Positions 1-64,000 of a stretch of DNA of 64,000 bases are shown piece by piece. The stretch comes from Paludibacteraceae bacterium (GTDB taxonomy: Bacteria > Bacteroidota > Bacteroidia > Bacteroidales > Paludibacteraceae). Position 1 is the first letter of the stretch. The number at the start of each line of letters is the position of its first letter. The stretch covers positions 4,694 through 68,693 of the forward strand of contig JAEEMG010000062.1 of assembly GCA_016283095.1 (NCBI GenBank), written 5' to 3'. A model generated the notes under the pieces. That model was not told the origin of the DNA, searched no databases, and was given only the letters and a program-made list of their open reading frames with translations. A program made the position numbers and the translations under genes.

Positions 1-66
1 ATCCAACGTAATCCAAGAAGCAGAAGCGCAAAACTACGTGTCGCAGAAAAAATAGGAGGAGAATAG
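1..66 (+). CDS. rsmH: RsmH (MraW) 16S rRNA m4C1402 methyltransferase, 3' end only (gene begins upstream of window)
   Basis: Frame 1 reads IQRNPRSRSAKLRVAEKIGGE*. NPRxRSAKLRxAEK is the usual RsmH C-terminus, and the position just before ftsL/ftsI is the canonical dcw position. Confidence 0.55.
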   Translation: MQRNPRSRSAKLRVAEKIGGE

Positions 67-67
67 T

Positions 68-394
68 ATGAATGAGTTTAAGAACGGATTAAAAACTCTA
101 AAGGGAAATTTGGAATATTTCTTCTCTGTGGAGTTTATTATGAACAATATGTATCTGATGGCTCTTGTTGTCGGCCTTTGTGTCTTGACTATAGAGAACC
201 GTTACGAGTGTGACAAACAGTTCAGACAAATCGAAAAATTGAAGAAAGTGCTTCAGGATAAGAAAAATGATGCTTTGGCTGTCAACGCGGATTTGTCGCA
301 ACTAAGCCGTCAGAGCAACGTGAAAAATATGATTTCTGAGAGCAGCGTTGATGTCGCTGAGTCGACATTGCCACCTTTTATGATTAAAAAATAA
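68..394 (+). CDS. ftsL: FtsL-like cell division protein (single TM plus coiled coil)
   Basis: 108 aa with one hydrophobic helix (MYLMALVVGLCVLTI) followed by a heptad-like segment (QIEKLKKVLQDKKNDAL). Sits between rsmH and ftsI. Confidence 0.65.
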   Translation: MNEFKNGLKTLKGNLEYFFSVEFIMNNMYLMALVVGLCVLTIENRYECDKQFRQIEKLKKVLQDKKNDALAVNADLSQLSRQSNVKNMISESSVDVAESTLPPFMIKK

Positions 395-400
395 TTGGGT

Positions 401-2524
401 ATGGCAAAGTTTGACGAAAGTATGAGAAAACGCATTCTCAAGGGAATGATCTTGCCTTGTATGATTATTCTCTTGATTATGGGTCTTATTGTATGGCGGG
501 CTTGTGATTTGATGTTCGGACCAGAGGGCGACGGATGGAGGGCGGTTTTGAAGAAAGAGAGTGTCAAAGACAGCTCGATTGTGAAGCCTCAGCGTGGAAA
601 TATCTATTCGTGCGACGGTGTGCTTATTGCCAGTTCGGTGGAGAAACATAAGCTGGTGATGGATTTTCTGGCGGAAGGGTTTGACCATGCTCTGTTCAAC
701 GCTAAAATTGATTCTTTGTGCATCTGTGTCGCAAAACTTTATGGCAATGCCCATACGCCTGAATACTATAAGCGTAAGGCCATTGAGGCAAGAAAAGAAA
801 AAAAACGTGCTTTTGTGTTCGAACCAAAGTTTGTGTCGCACAGTGATTATAAACGAGCTCAGAAGTTCCCGTTCTGGAGAGAATCCAAGAAAAAGACGGG
901 TTTCTATGTGGAGACGCAGGTTGAACGCAAGAAGACGTTTGGAAACCTTGCCGCTCGTACGATCGGAGGTTTTAATCCTGAGACAGACAAAGGAAAAAAC
1001 GGTCTTGAAAGAAGATTTGATAAAGAGCTTAGAGGCGAGCCTGGAGTCGCAAGAAAGGAACTTCATGGAAATGGCAAACCGATTTGGGTGAATGATGTTG
1101 ATCCGTTGGATGGCGCGGATGTCTATACTACGCTTGATATGCGTATGCAGGATGTTGTGACCTCCGCTCTTGCTGATGTGATGCAGGCGGCTTCTGCTGA
1201 TAGCGGATGCGCGATGCTTATGGATGTCCATACCGGTGAGGTCAAGGCTATATCAAACCTTACTCGTCTAGGCACTTCATTTGTGGATCAGAAAAACTAT
1301 GCTGTCGGTATGAATTCCGAACCAGGCTCAGTTTTTAAGTTGGCTTCAGTGATAGCTCTGCTTGAAGTGGCTAAACTGGACACTTCTTATATGATAGATA
1401 CGGGAGATGGATTCTGGAAAGAAAAAGGAATGCACGACCATAATTACAAATCGGATGGCTCCGGCGGATTCGGAACGATTTCTTTGGCTCACGCTTTCCA
1501 CGTCTCTTCAAATATAGGAATCGCGAAACCGGTTCACGAATATTTCTCCAAATCTAGAGAGAAATTTGTCGATAAGATCTATTCGATGAAACTGGCTGAT
1601 CGTATGGATCTTGATATTCCGAATGATGTCAGACCAAGAATCCGTAAACCTGATGATCCGGAAGTGAGGAACGATGGTAATTATCTGACATCCATGTCGA
1701 TCGGATACAGTGTGCAGATTCCTCCAATCTATACGTTGGCATTCTATAATGCGATCGCCAATGACGGAAAGATGATCAAACCGTATTTCACCAGAGCCGT
1801 CAAGCGTGACGGAAAAACTTTGGAATCTTTCTCTACTGAGGTTATTTGTCCGAAAGTATGCTCAAATAAAACTCTTGGTAAGGTCAAAGAGATGCTTAAG
1901 GGTGTGATAGAGCAGGGAACAGGTAAGAAGGCTAAGTCGGATATCCTTGAGTTGGCTGGCAAATCGGGTTCCGCACGTATGCACTACAACAACCCGACTG
2001 GTACGCCTCGTGATTACCAGATGTCTTTCGTGGGATATTTCCCTGCTGACAAACCTCGCTATACGTGTATGGTGGTTTACTGGCAGAAAGCTCAGTACTA
2101 TAATAATGTCACTTCAAAAGCGTTCCGTACGATTGCGGAAAGAATATACGCTATGACTCCTGTCAGTTGTGAGACGGCATTGTGTGACAATGGTAGATTC
2201 GCTCCTGAGATAAAGGGTGGTTATAAGAGTGATGTTGAGTATCTGTTGAAGGAGTTGAATATCAGATATACGAGAAACAAGATAGACGATGACGATTTGG
2301 TCAACACTACAACCAGAGACAGTGTGGTGAGCATGACACAGATGAAAGTCGGCAAGTATACTGTTCCAAAAGTTATCGGACTTGGAGCAAAAGATGCTCT
2401 ATATCTGCTTGAAAATAAAGGTTTGAAGGTGACGATGCATGGCCGAGGCACTGTGGTACAACAGTCGATTCCTCCTGGTGAGACAGCATCTCCCGGCAAA
2501 TTAATTACAATTATGCTAAAATAG
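401..2524 (+). CDS. ftsI: Class B penicillin-binding protein / septal transpeptidase FtsI with C-terminal PASTA domain
   Basis: N-terminal TM. Transpeptidase motifs SxxK (PGSVFK), SxN (HVSSNIG) and K(S/T)G (AGKSGSA). C-terminal PASTA-like segment [26 protein letters not shown] at 401; the ORF track starts at an upstream TTG at 395. Confidence 0.9.
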
Positions 2525-2531
2525 TTGGCTT

Positions 2532-3983
2532 ATGAAGTTAAACGATTTGATAAACAGTGTCGACTGCGTAAAGATAGTCGGCAATACAGATAAGGAGATC
2601 TCTGCGATATGTCAGGATTCCCGCCAAGTGTCTGCTGACGCTTTGTTCGTAGCTGTTTGTGGCTATTCTATAGATGGTCACGAATATATCCAGTCTGCAA
2701 TCGAAAAGGGCGCGGCTGCGATTGTGCTTCAGAAGATGCCGGATGTTTTGAATGACGGTGTCGCTTACATTCAGGTGAAGGATTCCGCTGAGGCTCTTGG
2801 TCGTTTGGCTTCTGCTTGGTATGGCAACCCGTCGTCGAAACTGAAACTTGTCGGTGTGACTGGTACTAATGGCAAGACAACTATCGCTACTGTGCTTTAT
2901 AAGATGCACAGAGAGTTCGGACATAAGGTAGGTTTGCTTTCTACTGTATGTAATTATGTAGACGAGAGAGCTGTGCCGGCTACTCATACAACTCCGGATC
3001 CGATCTCGTTGAATAAGCTTCTTTCTGAGATGGTTGACGCTGGCTGTACATACGCTTTCATGGAGGTGAGCTCGCATGCCGCAGACCAAAAAAGAATTGG
3101 AGGCTTGAAATTTGTCGGAGGTATTTTCACAAATATCACTCGTGATCATTTGGATTACCATAAGACATTCGACAACTATATAAAGGCAAAGAAATCTTTC
3201 TTTGATTCTCTTCCTGCCGATGCATTCGCTCTTACTAATGCTGACGACCGTAACGGAAGTGTGATGGTTCAGAACAGCAAGGCTTTGAAGAAAAGTTATT
3301 CGATCCGTTCGATGGCTGATTTCAGAGCGAAGGTTGTGGAGGACAGTTTCTTTGGAATGCTTCTTAATATCGACGGAAGAGAAGTCTCAACTCAGTTTGT
3401 AGGACGATTCAACGCATCCAACCTGCTTGCCGTATATTCAGCTTGCGTATTGCTTGGCAATACACCAGAAGACACATTGGTGGCATTGAGCAAGATGACT
3501 CCAGTCAACGGAAGATTCGAGACAATCCGTGGTGTGCAGAGTGGTGTTTGTGCGATTGTTGATTATGCACATACACCAGACGCTTTGGAGAATGTGATTT
3601 CCACAATCAACGAAGTGAAAAGCCAGAATGCGGAGTTGATCACAGTGGTCGGCTGCGGAGGTAATCGTGATAAAGGCAAGCGTCCGATCATGGCGAAGTC
3701 GGCTGTAACTAACAGCGATAAGGTAGTCATCACGTCGGACAATCCAAGAAACGAGGAGCCAATGGATATCATCAATGATATGTTGGCAGGACTTACTGAT
3801 GAGGAGCAGAGAAACGTGATTGTGAATGCCGATCGAGAGCAGGCGATCAAGACGGCTTGCACGATGGCAAAGAAGGGAGATATCGTCCTTGTGGCAGGAA
3901 AGGGACATGAGGACTATCAGGATATCAAGGGTGTGAAACACCACTTCGATGATCATGAGGTTATTAGAAAATATTTAATATAG
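2532..3983 (+). CDS. murE: UDP-N-acetylmuramoyl-L-alanyl-D-glutamate--2,6-diaminopimelate ligase
   Basis: Mur ligase P-loop [14 protein letters not shown] motif ([10 protein letters not shown]), dcw position after ftsI. Confidence 0.95.
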
Positions 3984-3990
3984 AGAGATT

Positions 3991-5199
3991 ATGTTTTATT
4001 ATTTGTTTGAAGGCATGACATTCCCTGGAGCGGGTTTGTTCCATTATGTGACATTCCGTTCTGCATTGGCGTTTGTCGGAGCGTTGCTCTTTGTTATCAT
4101 TTTCGGAAAGAAGATGATTGAATATTTGCAACTTCGTCAGATAGGTGAGACTATCAGAGATTTGAATCTTGAAGGACAGATGTCGAAAAAGGGCACACCT
4201 ACAATGGGTGGTGTGATTATCATAGGTGGTATAATCATCCCATGTCTGTTGTTCGGAAATCTTTCTAATATATACATGCTTCTTATGCTTGCCATCACGC
4301 TATGGCTCGGATTCCTTGGAGGTATGGATGATTATATCAAGGTCTTCAAAAAGAATAAAGAAGGAATGTCTCCACGTGTGAAGATCATCGGTCAGGTTGC
4401 TGCCGGTCTTTTCCTTGGTTTGGTGCTATACTGTAGCCCGGATGTGGTGATAAGAGAGAATTACGCTACCGTCAACAAAGAGAATGTTGAGGTGGTAAAC
4501 TATAAGAAGGAGAATGTCAAGTCGACACAGACAACTATTCCGTTTGTGAAAAACCATAATTTCGACTATGCCTCGATATTTGAGTTTGCTGGCGATTATG
4601 CTCAGCCACTCGGATGGATCTTCTTCGTGTTGGTCACAATATTCGTGATGACATTCATTTCCAACGGAGCCAACCTGACTGATGGTTTGGATGGATTGTC
4701 CGTCGGAACGTCGATGATAATAGGAGTGGCGTTGGGTATTCTGGCATACTTGTCTGCCCATGTGGAGTTCGCAAGCTACCTTAATATCATGTACATACCG
4801 AAGTCGGAGGAACTTGTGGTTTATTTGTGCGCGTTTGTCGGCGCGACACTTGGATTCCTGTGGTACAACTCATTCCCTGCTCAGGTGTTTATGGGCGACA
4901 CAGGTAGTCTGATGCTTGGAGGTGTTATCGCAGCAGTGGCGATGATTATACGTAAAGAGTTGTTGATCCCTATTTTGTGTGGTGTGTTTATCGCGGAGAA
5001 TTTGTCTGTGATGCTTCAGGTGTCGTATTTCAAGTATACTAAGAAGAAATACGGTGAAGGACGACGTATATTCCTGATGTCGCCACTACACCATCATTTC
5101 CAGAAGAAAGGAATGCCAGAGCCTAAAATTGTGGCAAGATTCTGGATCGTAGGTTTGCTTTTGGCAGTAATTACAGTTTTGACTTTAAAGGTTAGATAA
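3991..5199 (+). CDS. mraY: Phospho-N-acetylmuramoyl-pentapeptide transferase
   Basis: Polytopic membrane protein with MraY motifs ([32 protein letters not shown]). Confidence 0.95.
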
Positions 5200-6533
5200 T
5201 GAAAAGAATAGTTGTTTTAGGAGCAGGAGAAAGTGGTGTCGGTTCGGCAATCTTGGCCCAGAAGCAGGGCTTTGATGTTTTTGTGTCGGACATGTCGCCA
5301 ATCAAAGAAAAATATGTGGCTGAACTCAACCAGTATAATATCGCTTGGGAGCAGGGGCAGCATACAGAAGAGTTGATCTTGAATGCGGATGAGGTGATCA
5401 AAAGTCCAGGTATTCCAGAGAAGGCTCCAATCATCAAGAAGTTGAGAGAGAAAGGCATCAACATAATCTCTGAAATCGAATTCGCCGGACGCTACTCAAA
5501 GTCGAAGATGATCTGTATCACAGGCAGCAATGGTAAAACGACAACCACTACACTTGTGCACTATATCTTCAAAGAGGCAGGTCTAGACGCTTCTCTTGCA
5601 GGAAACATCGGTTTCAGCTTGGCACGTCAGGTGGCTATCGATCCTCACGACTACTACATTATCGAGCTAAGTAGTTTCCAGTTGGACGGAATGTATGATT
5701 TCAAGGCAGATATCGCTATCCTGCTCAACATCACTCCGGATCACTTGGACCGTTACGAATATAAGTTCCAGAACTACGTGGATTCAAAGATGCGTATTCT
5801 GCAGAACATGACAGAGAACGACACATTCATCTATTGGAATGAAGATCCTGTCGTGACAAAGGAACTTGCAAAGTATGATATCAAGGCAAAGATGATGCCG
5901 TTCTCGATACAGACAATTGAGAATATGGCAGCTTGCTTGGAGAATGAAAAATTAGTAATCAACTTAAAAAACAATTATATAGATATGGATATTAATAAAC
6001 TTGCTTTGAAGGGACAGCACAACATCTACAATTCAATGGCGGCTGGTATCGCGGCAGGAGTTGAAGGCATCAAGAAGGACACTATCCGTAAGGCATTCAG
6101 TGATTTCAGCGGAGTGGAGCACCGTCTTGAGCCAGTGGCAAAGGTGAGAAGTGTGTTGTTCATCAACGATTCAAAGGCTACTAATGTCAATTCGTGCTGG
6201 TATGCGTTGCAGTGTATGCAGACTCCGGTTGTTTTGATTCTTGGTGGTAAGGACAAGGGTAACGACTACACAGAGATAGAGGATTTGGTAAAGGAGAAGG
6301 TGAAGGCTATCGTATGTCTTGGCGTTGATAATACCAAACTTCATGCTTTCTTCGACGGTAAGGTTGAGAATATTGCAGACGCTGGTTCTATGGAAGAGGC
6401 AGTCAACAAGTGTTTCGCATTTGCTGACAAGGGTGATACAGTGCTTCTTTCTCCATGTTGTGCAAGCTTCGATTTGTTCAAAAGCTACGAGGATAGAGGA
6501 CAACAGTTCAAGGAGTGTGTAAAACGCTTGTAA
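5199..6533 (+). CDS. murD: UDP-N-acetylmuramoylalanine--D-glutamate ligase
   Basis: N-terminal Rossmann GAGESG, Mur ligase P-loop ITGSNGKTTTT. Start overlaps the mraY stop (TAATG). Confidence 0.95.
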   Translation: MKRIVVLGAGESGVGSAILAQKQGFDVFVSDMSPIKEKYVAELNQYNIAWEQGQHTEELILNADEVIKSPGIPEKAPIIKKLREKGINIISEIEFAGRYSKSKMICITGSNGKTTTTTLVHYIFKEAGLDASLAGNIGFSLARQVAIDPHDYYIIELSSFQLDGMYDFKADIAILLNITPDHLDRYEYKFQNYVDSKMRILQNMTENDTFIYWNEDPVVTKELAKYDIKAKMMPFSIQTIENMAACLENEKLVINLKNNYIDMDINKLALKGQHNIYNSMAAGIAAGVEGIKKDTIRKAFSDFSGVEHRLEPVAKVRSVLFINDSKATNVNSCWYALQCMQTPVVLILGGKDKGNDYTEIEDLVKEKVKAIVCLGVDNTKLHAFFDGKVENIADAGSMEEAVNKCFAFADKGDTVLLSPCCASFDLFKSYEDRGQQFKECVKRL

Positions 6534-6534
6534 A

Positions 6535-7776
6535 ATGAGTGAACGCAATGCTTTCTTCAAAAAATTGTTTCTTGGCGACCTCTATATATGGATTGCTATA
6601 GCATCATTGCTCGCAATCTCGGTAATAGAGGTCTACAGCTCTATTCAAGCAAATGTGACAGTCAGAAATGGCGATTATAACAGAGAATTCTATCGCCATA
6701 TCTTTATGATCCTGACAGGACTAGGAATCACCTTGACGGTGGTGCAGGTTGGTGTCAAACGATTGTTCTCATCCAAACTGACGGGTTTTCTTGTCTTAGG
6801 TGCATTGCTGTCGTGGGTGATGCTTCTGTTGACTCCAAAATTTGGCGACCTTGTCAATGGTGCCAGACGAACGATGTTTGGCATACAATGGTCGGAACTT
6901 GTCAAGGTGTTCTATGTGATATTCTTGGCATTTTGGATAGGACAGTATTCCACGGACAAAGGATTGATGCCTACCAAAAAAGGTTGGATCACATTGTTTG
7001 TACTCTATTGCCTATGGCTGGTGCCGATCGGATTGGAGAATATGTCTGGATTGGTGCTGTTGACTGTGGTGACGATCTGTCTGTTGCTGGCTGGAGGACT
7101 GAAATTTAAGCCTTTTTTGTGCATAATGGGAATGTTTCTCTCACTAGCTCTGATTCTTGGTGCCATTGGAGAGTTTGTCCCTGCAGAAAAATTGAAGGGA
7201 ACACCTTTGCATCGTTTGCCTACTTGGGTTTCACGAGTGGAGAATTCATTTTTGGGAGGAAAAGCAGAAGACGACCCTAACCTTAAATTTGTCATTAATG
7301 ATGGAAACTATCAGGTGTCTCATGCAAAAATGGCCGTTGCCAACAGCCATGTGATAGGAAATGGTGTCGCTGGAGGCCGAGAAAGATTCCGTCTTCCTCA
7401 AGCATTTTCGGATTATATTTTTTCGATAATTCTGGAAGAGTTGGGATTATTTGTTGGTTTGTTAGTGATATTTTCCTATCTTTGTGTCTTGTGGCGGGCA
7501 ATTGTTATTGCGTATAAATCAGAAAGTATGGTCTATGCGATGCTGACACTTGCTTGTGCATTATTGATAGTCTTTCAGGCTGTGATAAACATGGCGGTAG
7601 GAGTGGCGTTGGGCGACTTTGTCACAGGTCAGCCGCTGCCTTTTGTAAGCAAGGGAGGTACCTCGATTTGGATGACAGGCATTTTGTTTGGAATAATCCT
7701 TTCGGTAAGTGTCCATGTGAAGACGTTGCAAAACAAAAGGAAGGAGAAACCGATTGTGGTAGAAGAGTCTGAATAG
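6535..7776 (+). CDS. ftsW: FtsW/RodA/SpoVE (SEDS) family peptidoglycan polymerase
   Basis: About 10 TM segments, conserved C-terminal SEDS motif (PLPFVSKGGTS), dcw position between murD and murG. Confidence 0.9.
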   Translation: MSERNAFFKKLFLGDLYIWIAIASLLAISVIEVYSSIQANVTVRNGDYNREFYRHIFMILTGLGITLTVVQVGVKRLFSSKLTGFLVLGALLSWVMLLLTPKFGDLVNGARRTMFGIQWSELVKVFYVIFLAFWIGQYSTDKGLMPTKKGWITLFVLYCLWLVPIGLENMSGLVLLTVVTICLLLAGGLKFKPFLCIMGMFLSLALILGAIGEFVPAEKLKGTPLHRLPTWVSRVENSFLGGKAEDDPNLKFVINDGNYQVSHAKMAVANSHVIGNGVAGGRERFRLPQAFSDYIFSIILEELGLFVGLLVIFSYLCVLWRAIVIAYKSESMVYAMLTLACALLIVFQAVINMAVGVALGDFVTGQPLPFVSKGGTSIWMTGILFGIILSVSVHVKTLQNKRKEKPIVVEESE

Positions 7777-7921
7777 GATTTAAGAGACGTTTGATCTTCT
7801 GCTATGGATTTTGTAGTATTGTGTGTAAAGAATATCCATGCAGATGATTGAGTATAGAGTGTAGTTGAAATAGACAAGCATTTCCGGCTTGGAGGAACAA
7901 AAGAACTTTATTTTAGACAAC

Positions 7922-9034
7922 ATGGCGGCAAACAAAAGATTCATCATCAGTGGTGGAGGTACGGGTGGTCACATATTCCCAGCTATTTCTATTGCTAATG
8001 CGTTAAAGAAACGTTTCCCAGACGGTGAGTTCCTTTTTGTGGGAGCTGAGGGCCGTATGGAGATGGAACGCGTGCCTAAGGCAGGCTATAAGATTATCGG
8101 ATTACAGGTGAACGGATTGGTGAGAAGCATGTCACCGTCAGGAATCCTTAAGAATATCAAGGTTGTCTATCGTTTTGTGAAAAGCTATTTCAAGGCGAAA
8201 TCAATTGTCAAGGAGTTCAACCCAGACGCTGTGGTCGGTGTGGGTGGTTATGCAAGTTGCCCGACACTATATGCCGCAAACAAGCTTGGTGTGCCAACTT
8301 TCTTGCAGGAACAGAATTCATACGCTGGTGTGGCTAACAAATTTTTGTCGAAAGGTGTGAAGAAGATTTGTGTGGCATACGACGGAATGGAAAGATTCTT
8401 CCCTGCTGAAAAACTGGTGATGACTGGTAATCCTGTCCGCCAGGATTTCTTGAATGTGCAGAAGGGAGCTCAGGAGGCATACGATTTCTTCGGCCTTGAT
8501 TCATCAAAGAAAACAATTCTTGTGATTGGCGGTAGCCTTGGCGCCCGCACGGTCAACAACAGTATCATAGCTGGTCTTGACGCTATCAAGCAGAGTGGTG
8601 TGCAGGTGATATGGCAGACTGGCAAATATTACTTTGAAGACGCAAAGAAGAAGGCTGACGAAAGTAATAATCCAAACTTGGTATGTACAGACTTCGTGTC
8701 ACGTATGGATTATGCGTACGCTGTGGCTGATCTTGTTGTGTCGAGAGCTGGTGCAAGTTCAATATCTGAGCTATGTCTGTTAGGCAAACCATCAATTCTG
8801 GTTCCTTCTCCTAATGTGGCAGAGGATCATCAGACTAAGAATGCCATGGCATTGTCTACAAAGAATGCGGCTGTGATGATAAAGGATGCTGAGGCAGTGG
8901 AGAAATTGGTGCCTGAGGCGTTGTGTCTGGTGGCAGATGAAGCGTCGCTCGCATCAATATCTGAGCAGGCATTCGCATTGGCACAGAAAGATTCGGCAGA
9001 CAGAATAGCAAGCGTGATTTTAGGTGAGATTTAA
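7922..9034 (+). CDS. murG: Undecaprenyldiphospho-muramoylpentapeptide beta-N-acetylglucosaminyltransferase
   Basis: ISGGGTGGHIFPA N-terminal motif, C-terminal GASSISEL and EDHQTKNA motifs. ATG at 7922 preferred over the TTG-initiated ORF start at 7889. Confidence 0.93.
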   Translation: MAANKRFIISGGGTGGHIFPAISIANALKKRFPDGEFLFVGAEGRMEMERVPKAGYKIIGLQVNGLVRSMSPSGILKNIKVVYRFVKSYFKAKSIVKEFNPDAVVGVGGYASCPTLYAANKLGVPTFLQEQNSYAGVANKFLSKGVKKICVAYDGMERFFPAEKLVMTGNPVRQDFLNVQKGAQEAYDFFGLDSSKKTILVIGGSLGARTVNNSIIAGLDAIKQSGVQVIWQTGKYYFEDAKKKADESNNPNLVCTDFVSRMDYAYAVADLVVSRAGASSISELCLLGKPSILVPSPNVAEDHQTKNAMALSTKNAAVMIKDAEAVEKLVPEALCLVADEASLASISEQAFALAQKDSADRIASVILGEI

Positions 9035-9045
9035 ATTTTGGAAAA

Positions 9046-10419
9046 ATGCTGGATAAAATTAAAAATATCTACTTTTTAGGAATAGGTGGTATCGGAATGA
9101 GTGCCATTGCCCGTTACTTCAATGCAAAGGGTTATTCTGTGGCTGGCTACGACAAGACAGAAACTGAACTTGCTGACAAACTTCGCAGCGAGGGTATACA
9201 GGTGCACTTTGAGGATAACACAGTGTTCATACCAGAGGATTTCAAGAATCCAAACTATACCTTAGTTGTGTATACTCCGGCAATCCCAGATGATCTTACT
9301 GAGTATCTGTTCTTCAAGAAGAACAATTTCACTATCATGAAGCGTTCACAGATCCTTGGCGCGATAACAAAAAGCCAGGAAGCAATCTGTATCGCGGGAA
9401 CTCATGGTAAGACTACAACTACCACGATGATTGCTCATACTCTTCACAATTCATTCTTGGATTGCAACGCTTTCTTGGGTGGATTGTCAAAGAATTTTGA
9501 AAGCAATCTGCATCTTTCCAATAAGAGCAACTTGGTTGTTGTTGAGGCGGACGAATTCGACCGCTCTTTCTTGACACTTGCTCCACAAATCGCTGTGGTG
9601 ACAGCAACAGATGCCGACCATCTTGATATATATGGCACTTACGAGGAGTATTTGAAGAGCTTTGAACAGTTTGTGGCGCTTATCAAACCAGGAGGTGCGT
9701 TGATTATGAAGGATGGACTTCCTATCAAACCAGTCGTGCAGGAAGGTGTGAAAATCTACACTTATTCTGTGGAGAAGGGAGACTTCCATGCAGAGAACAT
9801 CAAGATCGCAAATGGAAAAATCATCTTCGACGTGGTTTATCCGTTGGGCGTATTGAAGGGAGTAGACTTGGGTGTTCCTGTCTACATCAATATTGAGAAT
9901 GCAATAGCAACATGTGCGGTATCTCTTTTGAAGGGATTGTCTCACGAAGAGATCAGAAAAGCAATAGCAAGTTTCCAGGGTGTGGCAAGACGTTTTGATT
10001 TCCACATCAAGCAGGATAATTTGGTATTGGTTGACGATTACGCACACCATCCGAATGAGGTGAAGGCAAGTATTGAATCGTTGCGCAGATTATATTCGGA
10101 TAAGAAGTTGACGGGAGTGTTCCAACCACATTTGTACACTCGCACCCGTGATTTCGCGGATGAGTTTGCTGCAAGTCTGTCGCTTCTCGACGAAGTGTTG
10201 CTTTTGGATATTTATCCAGCAAGAGAAGAGCCTATTGAGGGTGTGACAAGCCAGATCATTTTGGATAAGGTGACGGCGAAAGAGAAACGTCTCATTTCAA
10301 AAGATGAGTTGCTCGACTATGTCCGCACACATCCAATAGAGGTGTTGGCTACAATCGGAGCCGGTGATGTAAATCTTATGCTTCCGCAGATCAAAAATAT
10401 TCTGTTGTCCAAGGTATGA
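9046..10419 (+). CDS. murC: UDP-N-acetylmuramate--L-alanine ligase
   Basis: GIGGIGMSA Rossmann motif, Mur ligase P-loop AGTHGKTTTT, DDYAHHP motif. Confidence 0.95.
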   Translation: MLDKIKNIYFLGIGGIGMSAIARYFNAKGYSVAGYDKTETELADKLRSEGIQVHFEDNTVFIPEDFKNPNYTLVVYTPAIPDDLTEYLFFKKNNFTIMKRSQILGAITKSQEAICIAGTHGKTTTTTMIAHTLHNSFLDCNAFLGGLSKNFESNLHLSNKSNLVVVEADEFDRSFLTLAPQIAVVTATDADHLDIYGTYEEYLKSFEQFVALIKPGGALIMKDGLPIKPVVQEGVKIYTYSVEKGDFHAENIKIANGKIIFDVVYPLGVLKGVDLGVPVYINIENAIATCAVSLLKGLSHEEIRKAIASFQGVARRFDFHIKQDNLVLVDDYAHHPNEVKASIESLRRLYSDKKLTGVFQPHLYTRTRDFADEFAASLSLLDEVLLLDIYPAREEPIEGVTSQIILDKVTAKEKRLISKDELLDYVRTHPIEVLATIGAGDVNLMLPQIKNILLSKV

Positions 10420-11150
10420 GGAAAAAGTTGCAGATAGCAGGCTTTTGCATATTGGCTATATATGCTCTTGTGATGGTGTTTTTCATTCCGTCTACAGCAG
10501 GGAGTGTATGTTGCACAGGGACAGCGGTGAATATTAACGACAGCGCAGACTATAAGTTTGTGAATAAGATGGACATCCTCAAATACATGAATTCAGCTAA
10601 CATTAATCCAAACGGGTTGAGCTATAAGAATATCAACCTGCACAATATGGAAAAGAAAATAGCTGAAATTCCATTTGTCAAGGATGCTCAATGCTATAAA
10701 AGTCCGGGTGGTCTGTTATGTGTGGATATCCTCCAACGCAAACCGATATTGAGGATAAAGACGCCGACACAGGATTTGTATCTGGATTCGGAAGGCAGTC
10801 TGATGAACACCTCCACAGCATTCTCGGCTTATGTGCCGGTGTTGTTGAGTGAGACGACGCTGGGAAAGAAATATCTGAAGACGGAGATTTATGAGTTTGC
10901 CAACTATGTGTACAACGACAAATTCTTGAATTCACTGGTGGAGCAGATATACATAGATGCCAACGGCAATGTGGAGATGGTGCCACGCATAGGGTCGCAG
11001 ATTGTTGTGCTCGGCTCGACGGAAGGCTACCAAAAGAAGATGGCCCGATTGAGGAAACTCTATGAAAAGGGTTTTTCCAAAGTAGGGTGGAACAAGTATA
11101 AGAAGATAGATCTCACATACGACAATCAAGCTGTGTGTACGAGATATTGA
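10416..11150 (+). CDS. ftsQ: FtsQ-type cell division protein (TM plus POTRA)
   Basis: N-terminal TM, POTRA-like region, 4-nt overlap with the murC stop, located directly before ftsA. Confidence 0.75.
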   Translation: MRKKLQIAGFCILAIYALVMVFFIPSTAGSVCCTGTAVNINDSADYKFVNKMDILKYMNSANINPNGLSYKNINLHNMEKKIAEIPFVKDAQCYKSPGGLLCVDILQRKPILRIKTPTQDLYLDSEGSLMNTSTAFSAYVPVLLSETTLGKKYLKTEIYEFANYVYNDKFLNSLVEQIYIDANGNVEMVPRIGSQIVVLGSTEGYQKKMARLRKLYEKGFSKVGWNKYKKIDLTYDNQAVCTRY

Positions 11151-11201
11151 CAAAGAACAAAGACAAAGAACTAGTAAATACTTTCAAAAATTTTAGTGAA
11201 A

Positions 11202-12611
11202 ATGGCGAATACACTACAATTGACGGACAAAATAGCCGTGGTGCTAGACCTGGGTACCACGAGAATAAGATCTGTGGCTGCTGTCTTAGACGACAACAAT
11301 AAAGTGTCACAGATTATTGCTACAGAAGAGGTGGATTCTAAAGGAGTCAAACATGGTAGAGTGGAAAACTATCTTGTGTTGGCAGGGGTGCTCAAACCGA
11401 TGTTCAACAAACTTTCCAACCGAGTATACAATAAATTCAAGGCTGCTATAGGAGACAGTTTCATTGGAAACACCGTTGAAATCAAAAGCGTATATATTGC
11501 TCTTGGAGGAAAAGGTATATTAGGAAAAGAGCAGAAAGAAGCTTACCGCCTTAACAATCAGTTCGTCGATGTGCCAGTAGTCCAGAAAATAGAGGAGGAT
11601 ATCAGAAAACGTGTTGAAAACGACAAAGAGATAATCTTGGATATGATCAACCAAGGTTACAATGTCGATGACGATATAAAGATGGAGGCTGTAGGTTGTA
11701 GAGCTTCCAATGTAGAGGGCCGTTTTTGTGTTGTCACAGCTGAAAAAGAGATAAAGGAGGATATTGAAAAGACATTGTCGTCAATTAATATCCAATTGGC
11801 AGGTTATTCTCTTTTGCCATTCGCCCTGGCTGATATTATGCTTTCAGATGCCGACAAAGAGGTAGGAGCGACATTGATCGACCTGGGAGCCTCATCGACA
11901 TCAATCGCCATTTATCGTGATAATGTTCGCCGTCACGTCAGAGTGTTGCCATTTGGAAGCAAACTGATCACTAAAGATATCAAAAAAGTATGTGGGTTGA
12001 CAACAGAAGCGGCAGAGAAGGTAAAGAAAAATATAGGTTGCGCCTATCCTGAAGGTTTGAAAGAAAACGTTATAGTCACAGTGGCTGGTACAGATGTGAA
12101 GATACAATCTGTAGAGTTAGCGTCGATTATAGAGGCACGCCTGGAAGAACTTATGTCTTATCTTCTAGGAGAAATGAATAAGGTGAGCGCTTTGACGTCG
12201 TCAAAGAAGATTATCCTTACAGGAAGAGGTTCTCGTCTAGATAAGGTTTGCGATAAATTCACAAATGAGTTTGGCTTGGATACGGAATTAGGAAAGATCA
12301 AAGATGTATGTTATGAAAAATACAGTCCTTATTTCACATCCTTGGATTCTATAAATGGAAACACAGATAAGACAGCTCGTAAGATGAATGATTTTGCCGC
12401 TTGTCTTGGTGTCCTTGAGTCTTGTGCTCTTGACTCTTGTGTCTTTGTAGGCAGAAAGGGGGCCGCAGATGTTAAAACAGGGAAGAAAGCAGAAGGGAAT
12501 GAGAAAAAGGGAGGTGGCTTTATCGCAAAAATCACAAACCTTTTTACTGCAGTGGGTGACACCGCAACTGATATAATTGAGGGATCTGTTAAGAAAACTG
12601 AAGTGAAATAA
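11202..12611 (+). CDS. ftsA: Cell division protein FtsA (actin fold)
   Basis: Actin-fold phosphate motifs VVLDLGTTRIR and LIDLGASSTSI, adenosine motif ILTGRGSRL, C-terminal amphipathic helix GGFIAKITNLFTAV. ATG at 11202 (GTG at 11196 in the track). Confidence 0.9.
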   Translation: MANTLQLTDKIAVVLDLGTTRIRSVAAVLDDNNKVSQIIATEEVDSKGVKHGRVENYLVLAGVLKPMFNKLSNRVYNKFKAAIGDSFIGNTVEIKSVYIALGGKGILGKEQKEAYRLNNQFVDVPVVQKIEEDIRKRVENDKEIILDMINQGYNVDDDIKMEAVGCRASNVEGRFCVVTAEKEIKEDIEKTLSSINIQLAGYSLLPFALADIMLSDADKEVGATLIDLGASSTSIAIYRDNVRRHVRVLPFGSKLITKDIKKVCGLTTEAAEKVKKNIGCAYPEGLKENVIVTVAGTDVKIQSVELASIIEARLEELMSYLLGEMNKVSALTSSKKIILTGRGSRLDKVCDKFTNEFGLDTELGKIKDVCYEKYSPYFTSLDSINGNTDKTARKMNDFAACLGVLESCALDSCVFVGRKGAADVKTGKKAEGNEKKGGGFIAKITNLFTAVGDTATDIIEGSVKKTEVK

Positions 12612-12613
12612 TT

Positions 12614-13966
12614 ATGGATATGGAAGAAAATTTCACATTTGTAGACGACTTTGAAGAAAAGAACATTATCAAAGTGATAGGCGTCGGTGGTGGTGGCGGA
12701 AATGCTACTAACTACATGTATGAAAACCATATTGAAGGAGTAGATTTCGTCATTTGTAACACAGACCGTCAGGCTTTGCGTCGTAGCCCTATTCCTCCTG
12801 AATTTCATATTCAGTTAGGAGAAAAAGGTCTTGGAGCCGGAAACGATCCGAATATGGGACGTCAGGCTGCTGAAGACTCAATAGAGAAAATCAAGTCTAT
12901 GCTTGAGGATACAGAGATGGTCTTTGTCACTGCGGCAATGGGTGGTGGTACTGGTACAGGCGCCGCTCCTGTGATCGCTCGTACAGCCAAGGAGATGGGT
13001 ATCCTTACTGTCGGAATCATAACAATACCGTTTAAGTTTGAGGGACGCCGTCGTCTTCTTAACGCATTGGAAGGAATGCAGAGGATGAGAGATGCTGTCG
13101 ACGCGATTGTCGTAATCTCAACAGACAGATTCCGTGAATTGTATGGCGACCTTGGTCTGAAAGCTGGTTTCTCTAAGGGCGACGAGATTTTGGCCATGGC
13201 AGCTAAAGGTATTGCTGAAATCATCACTGGTGATGGTTATGTTAATGTGGATATGAATGATGTCCGCACCGTCATGACAGATTCTGGTGATGCTTTGATG
13301 GGATTGGCAATGGCTTCCGGACCTGATCGCGCGGAGAAAGCGATCAAGGAGGCTTTGAATTCACCATTGCTTATCAACAACAGTATTGAAAAAGCTAAGA
13401 ATGTCTTGTTGAATATCTCTTATTCATCTGATTATGAGGTGACAATCGACGAGACTACATATATCTGTAATTATGTACAGGAGCAGATCGAGGGCCACGG
13501 AGCAAACTTGATTTGGGGTGCTACCATTAATGAAGGACTTGGTGAAAACCTTAATGTCACTGTTGTGGTCACTGGTATGAACGTTGATGAGTCGGATTTG
13601 ACAGGTGATGTCCAGATGACACAGACGTCGAATTACGGTATGTCTGCACGTGCCGCAATGGTTCAGACGGATGTGAGAGCAGACCGTTATTTGGGAGGCA
13701 GTCACGTCGTCCCTCAGAATAATAATCCTGGTTTCTCTATGACTAATGCTGAAATTGATAAGTTCTACGAAGGTCATTCTGCAAAGAAACCAGAACCAAC
13801 TCCTATACCGGTTCCAGAACCAACTCCAGTAGTTCCGGAACCAGAACCAGAACCGGAGCCAGAACAGATTCCGGAACCAGTTAAAGAGCCAGAACCAGTT
13901 GACGCTGGTCCAAGAATACCATCTAGAGAGATAGATTTGAATTCAATTGACGACGACGATGATTGA
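12614..13966 (+). CDS. ftsZ: Cell division GTPase FtsZ (copy 1; Pro/Glu-rich linker and poly-Asp C-terminus)
   Basis: T1 GVGGGGGNA, T4 GGGTGTG, T7 NVDMNDVRTVM. The central RELYGDL...AAKGIAEIIT segment looks like the usual Bacteroidetes FtsZ. Immediately follows ftsA. Confidence 0.93.
   Translation: MDMEENFTFVDDFEEKNIIKVIGVGGGGGNATNYMYENHIEGVDFVICNTDRQALRRSPIPPEFHIQLGEKGLGAGNDPNMGRQAAEDSIEKIKSMLEDTEMVFVTAAMGGGTGTGAAPVIARTAKEMGILTVGIITIPFKFEGRRRLLNALEGMQRMRDAVDAIVVISTDRFRELYGDLGLKAGFSKGDEILAMAAKGIAEIITGDGYVNVDMNDVRTVMTDSGDALMGLAMASGPDRAEKAIKEALNSPLLINNSIEKAKNVLLNISYSSDYEVTIDETTYICNYVQEQIEGHGANLIWGATINEGLGENLNVTVVVTGMNVDESDLTGDVQMTQTSNYGMSARAAMVQTDVRADRYLGGSHVVPQNNNPGFSMTNAEIDKFYEGHSAKKPEPTPIPVPEPTPVVPEPEPEPEPEQIPEPVKEPEPVDAGPRIPSREIDLNSIDDDDD
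13790..13900 (+). repeat. Coding low-complexity Pro-Glu repeat (PEPTPIPVPEPTPVVPEPEPEPEPEQIPEPVKEPEPV) in the FtsZ copy-1 linker
   Basis: Reiterated ccagaacc/ccggaacc units visible in the DNA; in frame with ftsZ. Confidence 0.8.
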
Positions 13967-15338
13967 GACTCTTGAAATAGCTAATTCTGACAAAACGTTT
14001 ATCAAGGTGATAGGCGTTGGTGGCGGTGGCGGTAATGCTGTCTCTTATATGTATAAAGCGGGAGTTGAAGGTGTTGACTTCATCCTGATGAATACAGATA
14101 AGGCGGCGTTGAAGCGTTCGTCCGTTCCTAAACGAATCCTGCTCGGCAAGAAAGGCCTTGGTGCAGGATCGGATCCTCGTATCGGTAAGGCGGCAATGCT
14201 TAGTGTGGAAGAAAATGTCAGACAGTTGCTATCTGAGGATACAGAGATGGTTTTTGTGACCGCCACATTAGGTGGTGGCACGGGTACAGGTGGAGCTCCT
14301 GTAGTCGCACGTGTGGCTAAGGAACTCGGTATCCTTACTATCGGTGTCGTCACAACTCCGTTTTCTTATGAAGGTCCGATCAGAAAGGCAATCGCTGAAG
14401 AGGGAGTGCGAGAGATGAGAAAATATGTCGATTCTCTTGTGATTATATCTAACGACAGATTGTCGTCGCAATCTAAGGATAGGAACGCATTGTCGCAATC
14501 AATGAAACTATCTTCAAGTTTTGCGGCGTCTGATTCTATTCTTGCCACTGCTGCTCAATGTATCTCCGATATGGTGACTCAGTCTGGTTACGTCAATGTG
14601 GATATGAATGATGTCCGCACCGTCATGACTGACTCTGGAGACGCGGTGATCGGATCGTCTGTGGCAGCCGGTGAATATCGTGCTATGCAGGCTATGCGTG
14701 AGGCTCTTACTTCGCCATTGCTTGTCAATAATGATATACGTAATGCCAAGAGTATTCTGGTGAACTACCTATATTCGGATAAGGAAGTCACAATTGACGA
14801 GTTGTCTGAAACGATGGAGATGGTTCAGATGAAGGTCGACGACGATGTCACTATCATTTGGGGAGCAAGTCAGGTGGAAGGCATGGGGGATAAATTGAAA
14901 ATCTCTGTTGTTGTCACAGGACAATTGTTGGCGGAGGATAAACTTGTGGGAGCGGTCTCTGATGTCTTTGTCCCTGTGAAATTTCCAGATTCTCCTAAAA
15001 AAGAAGTGGAGACAAAAAAGAAAGAGGAAGAAATACCGGTTGTTGTCACAATAGAAGACGAAGTAATAGGAGACGACGGAACTGTTGGGCAATCGGTGCC
15101 TACGCCAACTCCTACTACATTCATGCCTACAGAGGCTCACGACACAACTGTGACAAGGAAAAAATTGACACCTAAAGTGTTTGGTGATGAAGATGCAGAT
15201 GAGACTCCTGCATATACCCGTACAAAGACAGTTGTCGCGGAACGTAAGGCAGAACCGACGTCTTCTTTCACTGTCAAACTTGACGGAGAGGAGATAAAAA
15301 TGGGGGATAACAGATATCTCTCAAACAGACCAGATTAA
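13959..15338 (+). CDS. Second FtsZ-family GTPase, tandem paralogue of ftsZ
   Basis: Complete FtsZ core: GVGGGGGNA, GGGTGTG, SNDRL, NVDMNDVRTVM, VVVTG. ATG at 13959 overlaps the ftsZ stop (ATGATTGA); the track begins at TTG 13947. Own divergent C-terminal tail. Confidence 0.85.
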   Translation: MIETLEIANSDKTFIKVIGVGGGGGNAVSYMYKAGVEGVDFILMNTDKAALKRSSVPKRILLGKKGLGAGSDPRIGKAAMLSVEENVRQLLSEDTEMVFVTATLGGGTGTGGAPVVARVAKELGILTIGVVTTPFSYEGPIRKAIAEEGVREMRKYVDSLVIISNDRLSSQSKDRNALSQSMKLSSSFAASDSILATAAQCISDMVTQSGYVNVDMNDVRTVMTDSGDAVIGSSVAAGEYRAMQAMREALTSPLLVNNDIRNAKSILVNYLYSDKEVTIDELSETMEMVQMKVDDDVTIIWGASQVEGMGDKLKISVVVTGQLLAEDKLVGAVSDVFVPVKFPDSPKKEVETKKKEEEIPVVVTIEDEVIGDDGTVGQSVPTPTPTTFMPTEAHDTTVTRKKLTPKVFGDEDADETPAYTRTKTVVAERKAEPTSSFTVKLDGEEIKMGDNRYLSNRPD

Positions 15339-15362
15339 TAATAAATTTAAAATATAATAACT

Positions 15363-15812
15363 ATGGCATTGTTTGATGTTATTAGCGAGGATATAAAGAA
15401 GGCGATGATCGCCAAAGACAAAGTGGCTTTGGAGGCATTGCGTGGTGTGAAAAAAGAGTTTCTTGAGGCAAAGACTGCCAAGGGAGCAAGTGGAGAACTT
15501 GCTGACGACGCTGCATTGAAGATTCTTCAGAAGATGGTGAAACAGCGTAAGGAGTCTGCACAAATCTTCACAGAGCAGAACCGTCCTGAGTTGGCTCAGA
15601 ATGAGTTGGCTGAGGCAGCTGTGATCGAGAAGTATTTGCCAGCAAAGTTGTCTGACGCTGAACTTGAGGCTGAGATCAAGGCAATCATTGCTGAAGTTGG
15701 CGCAAAGACAGCTCAGGAGATGGGCAAGGTGATGGGTGTCGCAACAAAGAAGCTTGCTGGTAAGGCAGACGGAAAGGAAATTTCAGCAAAGGTGAAGGCA
15801 CTTCTTAGCTAA
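15363..15812 (+). CDS. GatB/YqeY domain-containing protein
   Basis: 149 aa all-helical protein. The N-terminal segment (DIKKAMIAKDKVALEALRGVK...) is typical of the YqeY family. Confidence 0.8.
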   Translation: MALFDVISEDIKKAMIAKDKVALEALRGVKKEFLEAKTAKGASGELADDAALKILQKMVKQRKESAQIFTEQNRPELAQNELAEAAVIEKYLPAKLSDAELEAEIKAIIAEVGAKTAQEMGKVMGVATKKLAGKADGKEISAKVKALLS

Positions 15813-15880
15813 AATTAAGAGTTAAGAATTAAGAGTTGGAATACCAACATTGTTACGATATTAGTAATAATTAAGAATTT

Positions 15881-15912
15881 GAGACGTGGCATTGCTGCGT
15901 CTCTTTGTTTTT
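15881..15912 (+). terminator. Rho-independent terminator ending the dcw/yqeY transcription unit
   Basis: gagacgtggc-att-gctgcgtctc forms a 10-bp stem (2 G-U pairs) followed by tttgttttt. Confidence 0.75.
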
Positions 15913-16031
15913 ATTATTTTTGTGAAAGAAAAAAGACAATGCGTCTAAGCGATGAATGTTGGAATCCGATATTTTAGTTTGACGAGATTGTAGTAACAGA
16001 TTGTTTAACAATTAACAGTAATAGTATTTTT

Positions 16032-16859
16032 ATGAAAACAGAAGAGATTAAAGACCTGTTTCAAAAATTCGAATCAATCGCATGTGATTACGAAGGTGTT
16101 GAATGTTGGAGTGCCCGCGAACTGTGTGGGTTGCTTGGGTATGCCAAGTGGGAACGTTTCGAGGGGGTGATTGCCAAAGCGAAAGAGGCATGTTTGAATG
16201 CTGGAGAAAAAATTGAGGATCATTTTCCCGGCGCCGGGAAAATGATCGAGATCGCCAAAGGAGCTCAAAGAGAGGTTGACGACTACATGCTCACACGTTA
16301 TGCGTGTTATCTTGTGGCTCAGAATGGAGATCCGAGAAAGCCTGAGATCGCTTTTGCTCAGAACTATTTTGCTGTACAGACACGTGTGGCGGAAATGGTA
16401 GAGAAAAGACTCCTTGAGTTTGAGAGAGTGCAGGCTCGGCAAAAGTTGGCAGAAACAGAGAAACGTCTGTCTGGAGTGCTTTTTGAACGAGGTGTTGATA
16501 GCAAAGGTTTTGCTATGATACGTTCCAATGGCGACAAGGCATTGTTTAATCTTGACACAGCAATGTTGAAACGGAAAATAGGAGCTCCTTCAAATCGTCC
16601 CGTCGCAGATTTCTTATCAACGATCAACATCAAAGCAAAGGATTTTGCCGCAGAGATGACCTCTGTAAATGTCCAACAAAAAGACTTGTTCGGAGTGACT
16701 CAGATAGACAACGAGCATGTGGAAAATAATCTTGCCGTCAGAAATATGATGCTCGACAGAGGCATTGTCCCAGAGAATCAACCAGCTGGTGAGGATGTGA
16801 AGAAAGTGGAACGTCGATTGACATCGGAAGAGAAAAAAGTTTTGTCGAAAAGAAAATAG
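16032..16859 (+). CDS. dinD: DNA damage-inducible protein D (DinD) family
   Basis: N-terminal half matches the DinD pattern ([22 protein letters not shown]...[33 protein letters not shown]). Confidence 0.75.
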
Positions 16860-16896
16860 TGAGATTTAAATACACGATTGTGTTGGCATAATTTGT

Positions 16897-16931
16897 AGAG
16901 ACGTGATTCTGTCGCATCTCTTTACTTTTTT
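16897..16931 (+). terminator. Probable intrinsic terminator after dinD
   Basis: agagacgtg...cgcatctct imperfect stem (one mismatch) followed by ttactttttt. Confidence 0.5.
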
Positions 16932-17066
16932 AGATGGATAATTACATCAAAATGGCTGTTTGCATATGTTACGAAAAATGCATTCGTTTAATAATAAAAA
17001 ATAAAATTGTTACATTTGTGGTGTAGAAACGCTAATAAAAACAATTCATTTTAAGCAAGTAGCAAT

Positions 17067-18053
17067 ATGGAAATCAAAAAAGGAGACTGGGTATTATATG
17101 ATGATAAAATCTCGCAAATCATTGATGTATATTCTATCAACTATGAGAAATTTGACTCCGAAGTGAAAGTAGATGAGACTAACTACGGAAAACTCAAATG
17201 CAAATATTTCCTTATACGGGATTTATGCACCATTGAAGGCAAACTTGTTTCTGGGAAACCATACATAGTGTTTATCGAAAGCTTCTTTGAAACTCTTGAA
17301 GAAGAGGATTTGCAGGTGTTAGAAAAAATCAAAAAAGAAAAAAAAGAAAAGTATGCGGAATGGGAAAGCAAAGAAGTCAACGCAAAAACGAAAGAAGTTG
17401 AATTATATTTCTCTGTGGAAGTTAAGCCGAAAGAAGGGGCCAACATTTTGAAACATTTTAAGAAAATATGCAAACAATTACCGAGTCTTTTCTCATTTGC
17501 TGAACTTGTGGAAAAAGCTTCACAGTTAGACATTGATATGACAACATGTGTAGATGATTATCAGGCATATGACAATCAAATATCGTTTACGTTAAAGTTT
17601 TACTTAGACGACATTAAAGATGGTGTCGTTTATTACCATAAAGTGTGTGAATTTGATTATACGGACGCAGAGGAGGATGCAAAATTGCTGGAGAACTTTT
17701 TCACATATGAATCGTTGTTCATTTCAATTGTCTTGTTTTTGAACAGATATACATCTGAGGAAACTGATGAAAACGCACAAACATTCAAAGCAGACATGAA
17801 GACTGCCGCCACTGCTTTGATGAATAAGAAGCTAAAAAACAGTGAACTCGCGAAACTATACTACGATTTTGTTCCCAAAAAAACATTCACGAAGGAAGAG
17901 TCCTTTGATTTGTTCAAACAATTCATCGACATGAACAAACAAAAGTATAATTTAGAAAAACTCTGTCAAACCATCGAAGAAAAACACGACTGGTCGGTCG
18001 AAGTCTATAACTTAAGCTACGATTACGCTAAGGAAATGTTTTCATTAGTATGA
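17067..18053 (+). CDS. Hypothetical protein (Lys/Glu-rich, no motif recognised)
   Basis: 328-aa ORF in an A/T-rich stretch. A TAcaTTTG -7 box lies at 17011-17018, 49 nt upstream. No family recognised by eye. Confidence 0.5.
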   Translation: MEIKKGDWVLYDDKISQIIDVYSINYEKFDSEVKVDETNYGKLKCKYFLIRDLCTIEGKLVSGKPYIVFIESFFETLEEEDLQVLEKIKKEKKEKYAEWESKEVNAKTKEVELYFSVEVKPKEGANILKHFKKICKQLPSLFSFAELVEKASQLDIDMTTCVDDYQAYDNQISFTLKFYLDDIKDGVVYYHKVCEFDYTDAEEDAKLLENFFTYESLFISIVLFLNRYTSEETDENAQTFKADMKTAATALMNKKLKNSELAKLYYDFVPKKTFTKEESFDLFKQFIDMNKQKYNLEKLCQTIEEKHDWSVEVYNLSYDYAKEMFSLV

Positions 18054-18106
18054 TGACTATGCTGCCAAATTCAGAAACTCGATTGGCTTCTGAATTTGGC
18101 ATTTCT

Positions 18107-18565
18107 TTACATTTTCCTGTACACAATCTTCGGAATCACCGGCTCAACCGCGTCTCTCAGGAATTCATCGAAATCTTCATAGTCGTTGAAGCAGAGTCTG
18201 GTGACGGTGGTTTCTTTCTTCAACAGACAGAAATATCCGTACACATCTTTGCCGTCTCTGCCTGTGCGTACATAATCAAGGTAGTAGCCGTCGAACTTCT
18301 TCAAGTCTACCTCACCTTCCTTAATCAATCCGAAGAATCTGCTCACTTTGAGAACAGTACCGTCTACTTCAAGGCTTCTGCTCTGCATCACAAGTCGATA
18401 GATAAGAAAACCTACGAATATCACCGCAAAGACGGAAAATATTATCCACCAATGTGTTGGCACGTCGCTTGGCATTATCGAAAGAACCAATCCGCAAATG
18501 GCTGGCATTAATACGAAAATAGCTGTGATGTAGTAGAATCTGGGTCTGAATTTAGTCTTTGTCAT
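18107..18565 (-). CDS. Hypothetical membrane protein (2 TM plus small soluble domain)
   Basis: Two clear hydrophobic helices (YYITAIFVLMPAICGLVLSI, WWIIFSVFAVIFVGFLIY). Preferred over the overlapping + strand ORF 18050-18511, which has no such features. Confidence 0.5.
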   Translation of the reverse strand: MTKTKFRPRFYYITAIFVLMPAICGLVLSIMPSDVPTHWWIIFSVFAVIFVGFLIYRLVMQSRSLEVDGTVLKVSRFFGLIKEGEVDLKKFDGYYLDYVRTGRDGKDVYGYFCLLKKETTVTRLCFNDYEDFDEFLRDAVEPVIPKIVYRKM

Positions 18566-18679
18566 ATTTGATTTGTTCGTGTTTTTTGTAAAAATACTTT
18601 TTTGAAATCATATATCGGCAAATTCCGCTGAAAAGTTGAGGAAAAAATGTATATTTGCGAGAATTTGATATAGTTTGCA

Positions 18680-19405
18680 ATGAATAGACTAACGGCTCAG
18701 GTGAAAGAAAAATTGTCGGGATTGAAGCTTAAGGCTGTCCTCTTTGATATGGATGGAGTAATCTTTGATTCGATGCCGCATCATGCTGTAGCATGGGTGA
18801 AGGCGTTTATCGACGAGGGTGTTGATTTCAATGAGTATGAGGCCTATAAGCGTGAAGGAATGACTGGCTTCGCTACTATTCAGGAGATGTTTCTTGCTCA
18901 GAAAGGGCGTGAGGCAACGAAGGAGGAGTGCGAAAGAATTTACGCTACAAAGTGCAAATATTTTGAGCAGGAGGGTCCTGCCGACGTGATGACTGGCATA
19001 CGTGAGGTGCTTGAATTTGTGCACGACGCTGGTTTACAGATCTTTATCGTGACTGGCTCAGGTCAGCATAGTCTGTTTGAAAAACTAGACTCTCTTTTCC
19101 CAGGTATATTCGCTCCTGAGAGAATGGTCACTGCCTACGATGTGAAAAAGGGCAAACCGGATCCAGAGCCTTACTTGATGGCATTGAAGAAAGGTGGATT
19201 TTCTGCAGATGAGGCTATTGTGGTGGAGAATGCTCCGCTTGGAGTGACATCAGCTCATGCCGCTAAGATTTTCACTGTGGCGGTCAACACTGGAATCCTG
19301 CTTCCGGAGGATTTGTTGAGTAAGGGAGCAGACGTCTTGTTTGATGATATGCATGAGTTTAGAAATGCACTTCCTGAGATTATAAACTTTGGTTTGAAAA
19401 AATAA
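18680..19405 (+). CDS. HAD-IA family hydrolase (beta-phosphoglucomutase-like phosphatase)
   Basis: HAD motif I FDMDGVIFDS, motif II TGS, motif III/IV K...ENAPLG. Confidence 0.85.
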   Translation: MNRLTAQVKEKLSGLKLKAVLFDMDGVIFDSMPHHAVAWVKAFIDEGVDFNEYEAYKREGMTGFATIQEMFLAQKGREATKEECERIYATKCKYFEQEGPADVMTGIREVLEFVHDAGLQIFIVTGSGQHSLFEKLDSLFPGIFAPERMVTAYDVKKGKPDPEPYLMALKKGGFSADEAIVVENAPLGVTSAHAAKIFTVAVNTGILLPEDLLSKGADVLFDDMHEFRNALPEIINFGLKK

Positions 19406-19419
19406 AAAACGAGTCGTAT

Positions 19420-22400
19420 ATGCGAAGATTAAGATACATAGTCGCATTGATATGGTGCTTTTTGTGGGGTGGCATTTTTGCCAGCCAGCAACTTGCATTG
19501 TCGCGTTTTGACAATTATACACAAAAGGATGGCCTAAACTATAACATCGTGCAGTGCGCATATCAGGATGCTGAAGGATATATGTGGTTCGGCACAAGTC
19601 AGGGTCTTCATCGTTTTGATGGATATACTTTTTATCCGTATAAGTATGGAAGCATAGAGGGACAGGTGAGAGGAGAGTTGGTCCGTTGCATTTTCCAGGA
19701 TTCAAAAAAACGTTTTTGGGTCGGAACTGAAAATGGAGGTTTGAATATATATGAACCACAAAGTGAATCATTCTCAGCCATTCCTTTGACTAAGAGCGGA
19801 TTGTCTAAATATTCTGCAAACTCAGTAGTAGAGACTCCAGATGGAAAAATATGGGTTGGTACAGATGATGGACTTGCTTATCTTGATTCAAATTTACTTC
19901 TTGAATACTATCATTTCCAGGAATCAGAGGCAGGAAGTGTTCCATATATAAAGACATTGGTTGCAGATACGTATGGAAGATTGTGGATCGGAACTGGTGA
20001 GTCTGGAGTAAAACTTTTTGATCCGTCGACAGAAACAATCAAATCTGTCCTTTCTGATTCTGAGGTTCGCTCAATCTGCATCAGTAAAGATAATGTTGTG
20101 TGGATCGGAACATACGATAAAGGTGTCTATACTGTTGATATCAAAGATAAAGACAATACAGAACTGAAGCATCAAACAAATTTGCCTACTACAGGGGCAG
20201 AAGCTTCGGTAAAGGCTATATGTGAAGACCGTGATGGCAGAATCTGGATCGGTACACGTTCTGGCTTGATCTGTTATGATCGTCAGACTCAGCAATATGT
20301 CATCAACGTCAATGATGTGCATAATGATATCACACTTGTGCACAATTCGGTCATTGATTTGTTTGTCGACAATAAGGGAGACTTGTGGGTTTGTACCCGT
20401 GGAGGTATCAGTTACAGAAACAGTGAAAAACAGCCGTTTGAACTTATTCAGGAGTCGAAAAACGACAATCGCTATCTGAATTGTGAGCAGGTTTACGCAT
20501 TCTTGGAAGTGCCGGGCTCAAAAGTATGGGTCGGAACAGAGAGCGGAGGTGTCAATATCTACGACATGAAGAGTGGCAAGTTTGAGTATGTCACACAATC
20601 CAATTCCGGATTGTCGGTCAACTGTATAAAGAGCTTCGCCAAGGTTGGCAATGACGTTTTGGTCGGAACTTACATGGGTGGACTGAATGTATTGGATGTT
20701 CAGACCGGTAAGGTGAAACGAGTATTCCGTCATTCCGAAACAGACAAGACCTCTATAAATAGCGACAATATATGGAGCATTTGTATCTGTCGTAACGGTG
20801 ATGTGTTGCTAGGTACTGGTAATGGAGTGGACAAGTTCAATCCAAGCAACGGTACTTTCACTCATCTGGATAAGTTGGCGTTCAACAAGGAAGTCTGGAA
20901 GGTATTTGAAGACTCCGATAAAGATTTGTGGATTTTTACTCCAGATGAAATCATCGTATATCTGACGAAGGAGGAGCGAACCATTGTCTATAAAGAGCGA
21001 GCTCGTTCGATAGTGGAGAAATCAAAGAGCCTGTTCTACGTCGGCAGTTTGGAGCGAGGTGTGGTAGAATACAATAAGTATACTGGCGAGGTAAGTACGA
21101 TTTCTGAAAAAGACGGTTTGTCTAACAATAATGTTCAGGCTCTTCTTGAGTGGCGTGAGTTCTATATCGCATGTACAACATCTGGTTTGAGCCGTATACG
21201 TAAAGGAAATAAGGAGATTGTCAATTATGATGAGCGCGACGGATTGCAGAGCCGTCAGTTCCATTATGGTGCTGTATATATCTGTTCCGACGGCCGTGTG
21301 ATGGCAGGAGGAAATGCAGGATTTAACATTGTCAATCTTGCAAATATCCGTGAAAATAAATTCATACCACCGATGGCACTTGAAGATGTGAAAATCTTCA
21401 ATCAAGAGATTCCAGCGGAACAGGTTTCAATAGATGAGAAGACGGGAGAGACATGTCTGCATTTGAATTACGACCAGAATATGGTGACATTCAAGTATTC
21501 AGCTCTTTCTTATTCCCGCGTCAACAAGAACAAGTTCAAATATCGTCTGGTAGGACAAAGCGACAATTGGATTGACGCTGGCAATGAAAACAAATGTACA
21601 TACACCAACTTGCATCCAGGATCTTATGTGTTTGAGGTGATGGGATCAAATTGTGATGGGGTATGGAATGAAAAACCGTTGCGAGTACAGCTTTACGTGA
21701 AGCCTCCATTCTGGAACACATGGTGGTTCAAGACGCTTATGACGTTGTTGATTGTGTCACTTGTTTTGATGTATCTCTACCATTATCGCAGTCGTATGAT
21801 TCTAAAAAACAAATTGGTTTTGGAGAAACAGAAGGCTGAAGAGATGGAGAAAGTTGAACAGTTGAAACTGGATTTCTTCACGAACATATCACATGAGCTA
21901 CGTACTCCACTCACATTGATTCTTGGACCATTGTCTAAAATATTAAAGGATGACGGGACATCATCTGAGTCGAAGCAGATGGCTTCGCTTGCGGAGAGAA
22001 ACGCGAATAAGCTGTTGCGTCTTGTGAATCAGATCCTTGATTTCAGAAAGATAGAGAGTGGTTCATTGCAGGCGATATACAAGCCAGGTGATCTTTCAGC
22101 ATTGCTGGAGACAGTGGTACGTGCATTCCAGACAGAGGGTGAGGCAAAAGGTATACAGATATCACTTGCTGTTGATGATGCTGCCCGTGGCAGACGTATG
22201 CTGTTCGACTCAGACAAAATAGAGAAAATAGTCGACAACCTTGTTTCCAACAGTATGAAGTTCACTCCACGTGGAGGATCAATCAAGGTGACGATGGATA
22301 TGTTGTCGCAACATAAGTATGAGGCTGGCAATATCAGTGACAGTTTCCAGATTTCAGTTATAGACACAGGAAAGGGAATGACAGAAGAAGACCAGAAACA

Positions 22401-23415
22401 TGTCTTCGAACGTTTCTATCAGAGTGCTGATGAAAAAGATGCTTGTATTGGTACAGGTATCGGTTTGAACCTTGTCTTTGATCTTGTCAAACTGATGGAT
22501 GGAGAGGTGTTGCTTAACAGCAAGAGAGGAGAAGGGACAACATTCAAAGTGATTCTTCCATTGTTTGAGACATCGGACAATGCAGAAGATGGCGACTCTA
22601 TTGATGATGTGTCGATTGCAGAAAGTCATGAAAATGACTCGGCTGAGTTGTCGGATGAGGAGAAACCAGTGCTTTTGATTGCTGAGGACAATGAAGAACT
22701 TCGTAAGTTTGTGGCGATCCATTTTGAGTCAAGGTTCACTGTGGTTGAGGCAGAGGATGGTAAAATTGCGTTGGAGAAAGCGGCAGAGCAGATCCCAGAT
22801 GTCGTTATCACCGACTTGATGATGCCAAATATTTGTGGTGATGAGTTGTGTAATAAGTTGAAGCACGACGAAAAGACGTCACATATTCCAATCATTTTGC
22901 TTACTGCGGTGCACAGCAAAGAAAGTGAGATTGAGAGTTTGAAACGTGGTGCCGACGACTATATCACCAAACCATTTGATATTGAGGTGCTCGATCAGAA
23001 AGTGATGAATATGATGCGATTGAAGGAGAAAATACGCAGTCGCTTCAAGATAGAGATGATATCAGAACCTACGAAGGTCGTAACACAGTCGCCAGATGAG
23101 AAATTCATGATCAGGGCGATGAAAGTGATAGAGGAAAACCTTTCTGATGCTGATTTTGATATCGAGAAATTTGCGGTGGAGGTTGGAGTCAGCCGTATGC
23201 AGTTGTATAGAAAGATGAATGCGATCACTGGAATGACAGTGAAGGAGTTCATAAGAAATATCCGTATCAAGCGTGCCAAGCAATTGCTTGAAGACGGTGC
23301 GATGACCGTTTCAGAAGTGGCATACAATGTCGGATTCAAAGACATCGCATATTTTAGAAAGTGTTTTAAACAACAAGTAGGAATCAATCCTTCGGAGATT
23401 TCCAAAGGAGAATAA
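19420..23415 (+). CDS. Hybrid two-component system regulator (periplasmic beta-propeller sensor, HisKA/HATPase, receiver, AraC HTH)
   Basis: Signal/TM. Repeated W(F/I/V)GT..GL propeller repeats. TM at about residue 770. H-box SHELRTPLT, G-box GTGIGL, receiver (LIAEDN...TDLMMP...K), C-terminal AraC-type HTH. Confidence 0.92.
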   Translation: MRRLRYIVALIWCFLWGGIFASQQLALSRFDNYTQKDGLNYNIVQCAYQDAEGYMWFGTSQGLHRFDGYTFYPYKYGSIEGQVRGELVRCIFQDSKKRFWVGTENGGLNIYEPQSESFSAIPLTKSGLSKYSANSVVETPDGKIWVGTDDGLAYLDSNLLLEYYHFQESEAGSVPYIKTLVADTYGRLWIGTGESGVKLFDPSTETIKSVLSDSEVRSICISKDNVVWIGTYDKGVYTVDIKDKDNTELKHQTNLPTTGAEASVKAICEDRDGRIWIGTRSGLICYDRQTQQYVINVNDVHNDITLVHNSVIDLFVDNKGDLWVCTRGGISYRNSEKQPFELIQESKNDNRYLNCEQVYAFLEVPGSKVWVGTESGGVNIYDMKSGKFEYVTQSNSGLSVNCIKSFAKVGNDVLVGTYMGGLNVLDVQTGKVKRVFRHSETDKTSINSDNIWSICICRNGDVLLGTGNGVDKFNPSNGTFTHLDKLAFNKEVWKVFEDSDKDLWIFTPDEIIVYLTKEERTIVYKERARSIVEKSKSLFYVGSLERGVVEYNKYTGEVSTISEKDGLSNNNVQALLEWREFYIACTTSGLSRIRKGNKEIVNYDERDGLQSRQFHYGAVYICSDGRVMAGGNAGFNIVNLANIRENKFIPPMALEDVKIFNQEIPAEQVSIDEKTGETCLHLNYDQNMVTFKYSALSYSRVNKNKFKYRLVGQSDNWIDAGNENKCTYTNLHPGSYVFEVMGSNCDGVWNEKPLRVQLYVKPPFWNTWWFKTLMTLLIVSLVLMYLYHYRSRMILKNKLVLEKQKAEEMEKVEQLKLDFFTNISHELRTPLTLILGPLSKILKDDGTSSESKQMASLAERNANKLLRLVNQILDFRKIESGSLQAIYKPGDLSALLETVVRAFQTEGEAKGIQISLAVDDAARGRRMLFDSDKIEKIVDNLVSNSMKFTPRGGSIKVTMDMLSQHKYEAGNISDSFQISVIDTGKGMTEEDQKHVFERFYQSADEKDACIGTGIGLNLVFDLVKLMDGEVLLNSKRGEGTTFKVILPLFETSDNAEDGDSIDDVSIAESHENDSAELSDEEKPVLLIAEDNEELRKFVAIHFESRFTVVEAEDGKIALEKAAEQIPDVVITDLMMPNICGDELCNKLKHDEKTSHIPIILLTAVHSKESEIESLKRGADDYITKPFDIEVLDQKVMNMMRLKEKIRSRFKIEMISEPTKVVTQSPDEKFMIRAMKVIEENLSDADFDIEKFAVEVGVSRMQLYRKMNAITGMTVKEFIRNIRIKRAKQLLEDGAMTVSEVAYNVGFKDIAYFRKCFKQQVGINPSEISKGE

Positions 23416-23426
23416 AGTGAAGAGGA

Positions 23427-24536
23427 ATGGCAAATAGCAAGAGTAGTTTTCTGCATAAACTGAATTTTAAGTACCGTCTTACTATTTTCAATGAGAACAC
23501 ATTGGAGGAGGCGTGGCATATACGTTTGTCAAGGTTGAGTGTGATTTCGGTCTGTTTCGCAGTCGCTGTAATCTATTTTTTGATTATAGCAGTGTTGATT
23601 ATCAAGACTCCATTGCGTTCATTTATGCCGGGATACACAAGTGCGAATGAACTTAGAAAACAGGTTATTTCTCAGGCTGTACTTCTTGATTCACTTCAGG
23701 AGCAGGCAAAAATCAACGATCAATACTTGGCGATGTTGCAGAAAGTTGTGACAGGTGACATTGCGGTGGGTGACAGTACAGCATCTCTTAAGGAAGTTGT
23801 CAAGATGGATATGTCGAAAGTACAGAACAACCCGTCTGATCGTGAGAACCAATATTGCTCGCAGTATGAAATCTCACAGCGATATGCGACAAATTCACAG
23901 ATTTCCGAAACAAGTAAAAACCGACTTATGCACCGTCCTGCACTTGGTGTTGTGCTTATGGGATTTGACCCATATTCGGGTGTGAATGGAGTGACAATAA
24001 GTGTCGACCCATTGGAAAGTGTATATTCAGCTTTGGATGGATCTGTGATCTTTGCTGGATATTCCGCCCACAACCGTTATTGCTTGCAGATACAACATTC
24101 AGAAAGTCTGGTGTCAATGTATAAGTTTACTCAGCCGTTCTTGAAGAGAATAGGTGAGCGTGTGCATGCAGGTGAAATCCTTGCCACATTGCGAGGTGGA
24201 GATCCATCAGAAATGACTTTCGAGTTATGGCTTAACGGTCAGCCTCTTGATCCAAATGATTATATCTCATTCTCTACACAAAAGAAGGTCACAGCGCAGC
24301 CCAAGGTGAAAAAATATGAGGCTGAGCCAACAGAACAACCTGTAGTCAGAAGGTCACGTCGTGATTCTACACAGACCAGAGATACAACCACTCGTGTAAG
24401 ACGTAGGAATGTGGAGCCTCAACAGACTCCGGCAGAGACTGCTCCTGTCGAAACTCCTGCACCTGCACCAGCCGCACCGGCTCCTGCTCCTGCACCAGCA
24501 CCTGCTACAGAAACTCCTGCACCAGCAGCGGAATAA
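23427..24536 (+). CDS. LytM/M23-domain protein with degenerate active site and Pro/Ala-rich tail
   Basis: N-terminal TM, coiled-coil region, LytM-like beta domain (DGSVIFAGYS...HAGEILATL). The Zn ligands appear substituted. C-terminal APAPAPAPA tail. Confidence 0.7.
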   Translation: MANSKSSFLHKLNFKYRLTIFNENTLEEAWHIRLSRLSVISVCFAVAVIYFLIIAVLIIKTPLRSFMPGYTSANELRKQVISQAVLLDSLQEQAKINDQYLAMLQKVVTGDIAVGDSTASLKEVVKMDMSKVQNNPSDRENQYCSQYEISQRYATNSQISETSKNRLMHRPALGVVLMGFDPYSGVNGVTISVDPLESVYSALDGSVIFAGYSAHNRYCLQIQHSESLVSMYKFTQPFLKRIGERVHAGEILATLRGGDPSEMTFELWLNGQPLDPNDYISFSTQKKVTAQPKVKKYEAEPTEQPVVRRSRRDSTQTRDTTTRVRRRNVEPQQTPAETAPVETPAPAPAAPAPAPAPAPATETPAPAAE

Positions 24537-24563
24537 TGATAAAGTCAGTATATCAGTATAAAA

Positions 24564-25718
24564 ATGTCACAGAAGGTAATTACAATTTTGGGCTCTACTG
24601 GTTCAATCGGTACACAGGCATTGGATGTTGTGCGTGAGAACCCAGACAGATATAAAATAGAATCTCTCACAGCAGGAGGAAACGCTTCACTGTTGATTGA
24701 GCAGATAAAGGAGTTTAAGCCGGCGATCGCTGTGATTGCTGACGAAAGCAAGTATGAGGAGGTTAAGAATGCGGTGGCAGGTCTGTCGACGAAGGTGATG
24801 ACTGGTTCGGCTGCGGTTGCAGATGTCGCTGCCAATGATGCCTCTGAGATGGTGCTTGTGGCATTGGTCGGTTATTCTGGACTTGCTCCTACGATTGCTG
24901 CAATCAAGGCACACAAGAAGATAGCTTTGGCAAACAAGGAGACATTGGTTGTGGCAGGAGATTTGGTATGCCGACTATGTCAGGAAAACGGAATCAAACT
25001 TCTTCCCGTCGACTCAGAACATTCAGCTATTTTCCAGTGTTTGGAAGGCGAACGTCACAATAAACTTGAGAAGATTATCCTTACAGCCTCTGGTGGACCG
25101 TTCCGTGGATGGACTCGTGACAAATTGGAGAATGTGACTCCAGAGATGGCGTTGAAACATCCCAACTGGAGCATGGGTGCAAAGATCACAATCGATTCTG
25201 CCTCAATGATGAATAAAGGCTTTGAGGTGATAGAGGCGAAGTGGCTTTTTGATCTTACTCCTGATATGATAGAGGTACAGGTGCATCCGCAGAGCATCAT
25301 CCATTCGATGGTGCAGTTTAACGACGGTGCTGTGAAGGCTCAGCTTGGAACTCCTGATATGCGTATACCTATATCGTTGGCAATGAGTTATCCAGAACGT
25401 ATCTATCTTGGCGGTGAACGTTTGGATTTCGGTAAGGTGAAGCAACTTACATTTGAGGCTCCAGATCCAAAAGTCTTCCGTAATCTTGCATTGGCATATG
25501 AGGCATTGGACAGAAAAGGAAACGTGGCATGTGTTGTGAATGCAGCGAATGAGATCGTTGTGCGTGAGTTTTTGAATAAGAAGATAGGTTTCTTGCAGAT
25601 GTCGGATATCATCGAAAATACAATGGCTAAGATCGCGTATATCGCGCAGCCTACGTATGAGGATTATATACAGACGGATATCGAGGCAAGAAGAGTGGCA
25701 GAAAGTTTTATAAAATAA
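24564..25718 (+). CDS. dxr: 1-deoxy-D-xylulose 5-phosphate reductoisomerase
   Basis: ILGSTGSIGTQALDV NADPH motif, LANKE, DSEHSAIFQC, NKGLE-type (NKGFEVIEA) motifs. Confidence 0.95.
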   Translation: MSQKVITILGSTGSIGTQALDVVRENPDRYKIESLTAGGNASLLIEQIKEFKPAIAVIADESKYEEVKNAVAGLSTKVMTGSAAVADVAANDASEMVLVALVGYSGLAPTIAAIKAHKKIALANKETLVVAGDLVCRLCQENGIKLLPVDSEHSAIFQCLEGERHNKLEKIILTASGGPFRGWTRDKLENVTPEMALKHPNWSMGAKITIDSASMMNKGFEVIEAKWLFDLTPDMIEVQVHPQSIIHSMVQFNDGAVKAQLGTPDMRIPISLAMSYPERIYLGGERLDFGKVKQLTFEAPDPKVFRNLALAYEALDRKGNVACVVNAANEIVVREFLNKKIGFLQMSDIIENTMAKIAYIAQPTYEDYIQTDIEARRVAESFIK

Positions 25719-25719
25719 T

Positions 25720-27027
25720 ATGATTTATACGTTAATACAGTTTTTCGCCTCATTGACATTGTTGGTGGTGATCCATGAGTTTGGACACTTTATAACAGCG
25801 AAGATATTTGGCGTCAGAGTAGAGAAGTTTTATATTTTCTTCAATCCTGGCTTTAGCTTATTCAAATTCAAACCAAAAAACAGTGATACGACCTATGGTA
25901 TCGGCTGGTTGCCACTTGGCGGATATGTGAAACTTTCCGGAATGATCGACGAAAGTTTTGATACAGATCAGATGAAGGAAGAACCGAAGAATTGGGAATT
26001 CCGCACAAAACCCGCTTGGCAGCGACTGATAATAATGATTGCTGGAGTGGTGATGAATTTTCTCCTCGCGATAGCTATTTATTCTGGTATCGCATTCCAC
26101 TGGGGAGACACGTATTTGCCAATGGAGAATGCGACTGATGGTATGGAATATTGTTGGTCGGCTCATGAGGTAGGTTTTGTTGACGGCGATAAGTTGGTTT
26201 CTGCTGATGGGAAGAAAATAAAAAGTTTATCTCAGGAATCTGTCAGAGAAATTGTAGAAGCGACGACGGTTCAAGTGGAGAGAGACGGTGCTATTGTAGA
26301 CATTGCGATCCCAGACTCATTTATGACTATGTTGATGAGAGAGGGTAAGGGATTTGCGTTCTACCGTATTCCATTCGTAGTGCAGAAAATCATAGACGGC
26401 ATGCCTGCAGCTGAGGCTGGGCTACAGGCTGACGATAGACTGTTGACTATAAATGGACAATCTGCATACTTGACACAAGCTATGAAGCAGATAGCTTCGC
26501 ATAAAAACAAGTCTATGGAGTGGAGTGTTTTGCGTGGTGCGGACACGGTGAAACTTACGGTCACTCCAGATATTGATGGCAAAGTAGGTGTGTATATGAA
26601 ATCGCCATACGACTTGTATGAGATGGAGCATGTCGAGTATAGTTTGATGGAGTCGTTCCCACATGGAATAAAGACAGCGGTCGAGAAGATAACAGGATAT
26701 GTTTCCGATTTCAAATACGTCTTCACTCCAGAAGGAGTACAGACGTTGGGTGGCTTTGGAACAGTGGCGTCGTTGTTCCCGGAGACGTTTGATTTTTATG
26801 CATTTTGGACTATCACGGCATTTTTATCTTTGGTCTTGGCGTTTATGAACTTTTTGCCTATTCCAGCACTAGATGGCGGACATATATTGTTTGTTTTGAT
26901 TGAAATCATCACACGCAAGAAGGTAAGCCAAGATGTTTTGATGAAAGCCCAGATGATAGGAGTGACGTTGCTTCTTACTTTGATGCTGTTTGTGAATTTG
27001 AACGATATAACTCGTTTATTTAAATGA
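25720..27027 (+). CDS. rseP: RIP metalloprotease RseP (site-2 protease)
   Basis: HEFGHF zinc motif in TM1, PDZ region, NFLPIPALDGGH motif. Confidence 0.9.
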   Translation: MIYTLIQFFASLTLLVVIHEFGHFITAKIFGVRVEKFYIFFNPGFSLFKFKPKNSDTTYGIGWLPLGGYVKLSGMIDESFDTDQMKEEPKNWEFRTKPAWQRLIIMIAGVVMNFLLAIAIYSGIAFHWGDTYLPMENATDGMEYCWSAHEVGFVDGDKLVSADGKKIKSLSQESVREIVEATTVQVERDGAIVDIAIPDSFMTMLMREGKGFAFYRIPFVVQKIIDGMPAAEAGLQADDRLLTINGQSAYLTQAMKQIASHKNKSMEWSVLRGADTVKLTVTPDIDGKVGVYMKSPYDLYEMEHVEYSLMESFPHGIKTAVEKITGYVSDFKYVFTPEGVQTLGGFGTVASLFPETFDFYAFWTITAFLSLVLAFMNFLPIPALDGGHILFVLIEIITRKKVSQDVLMKAQMIGVTLLLTLMLFVNLNDITRLFK

Positions 27028-27036
27028 TGAAATTTA

Positions 27037-27927
27037 TTGACTATGCATAAGTCTGGATTTGTAAATATAGTGGGTAATCCGAACGTAGGAAAATCCACAT
27101 TGATGAATACTTTGGTGGGGGAAAGAATCTCCATCATCACTTCGAAGGCGCAGACAACGCGTCATCGTATAATGGGAATTGTCAACGGAGAGGATTTCCA
27201 AATCGTCTATTCTGATACACCGGGAGTGCTGAAGCCAAACTATAAACTTCAGGAGTCTATGTTGGGCTTCTCTACAAGTGCTCTTAAAGATGCAGATATT
27301 CTGCTGTATGTGACAGACACAGTGGAGAATGGCATGAAGAACAGCGACTTCATTGAAAAGGTGAAGAAGCAACATGCTCCCGTCTTACTTATTATCAATA
27401 AGATCGATCTTACTGACCAGCAGAAACTGGAGGCGTTGGTGGCGCAATGGAGAGAGATCCTTCCGAATGCGGAGATAATCCCAGTGTCGGCAGCCAACAA
27501 ATTCAATATAGATTACGTGTTGAAGAGAATCAAGGATCTGTTGCCTGAGTGCCCTCCTTATTTTGAAAAGGATGCTCTTACAGACAAGCCTGCTCGATTC
27601 TTTGTGACTGAGATTATTCGTGAGAAGATCCTTACTAATTACGACCGTGAGATTCCATACGCAGTGGAAGTGGTGGTAGAACAGTTTAAGGAAAGTGACG
27701 ACCTTATCAGAATCAACGCTGTGATCAATGTGGAGAGAGACACCCAGAAAGGAATCATTATCGGTAAGGGAGGCAAGATGCTGAAGATAGTCGGCACAGA
27801 GGCACGTAAGGATATCGAGGCATTCTTTGGCAAGAAAGTATTCTTGGAGTTGTTCGTGAAGGTAGAGAAGGATTGGCGTAACAAGGAGATGAAGTTGAAG
27901 TCCTTTGGATACGATGCAGACATTTAA
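27037..27927 (+). CDS. era: GTPase Era
   Basis: G1 [10 protein letters not shown]3 DTPG, G4 NKID, C-terminal KH domain (GKGGKMLK). Confidence 0.95.
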
Positions 27928-27953
27928 CCCCAAAAAAGAAAGGAGAAAGAATT

Positions 27954-29270
27954 ATGGCAAGTAATCTTGTAGCTATAGTGGGACGCCCGAATGTAGGAAA
28001 GTCCACATTATTCAATCGTCTGACTCAGACGAGAAGCGCTATTGTCAATGATACGGCAGGTACGACACGTGACCGCCAGTATGGTAAAGTGACATGGTGT
28101 GGAAAAGAGTTTTCTATTGTCGACACTGGTGGTTGGGTAGTAAACTCAGATGACATCTTTGAAGAAGAGATCAGAAAGCAGGTTACAATCGCAGTTGAGG
28201 AGTGTGATGTTATCCTGTTTGTAGTCGACACAATGAATGGTTTGACTGACCTTGATTCTGAGGTGGCTCATTTGTTGCGTCAGAGCAAGAAACCAGTTGT
28301 TGTGGTTTCAAATAAAGTAGACAATAACGACTGGCAGTATGCGGCTGCTGAGTTTTATAAACTAGGACTTGGCGAGCCATATTGTGTCTCAGCGATCAAT
28401 GGTAGCGGTACGGGTGATTTGCTTGACCGTGTGCTTGAAGTCATGCCGGCTAAACCAGAAGATAATACGACAGACTCATTGCCAAAGGTGGCTGTTGTAG
28501 GTCGTCCGAATGCAGGAAAATCGTCGATCATCAACGCATTCATTGGTGAGGACAGAACAGTGGTGACAGATATTGCCGGAACAACACGAGACAGTATCTA
28601 TACACGTTATGATAAGTTTGGCTACGACTTCTATTTGGTTGATACAGCCGGAATACGTAAGAAGGCAAAGGTGACAGAGGATCTTGAGTATTTCTCTGTG
28701 ATCCGTTCAATCCGTTCGATCGAGGATTCAGATGTATGTATCCTTATGCTAGACGCCACACGTGGACTTGAGGCTCAGGATTTGAATATTGTGCAGTTGA
28801 TCCAGAAGAACAACAAAGGTTTGGTTGTCGTTGTGAACAAGTGGGATTTGATAGAGAACAAGGATGCCAACAGCTCGGCTAAGTTTGAGCAGAGAATCAA
28901 AGAGCGTTTGGCTCCATTCACAGATTTCCCTGTTATCTTCACATCCGTAGTCAACAAGCAGAGAATCTTCAAGGTGATAGAGGCAGCGATAGATGTTTAC
29001 AAGAATCGCACACAGAGAATTTCTACAAGCAAGTTGAATGAATTCTTCTTGCCATTGATAGAGAATTATCCTCCACCAGCATTGAAGGGAAAGTATATCA
29101 AGATCAAGTATGTGATGCAGCTACCGTCTACATCGGTTCCATCATTCGTCTTCTATGCCAACCTTCCTCAGTATGTGAAGGATCCGTATAAACGATTCTT
29201 GGAGAACAAATTGCGTGAACAGTGGCGTTTGACAGGAACTCCTATCAACATCTACGTTCGACAGAAATAA
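27954..29270 (+). CDS. der: Ribosome biogenesis GTPase Der (EngA)
   Basis: Two tandem GTPase domains (GRPNVGKST / [13 protein letters not shown] / DTAG, NKVD / NKWD) plus a KH-like C-terminus. Confidence 0.95.
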
Positions 29271-29276
29271 ATTTAT

Positions 29277-29297
29277 GGGCGGACTTTATGTCCGCCC
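29277..29297 (+). terminator. GC-rich hairpin downstream of der (possible terminator)
   Basis: gggcggac-tttat-gtccgccc, an 8-bp stem 7 nt after the stop. The downstream T tract is weak (aaatttagatttt). Confidence 0.4.
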
Positions 29298-29378
29298 AAA
29301 TTTAGATTTTCCACCTTAAAGTCCGTCCACATTTGATGTGGTTAGGGGAAATAGATTATTAATTAAGTACAAAATAAT

Positions 29379-30911
29379 ATGTTAGTAAAAACGTATGCGG
29401 CATCAATCAATGGTATTGATGCAGAGTTGATCACGATTGAGGTAAACCTCAGCAGTGGATTTAGGTTTTCTATTGTAGGATTGCCAGACAGTGCAGTGAA
29501 AGAGAGTCAGGATCGTATAACAACAGCGATAATGAACTCTGATTATCCATTCCCACGTAAACAGATAGTGATAAATCTTGCTCCTGCGTATATGCGTAAG
29601 GAGGGGACAGGTTATGATCTGACGCTTGCCGTCGGCATCCTTGCGGCATCAGATGTTATTGCATCGGAAGCGTTGGAAGGATATATTGTGATGGGAGAAT
29701 TGTCGTTGGATGGCTCTGTACGAGGAATCACGGCATCGTTGTCGATAGCCATAATGGCCAGACAACTTGGATTCAAGGGGTTCATCTTGCCGAAAGAGAA
29801 TGCGAAAGAGGCGGCTGTTGTGGGTGGACTCGATATTATTGGAGTGGAGAACCTGACCGAAGTTGTGGAGTTCCTAAATGGAAATATACACATTGAAAAA
29901 ACGGTTGTTGACACTCAGGAGTGCTTCTTCAGCAAAAGGGATATTTTTGAAAGTGATTTCAAGGAGGTATGTGGCCAGGAGACTGCTAAACGAGCGATTG
30001 AGATAGCTGTTGCAGGTGGACATAATCTAATTATGATTGGAACTCCGGGATCTGGAAAATCGATGTTGGCGAAATGTGTTCCGTCCATCATGCCAAGTTT
30101 CACTCTTGATGAAGCGTTGGAGACGACGAAGATCCATTCCGTCGCAGGACAATTACCTAAAGACACATCTCTGATGACGACGCGTCCGTTCAGAAGTCCG
30201 CACAACAATGTCTCAGGTGTAGCTTTGTTGGGTGGAGGAAGCTATCCCAAACCAGGCGAAATATCCCTCGCTCATAATGGAGTGCTATTTTTAGACGAAC
30301 TTCCGCAGTATAACCGGGCAGCGTTGGAAGAATTGCGACAACCGTTGGAAGATCATAAAATCAGTATTTCGAGAGCAAAGTTTTCTGCGGAATTCCCATC
30401 AAGTTTTATGCTTATCGCAGCGATGAACCCATGTCCGTGTGGACATTACGGAGATCCTAACCACGAGTGCACTTGCTCACAGATTGAAGTGCAGAAGTAT
30501 ATGAGCAGAATTTCAGGTCCATTGATGGACCGTATAGACCTACAGGTGAAGATTTCGCCACTTTCGCATAAGGAATTGTTAGAAAACAAAGGAGGGGAGA
30601 AGAGTGCCGACATCAGGGCGAGAGTGGAGAAGGCAAGAAAAGTGCAGCAGGAGAGATTCAAAAATGAGAAGACTATCCACTGCAACGGTCAGATGGAGAA
30701 ACGCCATTGCGATATGTATTGCAAGATTTCAACGGAAGCGGAGGAACTGCTAGAAAAAGCGATGAAGAAACTGAATTTTTCTGCCCGTGGCTATTTCAAG
30801 GTGCTCAAACTTGCCCGTACGATAGCTGATCTTGCCGATTCAGCAGAGATAGATTCGACGCATGTGAAGGAGGCATTGTCGTATAGAAGTTTGGATAGGG
30901 AGAGCTGGTGA
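29379..30911 (+). CDS. comM: YifB/ComM family Mg-chelatase-like AAA+ ATPase
   Basis: Lon-like N-terminal domain, Walker A GTPGSGKSM, Walker B LFLDEL, Cys cluster CPCGHYGDPNHECTC. Confidence 0.9.
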   Translation: MLVKTYAASINGIDAELITIEVNLSSGFRFSIVGLPDSAVKESQDRITTAIMNSDYPFPRKQIVINLAPAYMRKEGTGYDLTLAVGILAASDVIASEALEGYIVMGELSLDGSVRGITASLSIAIMARQLGFKGFILPKENAKEAAVVGGLDIIGVENLTEVVEFLNGNIHIEKTVVDTQECFFSKRDIFESDFKEVCGQETAKRAIEIAVAGGHNLIMIGTPGSGKSMLAKCVPSIMPSFTLDEALETTKIHSVAGQLPKDTSLMTTRPFRSPHNNVSGVALLGGGSYPKPGEISLAHNGVLFLDELPQYNRAALEELRQPLEDHKISISRAKFSAEFPSSFMLIAAMNPCPCGHYGDPNHECTCSQIEVQKYMSRISGPLMDRIDLQVKISPLSHKELLENKGGEKSADIRARVEKARKVQQERFKNEKTIHCNGQMEKRHCDMYCKISTEAEELLEKAMKKLNFSARGYFKVLKLARTIADLADSAEIDSTHVKEALSYRSLDRESW

Positions 30912-31363
30912 TGGAGAGAAGTATGATGTTTGAACAATTCACCATAGAGAAGATACAAACGAGTATTTATACGATCAGAGGTGAACAGGTGATGTTAGAC
31001 AGAGATTTGTCTCAACTTTATAATGTTGAGACAAAAGTGCTAAATCAAGCGGTCAAACGTAATATAGAACGTTTCCCAGAACGCTTTATGTTTCATCTTA
31101 CTCAAGAAGAATGGAGAAATTTAAAATCACAACTCGTGATTTTAAATGAAACTTTTGACTCTTTAAGGTCACAAATTGTGACCTTAAAGAATGGACAAGG
31201 ATAGCATTCCAAATATCTTCCTTACGCATTTACAGAACAGGGAGTGTCTCAGCTCAGTTCTGTACTTAAAAGTAAGACCGCTATAGAAGTAAGCATTATG
31301 ATAATGGATGCTTTTGTTGCTATGCGTAGGTTTCTTTCTGCAAATGCGATGAAACTAGAATGA
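30908..31363 (+). pseudogene. ORF6N (KilA-N-related) DNA-binding domain gene interrupted by an in-frame TAG
   Basis: ORF6N pattern IYTIRGEQVMLDRDLSQLYNVETKVLNQAVKRNIERFPERFMF up to the TAG at 31202-31204. The same frame continues [44 protein letters not shown], the normal continuation of this family, to TGA at 31361-31363. Confidence 0.7.
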
Positions 31364-31420
31364 TAATTCAGTTTGTTTGTATTATATTTGCAATATATTT
31401 AACATTAAAATGATATCACT

Positions 31421-31660
31421 ATGGAATCAACAATAAAAGTAACTACCACTTTTCGTATAGACAAAGAGTTGTTGGAGAAGATTAGAGCAAAGGCAAAGGC
31501 TGCAAATCGAAGCTTGAACAATTATGTAGAATGTTTGCTGATGGAGAAAGCTCAAGAGGAGCCAAATTCAACAACTCTAAAAGCCATGCGTGATGCCGAG
31601 AATAATGTTAATCTGGAGAAGGTGGAAAAAGCCAGTGATTTAATGAAGCTTCTGGATTGA
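31421..31660 (+). CDS. Type II antitoxin (ribbon-helix-helix, RelB/DinJ-like)
   Basis: 79 aa with an RHH-like N-terminus (TTFRIDKELLEKIRAKAKAANRSLNNYVECLL). Stop lies 1 nt before the YafQ-like toxin start. Confidence 0.7.
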   Translation: MESTIKVTTTFRIDKELLEKIRAKAKAANRSLNNYVECLLMEKAQEEPNSTTLKAMRDAENNVNLEKVEKASDLMKLLD

Positions 31661-31661
31661 A

Positions 31662-31934
31662 ATGAAAAAATTGTTTTATACAAGTCAGTTTAAGAAAGAT
31701 TTTAAGAAACTAAAAAATAATCCTGAACGTGCAGCAAAAATTGTTCAGGTTTTGGAAAAACTTCAGAATGGAGAACCTTTAGCTCCAGAATTAAGAGCTC
31801 ACGAGTTAAAAGGTAACTATAAAAATCATATGGAATGTCATGTAGAAAATGATGTCTTGTTAATATGGTTTGATAAGGAACACGATATTATTAAAGCGGT
31901 AAGAACTGGATCTCATTCTGAATTGTTTGGGTAA
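31662..31934 (+). CDS. yafQ: Type II toxin, YafQ/RelE family mRNA interferase
   Basis: FKKDFKKL, HELKGNYKNHMECHVENDVLLIW and RTGSHSELF match the YafQ family pattern. Confidence 0.85.
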   Translation: MKKLFYTSQFKKDFKKLKNNPERAAKIVQVLEKLQNGEPLAPELRAHELKGNYKNHMECHVENDVLLIWFDKEHDIIKAVRTGSHSELFG

Positions 31935-31943
31935 ACATTGAAT

Positions 31944-31977
31944 AAAAGGGCAGAGTTATTGAAACTTTGCCCTTTTT
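31944..31977. terminator. Bidirectional-looking intrinsic terminator between convergent genes
   Basis: aaaagggcagagtt-attga-aactttgcccttttt. 10-bp core stem flanked by an A tract and a T tract. Confidence 0.75.
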
Positions 31978-32043
31978 AATCTTCCTCATTATGATGCTAA
32001 TGAGTGTTTGATATTATCAAAAGGATTGTCTTTAGATGTATGT

Positions 32044-32559
32044 CTATAAAACGATAATTGAGTTTATTCGCTTGCTTAGTTTTGTCAAAATCCACTTGAA
32101 AGAAAAGTAAACAAAGCAAAGATAGAAACTGAAGACAAGAGTCCAGTTTAATTTGTTTAGCACATTTACTACAGAATTGTCATCTAATAAATCTCTATAA
32201 CTAAAAAATAATAGTTCTACAAAGCTGGAAATGCCAGACACGCATTCGAACACAACTTCTCCACCGAATGGGTCAATCGAATTGTATTTCCACATCTCAA
32301 TGGTGACGAGATTGTGCAGTATTATACATACAATCAGACTATAGATTTTCTTAAATGGAAGAATTACAGTTTGAAATAGGGCATAAATACATGTTACTAT
32401 AATACTTATGTATATCTTGTCCAAACTTATAAATTCATAGTTCAGGTTTAGATTGTCCTTAATAAAAACATGCAAGATCAATAAGAATGGAATATTCAGT
32501 AATTGCACATAAATAACCAAACTTACAAATTGAATAAGTCTTTTCTTTAACTCAATCAT
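32044..32559 (-). CDS. Hypothetical polytopic membrane protein
   Basis: 171 aa, 4-5 hydrophobic segments, very A/T-rich. No family recognised. Confidence 0.45.
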   Translation of the reverse strand: MIELKKRLIQFVSLVIYVQLLNIPFLLILHVFIKDNLNLNYEFISLDKIYISIIVTCIYALFQTVILPFKKIYSLIVCIILHNLVTIEMWKYNSIDPFGGEVVFECVSGISSFVELLFFSYRDLLDDNSVVNVLNKLNWTLVFSFYLCFVYFSFKWILTKLSKRINSIIVL

Positions 32560-32779
32560 TGCTCAAATTTTTATGTGTGATAAAGTTTTGACTAAGAAAG
32601 GAAAGTCGGTTTCTATCTCACCTTCTCTACAAATGTAGAAAAATCTACTGGATATAAAAACTATTGAAATTATGTATTGATTTTTTCACTTTGGACTTAT
32701 GATTTTTATTTGATAATAATATAACTTGCAAACAAGATTCTTTAATTCAAAGATATTTGTATTTTTGAATGCAGAAAAT

Positions 32780-33631
32780 ATGCGAATCATTATGGATAAA
32801 AAATTAAAAGTATTCCTTTCCGTTTGTTTTGGAATCAGTTTTATTGCAGGAGGTGTGTTTTATCTCCTAGGTGGTGACTTGTCGTCTGCCACGGGAATGT
32901 GTTTTGCCAGTGCATACATGTTGATCCCATTGATCTCAGTGATAATCACACAGTTGATATTTGGCGAAAAACCATTTTCTGATGTCGGTGTTAGTTTTAA
33001 GATAAACAAATGGTGGTTTGTGGCATGGCTTTTGATGCCGATCATCAATATTTTGGCGATGCTGTGCTCAACACTATTGCCTGACGTGTCGTTGGATCCG
33101 AATTCAGAACTTGTGAAAATTGCGATCGCGGATATGTCGACAAAAGGTCTTGAAGTTGATGGATGGGGATTGCTTGCCATTACTATTGTAGGTAGTTTGT
33201 TCGCTGGCCTTACTGTCAATGCATTTTTTGCTTTTGGAGAAGAGGTCGCATGGCGAGGATTCCTTCCACGAGTCATGTCTGCATGGGGATTCTGGAAGAA
33301 ATCATTAATTATAGGAGCCATATGGGGATTTTGGCACTCACCATTGATCCTTATGGGGCATAATTACCCAGATCATCCTGAAGTAGGAGTCTTTATGATG
33401 ATGTTGCTATGCATCACTATGACTCCATTGTTCCTTCATCTTCGTGAGAAGGCAGGTTCCACAATCGCTGCTGCCATTGCTCATGGCACACTCAATGGTT
33501 CTGCGGGTATTTCCGTGCTGTATCTGTCTGGTGGCAGTGACCTTTTATGTGGATCTACTGGATTTGTCGGAATAATGATTTTAGTGATTCTGGATCTGCT
33601 GATATATTTTTTGAGAAAGAGGTGTCAGTAA
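32780..33631 (+). CDS. CPBP (CAAX/Abi) family intramembrane glutamic endopeptidase
   Basis: Motifs EEVAWRGF, FWHSPL and AHGTLN in a polytopic membrane protein. ATG at 32780 lies just downstream of a TAttTTTG box at 32760-32767; the track ORF begins at TTG 32726. Confidence 0.85.
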   Translation: MRIIMDKKLKVFLSVCFGISFIAGGVFYLLGGDLSSATGMCFASAYMLIPLISVIITQLIFGEKPFSDVGVSFKINKWWFVAWLLMPIINILAMLCSTLLPDVSLDPNSELVKIAIADMSTKGLEVDGWGLLAITIVGSLFAGLTVNAFFAFGEEVAWRGFLPRVMSAWGFWKKSLIIGAIWGFWHSPLILMGHNYPDHPEVGVFMMMLLCITMTPLFLHLREKAGSTIAAAIAHGTLNGSAGISVLYLSGGSDLLCGSTGFVGIMILVILDLLIYFLRKRCQ

Positions 33632-33693
33632 TATAGTAGCAAAGAGTTCCAAAATATGTGGTCTCTTGTTATGGTTATGCCAAAATCTTTTCT

Positions 33694-33724
33694 TTTGTAT
33701 TGATGCAAAAAACAATTATCTTTG
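33694..33724 (+). promoter_or_regulatory. Bacteroidetes sigma-A type promoter (-33 TTTG, 19-nt spacer, -7 TAtcTTTG) for the lipid operon
   Basis: TTTG at 33694-33697 and TATCTTTG at 33717-33724, 20 nt upstream of the ATG at 33744. Confidence 0.6.
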
Positions 33725-33743
33725 CAAAAAAGAGTATACAAAC

Positions 33744-34397
33744 ATGGAACAAGAAAATCAAACTGTTGACGGAAGACGTGAGATAGCATCACGCAATACC
33801 GGTTGGGCGAATGCTGTTGCCCATAAACTTACAGAATGGGATGTCGCTCCAAACACTATATCATTGATGAGTATTTTCTTCTCAATGGTTGGTTGCGCAC
33901 TCCTTTTAGGAAACTATTTTTTTGATCTAAACCCCTACGTCGCCTACATCTTATTCGCAGGCTGCGTACAGTGTCGATTGCTTTGTAACCTTTTTGATGG
34001 AATGGTGGCTGTTGAGGGTGGTAAACGTTCACCAAACGGCGATCTATACAACGATATGCCTGACCGTTTTGCTGATGCTTTCTTCATCGTTCCAGTCGGC
34101 TATATCGTAGGCGGAATCGGAGTTGAACTATCATGGCTTGCTGCCCTTAATGCTGTAATGACTGCGTATTTCCGTTGGATTGGAGCATATAAAACAAAGA
34201 ATCACTATTTCAACGGACCGATGGCTAAGCAACACCGTATGGCCGTGCTTACATTCGCGTCGCTTATCGCTGCTGTATGTGTTCCTTTCGGCTACGATAA
34301 ACTGATCTATATGATCGCTTTGATTATCATGAACATCGGCTTGGTTGCTACTCTTATCAACCGTTTATACTTAATGACTCACGCTGAAAAACAATGA
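33744..34397 (+). CDS. CDP-alcohol phosphatidyltransferase family protein
   Basis: Polytopic membrane protein with a variant CDP-OH-P motif (DGMVA...G....D...DRFAD). ATG at 33744 preferred because of the promoter position. Confidence 0.75.
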   Translation: MEQENQTVDGRREIASRNTGWANAVAHKLTEWDVAPNTISLMSIFFSMVGCALLLGNYFFDLNPYVAYILFAGCVQCRLLCNLFDGMVAVEGGKRSPNGDLYNDMPDRFADAFFIVPVGYIVGGIGVELSWLAALNAVMTAYFRWIGAYKTKNHYFNGPMAKQHRMAVLTFASLIAAVCVPFGYDKLIYMIALIIMNIGLVATLINRLYLMTHAEKQ

Positions 34398-35389
34398 CAG
34401 GAGTTTTAAGATATTTGTTTCCAGAACAAAGTTCCGAGGTGATTTTTATGATTGCCATCATCCTCGGATCTCTTACTGTGGTGAGTGCGATTCTGTTTGT
34501 CATTAGAAAGGTTAAACCACAGTTGAATATCACTGAGATTATCAACCGCACAAAGTCGTGGTGGATAATGGTCGGAATATTTATATGTGCTATCTTCATC
34601 AACAACACAGTGTCGTATGTATGTTTGGCGGTTTTGTCGTTTTTTGCATTCCGTGAGTTGTATTCGGTGCTGCATTTCAGACAGTCGGACAGAAGTGCAT
34701 TGTTGGTGGCATTATTGGCTATTCCGATTCAGTATACACTTGCGTACTTCCGTTGGTATGGCGGTTACATTATCTTTATCCCGGTGATTATGTTTTTGTT
34801 ATTGCCGCCGATCATGGTCATTAAGCAAGACACTCACCGCATCACAAAGTCGATGGCGATGCTTCAGTGGTCGTTGATGCTGTCGGTGTTCGGATTGAGC
34901 CATTTGGCATTCCTGCTTTCTATGCCTGATCTTGAGGGTTTCTCTTCAGGAGGTAGAGGCTTGCTTCTGTTTTTGGTGTTCTTGACTGAAATCAACGACG
35001 TGATGCAGTTTGTCTGGGGCAAATCGTTAGGCAAGCATAAGATTCTTCCAAACGTCAGTCCAAATAAGACGTGGGAAGGCTTTATAGGTGGTGTGATAAG
35101 CACTACAATAATAGGCTATTTTATCGGTTTCCTAACCCCGCTTTCTACTCCGCAGGTTATTTTTACAAGTGCGATGATTGCAGTGCTTGGTTTTGCTGGC
35201 GACGTCGTGTTGTCTGCCGTCAAACGAGATAAAGGAATTAAGGATATGAGCGATGCCATCCCTGGACATGGAGGCATCTTTGATCGTATTGATTCATTGT
35301 CGTTTACAGCTCCTGCCTTTTTCCATCTAATGTATTTCTTGGCTTATCCTCCTTTCCAATCATTTGACGTAATATGGAAAAACCTTTGA
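34394..35389 (+). CDS. Phosphatidate cytidylyltransferase (CdsA) family protein
   Basis: NKTWEGFIGG and the CdsA signature SAVKRDKGIKDMSDAIPGHGGIFDRIDS. 4-nt overlap with the upstream gene. Confidence 0.85.
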   Translation: MTGVLRYLFPEQSSEVIFMIAIILGSLTVVSAILFVIRKVKPQLNITEIINRTKSWWIMVGIFICAIFINNTVSYVCLAVLSFFAFRELYSVLHFRQSDRSALLVALLAIPIQYTLAYFRWYGGYIIFIPVIMFLLLPPIMVIKQDTHRITKSMAMLQWSLMLSVFGLSHLAFLLSMPDLEGFSSGGRGLLLFLVFLTEINDVMQFVWGKSLGKHKILPNVSPNKTWEGFIGGVISTTIIGYFIGFLTPLSTPQVIFTSAMIAVLGFAGDVVLSAVKRDKGIKDMSDAIPGHGGIFDRIDSLSFTAPAFFHLMYFLAYPPFQSFDVIWKNL

Positions 35390-36048
35390 TAAAGTCTCTT
35401 TGTCTAAAAGTGATCTATAAATGGATTTGTAGACCTGTATTGAAATACTTTGTTGGTGTACAGTATCCAGATTGCTCATTTCTTAAGGATGAGAAGCAAT
35501 TCGTGATAATCGCAAACCACAACAGCCATCTTGACACGTTGAGCCTGTTGACATCGTTGCCTGGCGATATTTTGTGGAGAGTGCGTCCGGTGGCTGCCCA
35601 AGACTATTTTGGCAACACCAAGTTGAAGGCGATGTTGAGCAATTTCTTCATCAACACTCTGCTTATCAACCGTCGACCTAAAAAAGAGGACGGAAAGAGT
35701 AATGCTATTGAAAAAATGATGGAGGCTGTCGACGAGGGGTGTTCGCTGATCCTTTTTCCTGAAGGAAGCCGTGGTGAACCCGAGCAGATGAGCAAGATGA
35801 AGTCTGGAGTCGCACGATTGTTGTCGCAGCGACCAGGTCTGAAATATATACCAGTGTTTATGACAGGTATGGGCACGTCACTTCCGAAAGGAGGAATGGT
35901 GGTGCTTCCATACAATGCCACACTTCACTTCGGAGAACCTACACTTCCTGAGAGTGACGATTCGTATGCTATCATGGATCAGATAGAAAAGACTTTCGCT
36001 GACATGGTAGATAAGTACGGAATCAAAGAAGAAGAGGATGACGATTAA
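35374..36048 (+). CDS. Lysophospholipid (1-acyl-sn-glycerol-3-phosphate) acyltransferase family protein
   Basis: HxxxxD motif (NHNSHLD) and FPEGSRG motif. 16-nt overlap with the upstream gene. Confidence 0.85.
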   Translation: MEKPLIKSLCLKVIYKWICRPVLKYFVGVQYPDCSFLKDEKQFVIIANHNSHLDTLSLLTSLPGDILWRVRPVAAQDYFGNTKLKAMLSNFFINTLLINRRPKKEDGKSNAIEKMMEAVDEGCSLILFPEGSRGEPEQMSKMKSGVARLLSQRPGLKYIPVFMTGMGTSLPKGGMVVLPYNATLHFGEPTLPESDDSYAIMDQIEKTFADMVDKYGIKEEEDDD

Positions 36049-36161
36049 AATTCTGCTCTTTGTCGATGTTGGAGAATAAAAGATAAAGTTTTATCTTTGC
36101 AAAGAAACAATCTCAGGAGGCTGGGATTGAGGAAAACATTATAAAAAGTAATGGTACAAAA

Positions 36162-37022
36162 ATGGAAAAAGAAGAAAGAACAGAGATGCTGAATCCGTTC
36201 TGTGATGAAGGATTCAAACGGATTTTTGGAGATAAAATCCTGTTGATGGATTTTCTAAACTCATTTGTAGACGCCGGTTCTCCAATTGTGGATTTAACGT
36301 ATGAGAACAAGGAGATGGTGTCGGTGGAGAGTGATGGTCGGACAATAATCTTTGATTTGTTTTGCAAGTTGGATAATGGCAATAATGTCATAATAGAGAT
36401 GCAGAATAAAAATCAGGATTTTTTTGTAGACAGAGCGGTATTCTACCTTTCAAGAGCAATCTCAGCGCAGGGAGAAAAAGGAAGAATATGGAAATATGGG
36501 ATTAATTCAGTAATTGGAATATTCATCACTCAGTTTAGAGTGTTCGACAACGACGATGTCCTTTCTGAGATGAAACTGATTGATCCAAAGACACATAAGA
36601 TGGTTTCTGATAAGATGCATGGTTATTTTATACAGTTGCCTAAATTCAAGAAGTCAAACAACGGATGTGTGGACCATTTTGATGAGTGGATCTACAATCT
36701 GAAAAATATGGAGCGTATGGGGAATATAGAATTCAAGGATCAGGAAGTGTTTGAGAGATTATGGAATCTTTCAAACTGCTCTATGCTTTCCATAGAGGAA
36801 CGCCGCAAATACGAACGCAGCCTGAAAGCCTATCGTGATTATGTGAACCAATTGGATTTTGCAAAGGCTGAGGGAAGAGCGGAAGGTATTGCAGAGGGAA
36901 GAGCGGAAGGAAGAGCGGAAGAACGATCTTTCATGATATCAATGTTAAAGAAGAAAGGAATGAGTGATGAAGAAATCGCATATTATCTGGACATTGATAT
37001 AGAGGAAGTGAAATCTGTGTAG
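36162..37022 (+). CDS. Rpn-family recombination-promoting nuclease / putative transposase (PD-(D/E)XK)
   Basis: N-terminal FCDEGFKRIFG and IIFDLFC...VIIEMQN pattern of the Rpn/YhgA-like family. C-terminal AEGRAEGIAEGRAEGRAEE repeat typical of the family. TAtcTTTG box at 36092-36099. Confidence 0.75.
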   Translation: MEKEERTEMLNPFCDEGFKRIFGDKILLMDFLNSFVDAGSPIVDLTYENKEMVSVESDGRTIIFDLFCKLDNGNNVIIEMQNKNQDFFVDRAVFYLSRAISAQGEKGRIWKYGINSVIGIFITQFRVFDNDDVLSEMKLIDPKTHKMVSDKMHGYFIQLPKFKKSNNGCVDHFDEWIYNLKNMERMGNIEFKDQEVFERLWNLSNCSMLSIEERRKYERSLKAYRDYVNQLDFAKAEGRAEGIAEGRAEGRAEERSFMISMLKKKGMSDEEIAYYLDIDIEEVKSV

Positions 37023-37151
37023 GGGTATTTGTGAAGACGGAATTGTTTCCATTTTTTTTTATTTATGTCATTTCATGATTTTCTTCTTGTTGTTGGTCAA
37101 ATGTGAATTTGTTTGCAAAAAGACAAAAATCTTAAAACATCAATGAAATTA

Positions 37152-37182
37152 TTTGTGAAAATAAAAATATAATATATTTTTG
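37152..37182 (+). promoter_or_regulatory. Bacteroidetes-type promoter (-33 TTTG, 19-nt spacer, -7 TAttTTTG) upstream of the leader RNA and seven-gene operon
   Basis: TTTG at 37152-37155 and TATTTTTG at 37175-37182. Same spacing as the promoter at 33694-33724. Confidence 0.6.
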
Positions 37183-37189
37183 TGATGTC

Positions 37190-37484
37190 TCAAGCAGAAG
37201 CCCAATGGGTGGAGTTTGGGGTAGACATATTGAAAAGCGTTTACTTGACGCTTTGTTCTTGACGTTTCAGAATCTCGCAAATTCTAAATTCCTATCAAAA
37301 GCAAAGCAACAGTAGATGTCTATGGGTGTGTTTGTATGGCACTTGGTGCACCTCGTAAAAGGGGTGTGCTAAGTATTTATATAGGCATAGCGTGGGCTTC
37401 TGCGTTGCTCGTTCTAGATAGGAAGGCAATGCGAGAGCCTTGAAACGTGGGACGAGCGATAAGCACGATTCCCACGCTTTTTTT
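37190..37484 (+). ncRNA. Candidate structured leader / riboswitch-like RNA ending in an intrinsic terminator
   Basis: Long-range 11-bp helix 37194-37204 / 37393-37403. 8-bp helix 37221-37228 / 37316-37323. Hairpin 37234-37254. 14-bp hairpin 37341-37354 / 37361-37374 with four G-U pairs (plus-strand specific). Terminator stem 37446-37452 / 37470-37476 followed by T7. No convincing ORF. Confidence 0.5.
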
Positions 37485-37553
37485 GTGTCTGGGAGGAAAA
37501 AAGGAAATTTAATATTTGAGTTCGCTATTGGGGGTTGTGGCGATGGTTTTGTT

Positions 37554-38909
37554 ATGAAGATTAATACAACGTATTTGTTAGGTGTAATGACAATAGAAAG
37601 TATGGTTTTCTGTGCATCGTGTGTTGACAATCATGCTTCGTATTGTTATGAAGATTGGAATACTAAATTAGTTGAATATCACAACTCGAAATTTTCAAAT
37701 GACGAGGAAAAGTTGAAAGAAGAGTTGGATGTTTATGTAGACTATTCAACTTGTATGAAACAAGCCAATGATGATCCTAATGGATTATTTAAACAACTTC
37801 TATTATCTCCAATACTTGGTGCTCATCCAAATTATTATTCCATAAAAGGTAACCAAATTCAGCAGGAATCTGAAGATCCTAATATTTTGTTTAGGAGTAT
37901 TGTAGAAACTCCGTATGCAGATTTGAAGGGAGCTATAGAAAAGATGGCTTCCTCAAATTGTGAATCTGTGTTGATGACAGATGGAGAATATGTATTGAAG
38001 GATACTAAGGCTAATTGGAATGAAGGGACTCCTTATATGGCGGAGGCAATGAAAAAATGGTTGCTTCGTGGTCATGACATCCATATTTTAGTTGAACCAT
38101 ATATTGAGTCATTCAAAGGCAAAAACTATAACAAAAAAAGATTTTATATCTTTTTTACAGATCGATGTCTAAAGAATAATGTTTATTCTAAAATTGCAGA
38201 TAGAATCAATAAAGATAATATGAAAATTGATTCTTATCATATTTCATGTTCTCATGTAGGCTTAAAAAAACAAAATGGTACATCTTCTGTTGCTAGTCAG
38301 ATGTTAGCGGCTAAAATCACACCAAAAGAATCATTTGAGATTCAAGAGTGGCAAGTATATTGGAAAACTATAGAGGAGTCGATGGTATATAGTAGTTTTG
38401 ATCCTATTACTGGTGCTCCTATGGAAAATAGTGCACAAGTTATATCTGGACTTAGTCTTGCTGAAGATTGTTTGCTTGGATTCAAAATTAAAGATGTGGA
38501 TATGAAAGCATACTCAATATCTGATGAATTTTCTGTGTTTGCAGATTCTTCATTATTCAAGTACATTGGAGAAGCGTTCGAGGTTAAAGATTTTGTCACA
38601 CTTGACTCAAAAGAATTAAGTCAGGGAAACATATCTGTAATGTTTGCAAATCAGAATCAATACAATCCTTTGTTTATGATTAGTTCTCCATATAATTACC
38701 TTAGATTAGACTTTTATATTGGAACTGCAGAATCAACTATAGATAGTTATAAAAATATGTTCTGCTTTGACGATATCACAAAACCAGAACAACCGAATAC
38801 ATCTGTCTACGAAAGCATCAAGCAGTGTATGGACGATGCAGATATTTTGAGTAAGGTGAATGGTGCTCATTTGTATTCAATATATGTACAGTCTCCAAAT
38901 CGTGAATAA
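37554..38909 (+). CDS. Putative lipoprotein with vWA-like domain (operon gene 1)
   Basis: Signal peptide plus lipobox (MKINTTYLLGVMTIESMVFCASC). vWA-like strand/motif order VYVDYSTCM ... ADLKGAIEKM ... VLMTDGE ... IHILVEP. ATG at 37554 lies downstream of the leader terminator. Confidence 0.55.
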   Translation: MKINTTYLLGVMTIESMVFCASCVDNHASYCYEDWNTKLVEYHNSKFSNDEEKLKEELDVYVDYSTCMKQANDDPNGLFKQLLLSPILGAHPNYYSIKGNQIQQESEDPNILFRSIVETPYADLKGAIEKMASSNCESVLMTDGEYVLKDTKANWNEGTPYMAEAMKKWLLRGHDIHILVEPYIESFKGKNYNKKRFYIFFTDRCLKNNVYSKIADRINKDNMKIDSYHISCSHVGLKKQNGTSSVASQMLAAKITPKESFEIQEWQVYWKTIEESMVYSSFDPITGAPMENSAQVISGLSLAEDCLLGFKIKDVDMKAYSISDEFSVFADSSLFKYIGEAFEVKDFVTLDSKELSQGNISVMFANQNQYNPLFMISSPYNYLRLDFYIGTAESTIDSYKNMFCFDDITKPEQPNTSVYESIKQCMDDADILSKVNGAHLYSIYVQSPNRE

Positions 38910-38938
38910 TTCAATTTTAATTAATAAACTTTAATATT

Positions 38939-39385
38939 ATGAGTAGCTTGATTTTAGGTATTAAACCATTGTTTGTCTTTTTGTGGACAGTAATCATACC
39001 TGACAAAATTTTGACATTGCAGCAATTGCAGGATGTCCAGCAGAACGAGTTTTTTTTAGCGGTTTGTTGGTCTTTAACGGCTTTGTTAATTTCATTAATA
39101 GTGTCTAATTTAATTGCTTTTCAAGGTGGAGATGATAAATCATACATAAAGAGAAGAGTTTGGCATATTATAATAGGAGTCCTATCTGTTATATATTTCT
39201 ACTATTTCTATTATTTGGAAGTTATTCCAAGAATAGCTAATCCAGGATTCCAGTCGATGTTACATAAGACAAATTTGCAGTGCTTGGGTGTCACTTCAAG
39301 TGTGTATATTGTTGTAGGTCTAATCATTATGTTGTGCTGTAGACGTTCTAAATTTGGCTCTATTTTAGGTAAAGTAAAAGATTGA
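38939..39385 (+). CDS. Small 4-TM membrane protein (operon gene 2)
   Basis: 148 aa with four hydrophobic helices. 29 nt after gene 1 and 4 nt before gene 3. Confidence 0.55.
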   Translation: MSSLILGIKPLFVFLWTVIIPDKILTLQQLQDVQQNEFFLAVCWSLTALLISLIVSNLIAFQGGDDKSYIKRRVWHIIIGVLSVIYFYYFYYLEVIPRIANPGFQSMLHKTNLQCLGVTSSVYIVVGLIIMLCCRRSKFGSILGKVKD

Positions 39386-39389
39386 TATT

Positions 39390-40982
39390 ATGGCAGATTT
39401 TTTTGTTCTAGGTATAGGTGGTACTGGAATGCGTTGTATCGAAAGTCTCATTCATTTATGTGCAATGGGAATGTTCGATGACACAACCATTCATCTTCTT
39501 GCTCTAGATACCGATAAAAATAACGGTAATTTTAAGAGACTAAAAGATCTTAAAGATGCTTATGTAAAAGCAAAAGGAGGAAAAAATCCTTTATCAAAAA
39601 CGTTTTTCTCTGCGGCTATTGAGTACTATGAATTTAGCCCAAACTATCAGAGCAATAGCAATTTTGTCGAGAGATTTGACTATACAATTACACAGCAAAA
39701 GAACAGGCATAGATCAGATCTTGCTGATTTAGTATTGACAGAAAATGTTGAGAAGTTCAATCTTGATCACGGATATAGAGCACAAACACATCTTGGATCA
39801 ATGATGATGTATCATTCCATTGTCGAGATGGCAGATAAGGATTGTGATTTGACCAAGTTCCTTGACAAATTCGCTCAAAGTGCCAAAAATGGAGCTAAAA
39901 TGTTCATTTTAGGATCAGTTTTTGGAGGAACAGGGGCGTCTTCAATTCCTATTATTCCATTAGCATTCAAGGATACAATCGCAAAGAGAAGTGGTGACGT
40001 ATCTGATATCATACAAAGTGCATATTTTGGAGCTACTCTTTTGACTGCATATATTACATTTAAGACTCCTAATGAGGACCAGTTAAGGAAGGAAAAAATT
40101 GTGGCAACAAGTGATAAGTTTGATATTAATTCTCAGATTGCTATGATGTTTTATAATGCTGATCCTACAGTTCGCAATGCATACAGCAGATTTTATATGT
40201 TGGGATGCGACTCAAAATGGGATCCAATGAGTCGCCAAGAAGGAAAGATGGCTGAAACACTAACTGGAGGAGCTTCGCAGGAGAACGATTCACATTATAT
40301 TGAACTTATGGCTGCGTGTGCTGCTTTGGATTTTTATAAAACAGATGAAGCAACATTAAAGAAAACTAATGACGGACCACAATATCTTTATAGAGCAGTA
40401 GATGAGTCTGGAAAACTTGATTTTCAAGATTTTGTTGATACAGAAGATGAGAAATCTTTTGCTCAAAGATTCGGCACGTTGATTGCTTTTTCTTTGTTCT
40501 GTAATGGAGATGATGATTTTGTGTCAAAAATCCAGGAAAAAAAGCATGTTGAAATTCAAGATTTTGGAGAAATTGACGTCAATCAAATAAAGTATCTAAA
40601 ACAGTATTTTGAATTATTTCATTGGAAAAAAACGGACAATTTGAAGGACGGTGAAGGTTGGCTTCGTCAGCTTCATCGTTCTGCAGGAGGTTCGGATAAG
40701 TTTTTGTTTAATCAGAATCTATTTTCCCCAACTACTCAAAAGGAGTTGATGGGATTAAAATGGAATAAAGAATTATATCGTTCTGAAGGACTTGGTAAAG
40801 ACAATAAATACGATTATGGTCTTGTCGGTTTGGGACTCGGAGGGTCAAAATTCGATGAGTTCAAAAAGAAATTTATTGAATACTACAAAAAAGGAGATAA
40901 AGGTCAGAGTGAGAATAAGGGAGAACAGTTATACAAACTTGTTTTTGATACTCTTGCTTCATTGTATAAATTTGAAAAATAA
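39390..40982 (+). CDS. Tubulin/FtsZ-superfamily GTPase-like protein, distant (Tubulin_2 / FtsZ-like-1 type) (operon gene 3)
   Basis: N-terminal beta-strand plus Gly loop FFVLGIGGTGMRC (T1-like, 39411-39428). Second loop ILGSVFGGTGASSIPI (tubulin signature GGTG[SA]x, 39924-39941). Intervening DHGYRAQTHLG (T3-like). About 170-residue spacing, as in FtsZ/tubulin. Confidence 0.65.
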   Translation: MADFFVLGIGGTGMRCIESLIHLCAMGMFDDTTIHLLALDTDKNNGNFKRLKDLKDAYVKAKGGKNPLSKTFFSAAIEYYEFSPNYQSNSNFVERFDYTITQQKNRHRSDLADLVLTENVEKFNLDHGYRAQTHLGSMMMYHSIVEMADKDCDLTKFLDKFAQSAKNGAKMFILGSVFGGTGASSIPIIPLAFKDTIAKRSGDVSDIIQSAYFGATLLTAYITFKTPNEDQLRKEKIVATSDKFDINSQIAMMFYNADPTVRNAYSRFYMLGCDSKWDPMSRQEGKMAETLTGGASQENDSHYIELMAACAALDFYKTDEATLKKTNDGPQYLYRAVDESGKLDFQDFVDTEDEKSFAQRFGTLIAFSLFCNGDDDFVSKIQEKKHVEIQDFGEIDVNQIKYLKQYFELFHWKKTDNLKDGEGWLRQLHRSAGGSDKFLFNQNLFSPTTQKELMGLKWNKELYRSEGLGKDNKYDYGLVGLGLGGSKFDEFKKKFIEYYKKGDKGQSENKGEQLYKLVFDTLASLYKFEK

Positions 40983-40988
40983 TAGATT

Positions 40989-43900
40989 ATGTCAACAAAA
41001 GCACTTTTGATAGGTAGCACAAGTGGAGCTGCTGCAAGCGGACAGGGCCAATGGCATGTCTATGATAAAATTACATCTTTCATCGAAGGCATCAAAGCTG
41101 GTGTTTTGAAAGAAGGTGAGACTTTGGATGTTAAGAAGGTAGAGACTCTTATCTCGGGTATGCCAACTCCATGGGCTAGAGCTAAATTGTTTGGTTTGGC
41201 TTTTAAGCCAGTCACTGATAGCAAGAACAATAATACTGTAATCACTAAGTATTACGAACAGCTAATTGAAGAATGGCGTGGATTAATTACTCTTTTAGCT
41301 CTTTATGCTGATACAGACAGAATAAAGATTTCTGAACCAGTGGAAATGGATACAAATGCAGGTGTTTATGATATTACTGCTGCATTTGGACGCATGCTTT
41401 TTGATGATCGCAGTTTATGGTGCGACCAGGATGCATTGGAGAAAGACAAAAATGCTCAGCCTTTTATTCATTTGATTTATTACAAGGGTAAATTGGTTGG
41501 AGGAACATCTCCTTATACCGGTGTGTTTACAGGAGTATGTTACGATAAACTTGATTCTACCGATATTTCAGCTTGGTACAAAGACGGTAAGTTCCAGGAT
41601 CCTACTAAGCATCTAAATTCTGATCAATTACAGAAATTGTATCTATTTGTTCTCAATCTTTCAGAAAATGTAGAGAGTTTTGTGAATAAGATTTATGGTA
41701 CAGATGGTGATACCAGAAAAGTCGCCTTAAATAACTTTATTGAACAACTAAAGATCTGGAAAAAAGAGATAGAGAATAAGGGCTCAAATCTTCAAGATAA
41801 TGGACCTATTGCTAAACTTTCAGGACTTTCAGTTCCGTTCTCGTTGTTGTTTAAAAGTGATGTTCCTGTTTGCCTAAAGACAGATGGTTCATTCTCTTTC
41901 TCATTTGAGAATGGTGCAGAAAAACTTAATGACATACAAGAAATCTTAAATGATTCTGATTGGGTATTGGGTTGGACTGAAAATAGTGATGAAATGAATA
42001 AACTTTCAGATGCTCCAGTATATTATTTGAAGGTTAATAATATTGAAGATAATTCATCTGCGTATTTTACAGTTCCTTTGTCTCAGAAGGGTATTTCCAT
42101 CTTTAGAAATTGTCTTTCTAGTGTTTTAGGATATAGCACAGAAGGAAAGTCAAAGATGGTAGGTAGAATATCGGGTGATATGTTAGCAGTCTCAATGACT
42201 ATTGAGATTGATGGAAAACAGGTTGCTCTAAACCAAAAAGAATACAAGATTGACTGGGTTTGTGGCTTGGGTAAGGTTATTGTGTGGCCAAACTTTATGT
42301 CATCTAATTGGAACAAGTATTATTTGTATTCTGAATATACTCGTGTCGCACAAGAACAGTTTGATCCTTTTTTCTTTGATTTGACAAAAAATGATAAGAT
42401 TATTAAGGATAGACATAACAATTTCTTAACAGCACGTTATGTATATGATCCATCAGAAACAAAACTTGTTGATATAAATCATTTGGTAGAGTATCCTAAT
42501 GATTGCAGTGAAGAAAAAGCAAAGTATAATATATGGAATTCCGACAAACCTTTTGGTGGGTTGATTGCATATACTTCAGAGAACGGCAAAGAAAAAAATG
42601 CTGGATATTTGATTGTACGTCATGATCAAGTAAAGGACTTGTCGAACGATGCAATAATGGATACGGCTGAGGTAGGAATAGATTTCGGAAGCAACAATAC
42701 ATGTATATACTACAAGATGTCTTCACAGAATGATCCTAAACCGATAGAGTTTAAAAATTTTAGAGCAGTTTTGGTTGGTAAAGAGAATAACAATCCTCAC
42801 TCAAATGCAAATGCAGATGAGTTATTCTTTTTCACTAATTATGTTGTGTCAAACGGACAGTTCAAGTCTTGGTTGCATGAACATGATTCTCAATATGTAA
42901 GTAATAATTCTGCTGCAGAAATTGCAGGAGGAGTTCCTGTTAATCGTCCAAATGTTCAGGTTGTGGATATGGACGAGTATGCTATTACTACTCAGGTAGG
43001 AAAGTTGAACTACAACATGAAGTGGCTTAACGATGATGCTGGATTGAACAAAAAGGGTGCATTCCTTAAATCGTTGTGGTTGCAAACTTGTGCGTTCTTG
43101 TATGTGAATAGAATAACACCAAACAAATTGTATTGGAGTTATCCAGGGGCAATGATGGAGTCGGATATCAACAATCTAGACAAAAGAATGGAGAATTTAA
43201 CTAAATCTTTGCCAATTTTAGGAGCAAAAGTGTCGTTGGAGGATCCAAATACAGAAGCAGAAGCTGTGTGTAAATATGCGTTATCCCAACCCTTTGGATT
43301 GTCTAATGATAATATTTTTCTAGGAATTGATGTAGGAGGAAGTACAAGTGACATATTGTTGATAGCTAAAGATCCTTCAAATGGAAATAAAGAGACTCTT
43401 CTAAATGAAAGTTCTGTAAGATTGGCTGCTGGCGTTTTCTTCGGAGCGGTTAAGAATTCAGATGGTTTTAGAAATTCATTGGTAAAGTATCATGAAAGTG
43501 CTATAAATAAAAATGTGTTTGTTTCAAACATTAAGGAGGTAATCTCGAATAAAGGAAAAGCACCATATTTCTTGAATTGTATTTTTGATCAATTGCAACC
43601 ATCTGATTATGATGATTTCTATGATTCTATTTCAGAAAATTCAAAGCAGATATTTGCTATCCCTGCTTATGTGACAGGATTATTGTTGTTCTACTCTGGA
43701 ATGTTGATCGGAAACGTTGTAAAAGAAAGAAATATAGATAGAGTTTCTCGTGTTAAGGTAATGGCTTTTGGAAAAGGAGGACGTTTGTTCCATTGGCTTA
43801 AAGCAATCTCTTCTAGAAGTATGAATAGATATTATCAGAATTGCTTGAATGCAGGTGCTGAAATTATTTCTGGTAAGACTTTTGAGGTCACGTATGAAGA

Positions 43901-44378
43901 CTCTATAGCAGATAGTTGTAAGACTGAGGTTGCTTTCGGATTATGTTCTAATAATAGTTTTGAATCTGTCGACAAAAGCGTTCTTAAATCAGATATTTGT
44001 GGCGAAGAAGGTGTGAAATACACTACTGAATCAAATGATGAGATTTCTCTTGAAGCTTCGTCTAATTTGGATGCCAAATATTTTGAAGAATTGAATCGTT
44101 TAGATTTCACAAGCACTGCGAATTTTGAAAGGTTTGTTTCTATATTTATAAAGTATGTGAGCGAAGAAACAGACATATATCGTAGTGCCGAAACAGATTT
44201 AAGAAGTGATGTGGTGTCTTTGAGAGACGATATCGCAAATTTTATAAAGAGAGACGATGAGTATAAAAAGGCGGAGGCAATAAAGAGAAATAATGGAGAG
44301 TTTGCGTTCCATCAACCGATTATTATTGCAGAAGGTGCCGCATTTTTAAGAAAGTTTATTGATAAAGTATTTGCATAA
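40989..44378 (+). CDS. Giant (1129 aa) actin/Hsp70-fold ATPase-like protein with unrecognised N-terminal half (operon gene 4)
   Basis: Phosphate-1 VGIDFGSNNTCIYY (42675-42701), YWSYPGAM, phosphate-2 FLGIDVGGSTSDILLI (43323-43352), adenosine-like VMAFGKGGRLFHW (43764-43796), all in canonical order. Residues 1-560 match nothing I recognise. Confidence 0.65.
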   Translation: MSTKALLIGSTSGAAASGQGQWHVYDKITSFIEGIKAGVLKEGETLDVKKVETLISGMPTPWARAKLFGLAFKPVTDSKNNNTVITKYYEQLIEEWRGLITLLALYADTDRIKISEPVEMDTNAGVYDITAAFGRMLFDDRSLWCDQDALEKDKNAQPFIHLIYYKGKLVGGTSPYTGVFTGVCYDKLDSTDISAWYKDGKFQDPTKHLNSDQLQKLYLFVLNLSENVESFVNKIYGTDGDTRKVALNNFIEQLKIWKKEIENKGSNLQDNGPIAKLSGLSVPFSLLFKSDVPVCLKTDGSFSFSFENGAEKLNDIQEILNDSDWVLGWTENSDEMNKLSDAPVYYLKVNNIEDNSSAYFTVPLSQKGISIFRNCLSSVLGYSTEGKSKMVGRISGDMLAVSMTIEIDGKQVALNQKEYKIDWVCGLGKVIVWPNFMSSNWNKYYLYSEYTRVAQEQFDPFFFDLTKNDKIIKDRHNNFLTARYVYDPSETKLVDINHLVEYPNDCSEEKAKYNIWNSDKPFGGLIAYTSENGKEKNAGYLIVRHDQVKDLSNDAIMDTAEVGIDFGSNNTCIYYKMSSQNDPKPIEFKNFRAVLVGKENNNPHSNANADELFFFTNYVVSNGQFKSWLHEHDSQYVSNNSAAEIAGGVPVNRPNVQVVDMDEYAITTQVGKLNYNMKWLNDDAGLNKKGAFLKSLWLQTCAFLYVNRITPNKLYWSYPGAMMESDINNLDKRMENLTKSLPILGAKVSLEDPNTEAEAVCKYALSQPFGLSNDNIFLGIDVGGSTSDILLIAKDPSNGNKETLLNESSVRLAAGVFFGAVKNSDGFRNSLVKYHESAINKNVFVSNIKEVISNKGKAPYFLNCIFDQLQPSDYDDFYDSISENSKQIFAIPAYVTGLLLFYSGMLIGNVVKERNIDRVSRVKVMAFGKGGRLFHWLKAISSRSMNRYYQNCLNAGAEIISGKTFEVTYEDSIADSCKTEVAFGLCSNNSFESVDKSVLKSDICGEEGVKYTTESNDEISLEASSNLDAKYFEELNRLDFTSTANFERFVSIFIKYVSEETDIYRSAETDLRSDVVSLRDDIANFIKRDDEYKKAEAIKRNNGEFAFHQPIIIAEGAAFLRKFIDKVFA

Positions 44379-44380
44379 TT

Positions 44381-46810
44381 GTGGAGTTTCTTTCTTTATA
44401 CATAGATAGGTACTATATCATTGGTAATATTGTATCCGCAGAGATTACAGACGATGGGTCATATAATCTTTGCGGTTACAAACCATTGCATTTATCTAAT
44501 TCTGAAGACCGAATTTGGTTGTATTTTTTTGAAGATGTATCTGCAGACATGATAACCTATGGGTTGTCAAATAAAATTCATTGTGATAATAAAGAGCTAC
44601 ACTATTTTGAAGGTAGTGTGTTTGACAATATAGTCAATAAATATTCACAATATAAGTTAAGAGGTGTCTCAAAAGATATGAGTTCCATATTTGAGGATTC
44701 AAAAATATTTGAAGACTTAAAGTCTGGATTCAATAATAAAAGGTATATAGAAACATACGTTTCTTATTCGAATGACATACCAGTTTCTGCTAAAAATTTG
44801 TTTAATGAACTATTAATAAAAAATGGTTTTGTATTAAAGCAGTATATCGCCAGAATCGAAGAATTGACCAAAGAAAAACTTTGTCATAAAGAGGATTATG
44901 TAATAGTTCTTTCAGCATGTGATGAAAACCTTAATATATTGTTATTCGATAGAGGTTTGACTTCAACAAAACAGTTGAAAGGGAAAGGTTTGGATTTGCG
45001 TCAAAAAGCACTTGTTAAATTAGCTGTATCCAATATTAACAAAACAGCACATGTTTTAAGGTCGCAGGATGAAATAGATGATGAGATTATAAGATTGATG
45101 CCATATTCGAAGATTTGGCTGACTAAACTGGATTCGTCATCAATGCCAATTAAACTTGATATAGCTTTTGCTGTAGATCCGAATACGATACATTCTCCTC
45201 AGTTAAAAAAAATAGACGTAGAAGGTTATACAAGAGATTTAATTAAAGAATTGTCTTCGTATATTCATGAATATGTTGCAAAGAATGACGTGGATGAACA
45301 TCAGATTCAGAGAGTTATACTTATCGGTGAAATATTCAATAATGATTCTTTTAGGCAAGAGGTCTTAAGTAAATATTCGTGTGCTTATAATTGCGTTTCG
45401 GTTTCTGATTTGCCATCTATAGTGTCTTATTATACTCAGATGGATTGTTCAAAGTATGAGACAGAAAATACAGCTTTTGTAACTAGAGCAAAAAAAGATC
45501 TAGAAGAGAAACACAAAAATCAGGAACTTCAATTAAGAAAAGAACAAATTTCTCTTCAATCAGAAAAAGAAAGAGATTTAGCTATTGCACAGGCAGAAGC
45601 AAGAAAACAATTTGATTCCTTTAAGAATAAATACCAAGAAGCGGCAAGAGAATTAAGATGGAAAGATGCTATTGATTTTGCAGAAAAGACGAAATGGGCA
45701 TTGGATAAGAAAGATTTAGAATACTCATCGAAAATTGCATATATCGATGGTGATATAGATGAGTATAGAAAAAAATTATCCGAGCAAGAGTATAAATTTG
45801 AAATTTTTAAGAAAGAAATTAAATTGGCTCGAGAATTCTTTGATAATCAAAATTGGGAAGATGCAATAAAACATGCAGATAAGGCTTTGGATGCAAATCC
45901 AGAAGCAGAGGACGCTAAAAGATACATTGTTGAATCTCGAAATAAAATAGCAGAGAAGGGTAAAATTAAGGAATATATCACAAGAGCAACGTTACTTCTT
46001 GGTCAGAAAAATTATGCAGAAGCTTTGGAGGAAGTCGAAGATGGTTTGAAACTCGAACGTGCTAATGATGAATTACTTTCCTTAAAAAACGAAATCACCT
46101 TAAAAGAAAACGATTTTAAGGTTAAGGTTGAGGAACTATCTGGAAGATTAGAGTCTGCAATTTTAAATAAAGAATTAGATTTGGCATTGAACATAATTGC
46201 TGAATTAATTGAATTTGACAATGCTCACTCTGCTAAATGGTTTGACAAAAAAAATGAGGTTAGAGAATTAATTAGAGATAAAGAACAGTTTGAAAATAAG
46301 CTAAAGGTTATAAAATCAGACATCGATTTAGCGTACAAGCTAAAACAATGGGAGAAGGTCCTGTCTTTATGTTCGAATTATTTGTCTAATAAGGATGATT
46401 CCGAAGTGGCTAAAATTAAAAGAGAATCAGAAGCAAGGATCGAAGAAATTAACCAAACTAATAAAATAGTTGACCTATTCGAAGAAATTGATTCTCTTAT
46501 TTCTGAAAAAAAGTACTCTATTGCAGAGAAAAAAGTAAAGTTCCTTCAGTCGGAGTATCCTGAGGAGAGAGAGCGATGCAAAAAAATGATTGGAAAAATA
46601 TTTGATTTAGAAGACGAAGAAGATCGTAAGATAAGAGATAAAAATAGAGGAAGTGAAGATAAATCCGATTCAGATGATTTCTTTAACGAAAAACCTAAAA
46701 AAAAGACAAAAGTTAACATAGATTGTTATGATGATGATTTCTTTAATGAGAAACCTCAAAAAAGAGTAAATGTAAATAAGAACAGTTCTGATGACGATTT
46801 TGATTTTTAA
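44381..46810 (+). CDS. Degenerate actin/Hsp70-fold domain fused to periodic TPR-like/coiled-coil repeats and an acidic-aromatic repeat tail (operon gene 5)
   Basis: GTG start 2 nt after the gene 4 stop. N-terminal approx. 350 aa has relics of the fold (LYIDRYYIIG, VIVLSACDENLNILLFD, RVILIGEIFNNDSFRQ). Six modules (WKDAIDFAEK, NWEDAIKHADKAL, NYAEALEEVEDGL, ELDLALNIIAEL, QWEKVLSLCSNYL, KYSIAEKKVKFL) recur every 53-64 aa. The tail has DDFFNEKPKKK / DDDFFNEKPQKR / DDDFDF. Confidence 0.55.
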   Translation: MEFLSLYIDRYYIIGNIVSAEITDDGSYNLCGYKPLHLSNSEDRIWLYFFEDVSADMITYGLSNKIHCDNKELHYFEGSVFDNIVNKYSQYKLRGVSKDMSSIFEDSKIFEDLKSGFNNKRYIETYVSYSNDIPVSAKNLFNELLIKNGFVLKQYIARIEELTKEKLCHKEDYVIVLSACDENLNILLFDRGLTSTKQLKGKGLDLRQKALVKLAVSNINKTAHVLRSQDEIDDEIIRLMPYSKIWLTKLDSSSMPIKLDIAFAVDPNTIHSPQLKKIDVEGYTRDLIKELSSYIHEYVAKNDVDEHQIQRVILIGEIFNNDSFRQEVLSKYSCAYNCVSVSDLPSIVSYYTQMDCSKYETENTAFVTRAKKDLEEKHKNQELQLRKEQISLQSEKERDLAIAQAEARKQFDSFKNKYQEAARELRWKDAIDFAEKTKWALDKKDLEYSSKIAYIDGDIDEYRKKLSEQEYKFEIFKKEIKLAREFFDNQNWEDAIKHADKALDANPEAEDAKRYIVESRNKIAEKGKIKEYITRATLLLGQKNYAEALEEVEDGLKLERANDELLSLKNEITLKENDFKVKVEELSGRLESAILNKELDLALNIIAELIEFDNAHSAKWFDKKNEVRELIRDKEQFENKLKVIKSDIDLAYKLKQWEKVLSLCSNYLSNKDDSEVAKIKRESEARIEEINQTNKIVDLFEEIDSLISEKKYSIAEKKVKFLQSEYPEERERCKKMIGKIFDLEDEEDRKIRDKNRGSEDKSDSDDFFNEKPKKKTKVNIDCYDDDFFNEKPQKRVNVNKNSSDDDFDF
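46673..46807 (+). repeat. 60-nt periodic coding repeat (gatgatttctttaa[c/t]ga[a/g]aaacct...) giving three DDFF/DDDF motifs at the C-terminus of gene 5
   Basis: gatgatttctttaa occurs at 46673 and 46733; a related gatgacgattttgatttt occurs at 46790. Confidence 0.8.
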
Positions 46811-46832
46811 CGAAATTTAAAAAATATTAAAT

Positions 46833-47411
46833 ATGGCAGATGTAATATTAAAAAAGAAGATCACTCTTCGCCGTAAGGGAGAGTGTGTTGAGTTCACTTT
46901 CGATGATAAGTTGAAGGTACAGTTGTTTTGGACTTCTGATACAGATCAGGACCTTTGTATTTTCTTTAAGAAGAAAGATGGAGGAATTGGTGGCGTATTC
47001 TCCAATGAGTACAGAGGTAAGAAGTCTGATCTTGGTTCATTAGACAAGTTTCCATTTATGCTTCATAGAGGAGATGAGAAAGATCCTACAGAAGGAAACG
47101 AGCAGATGGAGCAGGTAGATGTAAAAAATCTTGATGAGATTGATACTGCATATGTATGTGTTGTTAACTATGGTGCTGCTATTGAAGGAGAAGACGTTAC
47201 TTTTGCAAATGAAGGATGTCGTGTTGAATTGAAATCGAACACAGGAGATTATCTTGAAGTTATTGGTGATAGCGACAAGGATGGTTATGTGTTCTGTGTA
47301 TGTTCAATTAAAAATGAGGATGGAAAGAATTCGGTGACAAAGGTTGATGAGGTATACGATCTTTCTGATGCTTTTGATAAAATTCCAGGATTCTCTTTGA
47401 TCACAAATTAA
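46833..47411 (+). CDS. TerD-domain protein (operon gene 6)
   Basis: 192 aa, the size of classical TerD. The order VILKKKITLRRKGE / QLFWTSDTDQDLCIFF / HRGDEKDPTEGNEQMEQVDVKNLDEIDTAYVCVVNY / CRVELKSNTG / GYVFCVCSIKNEDG parallels the TerD pattern (SLSKG / GLGWD..DLDASAFLL / HTGDNRTGEGDGDDE.I.V.L / AFIRL / MLFGELYR). Confidence 0.7.
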   Translation: MADVILKKKITLRRKGECVEFTFDDKLKVQLFWTSDTDQDLCIFFKKKDGGIGGVFSNEYRGKKSDLGSLDKFPFMLHRGDEKDPTEGNEQMEQVDVKNLDEIDTAYVCVVNYGAAIEGEDVTFANEGCRVELKSNTGDYLEVIGDSDKDGYVFCVCSIKNEDGKNSVTKVDEVYDLSDAFDKIPGFSLITN

Positions 47412-47417
47412 TAAGAG

Positions 47418-48029
47418 ATGGTTCAGCTTAAGAGAAAAGTAACTCTAAAAGAGAAACATGAAGTTGCTTCTTCAGAGTCGATTCCTTCAGAAACAAGAAA
47501 TCAACAGGAATCTGAAAACAAGTCAAAGTCTTGGCTTCCATTTCTCTTATGTGGATTACTAATTGTAGGTGCAGGTATATATTTCTTGACACGTAATTCT
47601 AGTGGAAACGAGAAAACATACGCTTCAAATGATGAAAATGAGGGAAAAACAGAAATTAAAAACGAAGATTCTGTTATTCCTGTATCCGATGATCAACAAA
47701 GTCCTGTTGTAAGTACAACATCAGTTGTTGAAGATAAGGATATAATACCAAATGAGGTTGTAACTGCCGTTGAATCTAAAAAAGAGTCGTCAATGCCTGA
47801 CAATCCTATAATAGAGAATAAGGTATCTTCTTCTAAATCATCTACAGATGCTAGTAAAACAGAATCTGTAGTGAGATCAGAATCTATACCTGTTTCTGAA
47901 ATAGAGCTTACAGCTAAAGAGGTAATTCGAGGAAATTATGGAAATGGTCGCATTAGAAAAGACAAGTTAGGTGATCGATATTCTGAGATACAAAGTAAGG
48001 TAAATGAAATGTATCGTAAAGGATTGTAA
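47418..48029 (+). CDS. Single-pass membrane protein with Ser/Glu-rich linker and C-terminal CW_7 (Cpl-7-like) peptidoglycan-binding motif (operon gene 7)
   Basis: TM WLPFLLCGLLIVGAGIYFL. Low-complexity linker. C-terminus ELTAKEVIRGNYGNGRIRKDKLGDRYSEIQSKVNEMY resembles the CW_7 repeat consensus (VI.G.(Y/W)GNG..R...LG..Y..VQ..VN). Confidence 0.55.
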   Translation: MVQLKRKVTLKEKHEVASSESIPSETRNQQESENKSKSWLPFLLCGLLIVGAGIYFLTRNSSGNEKTYASNDENEGKTEIKNEDSVIPVSDDQQSPVVSTTSVVEDKDIIPNEVVTAVESKKESSMPDNPIIENKVSSSKSSTDASKTESVVRSESIPVSEIELTAKEVIRGNYGNGRIRKDKLGDRYSEIQSKVNEMYRKGL

Positions 48030-48030
48030 T

Positions 48031-48068
48031 AAACACCTTAGGCAGACAAAGTCTGCCTAAGGTGTTTT
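48031..48068 (+). terminator. Strong intrinsic terminator closing the seven-gene operon
   Basis: Perfect 17-bp stem aaacaccttaggcagac / gtctgcctaaggtgttt with a 3-nt loop, starting 2 nt after the stop, ending in TTTT. Confidence 0.85.
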
Positions 48069-48092
48069 AGAGTATAGCGTATGTTATAACCT

Positions 48093-48404
48093 TTGTGTTT
48101 TTTTTGCTTTCATCTTGTTCTACAACGGATCCTTATAAAAATTATTTTCTATAAGAAAATAATTGGCTCAAGAGTATTCAATGTGTTAGTAGAACATGAA
48201 TATCTCGCAAAAGCATTGGAAACGATAGAAAGCGAATTGACCGGAGATTGTGATGATTTCGCAACACTTATAGCGACATTTATATTGTCTATAGGAGGTG
48301 AGATTCGTGTGACAATAGCGTCTGGTCCAGATGGAGGACATGCGTATACTGAAGGACGTCGGTTTAATCGATTTCAGATTTTAAATGAAGATGGTCATAT
48401 ATGA
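48093..48404 (+). pseudogene. Transglutaminase-like cysteine peptidase core fragment (probable gene remnant)
   Basis: LTGDCDDFATLIATFILSIGGEIRV...GGHAYTE matches the Cys...His part of the transglutaminase-like core (G.C.DFA.L...L.R..GIP.R.V.G....HAW.E). Only about 100 aa, no good start, and an implausible N-terminus. Confidence 0.35.
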
Positions 48405-48544
48405 TTGAATCTTGATTGGCAAACTCTATATTAAGGAGGTTTGTATTTCAATGCAGCTAGAAAAAATGTTATAAATGTATAAATCGAAAATATGTAGTTA
48501 TGGTAATTAACTAATAAAATAGAAACACTAATAATACGATAAAT

Positions 48545-51500
48545 ATGGCAAAAGAACATTACAAAGGGTTGACAGACCAAGAGGTTTTGCAATCAAGAGA
48601 AAAGTATGGAGTAAACATTCTAACTCCACCTGCAGAAGAATCCATGTGGGAGAAGATTAAGAATTGTATGCATTTTTGGTTGCTAAAAGTTGATTTGGCG
48701 ATATTCATAATTGCTGCTATAATTGCATTCGCTTTGCCAATAACAGGCATATATTCCCATGAGGGTCTTTGGGTCGCTCCTGTTCTTTCTTTTGTCTTAT
48801 TTGTTCTTACATATTTTGTCGCGTATTTAGGAGGAGAATGGAATGAAGAAGATGCTGAATTTGATATTGATTCTCTATTTACAATTTTATTGTTCGCACT
48901 TTTACTTTCAGGATCAATAGCATTTTACAATGGCGTGTTCGGAGGTGTAGAAGGATGGACTCCATATCTTGAACTTGTCGGTATTGCGGTTGCTGTCCTT
49001 TTGGCAACAACTGTGGCTCATATATTAGAGTCTCAAAATGAAAAAACATTTCAAAGTTTGAACGATGTAAATGACGATACTCTCGTTAAAGTCATACGAA
49101 ATAACAATGTTTGTCAGGTTCCTCGTCGAGATATTGTTGTGGGAGATATTGTTCTGCTTGAAGCTGGAGAGGAAGTTCCTGCTGATGCAGTGATCCTAAG
49201 ATGCATGAATCTTATAATGAATGAGTCTTCGCTTACTGGAGAACCTCAATGCTCAAAAAGTACAAATCCTGATGAGTTTGATAAGAATGCCACATATCCA
49301 TCTAATCATATTATGAAAGGTTGTACGGTGATGGAGGGTGATTGCATCGCTGAGGTATTTGCAGTTGGTGACAAAACTGCCTGTGGAAAAGTGTTTGAGG
49401 CAGCACAGGTTAAAGATGGAGAAGCTACACCATTAAGTGAGAAACTTGATGAACTTGCCGGATTAATTACTAAAACAAGTTATGGTATTGCTATTCTGAT
49501 TGTGTTAGGACGTCTTATTCGTCATGCATTGATTTTGCCAGAAACAAATTATGTTTCCCTATTTGGATATCTTGGTGTTTCTTTAGTAATTGCTGGATTT
49601 ATTTATTGGGGATTGAATAAAAAGAAGAATGATGATAATGAAGAAAGTATTGAACTATGGCAGGTTATTGTATTTATGATCCTTCCTATAATTGGTATAA
49701 TACTTTATTTCGCATTAGACTCAACAGCATCTACCAATTGGCCTCTATTTATTCAATATGCTCTAGATTCCGTTATGATTGCTGTAACTTTAATTGTTGT
49801 CGCTGTTCCAGAAGGATTACCAATGGCAGTTACGTTAAGTCTTGCATTCAGCATGAAGCGTTTGATGAAACAAAACACATTACCTCGAACAATGCATGCT
49901 TGTGAAACTATGGGTGCTGTTTCTGTGATTTGCTCAGATAAAACTGGAACTTTGACTCAGAATCAAATGAAAGTTGTAGAAACAACTTTTCCTGAATTGA
50001 AAGATCAAAAACTAGGTGACGACAGATATTCGTCACTCCTAAAAGAGTGTATTTCTGTCAATACTACTGCAAATCTTGATTTTGCGGATTCTAAGAAGAT
50101 AAAGGCAATAGGAAATCCAACAGAGGGTGCGTTATTGCTTTGGCTTAATAACAATGGAGCAAATTATTTAAGTATTCGCGAATCATTGCCTGTAATTGAT
50201 CGCTTGCAATTTTCAACCGAGCTTAAGTATATGGCTACAATCGTAAATTCAGAAGTTACAAGTAAGCGAATCGTTTATGTAAAAGGAGCTCCGGATATTT
50301 TGATGGGACTTTGTGATATTTCTGAATCTGAGATGAAGAATTACAATGAAAAACTGACTGAGTATCAAAATCATGCGTATAGGACACTAGCTTTTGCTTA
50401 TAAAGAAATAAAAGATTCTGATGATATCTTTACAGATGGCAAATTGAATATCAACGATCTTAAAATGATGGGAATTGTCGGCATTTTGGATCCTGTTCGT
50501 TCTGATGTGCCTAATGCGATTTCTGAATGTTTGAATGCAGGAATTCAAGTGAAAATTGTAACTGGTGATGCCCCTGGAACAGCTAAAGAAATAGGTCGTC
50601 AACTTGGATTATGGAAAGAAGAGGATAAGGAAGAAAATTTACTCATTGGTACTGAACTTGCTGCAATGTCTGATGAAGAACTAAAAAATCGTTTGCCTAA
50701 AGTTAAAATTATTTCAAGAGCTCGTCCTAACGACAAGGAACGTGCTGTTCGTTTCTTGAAGGATCTTGATTATATTGTTGCTGTGACTGGAGACGGAACA
50801 AATGATGCTCCTGCTCTTAACGCTGCTAATGTTGGCCTATCTATGGGTGATGGTACAGCTGTTGCTAAAGAGGCTAGTGATATGACTATTATAGACAATT
50901 CATTTAGCACTATTGCAAATGCAGTGATGTGGGGCCGTTCTCTTTACAAGAACATCAAGCGTTTCATACTTTTCCAGATGACTGTAAACGTTGCAGCATG
51001 TCTAATCGTTGCAATCGGAGCATTCATTGGGGAAGAGTCGCCTTTGACTGTAACTCAAATGCTTTGGGTTAATTTGATTATGGATACGTTTGCTGCTCTT
51101 GCCTTAGCTTCATTGCCTCCTGCAAAAACAGTTATGGATGAGAAACCACGTTCTGTAAATGAACATATTCTCAAGGATATGGGAGTGGAAATCTTAGGCG
51201 TAGGTGGAATATTCACTGTAATACTTCTTGGAATTTGTGTGTATTTCCAACACACTAATATAACTTGTTTGACAGATCTTTTCGATGGAACTGCGGTGTG
51301 GGGAGACAACGATGGACTTTCTGCATACGAATTAGGCCTGTTCTTCACAATCTTTGTGATGCTTCAGTTTTGGAATTTGTTCAATGCAAAGGCATTCATG
51401 ACTTCTGATTCTGCATTTAAGGGAATTTCTTGGAAAGATACAAAATGGTTTATCATCATTGCCTTGGTAATCTTTGTTGGCCAAGTCCTTATGACTGAAA

Positions 51501-51628
51501 TGCCAGGTTTACAGGAAATGTTTAATGTGGCAGCCGGTGGTGTTAAAGTGATAGATTGGATCATTATTGTAGGTGTTACATCGTTTGTCCTTTGGATTGG
51601 CGAATTATTCAGATTGTTTAAGAAGTAA
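48545..51628 (+). CDS. P-type (P2) Ca2+-transporting ATPase
   Basis: TGE (SLTGEP), VPEGLP in TM4, phosphorylation site CSDKTGTLTQN, TGDAPGTA, hinge VTGDGTNDAPAL, 10 TM. N-terminal cation-ATPase-N segment. Confidence 0.92.
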   Translation: MAKEHYKGLTDQEVLQSREKYGVNILTPPAEESMWEKIKNCMHFWLLKVDLAIFIIAAIIAFALPITGIYSHEGLWVAPVLSFVLFVLTYFVAYLGGEWNEEDAEFDIDSLFTILLFALLLSGSIAFYNGVFGGVEGWTPYLELVGIAVAVLLATTVAHILESQNEKTFQSLNDVNDDTLVKVIRNNNVCQVPRRDIVVGDIVLLEAGEEVPADAVILRCMNLIMNESSLTGEPQCSKSTNPDEFDKNATYPSNHIMKGCTVMEGDCIAEVFAVGDKTACGKVFEAAQVKDGEATPLSEKLDELAGLITKTSYGIAILIVLGRLIRHALILPETNYVSLFGYLGVSLVIAGFIYWGLNKKKNDDNEESIELWQVIVFMILPIIGIILYFALDSTASTNWPLFIQYALDSVMIAVTLIVVAVPEGLPMAVTLSLAFSMKRLMKQNTLPRTMHACETMGAVSVICSDKTGTLTQNQMKVVETTFPELKDQKLGDDRYSSLLKECISVNTTANLDFADSKKIKAIGNPTEGALLLWLNNNGANYLSIRESLPVIDRLQFSTELKYMATIVNSEVTSKRIVYVKGAPDILMGLCDISESEMKNYNEKLTEYQNHAYRTLAFAYKEIKDSDDIFTDGKLNINDLKMMGIVGILDPVRSDVPNAISECLNAGIQVKIVTGDAPGTAKEIGRQLGLWKEEDKEENLLIGTELAAMSDEELKNRLPKVKIISRARPNDKERAVRFLKDLDYIVAVTGDGTNDAPALNAANVGLSMGDGTAVAKEASDMTIIDNSFSTIANAVMWGRSLYKNIKRFILFQMTVNVAACLIVAIGAFIGEESPLTVTQMLWVNLIMDTFAALALASLPPAKTVMDEKPRSVNEHILKDMGVEILGVGGIFTVILLGICVYFQHTNITCLTDLFDGTAVWGDNDGLSAYELGLFFTIFVMLQFWNLFNAKAFMTSDSAFKGISWKDTKWFIIIALVIFVGQVLMTEMPGLQEMFNVAAGGVKVIDWIIIVGVTSFVLWIGELFRLFKK

Positions 51629-51635
51629 TACGAAC

Positions 51636-51680
51636 CAGAGATAGCAGAATGCTTTAATTATTTTGCTATCTCTGATTTTT
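51636..51680. terminator. Hairpin plus T tract between convergent ATPase and GH43 genes
   Basis: cagagatagc(a)...(t)gctatctctg, a 10-11 bp stem with an 18-nt loop, followed by attttt. Confidence 0.55.
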
Positions 51681-51730
51681 ATAAGTTGAGTATATGTGAA
51701 GTGTCGAATTAATTAGGAAACAATCCTCTC

Positions 51731-54544
51731 TCATTCCACCATCACCTTCTCCCCATTTACCACATACACACCTCTTGGCAATACAATTTCTTTTTTGGTT
51801 CCTGCTTTCAGATTGAAATTTTCAAGCAGTTGTCCGTTGATTGTCCATACGCAGACAGTGATGTCGGAATCGGATAGTATGCCTATGCCATTCTGTATGT
51901 TGTAGACGTGGATGTTTTCATTATTGTCGTCTACGTTTATGTCCTTATATGCAGTAGGCTCAAATCCCATACTCTGCATCCATCTGTCGTATGTGCCGTC
52001 GGATTCGTCGCTGATGGCTTCCATATCATATTTCTCGGAGTCAAAACAGAATGCGAACTGGCTGGATGTGGTTTTGGATGAACTGTTCAGACCTACCACA
52101 CCATTGGCTGTCGGTGTCGCACTGAAGTTCGTCAGGACGACGTTGCTGTTGTTGGCAGGAGACAGGTAGAAATAGCCGTCGTGTGTGCCGCTGTCCACTA
52201 TCTTCCATCGTTGTGCCGGACTGTTGTCTGCAATCGCCATGCTCAACTGTCCGTTTGTAGCGTCGAGAGCCATACCGCTTTTTTCATCTGTCAGTTTATA
52301 GAATCCATCGTCTGTTTTCGTCACTTTAAGCGACAGATTGATGTCGTCATTGTCTTCCGTCAACTGCATCTTTCCATCTTTCAGTGATAGGATTCTGTTG
52401 GCGTTCTTTGAAAGCAACACGTATGTGCTTCCTTCTTCAATCTTCGCCACTCGTCTGTAACGGTTGATCTTGTCGAAAATGGACAAATCCCAGTCTGAAT
52501 AGAAACGTATGATCGGATATCCTGTACGCATATCGATCGGCAACCATATATGCCATGACTCACCGACGTTGGCATCTGAGAAATAGTCGCCTCCTTTCCA
52601 TCTGTCTCCCATGTAGATGTAGGCATCATAACGTCCTGGCACTTTGAAGACGTAATTGCTTTGCGAATGGTAGGTGGTGGCTTTCTCGTCGTCGACGCAA
52701 GGATTGCCCAAATCGTTCCATCCGCTCAACGGTAGCTGTGAGTATGACGAGTGGGCAGGGTTGGGATCCCAACCTGTACATCCTGATGTGATTGCCACGA
52801 ATCGTTTGTGATACTTGAATATCGCTGGGGCTTCATACTGCTTCTGCACGAACATACGCTCCCACGTCGGCGATAAATCAAGGAAGTCGTTTGTCAGCAA
52901 CGTGCCGTGCATCGTCATATTTTCCTCGGCTGAACCGAAATGGTAGCCGACCTTATAGTCGGGATCGAACATCAATGTCTGGTCTCGTGAGCCGGACGGT
53001 TGCTCGTCGCCACGCGGACGCATTGTCTTCACGAAGGTGTATGGACCGGTGATTTTGTCGCTGTATAGTATGGCGACGCGGGAAGCCGCATAGCCAGATC
53101 CGTTTTCCCAGTGAACCCACATCACATATTTCCCAGTGTTCGGACAATACATTACTTTCGGACGTTCAAGTGTACGCCCGTAGTTCATATCCTGATAGTC
53201 GTTTCGTAATGGAACTTCAGGACATTTGTAAGCCATACATTCATATTTCCAGTTGTAAAGATCCGTGGATGTGTAGCAGACAATTCCGTTGCTCTTTACA
53301 GGATTCGCACGATAATTCTCGCCAAACCAATAATACACGCCGTCTTTATAAAGCACACATCCTCCATGCGCATTGATGTGGTTGCCATCCGCGTCGTTCC
53401 AGTTCATTCCCAGTCGAAGTGCTGGACTGCCAATGTGGAATTGTGAATATGGTTGTCCGAATTGTGAATCCACAGGTATCAGCATCCAATAATGTTTGCC
53501 GTCGGATCCGCTTTTGTCGCTATAGACGCCCTTGTTGTCGCTTGTGCCGTCGGTGCCAAGATATTTGCTGTTGGAAGAAAACTGTATTCTCACGTATTTG
53601 TCTTCATTCGGAGCGTAGGCAATCTTCAGATGAGCGGTCGAGTTGCTCGACGAATTTGCGAAATGGGTGTCGTATTCTCCCGTCGCATTCAGATAATTAT
53701 TTCCAGAAACACTTTTCAATGCGTATGTGCCGTCGGAAAGGGTCTCGATTGTGAATTGTTGCGACGCGTTGTATGCCGCATTCTTTATCAAAGTATTGTT
53801 GTTGGAGTTTGTCAGAAAACGGTTGCTGGCGTGGACAACGTAGTATTTTTTGCCCGTGCTGAACGGAAGGTTACGGCTGTTGTTGTAGGCAGTGATCGCA
53901 GAATTCAATTCTTTTGTCGCCGCAACAATATTCGTCTGGGAAGAGGCGTTTTCCAAGGCTGTTTTAGCCTCATCTATGGTATTCTGCAGAGATTTTCGCG
54001 CAGACGACGGATATTCTCCACCACCGTCGCCTTCAGAAGTGGATGCAAGACGGTCTTCCGCTTTGTTTATGATGCCTTGCAACCCGTCTGTCACCAGCAC
54101 AGAGGAAGAAGCCTCACGCAAAAACCAGAAGTGGAGAGTCTCCTTTCCGTTTTTATCCGAGTAGACGTAGCTGCCAGGAGCAATCGCGTCGGTGCCGAGA
54201 TAGAGATTGTTTGCGGCACATTTGAAACGGACATATTCGCCACCACAATCCTCAATTGTGAATTTGGCTGCGTTGCCGGTCGTGGAATTGTATTCCGTGT
54301 CCCAGTCGCCAGTTTTAGCGACATTTTTGTTTTGCGATACACTCTTGATGAAGTACGCATTGCCAGTAGCGGAAAATTGAAAAACCTGACCGTTTGTGGC
54401 ATCAAACGTATGGAGGTTAGGCCTACCGTCTACAGCGGAAAGCACCATTCCTGAGGAGTGGAAAATGTAGTATTTTTTGTTTGTGTCGAGAGCGTGAGCT
54501 AGTAAAGAGACGCAACTCAATAGAGTAATCAATAGTGTCTTCAT
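51731..54544 (-). CDS. Secreted multidomain glycoside hydrolase (GH43-like catalytic core, duplicated N-terminal lectin-like modules, ricin/CBM13-like module, T9SS C-terminal sorting domain)
   Basis: Signal peptide MKTLLITLLSCVSLLAHA (ATG at 54544). Two related approx. 125-aa modules. Catalytic region INAHGGCVLYKDGVYYWFGENY is typical of GH43 five-bladed propellers. PAQRWKIV QxW motif. Terminal beta-sandwich ...RGVYVVNGEKVMVE is typical of T9SS CTDs. Confidence 0.75.
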   Translation of the reverse strand: MKTLLITLLSCVSLLAHALDTNKKYYIFHSSGMVLSAVDGRPNLHTFDATNGQVFQFSATGNAYFIKSVSQNKNVAKTGDWDTEYNSTTGNAAKFTIEDCGGEYVRFKCAANNLYLGTDAIAPGSYVYSDKNGKETLHFWFLREASSSVLVTDGLQGIINKAEDRLASTSEGDGGGEYPSSARKSLQNTIDEAKTALENASSQTNIVAATKELNSAITAYNNSRNLPFSTGKKYYVVHASNRFLTNSNNNTLIKNAAYNASQQFTIETLSDGTYALKSVSGNNYLNATGEYDTHFANSSSNSTAHLKIAYAPNEDKYVRIQFSSNSKYLGTDGTSDNKGVYSDKSGSDGKHYWMLIPVDSQFGQPYSQFHIGSPALRLGMNWNDADGNHINAHGGCVLYKDGVYYWFGENYRANPVKSNGIVCYTSTDLYNWKYECMAYKCPEVPLRNDYQDMNYGRTLERPKVMYCPNTGKYVMWVHWENGSGYAASRVAILYSDKITGPYTFVKTMRPRGDEQPSGSRDQTLMFDPDYKVGYHFGSAEENMTMHGTLLTNDFLDLSPTWERMFVQKQYEAPAIFKYHKRFVAITSGCTGWDPNPAHSSYSQLPLSGWNDLGNPCVDDEKATTYHSQSNYVFKVPGRYDAYIYMGDRWKGGDYFSDANVGESWHIWLPIDMRTGYPIIRFYSDWDLSIFDKINRYRRVAKIEEGSTYVLLSKNANRILSLKDGKMQLTEDNDDINLSLKVTKTDDGFYKLTDEKSGMALDATNGQLSMAIADNSPAQRWKIVDSGTHDGYFYLSPANNSNVVLTNFSATPTANGVVGLNSSSKTTSSQFAFCFDSEKYDMEAISDESDGTYDRWMQSMGFEPTAYKDINVDDNNENIHVYNIQNGIGILSDSDITVCVWTINGQLLENFNLKAGTKKEIVLPRGVYVVNGEKVMVE

Positions 54545-54772
54545 AATAGAATCATGTGTTATCATGTCGCTAAGATACAGAGTTTTGCAGATATAAAGAA
54601 GATGATGAGGCAAAAAACAGATGAAAATAAATAATAAGAATCTTGGATATAAACCGATTTGATATTATTGTTTTAGATAATGTGGATTGTGTTCAGATGG
54701 GGATAACAAATGTTGTAGATTATGATAAAGTGAAATTTATTGTTAATTTTGCAGTCCAAATTATTTGAAAAA

Positions 54773-56809
54773 ATGACGAACACTAAGTCAACACCTACTG
54801 AACTTGGTACTGAACCGATACCTCAGTTACTGTTCAAATATGCTGTGCCAGCCATCATATCGATGGTTGTGGCATCTTTATACAATATCATCGACTCCAT
54901 TTTCATCGGTCATATTCCGAACGATGGACCTCGCTGTATCACGGCATTGGCTATCGCATTCCCGTTGATGAACCTGTCTGCGGCGTTTGGCTCGCTTGTG
55001 GGAGCAGGAGGATCGACGCTGGTGTCTATCAAACTTGGTCAGAAAGATTATCCGTCGGCAAACAAAGTGCTTGGAAATGTGACGACACTGAATGTCATTA
55101 TCGGTATCGTCATAATGGTGTTAGGTCTGTTTTTCTTGGATGAGATTTTGGTTTTGTTCGGAGCCAGTGACGAGACAATCGCTCCAGCGCGTGATTTTAT
55201 GACGGTTCTGTTGATTGGAAACGTCTTGACTCACCTGTTCTTTGGCCTCAACCATGTGATGCGAAGCAGTGGTAATCCAAGAAAAGCGATGCTCACCACT
55301 ATTCTCACTGTGGTGCTCAACATTATTCTTGCCCCATTGTTCATTTATCAGTTTGAATGGGGAATAAAGGGAGCCGCGCTCGCTACAATCACCGCACAGA
55401 CAATTTCATTGATTGTGATCTGTCATCATTTCTACAGTGGCAAGGACGTCTTGACATTCTCAATCCCGGATTTCAAATTACAGAAGCATATTGTGAAGAA
55501 TATCTTCGCAATCGGAATTGCACCGTTCACACTTAATGCATGTGCGTGTCTTGTGACTATGATGCTCAACAATACACTCTACAAGTATGGAGGAGACAAT
55601 GCCATTGGAGCGTATGGTATCTGCAACCGTGTGATTTTGGTGGCGGCTCAGGTGGTGTTCGGATTCAATCAGGCTATGCAGCCGATTGCCGGATATAATT
55701 TTGGAGCGCAATTGGTTGACCGTGTGGATAAAGTGTTGAAGATGACGGTGCTGTGCGCCACTTGTGTCATGGTGTTCATGTGGGTGTCGTGTGAAGTTTT
55801 TGCCGACAATATTGTATCCATCTTTGTGAATCAGGAAGAGAGCAACGCTCAGGCATTGATAGAAGCGGCTTCGCATGGATTGCGTATCGTAGTGATGATG
55901 ATGCCGATTGTGGGATTCCAGATGGTGGTTGCTAACTTTTTCCAGAGTATCGGACGAGCTCCAGTATCATTGTTTATGAGCTCAGTACGTCAGCTACTCT
56001 ATCTTATCCCACTTGTATGGCTGTTGCCACAGAAGTTTGGACTTGATGGAGTTTGGTTTGCAATGCCTGTATCCGACACACTTTCTGCGATTACAGCTGC
56101 GATTGTATTGAAACTGCAGTATAAGAAATCGTTGATGTTGCCAAGCAAGGAACCGAAAGTTGCGGATGTGGAGAAGAATACAGATGACAATCATGTGGTG
56201 ATCAGCATCGGACGACAGTTTGGAGCTGGAGGAAGATATATCGGAAAACTTATAGCCAACCATTACGGCATCAAGTATTATGATAGTGAATTGCTGGTAG
56301 AGGCCGCTAAGGATATGGGTTTTGCACCTGAGATATTTGCAAAAGCGGATGAAGTACCGTCGATGCAAAACACATTGGATAGATTGGCTGACTTATCGTC
56401 GCCAAACACAAGCGAGTCTGTGCTTTCCGGAGCCAACCTATTCAAAGCACAGAGCGAGACAATGCAAAGAATCGCAAACACAGAGAGTTGTGTGATTGTG
56501 GGAAGAGCATCCGACTATGTGCTAAGAGAGAGAAAAGATGTGGTGACATTTTTCTTGAGTGCACCGATGGAGTTCCGTGCGGAAAACATTGCGTCGCGAC
56601 ACAATATCGACATCAAGAAAGCCAAAAAATTGGTAGAGGAACGAGAGACCGCTCGAAAAGAGTATTACGATTATTATACGGGAAAAGAGTGGGGAGATTC
56701 CAAAGGATACGACCTCTGTGTCGATGTGTCGAAATTGGGGTTTGAGAAGACTGCGGAAATGATGATTGCCTTTATCGACTCCGTTTTTAGCAAAAAAGCG
56801 GAAAAATAG
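54773..56809 (+). CDS. MATE family efflux transporter fused to a cytidylate-kinase-like (Cytidylate_kin2) domain
   Basis: 12-TM MATE body (residues approx. 1-450). Then VISIGRQFGAGGRYIGKLIANHYGIKYYDSELL..., the P-loop-like start of the cytidylate kinase-like family, in the same frame. TAatTTTG box at 54744-54751 supports the ATG at 54773. Confidence 0.8.
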   Translation: MTNTKSTPTELGTEPIPQLLFKYAVPAIISMVVASLYNIIDSIFIGHIPNDGPRCITALAIAFPLMNLSAAFGSLVGAGGSTLVSIKLGQKDYPSANKVLGNVTTLNVIIGIVIMVLGLFFLDEILVLFGASDETIAPARDFMTVLLIGNVLTHLFFGLNHVMRSSGNPRKAMLTTILTVVLNIILAPLFIYQFEWGIKGAALATITAQTISLIVICHHFYSGKDVLTFSIPDFKLQKHIVKNIFAIGIAPFTLNACACLVTMMLNNTLYKYGGDNAIGAYGICNRVILVAAQVVFGFNQAMQPIAGYNFGAQLVDRVDKVLKMTVLCATCVMVFMWVSCEVFADNIVSIFVNQEESNAQALIEAASHGLRIVVMMMPIVGFQMVVANFFQSIGRAPVSLFMSSVRQLLYLIPLVWLLPQKFGLDGVWFAMPVSDTLSAITAAIVLKLQYKKSLMLPSKEPKVADVEKNTDDNHVVISIGRQFGAGGRYIGKLIANHYGIKYYDSELLVEAAKDMGFAPEIFAKADEVPSMQNTLDRLADLSSPNTSESVLSGANLFKAQSETMQRIANTESCVIVGRASDYVLRERKDVVTFFLSAPMEFRAENIASRHNIDIKKAKKLVEERETARKEYYDYYTGKEWGDSKGYDLCVDVSKLGFEKTAEMMIAFIDSVFSKKAEK

Positions 56810-56858
56810 GATAGATTTATCATTCTAATATTTATATTTGTAGCTCAACGCAATATAG

Positions 56859-57419
56859 ATGATTACGAAGGACGATATAATTGAAGTTGGATATGTAAGT
56901 AAAACGCATGGTTTGTCGGGCAATCTTGAGGTTGTGATTACTGTTGATTGGCTTGACGAGTTGGGCGTGGATTTTATATTTATCGATATAGACGGATGTT
57001 ATATTCCGTTCCGTATTGCAGAAGAGAGGACAAAGAACAGTGGACGACTTCTAAAGCTTGACAATATCGACACCAAAGAAGAAGCGGAACGCCTGATCGG
57101 AGCGACGGTATACCTTTCTGCAGAAGATGTAGATGAGGATACGTTGGCAGAGGCGGAGGGTGTTGATTATGAAGGTTACACAATCTACGATGCAAGTGGA
57201 GAAAAAGTAGGAGTCATCGATTATGTCGATTATGACACAGAAAATGTCTTGTTCTGCCTTGACACAACCGATTCTGCAGGATTCCAGATTATGATTCCGG
57301 CGGTTGACGATTTCATTGTAGAGATAGACGATGACAAGCAAACCATAGTTATGGATATTCCGGATGGACTGCTGGAATTGAATACGGGCGGTGCTTGCGT
57401 TGAAGACGAAGATGATTAA
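56859..57419 (+). CDS. rimM: Ribosome maturation factor RimM
   Basis: N-terminal VGYVSKTHGLSGNLEV motif and C-terminal PRC-barrel region; acidic tail. Confidence 0.85.
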   Translation: MITKDDIIEVGYVSKTHGLSGNLEVVITVDWLDELGVDFIFIDIDGCYIPFRIAEERTKNSGRLLKLDNIDTKEEAERLIGATVYLSAEDVDEDTLAEAEGVDYEGYTIYDASGEKVGVIDYVDYDTENVLFCLDTTDSAGFQIMIPAVDDFIVEIDDDKQTIVMDIPDGLLELNTGGACVEDEDD

Positions 57420-57441
57420 AACCTTAATAATGGTTTTGAGT

Positions 57442-58503
57442 ATGCGTATAGTTAACAATATAAAGACGCTTTATGCGATGATAGTTATGCTTGGAGCTGT
57501 AGGGTGCGCCCCACAGACTGAGTTTGAAGTGGCTACATGGCACGGATTCAAGCAGTGCGCTATATCATATACCATGGAAGACAGCTACGACAATCAGTTC
57601 ACGACGGCTCTGCCTATATTCTACGAACACGATTATCCATGCACGTTCTTTGTGACTACACGTTGGTGTGACCGGACAAAGTGGGATGCTTTGCGTGTCG
57701 CAACGACAGAGAGAGGATGTGAGGTAGGTAGCCATACCGTAGACCATGCGGTGTATGACACATTGTCGAAGGAGCGTCAGAAGCAAGACATACTTGATGC
57801 GAATGCAAGAATCAATGTCAAGTTGCCGATGTATAAGTGTAACACATTTGCTTATACCGACTGTGTCGTGGGAGACACAAGCATCATAAGCAAACATTAT
57901 TTTGCGGCTCGAGGATGTCATGGATATGTGGAGCGTGCGACTCCAAATGATTATTTGAATATAAGTTCTATAATGTGCGGCTCAAATGAAGCTGTGAGAA
58001 CTCTTGATGATTTCATATATGCATTCAACACTGCAAGAAGCAGTGGCGGATGGTGTATCTTCTCTTTATATGATCTTGACGACGGAAAAGGCTATTCCCC
58101 ATTGTCATCAACAGTGTTGAGCGAAAGTCTTGACTACTTGAAACAGCAGGAAAAGTCGAACTCGTTCTGGGTCACTACATTCAAGAATGCGGCAAAGTAT
58201 TCAAAGGAGAGAGATAGAGCGAAAATTGAATTCCCAAAAGAAGAGATAAAAAAAGATGGTATGTCAAAAGTGAAGGATAATGACAGGCTTATTATCTCTT
58301 TGGAAGACGGTTTGGATGACGACATTTATGATTATCCTTTGACATTGAGGTGTCCGTTGCCATTTGGCTGGAAGGATGTTGAGGTGCTTCAGAATGAGGT
58401 GGTGATCAAATCGGAAATCAAGACTATCAATGGCTGTAAATATATCATCTTTGACGCTGTGCCAAACGGAAATAAAAAGATATATCTAATAAATTTAGGG
58501 TAA
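57442..58503 (+). CDS. Polysaccharide deacetylase (NodB/CE4-like) family lipoprotein
   Basis: Lipobox MIVMLGAVGC. NodB-like motifs (ISYTMEDS in place of TFDDG, GCEVGSHTVDH). Alternative starts at 57391/57412 overlap rimM. Confidence 0.7.
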   Translation: MRIVNNIKTLYAMIVMLGAVGCAPQTEFEVATWHGFKQCAISYTMEDSYDNQFTTALPIFYEHDYPCTFFVTTRWCDRTKWDALRVATTERGCEVGSHTVDHAVYDTLSKERQKQDILDANARINVKLPMYKCNTFAYTDCVVGDTSIISKHYFAARGCHGYVERATPNDYLNISSIMCGSNEAVRTLDDFIYAFNTARSSGGWCIFSLYDLDDGKGYSPLSSTVLSESLDYLKQQEKSNSFWVTTFKNAAKYSKERDRAKIEFPKEEIKKDGMSKVKDNDRLIISLEDGLDDDIYDYPLTLRCPLPFGWKDVEVLQNEVVIKSEIKTINGCKYIIFDAVPNGNKKIYLINLG

Positions 58504-58937
58504 TGATTGATGTGGAGGAAAAAGCACAGTTGGCCTGCAGATTGAAGGCAGAAGGTTATAATTGTGCACAAGCGGTATTTGCAGCGTTTGCAGAAGATTA
58601 CGGTATCGATAAAGCTACGGCAGTTCGCATCACAGCTGGATTAGGTGGTGGTGTCGCAAAAATGAAAGATGTGTGTGGAGCATACTTAGGCGCGGCTATG
58701 TTGTCGGGATTGGAGGAAGGCAGCGTCGATCCTAGTGATATGGCAGGAAAGGAGCATGCATACAAGGTGGCTCAGGAACTTGCCATGCGTTTCAAGGAAC
58801 AGAATGGAAGCACTGTTTGTGCAGAACTTCGTGGTGTGAAGCCAAATCCTGATGTGAAGGAGATAATCCCTTGTGCAGTGCTTGTCGAGCGTGCTGCACG
58901 TATCTACGCAGAGTATTTAAATGCTAAAAAAGCATAA
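58503..58937 (+). CDS. C_GCAxxG_C_C family redox-active protein
   Basis: GYNCAQAVFAAF motif plus downstream conserved Cys residues (VCG, CAELRG, IPC). Confidence 0.8.
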   Translation: MIDVEEKAQLACRLKAEGYNCAQAVFAAFAEDYGIDKATAVRITAGLGGGVAKMKDVCGAYLGAAMLSGLEEGSVDPSDMAGKEHAYKVAQELAMRFKEQNGSTVCAELRGVKPNPDVKEIIPCAVLVERAARIYAEYLNAKKA

Positions 58938-58985
58938 AAAATCATTGTTGTTTAGAAAAAGAACGATTTATAAGCAAATAAAGTG

Positions 58986-58993
58986 TATTTTTG
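58986..58993 (+). promoter_or_regulatory. Candidate -7 box (TAttTTTG) upstream of secA
   Basis: Exact TAnnTTTG match 55 nt upstream of the secA ATG. No clean -33 TTTG at the expected spacing. Confidence 0.3.
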
Positions 58994-59047
58994 CGTAGGT
59001 TTTCGGAAAGAAGACGTAATAGATAATATAAAAAACTAATATAATAT

Positions 59048-62000
59048 ATGGGATTCGGGAATTTTTTATCCAAGATATTTGGAAATAAAGCCCAAAGAGA
59101 TAGGGAGTTGATTCAGCCTTACATAAATAAGATTGAGCTGATATACCCTTCAATACAAGCGTTGTCGAATGATGAACTCCGTGACCGTACGGAAGAAATC
59201 AAACAGAAGATACAGGATTATGTATCTGCTGAGACTAAGGAAATCGCGGATTTGAAGTCGCAGATTGAGTCTCAGGAAATCGAGCAGAGAGAGAAAACTT
59301 ATGCCCAGATTGACAAATTATCTAAATTAAAGCTTGACAAATATGAGGAGGTGCTTACAGAAGTGCTTCCTGAAGTGTTTGCTATTGTAAAGGATACAGC
59401 ACGTCGTTTCACAGAACAGAAAGAGGTTGTTGTTAAGGCAAACGACCTTGACCGTGAGTTCGCAGAGAAATTCGATTTTGTTGATATTGATGGCGACAAG
59501 GCTGTTTACCACAACGAGTGGCAGGCAGGTGGTAACCCGACTGTTTGGAACATGATCCACTACAATGTACAGTTGTTCGGTGGTGTTGTGTTGCATCAGG
59601 GTAAGATCGCTGAGATGGCTACCGGTGAAGGTAAAACATTGGTGGGTACTTTGCCAATCTTCTTGAACGCATTGACTCATAATGGAGTCCATGTCATCAC
59701 AGTCAACGATTACTTGTCAAAACGTGACTCTGAGTGGATGGGACCTCTATATATGTTCCATGGTTTGACAGTTGACTGTATCGACAAGCATAAACCAAAC
59801 TCTGACGAACGTCGTAAGGCATATATGGCTGATATCACGTTCGGTACAAATAACGAATTCGGTTTCGACTACTTGCGTGATAATATGGCAGGTAGAGTTG
59901 AGGAACTTGTACAGCGTGAACATAATTACGCTATTGTCGATGAGGTCGACTCTGTACTTATCGATGATGCACGTACTCCATTGATTATCTCTGGTCCGAT
60001 GGACAGCTCAAAGAGCAACGAGCAGTTGTTCAATGAGTACAAACCACGTGTAGAGCACCTTGTCAACTTGCAGAAGGTGATGGCTACAAACTATTTGACA
60101 GAGGCTAAGAGATTGTTGAAGGAGAGCGACAAGAAAAGCCAGGAGGAAGGTGCTTTGGCATTGTTCCGCTCTTATAAGGCTTTGCCTAAGAACCAGCCAT
60201 TGATCAAGTTCTTGAGTGAGCCAGGAATCAAGCCTCTTTTGTTGAAGACAGAAGAAATATATATCGCAGAGAACAACAAGAGAATGCCAGAGGCTACAGA
60301 TCCTCTATACTTTGTGATAGATGAGCGTCACAATAGCATCGTTCTTACAGATAAGGGTGTTGATGCGTTGACTGGTGTCAGCGAGGACCCTACATTCTTC
60401 GTATTGCCAGATATCGGTAGCGAGATGGTTGATTTGGAAGCTATGAATCTTCCTGCTGCTGAATTGGCGGAGAAGAAGGAACAGCTTATTCAGAACTATG
60501 CAGTGAAGAGTGAGCGTATCCACACAATCAACCAGCTTTTGAAGGCATATACATTGTTCATCAAGGACGATCAGTATGTTGTTATTGATGGCAAGGTTAT
60601 GATCGTCGACGAGCAGACAGGCCGTATCATGGATGGACGTCGTTATTCCGACGGTTTGCATCAGGCTTTGGAGGCAAAAGAGGGTGTGCAGGTTGAGGCT
60701 GCTACTCAGACTTATGCGACTATTACATTGCAGAACTACTTCCGTATGTATCACAAACTTGCCGGAATGACAGGTACAGCGGAGACAGAGGCAGCTGAGT
60801 TCTGGAATATCTATAAGTTGGATGTTGTGGTTATCCCTACTAACCGTCCGATCGCAAGAATAGATATGAACGACCGTATCTATCGTACACAGCGTGAAAA
60901 ATATAATGCTGTTATCGAGGAGATCGTATCGTTGACAAATCAGGGACGTCCAGTGTTGGTGGGTACAACATCAGTCGAAATATCTGAGTTGTTGAGCAGA
61001 ATGTTGCGTATGCGTGGTATCCAGCATAACGTGTTGAATGCTAAACTTCACCAGAAGGAGGCTGAGATTGTAGCTGAGGCAGGAAAGAGCAAGACTGTGA
61101 CTATCGCTACAAACATGGCAGGTCGTGGTACCGATATCAAACTTTCTCAGGAGATAAAAGACGCTGGTGGTTTGGCTATCATCGGTACAGAGCGTCACGA
61201 GTCTCGTCGTGTTGACCGTCAGTTGCGTGGTCGTGCAGGACGTCAGGGAGACCCAGGTTCATCAGTGTTCTTCGTTTCATTGGAAGATAAGTTGATGCGT
61301 CTGTTCGGTTCTGAGAAGATCGCATACTTGATGGAGAAGATGGGTGTGAAAGACGGTGAGATGATCGAAAGCAACATGGTCACTAAGTCAATCGAGAGAG
61401 CCCAGAAGAAGGTAGAGGAGAACCATTTCGGTGTCCGTAAACGTTTGATCGAGTATGACGACGTGATGAATAATCAGCGTGAGGTGGTATACCGTCGTCG
61501 CCGCCAGACATTGCGTGGAGAGAGAATGGGTGTCAACCTTATGGATATGATCTATGGAGTGGCTCAAAGAATTGTCGGAGAGACAAAGGGAATGTTGAGC
61601 TATTCAGATTTCAAGAATGAGGTTGTCCGTCTTTTGTCTTTCGAAACAACAATTTCAGAAAACGATTACAATGCATTGAAGGATGTGGAGTTGATCCAGA
61701 AATTGTTTGAGGAGGCTATGGCTACATTCAAACGCCGTACAGAGATGATTGCTGATCAGGCTTATCCTGTATTGAAGAATATCTTCGACCAGCATCCAGA
61801 AGGTGGAATGGTAGGTGTTCCTATCACAGATGGACGCTATGTATATAGCATCGCAGTTGATTTGAAAGAGGCTGTTGATTGCCATTGTAAGAATGTGGTT
61901 AAGGAGTTTGAGCGTCGCACATTGCTTCACGCTATCGATTCAAAGTGGAAGGATCATTTGCGTGAGATGGACGATTTGAAGAACTCAGTTCAGAATGCAC

Positions 62001-62401
62001 ACTACGAGCAGAAGGATCCACTTGTAATCTACAAGATCGAGTCATACAATATGTTTGCGGCTATGCTTGATGATATGAACCAGGAGGCAGTCAACGTATT
62101 GATGCGCGGACAGATCCTGATGAGACAGGAGGATGATGCGGAGACTCAGGCACGTATCGCAGAAGAGGCTGCACGCCGTCAGGCTTTGGCTGAGGCTAAG
62201 GAGGCTGAAGAAAGAATGAAAGCGATGCAGATGAACAGAAGCGAAGACCTAGAGGAGGCTCCAGAAGAGCAGTCACCACTTCAGTTAGCGTCGCAGCAGA
62301 AGCAGATGCCAGCAAATGCAGGTGTGAAGGTCGGTAGAAACGATCCTTGTCCATGTGGAAGCGGCAAGAAGTACAAACAGTGCTGCGGAAAAAACATTTG
62401 A
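59048..62401 (+). CDS. secA: Preprotein translocase ATPase SecA
   Basis: Walker [14 protein letters not shown]-like [30 protein letters not shown]-terminal zinc finger [14 protein letters not shown]. Confidence 0.97.
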
Positions 62402-62427
62402 TGATTTATTAAATCAAACAATAATTG

Positions 62428-62461
62428 AGGCGTGTTTTGCATCAGAACACGCCTCTTTTTC
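62428..62461 (+). terminator. Intrinsic terminator after secA
   Basis: gaggcgtgtt-ttgcatcag-aacacgcctc, a perfect 10-bp stem followed by TTTTT. Confidence 0.85.
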
Positions 62462-62478
62462 AATAAAAAAATAAAAAT

Positions 62479-63339
62479 ATGTTAGGATATATTACATGGA
62501 CCGTCAATCCGGTGGCGTTCACAATTCCAGGATTGGATATGGATGTGAGATGGTACGGAATGATGTGGGCATTCGGATTCTTGTTAGGTTATATTACAGA
62601 AAAGTATATATATAAACGTGAAGGTCTGCCAGATACCGCCATCGACGATTTCTTGACTTATATGGCGATATTCACTGTGGTCGGTGCACGTCTTGGCCAC
62701 TGCTTCTTCTATGATCCTGAATACTATTTCTCACATTTAGGAGAGGTGCTTTTGATCAACAAAGGAGGATTGTCGAGCCATGGTGGAGCGGTCGGAATCC
62801 TAATCGGAATGTATGTCTTCAGCAGACGTGTGGCAAAAAAAAGTTATTTGTGGGTGCTCGACCGTACTGTTATTGCTGTCGCAATCACAGGATGCTGTAT
62901 CCGATTCGGAAATCTTATGAACCATGAGATTTATGGTCATGCCACAGATGTGCCTTGGGCATTCCAATTCGTGACAAATCTTCATTCGTGGATGGCAGGC
63001 AAGGCTGAACCAATTTTCTCTGAGCCAAGTCACCCAACGCAGATTTATGAGATGCTTTACTGCATAGTGACATACTGCTTTACCATGTACTTGTATTGGA
63101 AGACTAATGCTCGCAAATACGAAGGTTTGATTTTCGCCGTCTTCTTGCAGGGAATCTTCCTGACTCGTTTCTTGCTCGAATTCATCAAGAACAACCAAGA
63201 GTCGTTTGAAGACGGAATGATGCTCAACATGGGTCAGCTGCTAAGTGTGCCTCTATTCGTCACAGGGTTCTTTTTGTTCTATAAAGCGTATAAGCAATAT
63301 AAAGAAGAGAAGGAATCTAGTCAGTTATCCGTAAGATAA
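62479..63339 (+). CDS. lgt: Prolipoprotein diacylglyceryl transferase
   Basis: Lgt motifs (VRWYGMMWAFGF, GARLGH, GLSSHGG, HPTQIYE) in a polytopic membrane protein. Confidence 0.9.
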   Translation: MLGYITWTVNPVAFTIPGLDMDVRWYGMMWAFGFLLGYITEKYIYKREGLPDTAIDDFLTYMAIFTVVGARLGHCFFYDPEYYFSHLGEVLLINKGGLSSHGGAVGILIGMYVFSRRVAKKSYLWVLDRTVIAVAITGCCIRFGNLMNHEIYGHATDVPWAFQFVTNLHSWMAGKAEPIFSEPSHPTQIYEMLYCIVTYCFTMYLYWKTNARKYEGLIFAVFLQGIFLTRFLLEFIKNNQESFEDGMMLNMGQLLSVPLFVTGFFLFYKAYKQYKEEKESSQLSVR

Positions 63340-63379
63340 TCGCTCACGGAACAGAAAAATCTAACATAAGAATAGAAAT

Positions 63380-64000
63380 ATGAAACATATAGGTGCACAT
63401 GTCTCAACATCGGGTGGAGTGGAGAACGCTCCTGTGAACGCCGCCGCAATTCAGGCGAATGCGTTTGCTTTGTTCACGAAAAACCAGCGTCAATGGTTTT
63501 CTGCCCCGTTGAGTGAGAAGTCGATAGCTTCTTTTAAGAAGAAGACGGAAGAAATTCACGTCGACCCAGCATATATTTTGCCTCATGACAGCTATTTGAT
63601 TAATCTCGGACATCCGGAGACGGAGGGGTTGGAGAAGTCGCGTGCCGCATTCTTGGATGAGATGCAACGTTGTGAGCAACTAGGCTTGACGCTTCTTAAT
63701 TTCCATCCCGGAAGCCATTTGAAGAAGATATCTGTGGATGACTGTCTGGCACGTATCGCAGAGTCGATCAATATCACTTTGTCCAAGACCTCTGGCGTAT
63801 GTGCTGTGATAGAGAATACGGCTGGTCAGGGCTCCAACGTCGGCAATAGATTTGAAGAGATTGCGAAAATCATCAGTATGGTCGACGATAAGAGCAGGGT
63901 GGGAGTCTGCATTGACACCTGCCATACGTTTGCTGCCGGCTATGATTTGCGTACAGCTGAGGCTTGTGAGTCGACATTCGCGGAGCTAGACAAAGTTGTA
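63380..64000 (+). CDS. nfo: Endonuclease IV (Nfo), 5' portion; runs off the window
   Basis: The ATG at 63380 opens [39 protein letters not shown]...[11 protein letters not shown]...NFHPGSH, a clear endonuclease IV pattern. Not in the ORF track because no stop lies inside the window. Confidence 0.88.

Follow-up and report, generated by a model that had tools for sequence, protein, structure and literature searches.

A tandem, overlapping pair of ftsZ genes with complementary C-terminal tails in the dcw cluster of gut-associated Paludibacteraceae

The bacterial Z ring is usually stated to be formed by a single FtsZ (PMC3494859, PMC8142252), and most exceptions known among bacteria are accessory copies that are truncated and unlinked (bioRxiv 10.1101/2025.09.29.679267). 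Outside of this rule, plastid FtsZ1 and FtsZ2 co-assemble, with C-terminal motifs that have diverged in function (PMC3494859, PMC11285052). These proteins (called FtsZA and FtsZB among red algae) are GTPase-competent duplicates, of which one carries a tether peptide (FtsZ2, contacting ARC6) and the other a different motif (PMC3494859, PMC8142252, PMC11285052). In the archaeon Haloferax volcanii, two full-length proteins, FtsZ1 and FtsZ2, are both needed and divide the labour between them, with one linked to the anchor SepF (bioRxiv 10.1101/2020.06.04.133736, PMC8187382). This duplication is of very great age, older than the diversification of the archaea (PMC9871819). Among bacteria, extra FtsZ-family GTPases without a canonical C-terminal peptide (CTP) occur as truncated paralogues in Alphaproteobacteria (Hyphomicrobiales FtsZ1 and FtsZ3), which usually consist of the GTPase domain only, are encoded away from the dcw ftsZ and act as non-essential modulators. 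Sinorhizobium FtsZ2 and Magnetospirillum FtsZm are further CTP-less extra FtsZs. Finally, BtubA and BtubB of Prosthecobacter are adjacent, co-transcribed paralogues of the tubulin superfamily that form heteropolymers.

In the window, i.e. the whole stretch of 64,000 nucleotides analysed here, two ftsZ genes lie directly next to each other within a dcw cluster with the gene order murG-murC-ftsQ-like-ftsA-ftsZ-ftsZ-yqeY:

11196 to 12611, plus strand: ftsA (Pfam FtsA, 6.1e-20), the presumed membrane tether; its stop lies 2 nt before the first ftsZ start
12614 to 13966, plus strand: ftsZ copy 1 ('A'), 450 aa from an ATG; the GTPase core is complete, and the tail has neither CTP nor terminal module
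13959 to 13966, plus strand: stop/start overlap ATGATTGA, which implies translational coupling
13959 to 15338, plus strand: ftsZ copy 2 ('B'), 459 aa from its ATG, with a complete GTPase core and a tail consisting of CTP and Bacteroidota terminal module
15363 to 15812, plus strand: yqeY-like gene (Pfam YqeY, 8.7e-46), which closes the conserved block ftsA-ftsZ-ftsZ-yqeY and has the same position in all loci
15881 to 15903, plus strand: terminator-like hairpin (10-bp stem followed by a T-run), the nearest site of this kind downstream of ftsA

The start of copy 2 is the ATG at 13959, conserved in all orthologues, whereas the mechanical list of open reading frames begins at a TTG at 13947. The overlap is invariant in all 11 loci of the window's clade, in which the identity of copy 2 goes down to 68%. 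No terminator-like site was found between ftsA, which directly precedes ftsZ in all related loci, and the end of yqeY; a scan for sigma-70 promoters gave matches at background level only, with Bacteroidota promoters differing from the sigma-70 consensus, and Rfam and tRNA scans of the window gave no matches. Both copies are predicted to be transcribed together with ftsA and, in the window's clade, to be coupled in translation.

With its split tail (see below), this pair resembles the chloroplast and archaeal FtsZ pairs, which is unusual for a bacterium. As in plastids, both paralogues are under purifying selection and only one carries a peptide of the tether-binding type. Yet the plastid genes are nuclear, eukaryotic, unlinked and of cyanobacterial origin, whereas those in the window lie next to each other and overlap within the dcw operon of a bacterium, with FtsA as the presumed tether; and while the plastid proteins form one ring with distinct roles in stability and turnover, co-assembly of the window pair is something that we only infer. 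The archaeal genes are also unlinked and rely on another anchor, and in contrast to them the window pair is tandem, bacterial and young, i.e. of family-level age. Nor does it have the layout of the alphaproteobacterial accessory type (GTPase domain only, outside of the dcw cluster): both proteins are full-length, have long linkers and are encoded in the ftsA operon, and it is the CTP-less copy that is more conserved. The Prosthecobacter pair, which is mentioned in PMC9871819, is tubulin-like rather than FtsZ and operates outside of the divisome and the dcw cluster. Paired FtsZs with divided labour are thus already known; what is new here is the partition of the tail motifs.

By domains, equivalog threshold and motifs both copies are FtsZ, with GTPase activity and polymerisation as predicted properties. 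Pfam finds PF00091 (Tubulin; 2.3e-43 in copy 1, 2.8e-40 in copy 2) and PF12327 (FtsZ_C; 3.4e-21 and 1.3e-19), the scores against the NCBIfam ftsZ equivalog TIGR00065 (327.2 bits for copy 1, 317.9 bits for copy 2) both exceed the curated cut-off of 295.2 bits, and the best PDB matches are FtsZ chains, with 253 bits. An earlier note on this DNA had described two intact, tandem FtsZ paralogues at the end of the dcw cluster, with roughly 50–60% core identity and the GTP-binding and T7 motifs kept in both. This description holds in all respects: the open reading frames and the overlap ATGATTGA are in place, BLASTP finds 172 of 327 core residues identical (53%, E=3e-96), and in the alignment both copies have T1 (GGGGGNA), T4 (GGGTGTG) and T7 (GYVNVDMNDVRTVM), which are invariant across the clade. 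The following core elements are relevant for comparing the two proteins:

13115 to 13132, plus strand: copy 1 T6 segment ISTDRF, in which enterobacterial N165 is replaced by Thr and Leu168 by Phe, both fixed in the clade
13235 to 13276, plus strand: T7 loop of copy 1, GYVNVDMNDVRTVM, which retains the catalytic N-x-D-x-x-D
14361 to 14378, plus strand: copy 2 T5 variant FSYEGP (canonical F-x-F-E-G-basic); FS(Y/F)EGP is fixed in all orthologues
14445 to 14489, plus strand: copy 2 T6 segment ISNDRL followed by the H6 insertion SSQSKDRNA, located after enterobacterial FtsZ L169
14586 to 14627, plus strand: T7 loop of copy 2, with the same amino acids as in copy 1

The bottom faces of the two proteins, i.e. 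the EVTIDE strand loop and the T7 loop, are identical. Among all aligned clade-S loci and copy 2 orthologues, the T7 loop does not vary in either copy, and it is matched in 20/20 sequences from 10 clade-S genomes. By contrast, the top faces, which form the GTP pocket, differ by N165T and L168F in copy 1 and by the T5 change and the H6 insertion in copy 2. Among 101 aligned FtsZs, at least 90% share N165; that copy 2 has kept this T6 asparagine while copy 1 has not, as noticed earlier, was confirmed. Equally real is the previously reported seven-residue insertion of copy 2, which belongs to H6 and occurs in 14/14 aligned clade-S B sequences and nowhere else, with a length of three to seven residues (five in most orthologues, seven in the window). 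AF2 models both cores with a pLDDT mostly above 90 and gives copy 2 a longer H6 (residues 165–175), followed by a low-confidence loop (176–183).

The tails, about 130 aa long in both proteins, contain the following elements:

13751 to 13783, plus strand: 'YYG-type' motif EIDKFYEGHSA in the linker of copy 1, inherited from the ancestral tail
13787 to 13900, plus strand: copy 1 Pro/Glu-repeat linker, predicted to be disordered
13925 to 13963, plus strand: copy 1 acidic C-terminus REIDLNSIDDDDD, which matches the acidic segment preceding the CTP in single-copy relatives
15198 to 15227, plus strand: copy 2 CTP DETPAYTRTK (FtsA-binding type), aligned by the tail HMM to the canonical Bacteroidota 'E.PAY.R+'
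15258 to 15335, plus strand: terminal module of copy 2, TSSFTVKLDGEEIKMGDNRYLSNRPD, a homologue of the Bacteroidota end '...S+f.L...NNSFLHDNVD'; the tail HMM alignment covers it over its full length

That the CTP binds membrane anchors is well established (for example bioRxiv 10.1101/632075). A strict CTP motif is present in 12/15 B copies and the terminal module in all 15, and neither occurs in any of the 15 A copies. The YYG motif has the reverse distribution (15/15 A copies, 0/15 B copies) and is also found in the single-copy proteins P0136 and P0156. In P0136, YYG motif, acidic segment ('VILDMDDDSHVDRMESIPAYMRK', for comparison with the end of copy 1), CTP and terminal module all reside in one tail, and the copy 1 protein stops where the CTP would start. 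An HMM of the canonical tail matches the B tails of clade S with modest E-values of 4e-5 to 4e-3, with the exception of L013_B (E=1.3), and none of the A tails. A Pfam scan of the tails by themselves detected no domain, only a sub-threshold PARP match arising from the PE repeats. In the AF2 predictions the tail of copy 1 is disordered, and only copy 2 has a folded terminal module, which consists of a beta-hairpin and a short helix (pLDDT 62–74). As read from these sequences, the motifs of a putative ancestral tail are divided between the two copies in a complementary manner. The complementary tails, which do not figure in the earlier note, are the most informative feature of the locus.

The pair with the same overlap is present in nine GTDB species-representative MAGs and in further assemblies. 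At least 11 loci from independent assemblies have it, and so do clusters with dozens of members; the independent assemblies come from different studies and hosts. More distant Paludibacteraceae also have ftsA-ftsZ-ftsZ-yqeY, and a second ftsZ is located at the same position in three sub-clades, in every locus examined there. Paludibacter-type relatives and the P0136 lineage have a single copy in the frame ftsA-ftsZ-yqeY. That the pair might be a long-recognised property of the entire order, as the earlier note had considered, is not what we find: it is confined to part of the Paludibacteraceae, and literature searches (ftsZ with Paludibacter, 0 hits; ftsZ duplication or paralogues in Bacteroidetes/Bacteroidota) yielded no paper on it. 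All carriers are uncultured MAGs, belonging to an abundant herbivore-gut lineage of Bacteroidales. For copy 2 of the window no record with the exact sequence was found; its closest relatives (L005, L006) are 97% identical.

A single old duplication of ftsZ in place is indicated by the phylogeny of the core, by gene order and by the anatomy of the tails; being of family-level age, it is young and a datable example of how an FtsZ pair originates. In neighbour-joining trees of the core with simple distance corrections, all A and B copies form one clade together with the single-copy P0136 group (89.5–96% bootstrap); within this clade, the reciprocal monophyly of A and B is weakly supported (40–64%) and the placement of P0136 is not settled by the trees. 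Independent duplication in each sub-clade was also considered and is out, with groupings of A and B from the same lineage as sisters obtaining 0–2% bootstrap under two distance corrections, versus 43–64% for orthologous groupings. Both copies are under strong purifying selection, with core dN/dS values of 0.039 for copy 1 and 0.062 for copy 2 (approximate, since dS is near saturation at about 1.0–1.4), and reading frames are intact in all assemblies with the pair. Relative to the A core, the B core lies at 1.1–1.6 times the distance from outgroups.

The duplication with its age and distribution, purifying selection on either gene, intact catalytic motifs and the divided tail motifs are shown by the analysis. 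We consider it fairly probable that this duplication left two working GTPases whose tails became subfunctionalized and which co-assemble, with copy 2 serving as the tether. An ancestor of the gut-associated part of the Paludibacteraceae duplicated ftsZ in place, and a tail with four elements (YYG motif, acidic segment, CTP and terminal module) was then partitioned, such that copy 1 retained YYG motif and acidic segment but lost CTP and terminal module, while copy 2 kept the latter two and lost the YYG motif. The two proteins would co-assemble into mixed protofilaments and a single Z ring, in which copy 2 would provide the attachment to FtsA and the membrane, whereas copy 1 with its slower-evolving core may supply the bulk of the polymer and contact a partner that reads the YYG motif and the acidic tail. 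We infer co-assembly because the T7 and EVTIDE elements of the bottom face are identical and the two genes share an operon and are coupled in translation. As bottom faces are identical but top faces differ, the four possible longitudinal interfaces probably are unlike in affinity and GTPase rate, which could tune filament turnover. Copy 1 might also bind FtsA or another tether via a non-canonical motif. Moreover, a tether role of B may not hold family-wide, because B copies in other sub-clades have degenerate CTPs and altered T7 or T4 motifs.

A stronger version, in which the Z ring is an obligate two-component structure with the tether on copy 2, a second interaction (YYG/acidic) on copy 1, a shared bottom face and two different GTP-pocket faces, is possible, but we put it forward tentatively. 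If true, the order of the subunits, together with GTPase rates specific to each interface, would determine the polarity and turnover of the filament. Bacteria would then have a counterpart of alpha/beta-type specialization within the FtsZ family.

Alternatively, the two FtsZs may work separately, with one being the true Z-ring protein and the other forming its own polymer or acting as a soluble modulator or inhibitor of division, similar to the Hyphomicrobiales paralogues or the magnetotactic FtsZm. Known bacterial FtsZ paralogues indeed are mostly accessory and tail-less (bioRxiv 10.1101/2025.09.29.679267), copy 1 has no CTP, and the top-face differences could equally lower cross-assembly. 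We nevertheless regard separate work as rather unlikely: both proteins are full-length with long linkers and are produced from translationally coupled genes in the dcw operon, their T7 and EVTIDE loops are identical, and the tail motifs are split in a complementary way and not merely lost from one copy. Furthermore, the core evolves more slowly in the copy that has no CTP, the reverse of what one would expect if this copy were an accessory paralogue.

It also seems very improbable that copy 2 was acquired horizontally from another lineage of Bacteroidota and inserted beside the resident gene. Such a transfer would explain its canonical-type tail, which resembles those of Bacteroidota outside of the Paludibacteraceae, and among the non-orthologous matches of copy 2 the top scores belong to long FtsZs of canonical type, for example P0021 and P0022. 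However, the core of copy 2 is nearest to that of copy 1 (53% identity, versus 44–47% for P0021 and P0022), and the core trees place all A and B copies and P0136 in one clade. With the same canonical tail occurring in P0136, i.e. inside this clade, the tail is ancestral and an import is not needed. An artefact of assembly, a case raised in the earlier note, or of binning, or a decaying and functionless copy 2, can be dismissed as extremely improbable even with all data stemming from metagenome assemblies, since 53% protein identity excludes mis-joined reads of one gene, the identical arrangement recurs in the many independent assemblies (at least 11 loci) from various studies and hosts, and copy 2 has intact frames everywhere, conserved motifs and a core dN/dS of 0.06.

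If the two copies co-assemble as we favour, 'polymer' and 'tether-binding' functions would naturally reside on separate subunits, a separation that laboratories bring about artificially with CTP-deletion mutants. The split also suggests that two as yet uncharacterized elements of Bacteroidota FtsZ tails, the terminal '...NNSFLHDNVD' module and the YYG motif, are separable functional units. Overall, the locus provides a young case, accessible to dating, of how plastid-like or archaeal-like FtsZ pairs can arise.

A minor observation concerns the DNA encoding the T7 loop, where the two copies in the window share an identical run of 35 nt, which prompted us to consider gene conversion. Across 10 genomes, however, a 60-nt tract around T7 shows about 7–8 differences in A–A, B–B and A–B comparisons alike, which indicates constraint rather than conversion.

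Two complete FtsZ-family genes, reported as lying back to back by the earlier note, are found in the window between ftsA and a yqeY-like gene:

7889-9034, + strand: murG
9046-10419, + strand: murC
10416-11150, + strand: ORF of 244 aa in the ftsQ position, overlapping the murC stop
11196-12611, + strand: ftsA
12614-13966, + strand: ftsZ copy 1 (A)
13959-15338, + strand: ftsZ copy 2 (B)
15363-15812, + strand: yqeY-like gene
15881-15903: terminator-like hairpin (10-bp stem and T-run), 3' of yqeY

Both ftsZ ORFs carry the Pfam Tubulin and FtsZ_C domains and exceed the NCBIfam ftsZ equivalog cut-off of 295.2 bits (copy 1, 327.2 bits; copy 2, 317.9 bits). By BLASTP they share 172/327 identities (53%, E=3e-96, core only), within the range of about 50-60% previously judged by eye, and the ATG of copy 2 does lie within the last codons of copy 1 (junction ATGATTGA). 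On these results, the earlier description is correct in all checkable detail. Since copy 1 starts 2 nt after the ftsA stop, the copies overlap, yqeY follows copy 2 after 24 nt and the first terminator-like site comes only after yqeY, the pair is likely to be co-transcribed, with coupled translation. The ORF in the ftsQ position gave no Pfam match at E≤0.01, and the gene at this place is likewise without annotation in related loci.

The tandem ftsZ pair is real and conserved, and belongs with the known FtsZ pairs among which labour is divided, a division that is putative here. Searching a database with copy 2 returned 18 full-length orthologue clusters (68-97% identity), all from Paludibacteraceae/Bacteroidales MAGs, after which scores fell sharply from 637 to 340 bits; clusters at 90% identity contain up to 121 member sequences on many contigs, and the gene order ftsA-ftsZ-ftsZ-yqeY recurs in several independent assemblies. 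The survey of related genomes proposed earlier, here run on a single genome for each GTDB species, located the pair in nine species representatives of the window's clade (L005-L013), whose sources include rumen and horse faeces and which include 'Candidatus Scybalocola fimicaballi'. This recurrence in independent assemblies and nine species representatives rules out an assembly artefact or one-genome oddity. The junction is exactly the same in 11/11 loci of the clade, despite copy 2 identity down to 68%. In more distant Paludibacteraceae (loci L015/L016 and L021-L023), ftsA and yqeY likewise flank a pair of neighbouring ftsZ genes, here 5-19 nt apart and without overlap, and single-copy lineages with an ftsA-ftsZ-yqeY frame are the Paludibacter type (P0156, locus L024) and the lineage of the FtsZ P0136 (L025). 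All carriers of the pair are uncultured.

Neighbour-joining trees (302 core columns; distance methods only) unite A copies, B copies and the single-copy P0136 group in one clade, set apart from other Bacteroidota with 89.5-96% bootstrap support; Paludibacter-type FtsZ lies outside. Across three sub-clades, the A copies cluster together, as do the B copies, at weak support (43-64%), and gene order and tail anatomy are alike in all three. Taken together, these groupings, the common gene order and the tail anatomy make one ancestral tandem duplication the best reading of the sequences. Independent duplications, under which the A and B copies of each lineage would be sisters, received 0-2% support under two distance corrections, and horizontal acquisition of copy 2 is without support, B falling within the A, B and P0136 clade. 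B cores are 1.1-1.6 times farther than A cores from seven single-copy outgroups. A 35-nt DNA run at T7 is identical between the copies; gene conversion was rejected here, with A-A, B-B and A-B distances all at about 7-8 differences per 60 nt.

Both copies are maintained. Nei-Gojobori dN/dS in ten genomes of the clade is 0.039 (A) and 0.062 (B) for the cores and 0.19 (A) and 0.27 (B) for the tails, values that are approximate because dS of about 1.0-1.4 is near saturation. As the earlier note had it for the window, T1 (GGGGGNA), T4 (GGGTGTG) and T7 (GYVNVDMNDVRTVM) are kept in both copies, and they are invariant across the clade; the EVTIDE strand-loop segment is identical between the window's two copies. 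The T6 difference is equally borne out: copy A has a fixed ISTDRF, with Thr at the equivalent of enterobacterial N165 (an Asn kept in at least 90% of 101 aligned FtsZs) and Phe at L168, and copy B retains ISNDRL, with T5 fixed as FS(Y/F)EGP. The insertion noted in copy 2 lies directly after the L169 position, is specific to B copies of this clade and comprises 3-7 residues, i.e. five in most orthologues and seven in the window. Both copies have confidently modelled FtsZ cores in AF2; H6 is longer in copy B (165-175), where a low-confidence loop (176-183) comes next, and short in copy A (171-177). In FtsZ filaments, one longitudinal face of a subunit carries the GTP pocket, with T1-T6 and H6 lining it, and T7 of the next subunit inserts there. 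Applying this established architecture to the motif differences, we infer that A and B would have a common bottom face and distinct top faces.

The sub-clade of L015 (4556-5926 and 5932-7413) and L016 has a far more diverged pair: its first copy carries T6 'TSERI' and T7 'NISITD', in which the first catalytic Asp is missing, T4 reads 'GKGTGTG' in both copies, and the second has T1 'GGGGCNA' and T3 'GSGTGGD'. One of these subunits may be GTPase-impaired. Second copies at L021:7414-8775, L022:7573-8946 and L023:7405-8793, which PGAP names only 'FtsZ family protein', have T7 'G(V/I)CTDMED' or 'GTDMQD' and T4 'GKGTGTG'.

Ordinary Bacteroidota FtsZs end in '...E.PAY.RR...S+f.L...NNSFLHDNVD', i.e. 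the conserved C-terminal peptide (CTP), which binds FtsA-type tethers, and then a conserved terminal module. In the closest single-copy relatives (P0136, P0138), one tail contains, in this order, a 'VGAYYGN' motif, the acidic segment 'VILDMDDDSHVDRMES', the CTP 'IPAYMRKR' and the terminal module '...SRFSIG...DYLHNSVD'. Counted over the three sub-clades (15 A and 15 B sequences), the YYG-type motif occurs in 15/15 A and 0/15 B, a strict CTP in 0/15 A and 12/15 B, and the terminal module in 0/15 A and 15/15 B; the other three B copies (L021-L023) have APNW, SPNW or SPNI instead of the CTP. An HMM of 115 ordinary Bacteroidota tails (E at Z=1000) aligns end to end with the clade's B tails (E 4e-5 to 4e-3; exception L013_B, E=1.3) and matches no A tail, even at E≤10. 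In the window, the copy 1 tail carries EIDKFYEGHSA (residues 380-390), followed by a linker of Pro/Glu repeats and the end REIDLNSIDDDDD, terminating at the acidic segment exactly where the CTP would start, and that of copy 2 has DETPAYTRTK (414-423) and TSSFTVKLDGEEIKMGDNRYLSNRPD (434-459). A Pfam search of both tails gave no domain match; AF2 predicts a beta-hairpin and short helix for the terminal module (pLDDT 62-74) and a copy 1 tail disordered except for two weak helices, one early in the linker (345-360) and a short one (378-384) ending where the YYG motif starts. At the level of short linear motifs, the tails are a textbook case of complementary loss, i.e. subfunctionalization.

The two FtsZ GTPases are intact and under selection, stem from an old tandem duplication and have complementary tails. 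Copies 1 and 2 probably co-assemble in one Z ring, with copy 2 joining the polymer to FtsA via its CTP, a motif whose role in membrane-anchor binding is described as established (bioRxiv 10.1101/632075). Copy 1 is without a CTP, yet its core is the better conserved one; this copy probably relies on copy 2 for tethering and probably supplies bulk polymer and an interaction of the YYG/acidic tail. With different top faces, assembly and GTPase properties would come to depend on the interface. That the copies instead act separately, one as a modulator as in Hyphomicrobiales, is the main rival and seems rather improbable, given the operon position of the pair, the coupling of its genes, the identical bottom-face elements, a tail-motif loss that is complementary rather than one-sided, and a CTP-less copy that is the slower-evolving one.

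The nearest functional analogue is plastid FtsZ1/FtsZ2, which co-assemble and keep the tether-binding C-terminal motif only in FtsZ2 (PMC3494859, PMC8142252, PMC11285052); archaeal FtsZ1/FtsZ2 provide a second (bioRxiv 10.1101/2020.06.04.133736, PMC8187382). The pair described here is tandem, bacterial and recent enough for reconstruction, with an unusually clean motif partition. For bacterial paralogues, 'at least five independent duplications', 'often truncated', are listed in a 2025 preprint, whose summary leaves Bacteroidota unmentioned (bioRxiv 10.1101/2025.09.29.679267), and a literature search on ftsZ in Paludibacter, Bacteroidetes or Bacteroidota gave no account of this pair. The genes are already annotated, with the pipeline labels 'cell division protein FtsZ' or 'FtsZ family protein', but no description seems to exist of the pair or of its split tails.

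Several further observations concern the tails and the locus. The copy 1 linker (window 13787-13900) is a repeat rich in Pro/Glu dipeptides (PEPEPE...), a character kept across the clade, unlike the Lys/Glu/Thr-rich linker of copy 2, and the end motifs of the two subunits would sit on physically different spacers. The second copies of L021-L023, their CTP degenerate, yet end in '...FL(D/N)NNVD'. The post-CTP module ('S+f.L...NNSFLHDNVD') forms the extreme C-terminus of most Bacteroidota FtsZs (window 15258-15335, P0021, P0022, P0035, P0081 and others) and corresponds to no Pfam domain; a literature search on it found no paper. A third layout occurs in Paludibacter-type single-copy FtsZs (P0156, P0184, P0189, P0200; L024:5001-6305), i.e. 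a YYG-type motif (YYG or YYP), acidic 'SLDDLENDxxL' and the CTP 'IPAWKRK', at which the protein ends without any module, so that in this neighbouring lineage its loss was independent of the duplication. Between yqeY and a HAD-family hydrolase gene (18680-19405) lies a variable spot (16032-18565), which has one gene for a protein with a Bro-N domain (16032-16859) and another two ORFs that lack a Pfam match; relatives have unrelated genes there (ATPase_2/DUF234, PIN_3 and NERD in L004, others in L001 and L002), and the spot resembles a hotspot for integration or exchange.

Follow-up and report, generated by a model that had tools for sequence, protein, structure and literature searches.

What does a compact gene cluster do that appears to encode relatives of both tubulin and actin, together with envelope-facing proteins, in a single row of seven genes? 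The question is raised by a 64,000-nucleotide stretch from a Paludibacteraceae bacterium (contig JAEEMG010000062.1, positions 4,694 to 68,693; hereafter the window), whose ORF listing contains seven plus-strand ORFs (g1 to g7, Table 1) between 37554 and 48029. With gaps of 29, 4, 6, 2, 22 and 6 nt, exactly as given in an earlier sequence-only reading, these form one compact co-directional unit, and the observation that the cluster is bounded at its 5' end by a promoter of Bacteroides type plus a strongly folded leader and at its 3' end by a 17-bp hairpin was confirmed. The promoter consensus lies right at 37152, where the region singled out in that reading begins. A sigma-70 scan is uninformative at this promoter; an exact TAnnTTTG is found at most 90 nt upstream of 41% of the other copies of the leader RNA (background 6.8%), mostly 39-49 nt before model position 1. 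The 3' hairpin, which folds at -28.5 kcal/mol (z = -7.85) and was missed by a generic terminator scan because only four U follow the stem, likely ends operon transcription. As had also been noted, none of the seven is a housekeeping ftsA or ftsZ; the housekeeping ftsA-like ORF and ftsZ are located at 11.2-15.3 kb of the window, ~24 kb upstream.

Table 1. Features of the operon and its surroundings (positions in the window)
Feature	Position	Strand	Length	Basis and description
Bacteroides-type promoter consensus	37152..37182	+		sequence reading: -33 TTTG (37152-37155), 19-nt spacer, -7 TAttTTTG (37175-37182)
Structured leader RNA	37215..37487	+		covariation and nhmmer; rod-like, 9-10 helices, variable apical hairpin
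Intrinsic terminator inside leader	37446..37484	+		CGUGGGA ... UCCCACG and U run
g1, lipoprotein	37554..38909	+	451 aa	lipobox, invariant Cys23; 25-homologue alignment
g2, small membrane protein	38939..39385	+	148 aa	hydropathy, four hydrophobic segments
g3, tubulin/FtsZ-superfamily GTPase-like protein	39390..40982	+	530 aa	related to Pfam Tubulin_2
g4, C-terminal Hsp70-like (ASKHA) nucleotide-binding domain	40989..44378	+	1129 aa	Foldseek and motifs
g5, probable degenerate Hsp70-like N-terminus	44381..46810	+	809 aa	coiled-coil/TPR region, acidic tail
g6, probably TerD-like	46833..47411	+	192 aa	hhalign against TerD-family profile
g7, bitopic membrane protein	47418..48029	+		CW_7 Pfam match, hydropathy
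3' hairpin, likely operon terminator	48031..48067	+		perfect 17-bp stem, 3-nt loop, then UUUU
PMCA-type Ca2+-transporting P-type ATPase	48545..51628	+	1027 aa	Pfam domains and PDB relatives

The motifs on which the first assignments were based exist in the window proteins and are invariant among homologues in the alignments, which for g3 concerns GIGGTG (residues 8-13) and GGTGAS (179-184). The window copy of g3 stays short of the Pfam cut-offs for Tubulin (E 0.004) and Tubulin_2 (E 0.007); when g3 is taken together with 43 distant relatives, 37 of the 44 sequences match Tubulin_2 (best 6.6e-10) and 20 match Tubulin (best 1.5e-8). An AF2 model of g3 (pTM 0.81) returns FtsZ as the top matches in a Foldseek search of the PDB (probability 0.98-1.0), with a weak likeness (TM about 0.25-0.4) and with Rossmann-fold dehydrogenases mixed among the matches, while the best viral match is a phage tubulin (E 2.4e-3). 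The profile matches of the relatives and the FtsZ matches of the model bear out the proposed superfamily, and g3 is a divergent, Tubulin_2-like member of it and a predicted GTPase.

Strong evidence also backs the proposed actin/Hsp70 fold of g4, although neither a Pfam match nor a PDB sequence match was found for this protein. Its first half (~1-555) is of unknown fold, with no detectable likeness in sequence search, whereas the second (~556-1129) is a predicted Hsp70-like ATPase domain with intact ATP-binding motifs (GIDFGSNNT 563-571, GIDVGGSTSD 779-788 and FGKGGR 927-932, all invariant among homologues). The AF2 model (pLDDT 71) gives 214 Foldseek matches in the PDB at E <= 1e-3 (best 3e-8, probability 1.0), and all 50 of those listed are Hsp70-family or Hsp110 chains. 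For g5, which had been read as a second, degenerate actin-fold protein with helical repeats, the evidence is moderate and indirect. In the alignment its N-terminal ~370 residues have the phosphate-2 motif replaced by ATNENL; in hhalign, 192 columns of g5 align collinearly with the DnaK nucleotide-binding domain (probability 18%, E 1.4e-3); and the profile of this N-terminal part matches a protein from a related locus (L080:14893-16284; probability 98%, E 3e-14), which itself, in the same register, matches Pfam HSP70 (E 1.1e-3). It therefore probably opens with a degenerate Hsp70-like domain, which is followed by a long coiled-coil/TPR region (TPR_14 at 24.5 bits, over the Pfam cut-off) and by an acidic, disordered tail with DDFxF at its end.

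Such a pair raises the thought of a chaperone or assembly system for a surface or periplasmic structure, in which the Hsp70-like proteins would act on a client (g1 or another envelope part), folding it or passing it on, while g3 positions the machinery. The complete, Hsp70-type nucleotide-binding site of g4 fits this, the TPR-like repeats and acidic aromatic tail of g5 recall the pairing of Hsp70 and co-chaperones through peptide and TPR, and in one distant locus the gene after g4 is HtpG-like. However, sequence searches returned no Hsp70 substrate-binding domain, J-domain or GrpE-like partner (the structure search of g4 returns the best-matching domain alone and says nothing on a substrate-binding domain), and the N-terminal half of g4 resembles nothing detectable, which makes a chaperone role improbable.

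The remaining four proteins mostly face the envelope. That g1 is a lipoprotein holds, its lipobox Cys23 being invariant in all aligned homologues; ATG 37554 was chosen as its start because the upstream TTG 37440 falls inside the leader RNA. Its N-terminal alpha/beta region carries VDYSTC ... LTDGEY and its C-terminal half is beta-rich. The suggestion that g1 is vWA-like goes back solely to these DxSxC...TDGE motifs and was not borne out, as Pfam, NCBIfam and PDB profile searches gave no match and hhalign against vWA templates a probability of <=4%; a vWA/MIDAS-like N-terminal region is possible on motif grounds. Hydropathy agrees with the four transmembrane segments ascribed to g2, most homologues of which are shorter (~128 aa), and g7 likewise proved to be a membrane protein with a peptidoglycan-binding end: a short basic N-terminus, its one hydrophobic segment (40-58) and, beyond a low-complexity linker, a CW_7 repeat at the C-terminus (166-198; Pfam E 1.9e-12, 47.1 bits where 25 is the cut-off), with endolysin C-terminal matches in PHROGs as well. 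No Pfam or PDB match was obtained for g6 (homologues 47-69% identical). Against a TerD-family profile built from 9 sequences of annotated ter operons, hhalign gives a probability of 77.8% (E 1.9e-5) over residues 26-115, spanning the W..DxDLD and HxGD..E motifs, so that g6 is probably TerD-like, as had been proposed, with the likeness limited to half of the protein and the canonical GDGDDE Ca2+ motif altered. In the ter operons inspected, TerD does occur in association with vWA proteins.

The set is co-conserved in other genomes. Among 83 related loci g3 is found in 83, g4 in 79, g2 in 73 (always directly upstream of g3), g1 in 68, g5 in 56, g7 in 48 and g6 in 42, the last two being undetected in many loci that have g1-g5. 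Order and strand are constant throughout, and a gene order shared by up to 79 of 83 loci is no chance arrangement. Carriers comprise dozens of Bacteroidota genomes (Prevotellaceae, Bacteroidaceae, Muribaculaceae, Porphyromonadaceae, Tannerellaceae, Prolixibacteraceae and others), and relatives of g3 have a patchy distribution (269 of 185,579 species genomes). With the closest relative (L004) set aside, identities are 44-61% for g3, 25-39% for g1 and 22-34% for g5, while g7 is conserved just locally.

Plasmids of cyanobacteria (Gloeothece, Picosynechococcus) likewise carry g3 and g4 as a pair, preceded by the gene for a small protein, in versions without g1-like lipoproteins, which counts against a chaperone for such a client. 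Since tubulin-like and actin-fold NTPases are the established motors of type III and type II plasmid partition (in PMC2875224), these plasmid-borne pairs, like the low G+C of the window locus (falling from 0.43 to 0.33 over 36-50 kb), could point to a module for DNA segregation or mobile-element maintenance resembling TubZ (tubulin-like) or ParM (actin-like). This is very improbable: neither a TubR- or ParR-type DNA-binding adaptor nor centromere-like repeats were seen, three or four of the seven gene products are directed to the membrane or periplasm, the operon is chromosomal in Segatella copri and Prevotella fusca (the two records listed as complete chromosomes), and g3 relatives turn up in just 6 of 72,556 plasmid records, one of which, a 1.77-Mb Prevotella replicon, matches weakly (E 2e-4).

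A further component emerges directly downstream of the operon, where the window encodes an ATPase with the Pfam domains Cation_ATPase_N, E1-E2_ATPase, Hydrolase and Cation_ATPase_C, whose closest PDB relatives, at E down to 8e-119, are ACA8 and PMCA1/2, Ca2+ ATPases of the plasma membrane. It adjoins the operon co-directionally in 35 of 49 assessable loci, 32 times downstream and three times immediately upstream, i.e. its position flips yet it stays adjacent and co-directional; in the other 14, which have room for one, it is missing. Part of this adjacency could be inherited synteny, because the ATPase is more conserved than the operon proteins, and the strong hairpin that separates g7 from the ATPase counts against co-transcription. 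Although outside the hairpin-bounded unit, the ATPase is probably functionally linked to the operon. The earlier idea of a Ca2+ response via TerD and vWA domains thus gains support from a conserved neighbour that the first reading did not include, while its vWA part is unsupported.

As for the leader, it is indeed strongly folded (37188-37556 at -139.3 kcal/mol, z = -6.6 against shuffles), but it is not private to the operon. It is one member of an RNA family that is widespread in Bacteroidales, shows strong covariation and is absent from Rfam (no match in Rfam 15), and of which the window holds a sole copy (nhmmer 37220-37486, E 4e-62). In 19 operon-linked copies 95.2% of cells pair, with 27 pairs changed on both sides, and in 62 copies from mixed contexts 91.9% pair, versus 30-49% with the partner slid, with 409 compensatory cells. 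It also has its own terminator: a hairpin and U run is present in 18 of the 19 aligned leaders (-9.5 to -17.8 kcal/mol), and its 5' arm overlaps the 3' strands of the covariation-supported helices P2 and P3 (37440-37453), so that terminator and basal helices would compete. Because just ~22 of 65 operon copies (about a third) carry it, the RNA is not intrinsic to the system; it mostly precedes unrelated genes, e.g. those of NusG paralogues and of surface-protein, polysaccharide and envelope functions (BspA LRR, Big_2, BACON, OmpA, DegT, GT2). The latter company would suit a chaperone for surface structures, but so modular an element says little about cargo.

As first claimed, the cluster corresponds to none of the named cytoskeletal, secretion or defence systems, and no PADLOC model gave a match to any of the seven proteins beyond noise. 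'Undescribed' is nevertheless too strong, as the kind is known: Makarova and Koonin (2010, PMC2875224) described Tubulin_2/FtsZl1 operons that also encode vWA, peptidoglycan-binding and membrane proteins, and tubulin, HSP70 and vWA components occur in predicted conflict systems including those with a DO-GTPase (Kaur et al. 2020, PMC7159879). These two, both in-silico, come nearest to the cluster; the GTPase and the coiled-coil tubulin that define them are missing here. The cluster is a new form of the computationally predicted Tubulin_2/FtsZl1-centred membrane systems.

The conflict systems suggest that the tubulin-like and Hsp70-like proteins could form an NTP switch that senses infection at the envelope and triggers membrane or wall damage via the small TM or CW_7 protein. 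The patchy distribution, the low G+C with a PDDEXK_2 transposase-like gene upstream, the fast evolution of the envelope and scaffold proteins relative to g3, a CW_7 repeat typical of phage endolysins, and a STAND-like AAA ATPase downstream in one distant locus and a Ser/Thr kinase in another would all fit. An anti-phage or other conflict role is nonetheless unlikely, if worth keeping in view, since besides the PADLOC result no recognisable effector (nuclease, protease, NADase or pore-former) is found among the operon proteins, gene content is constant across loci without swappable effectors, the DO-GTPase that defines such systems is missing (neither a conserved P-loop nor a family match was found), the immediate window neighbours are lipid-synthesis genes and the Ca2+ pump instead of defence genes, and none of 50,697 phage records holds a g3 relative.

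Building on the established folds and families, topology signals, co-conservation and regulatory RNA, the reading put forward here, tentatively, is that of a conserved Bacteroidota accessory machine that spans the cell envelope and serves its remodelling, repair or monitoring. Its invariant core would be g2 with the predicted GTPase g3 and the predicted ATPase g4, to which the Bacteroidales add g5 as a scaffold, g6, the periplasm-facing g1, the peptidoglycan-binding g7 and, usually, an adjacent Ca2+ exporter. By analogy with FtsZ and its actin-fold tether FtsA, g3 and g4/g5 may form a nucleotide-driven assembly on the inner face of the cytoplasmic membrane, with g2 and g7 coupling it to g1 and the wall; the assembly would act upon Ca2+ entry or envelope stress, with g6 as the Ca2+-binding module and the ATPase resetting cytosolic Ca2+. 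In the window genome, the leader RNA would gate transcription into the operon, its basal helices and intrinsic terminator forming an attenuation switch. The cluster, conserved in gut Bacteroidales and so far unstudied, probably encodes a new envelope-attached molecular machine.

The seven co-directional ORFs of the operon, numbered g1 to g7 from 5' to 3', are present with intergenic gaps of 29, 4, 6, 2, 22 and 6 nt, exactly as the sequence-only reading had listed them, and the signals it placed at either end were also recovered. A Bacteroides-type promoter consensus is located at the coordinate where that reading let the unit begin, and the 369 nt downstream of this promoter fold at -139.3 kcal/mol (z = -6.6 versus shuffles), in line with the promoter and structured leader it had proposed; the perfect 17-bp hairpin that it took for a terminator follows g7. 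A generic sigma-70 promoter scan did no better than shuffles, and such a scan does not suit Bacteroidota. As a start for g1, the TTG at 37440 was discarded because it lies inside the conserved leader RNA.

Positions of the operon, its signals, the neighbouring Ca2+ pump gene and the cyanobacterial core loci
Feature	Position	Strand or placement	Remark
Bacteroides-type promoter consensus	TTTG 37152-37155, 19 nt, TAttTTTG 37175-37182	+	read from sequence
Leader RNA	37215-37487		structured RNA upstream of g1
g1 (lipoprotein)	37554..38909	+	longer TTG reading from 37440 possible
g2 (small membrane protein)	38939..39385	+	ORF
g3 (tubulin-like)	39390..40982	+	ORF
g4 (Hsp70-like)	40989..44378	+	ORF
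g5	44381..46810	+	ORF
g6 (probably TerD-like)	46833..47411	+	ORF
g7 (CW_7 membrane protein)	47418..48029	+	ORF
3' hairpin, perfect 17 bp	48031-48067	after g7	-28.5 kcal/mol, z = -7.85
PMCA-type Ca2+ P-type ATPase	48545..51628	after 3' hairpin	PDB relatives
Gloeothece verrucosa core	L207 8505-16788	plasmid NC_014503.1	tubulin-like ~510 aa, g4 homologue ~1100 aa
Picosynechococcus core	L208 7214-17740	plasmid NZ_CP016476.1	tubulin-like ~510 aa, g4 homologue ~1100 aa

Across 36-50 kb of the window, G+C falls from ~0.43 to 0.32-0.37. CDP-diglyceride synthase, acyltransferase and PDDEXK_2 transposase-like genes lie 5' of the operon, the last of which (window 36162-37022; Pfam E 1e-46) forms the upstream flank of the low-G+C segment. 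Between g7 and the pump gene, a short ORF (48093-48404) has a sub-threshold transglutaminase-core match (E 0.008), with 81% conservation in L004, the closest MAG. Neither a tRNA gene nor an Rfam family at the gathering threshold was detected in the whole window (1-64000). That g1-g7 are not housekeeping division genes, as had been claimed, is borne out by an ftsA-like ORF and two ftsZ genes at 11.2-15.3 kb of the window, apart from the operon. These two ftsZ paralogues (12614-13966 and 13947-15338) stand in tandem directly after the ftsA-like ORF (11196-12611), with 53% mutual identity over 327 residues and ~42% each to E. coli FtsZ; a tandem duplication of ftsZ within the division cluster is unusual.

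The g3 protein itself stays below the Pfam thresholds for both Tubulin (PF00091; 17.9 bits, cut-off 33, E 0.004) and Tubulin_2 (PF13809; 16.0 bits, cut-off 27, E 0.007). When g3 is scanned together with 43 distant members of its family, 37 of the 44 match Tubulin_2 (best E 6.6e-10) and 20 match Tubulin (best E 1.5e-8). The family holds 1,696 representative clusters at 50% identity (E <= 1e-3), and full-length relatives among the best 150 of these measure ~480-585 aa, compared to ~530 aa for g3. Both tubulin/FtsZ signatures (T1, GxGxxG; T4, GGGTG(S/T)G) are represented in g3, as GIGGTG at residues 8-13 and GGTGAS at 179-184, and 26 close homologues show little or no variation in them; in the set of 44, G10, G11, F178, G179, G182 and A183 are still invariant, and G180 and T181 nearly so. 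A PDB search with a broader g3 profile returned weak FtsZ matches only, aligned at the T1 and T4 loops, and in hhalign against the single E. coli FtsZ sequence the T4 region alone was aligned. The AF2 model (pTM 0.81) is a compact alpha/beta structure without a long coiled coil, in which the invariant Q297, N299, H302 and E305 (NDSHYIE) precede a helix; this segment may correspond to the T7 loop, by which the active site of the adjacent subunit is completed in GTP-dependent polymerisation. In a Foldseek comparison of the model with the PDB, FtsZ chains rank first (E 7e-3 to 0.1, probability 0.98-1.0), with a TM score (target) of about 0.35-0.4 and Rossmann-fold enzymes interleaved among the matches; in a viral library, phage tubulin is best (E 2.4e-3), 60-fold ahead of the next. 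As the sequence-only reading had supposed from its motifs, g3 is concluded from family matches and model together to belong to the tubulin/FtsZ superfamily; it is divergent, stands closest to Tubulin_2 and has a weak structural match.

For g4, sequence searches (Pfam, NCBIfam, PDB) gave no match, the protein falling below the Pfam HSP70 threshold, and the actin/Hsp70 fold claimed for it was supported by its predicted structure. Its AF2 model (pLDDT 71) has 214 Foldseek matches in the PDB at E <= 1e-3 (best 3e-8), the best 50 of which are all Hsp70-family or Hsp110 chains. The phosphate-1, phosphate-2 and adenosine motifs (GIDFGSNNT, GIDVGGSTSD and FGKGGR) are invariant in 30 homologues, and hhalign pairs the phosphate-2 motif with DLGGGTFD of DnaK. 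Thus, g4 has the two-lobed nucleotide-binding fold of the ASKHA superfamily with its three motifs. In the model, this domain lies at the C-terminus, after a 555-aa N-terminal region, and the sequence searches did not find the C-terminal substrate-binding domain of Hsp70 proper in g4. The operon could also be read as encoding a chaperone for surface assembly, with an Hsp70-type fold on the one hand and no substrate-binding domain found by sequence on the other; such a role is considered quite unlikely.

The first ~370 residues of g5 (g5N) are collinear with the DnaK nucleotide-binding domain over 192 columns in hhalign, a weak match (E 1.4e-3, probability 18%) that pairs SFSxDIxDxAR with VPAYFNDAQR, ATNENL with DLGGGT, GxGxDxRxRAL with HLGGEDFDxRL and LGDxF with VGGQT. 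A g5N homologue in the distant locus L080 (probability 98%) matches Pfam HSP70 in the same register, below the cut-off (E 1.1e-3). With catalytic motifs that are degenerate (ATNENL), g5N is likely, but not proven, to be a degenerate and probably inactive Hsp70-like domain; hhalign of g5N against both the N-terminal and C-terminal parts of g4 detected no paralogy between the two putative ASKHA proteins. The remainder of g5 consists of coiled coil and TPR-like sequence and an acidic tail with a conserved terminal DDFxF. At this C-terminus (46700-46810), homologues have a low-complexity acidic region with repeated DDFF before the conserved terminal DDF-x-F, and the tail looks like a short linear motif for partner binding.

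The other four proteins comprise the envelope and TerD-like parts. g1 has a signal peptide and, as had been noted, a lipobox, the cysteine of which is invariant among homologues. Its conserved VDYSTC and LTDGEY motifs are 80 residues apart, with invariant D63-x-S65-x-C67 and T-D143-G-E145 (the MIDAS consensus being DxSxS). The proposed vWA-like nature of g1 was not recovered, neither by Pfam on 25 homologues nor by PDB profile search, and hhalign of its N-terminal region against integrin I-domain and TerF-type vWA gave a probability of 4% or less. g2 has four hydrophobic segments by hydropathy. g7 has one TM helix and a CW_7 repeat (PF08230) at residues 166-198, which at 47.1 bits (cut-off 25) turns the earlier CW_7-like call into an above-threshold one; PHROGs adds endolysin and amidase C-terminal matches.

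For g6, neither Pfam on 19 homologues nor PDB profile search gave a match. A TerD-family profile built from nine annotated TerD, TerE, TerZ and TerX genes of three plasmids does align in hhalign with g6 residues 26-115 (probability 77.8%, E 1.9e-5), taking in the W..DxDLD and HxGD...E segments; D38, D40, G80, D81, E90 and E93 are invariant. g6 is thus probably TerD-like, below the Pfam threshold for TerD (PF02342), a domain in which Ca2+ is bound by DxDxD and GDN..GDGDDE motifs. The N-termini of g6 (46833-46880, ADVILKKKITLRRKGE) and g7 (47418-47462, VQLKRKVTLKEKHE) have a (V/I)xLK+K(V/I)TL+xK motif in common, similar to the first beta-strand of TerD proteins (MAVSLSKGGNVSLSK), which may be a common docking or strand-exchange element. 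In family searches of g1-g7 as a whole (Pfam, NCBIfam, PHROGs, PADLOC), the only matches were to CW_7, TPR and, below threshold, tubulin; PDB sequence-profile searches with g1, g3, g4 and g6 yielded nothing usable.

When 185,579 species-level genomes are searched with a profile of g3 homologues, 269 contain a relative. The best 80 of these 269 are nearly all Bacteroidota, including Prevotella, Segatella copri, Phocaeicola, Porphyromonas, Muribaculaceae, Barnesiella, Tannerella, Draconibacterium, Prolixibacteraceae and Lentimicrobiaceae, the closest being a 'Candidatus Scybalocola fimicaballi' MAG at 93% identity; among phage genomes g3 had no match. By tblastn of the window proteins against 83 loci, g3 was found in 83, g4 in 79, g2 in 73, g1 in 68, g5 in 56, g7 in 48 and g6 in 42, with order and strand constant in all loci where the genes were found (e.g. 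Prevotella fusca), so that the gene set is indeed conserved together elsewhere. Leaving out the closest relative (L004), identity to the window proteins is 44-61% for g3, 33-53% for g4 and 47-69% for g6, compared to 24-39% for g1 and 22-34% for g5, while g7 is matched mostly in its C-terminal domain only.

The most distant loci retain a ~500-aa protein, a ~128-aa protein, g3 and g4, the remaining genes being altered. The post-g4 genes are replaced in each of L080 (14893-18090), L071 (6223-7737) and L083 (15291-17354), L080 having a g5N-like protein and then a Ser/Thr protein kinase; of the other distant variants, one has an AAA_35/STAND-like ATPase and one an HtpG (Hsp90) gene after g4. Plasmids of Gloeothece verrucosa and Picosynechococcus have three consecutive genes, for a small, a tubulin-like and a ~1100-aa protein. 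The two tubulin-like proteins match the g3 profile at E 1e-41 and 5e-33, and the two large proteins match the g4 profile at E 6e-13 and 2e-11, collinear over the whole length. The accessory genes there are not the same, and include those for a prefoldin-domain and a TM2-domain protein. Because both the distant loci and the cyanobacterial plasmids retain them, the g2-like gene, g3 and g4 are the invariant core, and the other genes are a Bacteroidales shell. A role of the operon in DNA segregation, set beside plasmid-borne cores in Cyanobacteria and a shell with a lipoprotein and a CW_7 membrane protein in Bacteroidales, is very improbable.

Among solved structures, the neighbouring P-type ATPase is closest to the plasma-membrane Ca2+ ATPases ACA8, PMCA1 and PMCA2 (E down to 8e-119), with SPCA and Listeria LMCA1 next. 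It adjoins the operon in the same direction in 35 of the 49 assessable loci, downstream in 32 and, in three Porphyromonas loci, immediately upstream of g1 and not downstream of g7. Such a shift in position, with adjacency and strand retained, favours a functional link between ATPase and operon. The hairpin between g7 and the ATPase suggests that the latter is on a separate transcript. TerD domains bind Ca2+. With the conserved ATPase and the TerD-like g6, the idea that the system responds to Ca2+, put forward earlier on the basis of TerD and vWA, gains some footing.

Of the known systems, two come nearest. In FtsZl1 proteins (now Pfam Tubulin_2; 900-1100 aa), an FtsZ-like N-terminal domain is followed by a long coiled coil and, at the C-terminus, by an alpha-helical domain. 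Their operons also encode vWA, OmpA-like, GTPase, kinase and membrane proteins, and membrane remodelling was proposed for them (Makarova and Koonin 2010, Biol Direct 5:33, PMC2875224). The present operon likewise places a divergent tubulin/FtsZ-like protein alongside a housekeeping FtsZ, together with membrane proteins, a peptidoglycan binder and possibly a vWA-like protein; Tubulin_2 matches occur in the g3 family, a Ser/Thr kinase occurs in one distant locus, and in both cases function is read from genome context alone. However, g3 is only ~530 aa, and since the defining coiled coil and C-terminal domain are missing, it is not an FtsZl1 protein. Moreover, g1-g7 have no conserved Walker A motif of a P-loop GTPase and no Pfam or NCBIfam GTPase or OmpA match, the peptidoglycan binder is CW_7 here and OmpA there, and the obligatory ~1130-aa Hsp70-like partner is not in PMC2875224. 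The neighbourhood of the Bacteroides caccae FtsZl1 example is not like the present operon.

The DO-GTPase/GAP1-N2 systems, read as conflict systems and proposed to be membrane-proximal NTP-dependent switches, combine tubulin homologues, vWA proteins that have TM segments, HSP70-family and TPR/coiled-coil proteins, in either a tubulin-vWA or an HSP70-GrpE theme; these themes are non-overlapping and confined to Firmicutes and Actinobacteria (Kaur, Burroughs, Iyer and Aravind 2020, eLife 9:e52696, PMC7159879). Here, in contrast, tubulin and Hsp70 occur together, in Bacteroidota and Cyanobacteria, while the defining DO-GTPase pair, FNIII-repeat proteins and variable effectors are absent; a GAP1-like protein was not recognised in g1-g7 with family models that did not include GAP1. 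PADLOC-DB 2.0 has no model for the cluster, its sole match being a noise-level one of g7 to PD-T4-6 (E 0.008), in agreement with the earlier remark that no named anti-phage system was recognised in this combination. That the operon serves in biological conflict, as proposed for the DO-GTPase systems it partly resembles, is unlikely, though to be taken seriously.

Other comparisons reach less far. As in FtsZ-FtsA, the gene of a tubulin-superfamily GTPase stands beside actin/Hsp70-fold genes, and components would by analogy link a cytoplasmic assembly to membrane and wall; but, with genes alone compared, g4 is nearer to Hsp70 nucleotide-binding domains than to FtsA and three times larger. As in ter operons, a TerD-like protein (192 aa) occurs with possible vWA-like and membrane proteins, and TerD-vWA linkage is visible in the ter loci that were compared; but TerB, TerC and TerA relatives are missing, g6 is under the Pfam TerD threshold, and g1 is exported as a lipoprotein, TerF/TerY being cytoplasmic. 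A survey of 2023 still treats Tubulin_2 proteins as uncharacterised, and no description of this gene set was found in the literature. The cluster has the general grammar of both predicted systems (i.e. divergent tubulin, envelope partners and peptidoglycan binder), and fails the defining features of both, because the FtsZl1 coiled-coil architecture and the GTPase are missing. Accordingly, the claim of an undescribed system holds for the particular combination, but not for its kind, which has been predicted before (PMC2875224, PMC7159879).

The leader RNA is a separate matter. Its DNA is 67-83% identical between genera whose g1 proteins share only ~35%. The consensus of nineteen operon-linked leaders is a rod whose nine helices comprise 51 pairs and whose apical hairpin varies; in this consensus, 95.2% of cells pair versus 81.5% in shuffles, and 35-46% when partners are slid; 27 pairs (146 cells) are changed on both sides, as high as in none of 500 shuffles. 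In 62 copies from mixed contexts, 91.9% is paired versus 30-49% when slid, with 30 pairs and 409 compensatory cells. A terminator hairpin with U run ends 18 of the 19 leaders, and its 5' arm (37446-37452) coincides with the sequence (37446-37453) that supplies helix 2 and the base of helix 3 with their 3' strands, so that the two pairings are mutually exclusive. By analogy, the leader is laid out like a transcription attenuator or the expression platform of a riboswitch. Rfam 15 returned nothing relevant on the leader at E <= 1, or on five other copies at E <= 0.1.

Copies of the leader were sought with an nhmmer profile rather than a covariance model. It is present at only about 22 of 65 operon copies (among others in L006, L011, L012, L016, L017, L021, L022, L026, L028, L031, L032, L035-L037, L047, L051, L052, L055 and L068). 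A pattern scan of metagenome contigs gave at least 120 matches. The 120 listed (L087-L206) all fit the RNA profile, most of them almost from end to end (a median of 291 of 300 positions and of about 193 bits), while a few are clipped at contig ends or cover the 3' half alone. Among the matches listed, 115 copies extend far enough downstream to be judged, and in 114 of them nothing downstream matches g1-g7, by which a leader specific to this operon, as a private part of the transcription unit, is rejected: it is a modular element, mostly followed by unrelated genes. The leader also matches two Phocaeicola plasmids, where it is unannotated, and has no match among phage genomes. In L115 (contig ERZ1034730.143), it is followed by a 456-aa ORF and a g3 relative so distant (24% identity) that the leader must have been joined to more than one lineage of tubulin-like operon.

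In 110 metagenome copies, again among the matches listed, the next ORF on the same strand comes after a median of 69 nt, and these ORFs represent over 25 gene families. NusG/KOW paralogues (one cluster with 19 of the 110), BspA-type LRR surface proteins and LytTR proteins are the most frequent, others being Big_2, MBG, BACON, OmpA, DegT, GT2, a ClpB-like ATPase and a PAPS-reductase/ferredoxin protein; in a Pfam scan of 57 downstream ORFs, one of which represented the NusG/KOW cluster, six match NusG. Many copies have a Bacteroides -7 box 39-49 nt before the model start. Since most copies occur without the operon, and most operon copies without the leader, the latter is a modular and widespread Bacteroidales 5' element of ~270-340 nt, outside Rfam 15, and a candidate new cis-regulatory RNA class.

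As to its mode of action, the leader resembles terminator/antiterminator leaders (ON riboswitches, UpxY ops, LoaP and EAR/put-type leaders) in its 5' position and conserved structure, with an intrinsic terminator last whose 5' arm competes with a conserved helix. Like leaders targeted by NusG paralogues, such as Bacteroides UpxY ops (PMC11685472) and Bacillus LoaP (PMC12691694), many copies stand before a NusG/KOW paralogue or long surface or polysaccharide operons. Because of these downstream genes, a protein-dependent antitermination leader of the NusG-paralogue type is slightly favoured by analogy; an ON riboswitch is possible, and a stand-alone small RNA less likely. With 270-340 nt and 9-10 helices, the leader is much larger than the ops pause hairpins of UpxY (PMC11685472). 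Identity with the UpxY ops leader of Saba et al. 2024 is improbable: going by its abstract, that study deals with short pause hairpins rather than with a rod of 300 nt.

Returning to the proteins, it may be that g3 together with g4/g5 forms a nucleotide-driven assembly on the membrane, which would be tied via g2 and g7 to the wall and g1, and would respond to Ca2+ or envelope stress. This membrane assembly is our tentative preference, with a chance somewhat short of even. A joint reading goes further: an unrecognised cytoskeletal module with an obligate pair of tubulin-like GTPase and Hsp70/actin-fold ATPase, envelope-tethered and coupled to Ca2+ via a TerD-like sensor and a PMCA-type pump, behind a leader of a new large riboswitch-like or antitermination RNA class. 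It is rather unlikely that all of these parts hold together. If they did, the module, widespread in the dominant gut Bacteroidales and found in Cyanobacteria as well, would correspond in bacteria to Ca2+-triggered membrane repair or remodelling, and the leader class would govern numerous surface and accessory operons of Bacteroidales.

Division, shape and the segregation of DNA depend on NTPases of the tubulin-like and actin-fold kinds; if both served together in a third, conserved role outside division, the repertoire of the bacterial cytoskeleton would be wider. The uncharacterised Tubulin_2 clade (~1,700 representative clusters at 50% identity) would gain a tractable model, the hosts Segatella copri and Phocaeicola vulgatus being culturable and among the most abundant human gut bacteria. 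Through the PMCA-type pump and the TerD-like protein, Ca2+ signalling in bacteria, which has long been an open question, could be approached in a concrete way. Finally, the leader, placed before NusG paralogues, surface and polysaccharide genes, is a candidate new regulator of surface variation in Bacteroidales, and because of this placement it is directly testable as such.

Follow-up and report, generated by a model that had tools for sequence, protein, structure and literature searches.

Gut Bacteroidales remodel their surface, including capsules, BspA-like and Ig-like proteins and S-layer-type lipoproteins, against phages, host immunity and competitors. This remodelling has hitherto been explained mainly via invertible promoters, which act at the DNA level by means of inverted repeats and a recombinase, and via UpxY/UpxZ. 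Among RNA elements, HK022 put, Bacillus EAR, LoaP and the UpxY ops leaders are found where long operons for polysaccharides or surface structures begin, and the ops/pause-hairpin elements of B. fragilis are ~40 nt long and locus-specific (PMC11685472). The FopS/GibS RNAs of Bacteroides are ~65-145 nt long, with a 5'-terminal, single-stranded R1 seed, a sigma-ABfr promoter, a Rho-independent terminator and several copies per genome; the FopS RNAs themselves, of 65-70 nt, consist of a single-stranded seed and a terminator and are deposited in Rfam (PMC11697453). Finally, 6S RNA is a long, mostly double-stranded rod with its own promoter and terminator.

The RNA described here lies in a 64,000-nt stretch of DNA (the window) from a Paludibacteraceae bacterium. 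Based on sequence comparison, we lean towards the view that positions 37189-37484 specify an operon leader that represents a new Bacteroidales family of cis-acting transcription-attenuation RNAs, and this leader RNA would most likely decide whether transcription continues into the operon. Like riboswitch platforms, T-box and PyrR/RAT-type attenuators, it is a 5' leader that is co-oriented with the downstream genes. It has in common with terminator/antiterminator leaders that an alternative partner for the terminator 5' strand is conserved, that the two states are near iso-energetic, and that the structured sensor part harbours conserved sequence, with covarying helices on its flanks. In contrast to these leaders, its sensor is a rod of ~100 bp and not a compact junction, there is no Rfam model for it, and it has two extras, a 5' anti-core and a pairing with a loop adjacent to the start codon.

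Promoter, downstream operon and family distribution

As claimed in an earlier, sequence-only reading of this DNA, a consensus Bacteroidetes promoter of the sigma-ABfr type is present (37152-37182, plus strand). As read in the sequence, it consists of a -33 TTTG (37152-37155), a spacer of 19 nt and a -7 element TATTTTTG (37175-37182), which would place the transcription start at about 37187-37192. The TAnnTTTG box was found in 106 of the 114 homologues, compared to 5 of the 107 control windows, and in the homologues with this box its median distance to the P1 block is 60 nt. Judged by this promoter and by the hairpin and T7 terminator at its end, 37189-37484 on the plus strand is a transcription unit, with a predicted RNA of ~295-300 nt. 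The same reading had found no credible ORF in the leader, and indeed no ORF is conserved in the family. A leader peptide was considered, encoded by a 25-codon ORF starting at ATG 37185, and was rejected; by inspection, neither its frame nor its presence is kept in other copies.

The first gene of the downstream operon (37554-38909, plus strand) encodes a protein of 451 aa with a lipoprotein-like N-terminus and without a Pfam match. It is followed by a second gene (38939-39385), a tubulin-like gene (39390-40982), and further genes at 40989-44378, 44381-46810, 46833-47411 and 47418-48029. Judged by the tubulin-like protein, the closest relative is Ca. Scybalocola fimicaballi (93% identity), and the exact protein occurs only in two Logan metagenome assemblies.

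A first pattern scan yielded 24 loci and a second one at least 120 stretches across Bacteroidales, in over a hundred gut species, from which 114 homologues were analysed. The family members belong to Bacteroidaceae, Prevotellaceae, Muribaculaceae, Tannerellaceae, Paludibacteraceae and Barnesiellaceae, and among the matches listed some genomes carry 2-3 copies. No match was found in the phage collection, and the plasmid collection contained only a divergent copy on two Phocaeicola plasmids. In viral contigs there were only 4 exact core matches, indicating that the element is not phage-borne. Scanning the window with the covariance models of Rfam 15 gave 0 matches at the gathering threshold, and only chance-level matches in 36900-37700 at E values up to 10. 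The same scan of 15 other family members (140.8 kb) returned only two tRNAs, located elsewhere in the loci, so that the earlier statement that the leader resembles no known Rfam family holds. No account of this leader RNA turned up in the literature, which was also searched with the core sequence strings; the family is apparently previously uncatalogued.

That the RNA is located in front of an operon is borne out by the family, since a co-oriented ORF follows it in 106/114 loci, and the spacer between terminator and ATG, with a median length of 73 nt, contains a promoter box in only 2 of 99 cases. An operon without its own promoter can be expressed only via read-through. This bears on an alternative that we consider doubtful, namely that the locus is a stand-alone gene for a trans-acting sRNA of ~295 nt, which would accumulate after efficient termination and pair via the core, the P1 loop or the terminator loop. 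One of its targets could be the hairpin loop before its own downstream gene, making it cis-encoded and regulated in trans. The RNA does start from a promoter of its own and ends in a good intrinsic terminator, its extremely conserved sequence blocks resemble sRNA seed regions, the complementarity between the T3 segment and the downstream loop (see below) is locus-specific, and a multicopy sRNA family with sigma-ABfr promoters is known in Bacteroides (FopS; PMC11697453). However, the promoterless downstream genes and short spacers require some read-through, conservation extends to the pairing in competition with the terminator, and a pure sRNA would not need such a strict co-orientation with the next gene. 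Membership of the FopS/GibS family itself was rejected by comparison with the published description (PMC11697453), as the RNA is ~295 nt long, rod-shaped, cis-linked and without an Rfam match. 6S RNA was rejected as well; there was no match to 6S or 6S-Flavo, and the rod contains only small internal loops and no central bubble resembling an open promoter. In contrast to 6S RNA, the RNA is multicopy and consistently precedes a co-oriented gene.

The upstream neighbours are unrelated genes with random orientation (52 co-oriented, 41 opposite). For the PDDEXK_2 gene upstream in the window, a second multicopy family, described as located beside transposases or invertases, was considered and rejected because the upstream genes across the leader family are unrelated. 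Across the family we found no conserved regulator among the neighbouring genes, and neither a ligand nor a protein for the RNA. The downstream genes encode mostly surface proteins or belong to UpxY/capsule loci; of the first genes, 7/107 are NusG/UpxY-like, and others encode BspA LRR, Big_2 or BACON proteins. They show no common metabolic theme that could name a ligand, and the analysis gives no hint of Ca2+, Mg2+ or nucleotides as ligands. Three capsule loci of Phocaeicola sartorii (P. sartorii) DSM 21941 have a copy immediately 5' of a hairpin with an ops-like sequence and upxY.

This gene context makes a processive-antitermination leader, or one recruiting a NusG paralogue (put/EAR/LoaP/UpxY-like), worth considering. 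According to this explanation, the polymerase is modified by the folded RNA that it has made, or by a factor sitting on the core, and no longer responds to the leader terminator, nor to Rho or terminators further along in long surface or capsule operons. In line with this, long operons for surface structures lie downstream, some of their first genes are NusG/UpxY-like, some copies are located directly 5' of upxY, as the UpxY ops leaders are, and the capsule layout in P. sartorii fits the pause-hairpin/ops arrangement of B. fragilis (PMC11685472). The invariant core also suggests recognition by a conserved machine. We nevertheless regard it as unlikely, since the RNA is not similar to any Rfam antitermination RNA, and the conserved competition between terminator and antiterminator already accounts for read-through without modification of the polymerase. 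The RNA has no sequence or structure similarity to the put, EAR, LoaP or UpxY ops leaders and, unlike these, has its own terminator; compared to the B. fragilis ops elements it is much larger (~300 nt) and its core is invariant across families.

Rod, core and anti-core

The minimum free energy (MFE) of the plus strand is -127.8 kcal/mol (z -9.4), against -80.3 kcal/mol for the opposite strand, and in all 47 homologues compared (47/47) the plus strand is more stable than the minus strand, by a mean of 27.8 kcal/mol. The MFE fold consists of a small 5' hairpin, the hairpin P1 and a single rod of ~100 bp, with 104 pairs of which 27 are G-U. The 5' domain hairpin (37188-37221, plus strand) contains the anti-core GCAGAAGCCCA (37194-37204) and a G-rich GGGUGG motif. 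P1 (37234-37254, plus strand), which had been picked out before as a hairpin, has a stem 37234-40/37248-54 and a conserved loop UUACUUG, and is confirmed by covariation: it is 96% paired, and pair 37237/37251 varies between G-C (86), A-U (17) and G-U (5). An extension of the rod in which 37232-40 pairs with the U-tract was rejected, as it gives 17 A-C mismatches at positions where P1 is compensated.

The rod, supported by both MFE and covariation, has its 5' arm at 37255-37354, its apical loop at 37355-60 and its 3' arm at 37361-37453 (plus strand). From base to top it is built from the helices H2c (37255-59/37449-53), H3 (37262-70/37440-48), H4 (37273-79/37430-36), the variable H5 (~37283-96/37417-26) and H6 (37300-24/37391-413), all on the plus strand, and is topped by a variable apical hairpin (apex z about -3.5). 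In 47 sequences, 94.3% of the cells in the rod are paired, compared to 87.1% in shuffles, and 193 cells are compensatory, compared to 59.5 in shuffles. None of 500 shuffles matched these values, and slid controls pair for 36-50%, which makes the covariation of the rod decisive. Compensatory changes occur in 9/9 pairs of H3 and 5/7 pairs of H4. For H5 the support was obtained alignment-free by comparing duplex energies, which are -14.9 kcal/mol for a copy's own strands and -8.2 kcal/mol for cross combinations, with the own duplex being better in 107/108 copies. The support for H2c is modest (92.8% pairing versus 91.4% when permuted) because its variation is almost one-sided and wobble-rich.

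The sequence-only reading had arranged several helices into one domain, with a closing helix around it. All complementarities that it listed exist, and the 14-bp hairpin 37341-54/37361-74 indeed has exactly four G-U pairs, but the architecture drawn from them is not the dominant one, as MFE and covariation favour the continuous rod 37255-37354/37361-37453. With the rod as main fold, the closing helix is incompatible as a nested structure. The proposed pairing 37221-28/37316-23 is complementary in the window and shows no covariation in the family (own -6.0 versus cross -6.1 kcal/mol), and the duplicated hexamer and heptamer boxes gave no detectable signal.

The closing helix itself is conserved as an alternative pairing. 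Its 5' strand, the anti-core, is the perfect 11-nt Watson-Crick complement of 37393-37403, which is part of a near-invariant 3' core with the family consensus AUAGCGUGGGCUUCUGCGUUGCUCGUUC (37387-37414, plus strand). This core forms the 3' strand of H6 and is the target of the anti-core, and its 19-mer TGGGCTTCTGCGTTGCTCG (37393-37411) has exact matches in at least 120 genome stretches. Complementarity of at least 7 nt between anti-core and core was found in 65/114 copies (57%), compared to 6% of the shuffles; by sequence, the anti-cores fall into two types, with 42 and 22 copies, and there are compensatory variants. It is missing in 43% of the copies, including UpxY-linked ones, and is thus not essential to the basic mechanism. 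We propose that the core GCGUGGGCUUCUGCGUUGCUCG is a likely recognition site of a conserved trans-factor, possibly a protein, RNA or small ligand, and that the anti-core would serve as a built-in competitor, whose perfect pairing with the core would unzip the upper rod.

The long imperfect inverted repeat formed by the rod, its presence in multiple copies, and the fact that anti-core and core amount to an inverted repeat ~190 bp apart also raise the option of a DNA-level element. This could be a palindrome or MITE in decay, or else an invertible segment with the 10-11-bp inverted repeat GCAGAAGCCC...GGGCTTCTGC at its ends. Against this, G-U cells outnumber A-C cells by 448:35, which bears out the plus-strand specificity noted earlier together with the difference in stability between the strands. 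Decay of a MITE or DNA palindrome is therefore rejected, as the decay is not strand-symmetric and the helices differ between copies by compensatory substitutions. Moreover, promoter and terminator are at fixed positions, and an inverted-orientation variant was seen in 0 of the 114 analysed copies.

Terminator and competing pairings

The intrinsic terminator (37447-37484, plus strand) has a stem 37447-52/37470-75, a loop of 17 nt and a T7 tail (37478-84). A simple hairpin scan missed it because this loop exceeds the 8-nt limit of the scan. The stem and T7 described in the sequence-only reading are real; the six conserved pairs are 88.9% paired in the family, with compensatory changes in 5/6 pairs, and 96/106 copies have at least 6 T within the 9-nt tail. 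The strong U7 terminator fits a stable stand-alone sRNA equally well.

The 5' strand of the terminator overlaps the base of the rod (H2c and lower H3), and the rod base 37255-64/37446-53 and the terminator have 37447-52 in common. Position 37448, for example, has two partners, 37262 in the rod (of 46 pairs, 26 are A-U and 16 G-C) and 37474 in the terminator. As the last 8 pairs of the rod (GUUCU..GAC/GUC..GGGAC) use the 5' strand of the terminator, a zipped rod excludes the terminator hairpin. Folds in which either the terminator or the rod base was forced differ by a median of 2.35 kcal/mol and are nearly iso-energetic. Mutually exclusive pairings, as suggested earlier, are conserved; the antiterminator with the best support from covariation is 37255-64/37446-53 and not gcgtggg (37391-97). 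A complementarity between the G-rich 5' motif and the 3' strand of the terminator was above that of shuffled sequences, and was discarded as it shows no covariation. Kissing between the P1 loop and the terminator loop was set aside as well (5.57 versus 5.14, p 5e-4, a weak support).

The earlier reading had let the element end at the T-run. However, a conserved partner of the terminator region was found further downstream, at 37530-37539. The T3 segment CACGAUUCCC (37464-37473, plus strand), which comprises terminator loop and 3' strand, is a 10-nt complement, including 3 G-U pairs, of the loop GGGGGUUGUG (37530-39, the anti-T3 site) of a downstream hairpin (37522-37543, plus strand) located 15 nt before ATG 37554, which the simple hairpin scan did pick up. 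In the family, the T3/anti-T3 energies are -10.2 kcal/mol for own, -7.3 for cross and -6.1 for shuffled combinations (p about 1e-13), and the loop variants GGGAAUCUG, GGGAGUC, GGGUGUCG, GGGUAGUC, GGGAUUCU and GGGCAG each fit their own T3.

For the attenuation leader that we favour, a 5' leader position with a promoter, a terminator before the coding region and a conserved alternative pairing that excludes this terminator were all found in the sequence. An own promoter, the absence of a conserved ORF, plus-strand-specific G-U pairing, a terminator and mutually exclusive pairings are together what is required of a conditional terminator. In the proposed mechanism, the canonical promoter would start an RNA that forms the 5' hairpin, P1 and the G-U-rich rod of ~100 bp, followed by the intrinsic terminator. 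During transcription the rod may zip downward and act as the antiterminator, and its weakening or stabilisation would determine how much of the RNA polymerase stops at the T-run; the covariation supports both conformers and does not tell which of them is the ON state. In read-through transcripts, the freed 3' strand of the terminator could pair with the hairpin loop ~15 nt before the start codon, which would probably tie the outcome at the terminator to the initiation of translation or the stability of the mRNA.

Invertible promoters and surface operons

Homologous operons were compared, as the earlier reading had suggested. Among 58 tubulin-like operons homologous to this one, 17 carry the RNA in the corresponding place; of the 42 with enough upstream DNA, 14 have it and 28 lack it. 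In at least 4 of the operons without the RNA, an invertible promoter flanked by inverted repeats is located in the same position, and at the single locus that was checked (L151) a tyrosine recombinase gene adjoins it. This indicates that the position is a regulatory slot. The invertible promoters of Bacteroidales thus resemble the leader RNA in using the same slot before the same operon and in the classes of genes involved (capsule, surface), but they act on the DNA, whereas the promoter of the RNA-bearing loci is fixed and no recombinase accompanies it.

The use of invertible promoters by homologous operons could again be taken to favour a DNA-level element. However, no inverted repeats flanking the promoter were found in the window or in the three P. 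sartorii copies, and no recombinase was found in the RNA-bearing loci. The possibility that the leader RNA is itself an invertible promoter was rejected for lack of flanking repeats, and because the upstream genes are unrelated housekeeping genes. Taken together with the strand asymmetry and compensatory changes described above, the DNA-level reading is largely refuted, and we consider it highly improbable.

A more far-reaching interpretation, which we put forward tentatively and hold to be doubtful, is that the family forms a new class of RNA switch that would replace DNA inversion in switching variable surface, capsule and conflict-type operons on and off. Its core would be read by a conserved factor or signal, and either the anti-core, both types of which target the core, would enable the leader to compete with that factor, or leaders of different loci would interact in trans and so coordinate the choice of surface operon.

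The architecture of this RNA is unusual, as it combines a rod of ~100 bp with an internal competitor strand and a connection to the start of translation, and the family is among the larger covariation-supported orphan cis-regulatory RNAs. Since copies are present in cultured strains, the leader RNA can be tested directly; carriers include, besides P. sartorii DSM 21941, Parabacteroides distasonis NM39_I3, Prevotella denticola NCTC13067, Paraprevotella clara YIT 11840 and Xylanibacter rodentium. In some genomes it is located before capsule loci, and in others it takes the place of the invertible promoter of the same operon. A large, deeply conserved leader RNA in the regulatory slot of surface operons suggests that the surface remodelling of gut Bacteroidales is also controlled at the RNA level, in a way that had escaped notice.

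Fold and conservation of the leader RNA

The plus strand of 37185-37490 is predicted to fold at -127.8 kcal/mol, where shuffled sequences average -84.2 (z -9.4), the stable fold starting at ~37189, whereas its reverse complement reaches only -80.3 kcal/mol. The minimum-energy fold, with 104 pairs of which 27 are G-U, consists of a small 5' hairpin (37188-37221, plus strand) and one long plus-strand hairpin with its apical loop at 37355-60. The local pairings listed in the sequence-only reading all exist, including the hairpin 37234-54 (P1), a 14-bp apical hairpin with four G-U pairs, and a terminator (37446-52/37470-76 followed by T7), but that reading missed that both halves of the region form a single rod (37255-37453), built from helices H2c, H3, H4, H5 and H6 and a variable apex. 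A further pairing it had noted, 37221-28/37316-23, is present in the window but was unsupported when tested in the family, and tests likewise gave no support for the terminator's 3' strand pairing with a G-rich motif in the 5' domain.

Other copies were collected by two exact-pattern scans of one-genome-per-species contigs, the first giving 24 loci and the second at least 120 stretches, and 114 distinct full-length copies were analysed after exclusion of chance matches and truncated copies. Carriers among the listed matches include Bacteroides, Phocaeicola, Prevotella, Hallella, Paraprevotella, Parabacteroides, Muribaculaceae, Paludibacteraceae and Barnesiella, and several of these genomes contain two or three copies. 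In 2.9 million viral contigs, only four exact matches to the core, the near-invariant 3' strand of H6 (37387-37414), were found. The family is also plasmid-borne, since ~92-95 kb plasmids of Phocaeicola dorei and P. vulgatus (locus L001, NZ_CP072250.1 ~53,940-54,185, and NZ_CP096966.1) carry a divergent copy in an unannotated gap between genes, 5' of an unrelated gene for a 177-aa secreted protein. Some loci are truncated or rearranged: L043 and L118 have both lost all that precedes the UUCGCAAC block (H4) on its 5' side, L057 has kept only the 3' arm, and in L157 the 5' part is fused to the terminator region. Decay of the copies, or insertion or deletion, may account for these forms. Two loci carry two copies within ~3 kb, in tandem in L115 (292-399 and 2982-3091) and divergent from each other in L166 (114-203 and 1059-1160).

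Helices H3 and H4 were tested in 95 sequences sharing less than 90% identity, with the variable apex left out. H3 (37262-70/37440-48) shows compensatory changes at all 9 pairs, with 94.8% canonical pairs versus 65.2% after permutation, and H4 (37273-79/37430-36) at 5 of 7 pairs (98.2% versus 86.2%), which is decisive support for both. An independent full-length alignment of 47 sequences, used for a covariation count over the whole fold, bore out the rod: 94.3% of cells were paired versus 87.1% in shuffles, 193 cells were compensatory versus 59.5, and the covariation score was 0.351 versus 0.213, none of these being reached in 500 shuffles; pairing dropped to 36-50% when the partner columns were slid by 1-3 positions. 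H5 varies in length and was compared without alignment, its own arms pairing at -14.9 kcal/mol versus -8.2 with the arm of another member, the own arm being better in 107 of 108 cases. The apical region, 33-102 nt long and variable in sequence, folds as a hairpin (median z -3.3). H6 (37300-24/37391-413), whose 3' strand was the pattern by which copies were collected, varies little, and changes in its 5' strand are nearly all compatible with G-U pairing. P1 (37234-40/37248-54) is supported as well, with 86 G-C, 17 A-U and 5 G-U at 37237/37251; pairing its 5' strand with the U-tract instead would give 17 A-C mismatches at the position of 37237. The modelled pairs comprise 448 G-U cells in total versus 35 A-C cells, and the plus strand is the more stable one in 47 of 47 members. 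This rules out a DNA palindrome, and any element acting at the DNA level is highly improbable. We have hardly any doubt that this is a genuine, selected family of structured RNAs.

As the sequence-only reading had expected, no known family was recognised: the whole window contains no match to Rfam 15 at gathering scores, nor anything meaningful around the element at E values up to 10, and 15 other members matched no Rfam family either. The comparison covered those Bacteroides motifs from Weinberg et al. (2010, 2017) that Rfam contains, Bacteroides-2 not being among them, and none matched. No description was found in the full-text literature, of which coverage was partial, also when searched with strings of the core sequence. 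Terminator-based leaders are a known kind of element; this RNA family seems to be new, as does its architecture.

Transcription unit

The promoter proposed earlier is present on the plus strand, with TTTG at 37152-55, a 19-nt spacer and TATTTTTG at 37175-82. A TAnnTTTG box occurs at most 160 nt upstream in 106 of 114 copies versus 5 of 107 control windows, tightly placed at a median of 60 nt 5' of the first conserved block, and 96 of 106 copies have at least 6 T per 9 nt in the terminator tail. Comparison of the copies thereby shows a conserved plus-strand RNA with a predicted rod shape, a promoter and a terminator. The 5' domain and P1 are overlapped by a 25-codon ORF (ATG 37185 to TGA 37260-62), whose ATG is probably located upstream of the transcription start site; the other copies preserve neither this ORF nor its frame.

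In 106 of 114 loci the RNA is followed within ~450 nt by the start of an ORF (70 codons or more) in the same orientation. The spacer between terminator stem and ATG has a median of 73 nt, and only 2 of 99 spacers contain a promoter box. Upstream neighbours are randomly oriented (52 co-oriented, 41 opposite) and are unrelated housekeeping genes from 148 Pfam families, none found in more than three loci. Taken together, the RNA belongs to the downstream gene, which as judged from the promoterless spacers depends on read-through from the promoter of the RNA; the linkage in cis to genes apparently without their own promoter is shown by these comparisons. A primarily trans-acting small RNA, to which a promoter and terminator would also be suited, is in our view unlikely. 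Three loci have a Resolvase (serine recombinase) gene as upstream neighbour. In the window the upstream neighbour (36162-37022) encodes a PDDEXK_2 protein, an Rpn-like putative transposase, whose C-terminal peptide repeat of the AEGRAEG type stems from short DNA repeats at ~36870-36925; as the neighbours differ at other copies, this gene has no relation to the RNA family.

Competing pairings and a model for attenuation

The terminator stem (37447-52/37470-75) is paired in 88.9% of cases, with compensatory changes at 5 of 6 pairs. The stem shares its 5' strand with the rod base, where that strand forms the 3' side; the rod base is made up of H2c (37255-59/37449-53) together with the three lowest pairs of H3. 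Covariation links position 37448 to 37262 (A-U 26, G-C 16, other 3) and, less cleanly, to 37474 (U-A 25, C-G 6, U-G 4, other 12). When either state is forced, the median energy difference is 2.35 kcal/mol (104 members), and in the window the terminator is favoured over the rod base by 2.4 kcal/mol. The covariation shows that these pairings, predicted to be mutually exclusive, are conserved.

A second, probable competition involves the core. The 11-nt complementarity 37194-204/37393-403, previously taken for a closing helix, exists and is conserved as complementarity between the core and an anti-core in the 5' domain. This helix and the lower rod cannot form as one nested structure, and the strand GUAGAUGUC of the upper rod would be displaced by it. 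In 65 of 114 copies the 62-nt 5' domain can form a run of 7 or more Watson-Crick pairs with the core, versus 6% of shuffles and 4 of 114 reversed controls; the pairing is missing from 43% of copies. Two types of anti-core, GCAGAAGCC pairing with GGCUUCUGC (42 members) and CCACGCCGA with UCGGCGUGG (22 members), target adjacent parts of one invariant core, and where the core has changed the anti-core follows (GCAGAGGCCC with GGGUCUCUGC in locus L150, CCCACGCGU with ACGCGUGGG in L041, ACGCCAGU with ACUGGCGU in L036, and CGCUGAU with AUCAGCG in L100 and L134). We read this helix as a competing conformer; a stretched pseudoknot would also accommodate it.

A third pairing connects the terminator to the region beyond it. 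The end of the terminator loop and its 3' strand (T3, CACGAUUCCC, 10 nt, 37464-73, plus strand) are complementary to the loop GGGGGUUGUG (anti-T3, 37530-39, plus strand) of a hairpin located 30-70 nt beyond T3, and 15 nt 5' of the ATG in the window. Variants match per locus: CAGAUUCCC with GGGAAUCUG, GACUCCC with GGGAGUC, CGAUACCC with GGGUGUCG, GACUACCC with GGGUAGUC, AGAAUCCC with GGGAUUCU, and CUGCCC with GGGCAG. Own pairs reach -10.2 kcal/mol, compared to -7.3 for loci with a different T3 and -6.1 for shuffled sequences (p ~1e-13). Pairing of the P1 loop with the terminator loop is weakly supported.

We lean towards a model in which the RNA is a cis-acting attenuator. The rod would zip from the apex downward as transcription proceeds, and its base would capture the 5' strand of the terminator ~20 nt before the 3' strand is synthesised, resulting in read-through. 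The frequency of termination would then be set by factors acting on the rod, candidates being binding at the invariant core and internal competition by the anti-core. Once read-through has occurred, T3:anti-T3 pairing could tie the leader to the translation start region.

Downstream genes and the tubulin-like operon

The first downstream genes (n=107) are heterogeneous but themed. Seven are NusG/UpxY-like and six encode BspA-type LRR proteins; others contain Big_2, BACON, DUF6140, DUF4988, PEGA, lipocalin-like or Por_Secre_tail domains, and many are lipoproteins without a Pfam match. A 73-aa DUF6140 protein (MPRFIITTKQMK...) is encoded first after the RNA in loci L008, L018 and L049. P. sartorii DSM 21941 has three copies (L065, L089, L103) 5' of upxY genes, each with a hairpin and an ops-like sequence after it, which is the layout described for capsule leaders of B. 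fragilis (PMC11685472). In these capsule-type loci, and likewise in L120 and L132, the RNA precedes a second hairpin with ops-like GGTCATCGGTTGACC CGACAGGCTGCATCTA and then an UpxY-family NusG paralogue. A leader for processive antitermination or for a NusG paralogue is a reading that such loci bring to mind and that we regard as quite improbable for the family; since the RNA lies upstream of the ops-like sequence and the paralogue, leader and UpxY system are stacked in series.

The attenuator in the window would control an operon (37554-48029, and 48545-51628) that opens with an unknown lipoprotein-like protein and a small membrane protein, followed by a weakly tubulin/FtsZ-like protein (39390-40982), a 1129-aa protein, an 809-aa protein with TPR, a 192-aa protein and a CW_7-repeat protein, with a P-type cation ATPase gene thereafter. 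The large proteins have no Pfam match; GIDFG/GIDVGG motifs, seen by eye, suggest that the 1129-aa protein is an actin/Hsp70-like ATPase.

Among 58 homologues of this operon in Bacteroidales genomes, 17 carry the RNA in the same position, 1.9-2.7 kb 5' of the tubulin-like gene, some as divergent core subfamilies; counting only the 42 whose upstream DNA reaches far enough, the figure is 14. The other 28 of the 42 have no detectable copy, even by unfiltered search. At least four of these 28 have instead, directly 5' of the first gene, a 145-180-bp segment bounded by 17-29-bp inverted repeats (L151:3992-4203, L159:3944-4145, L189:4008-4204 and L197:3983-4196), and L151 has a gene (2735-3937) for a tyrosine recombinase next to it; no such flanking repeats were found at RNA-bearing loci, the comparison covering the window and three P. 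sartorii copies. These segments look like phase-variable invertible promoters of the uncharacterised tubulin-like operon. As the same slot of this operon can hold the RNA or a putative invertible promoter, RNA leader and DNA inversion would be interchangeable modules.
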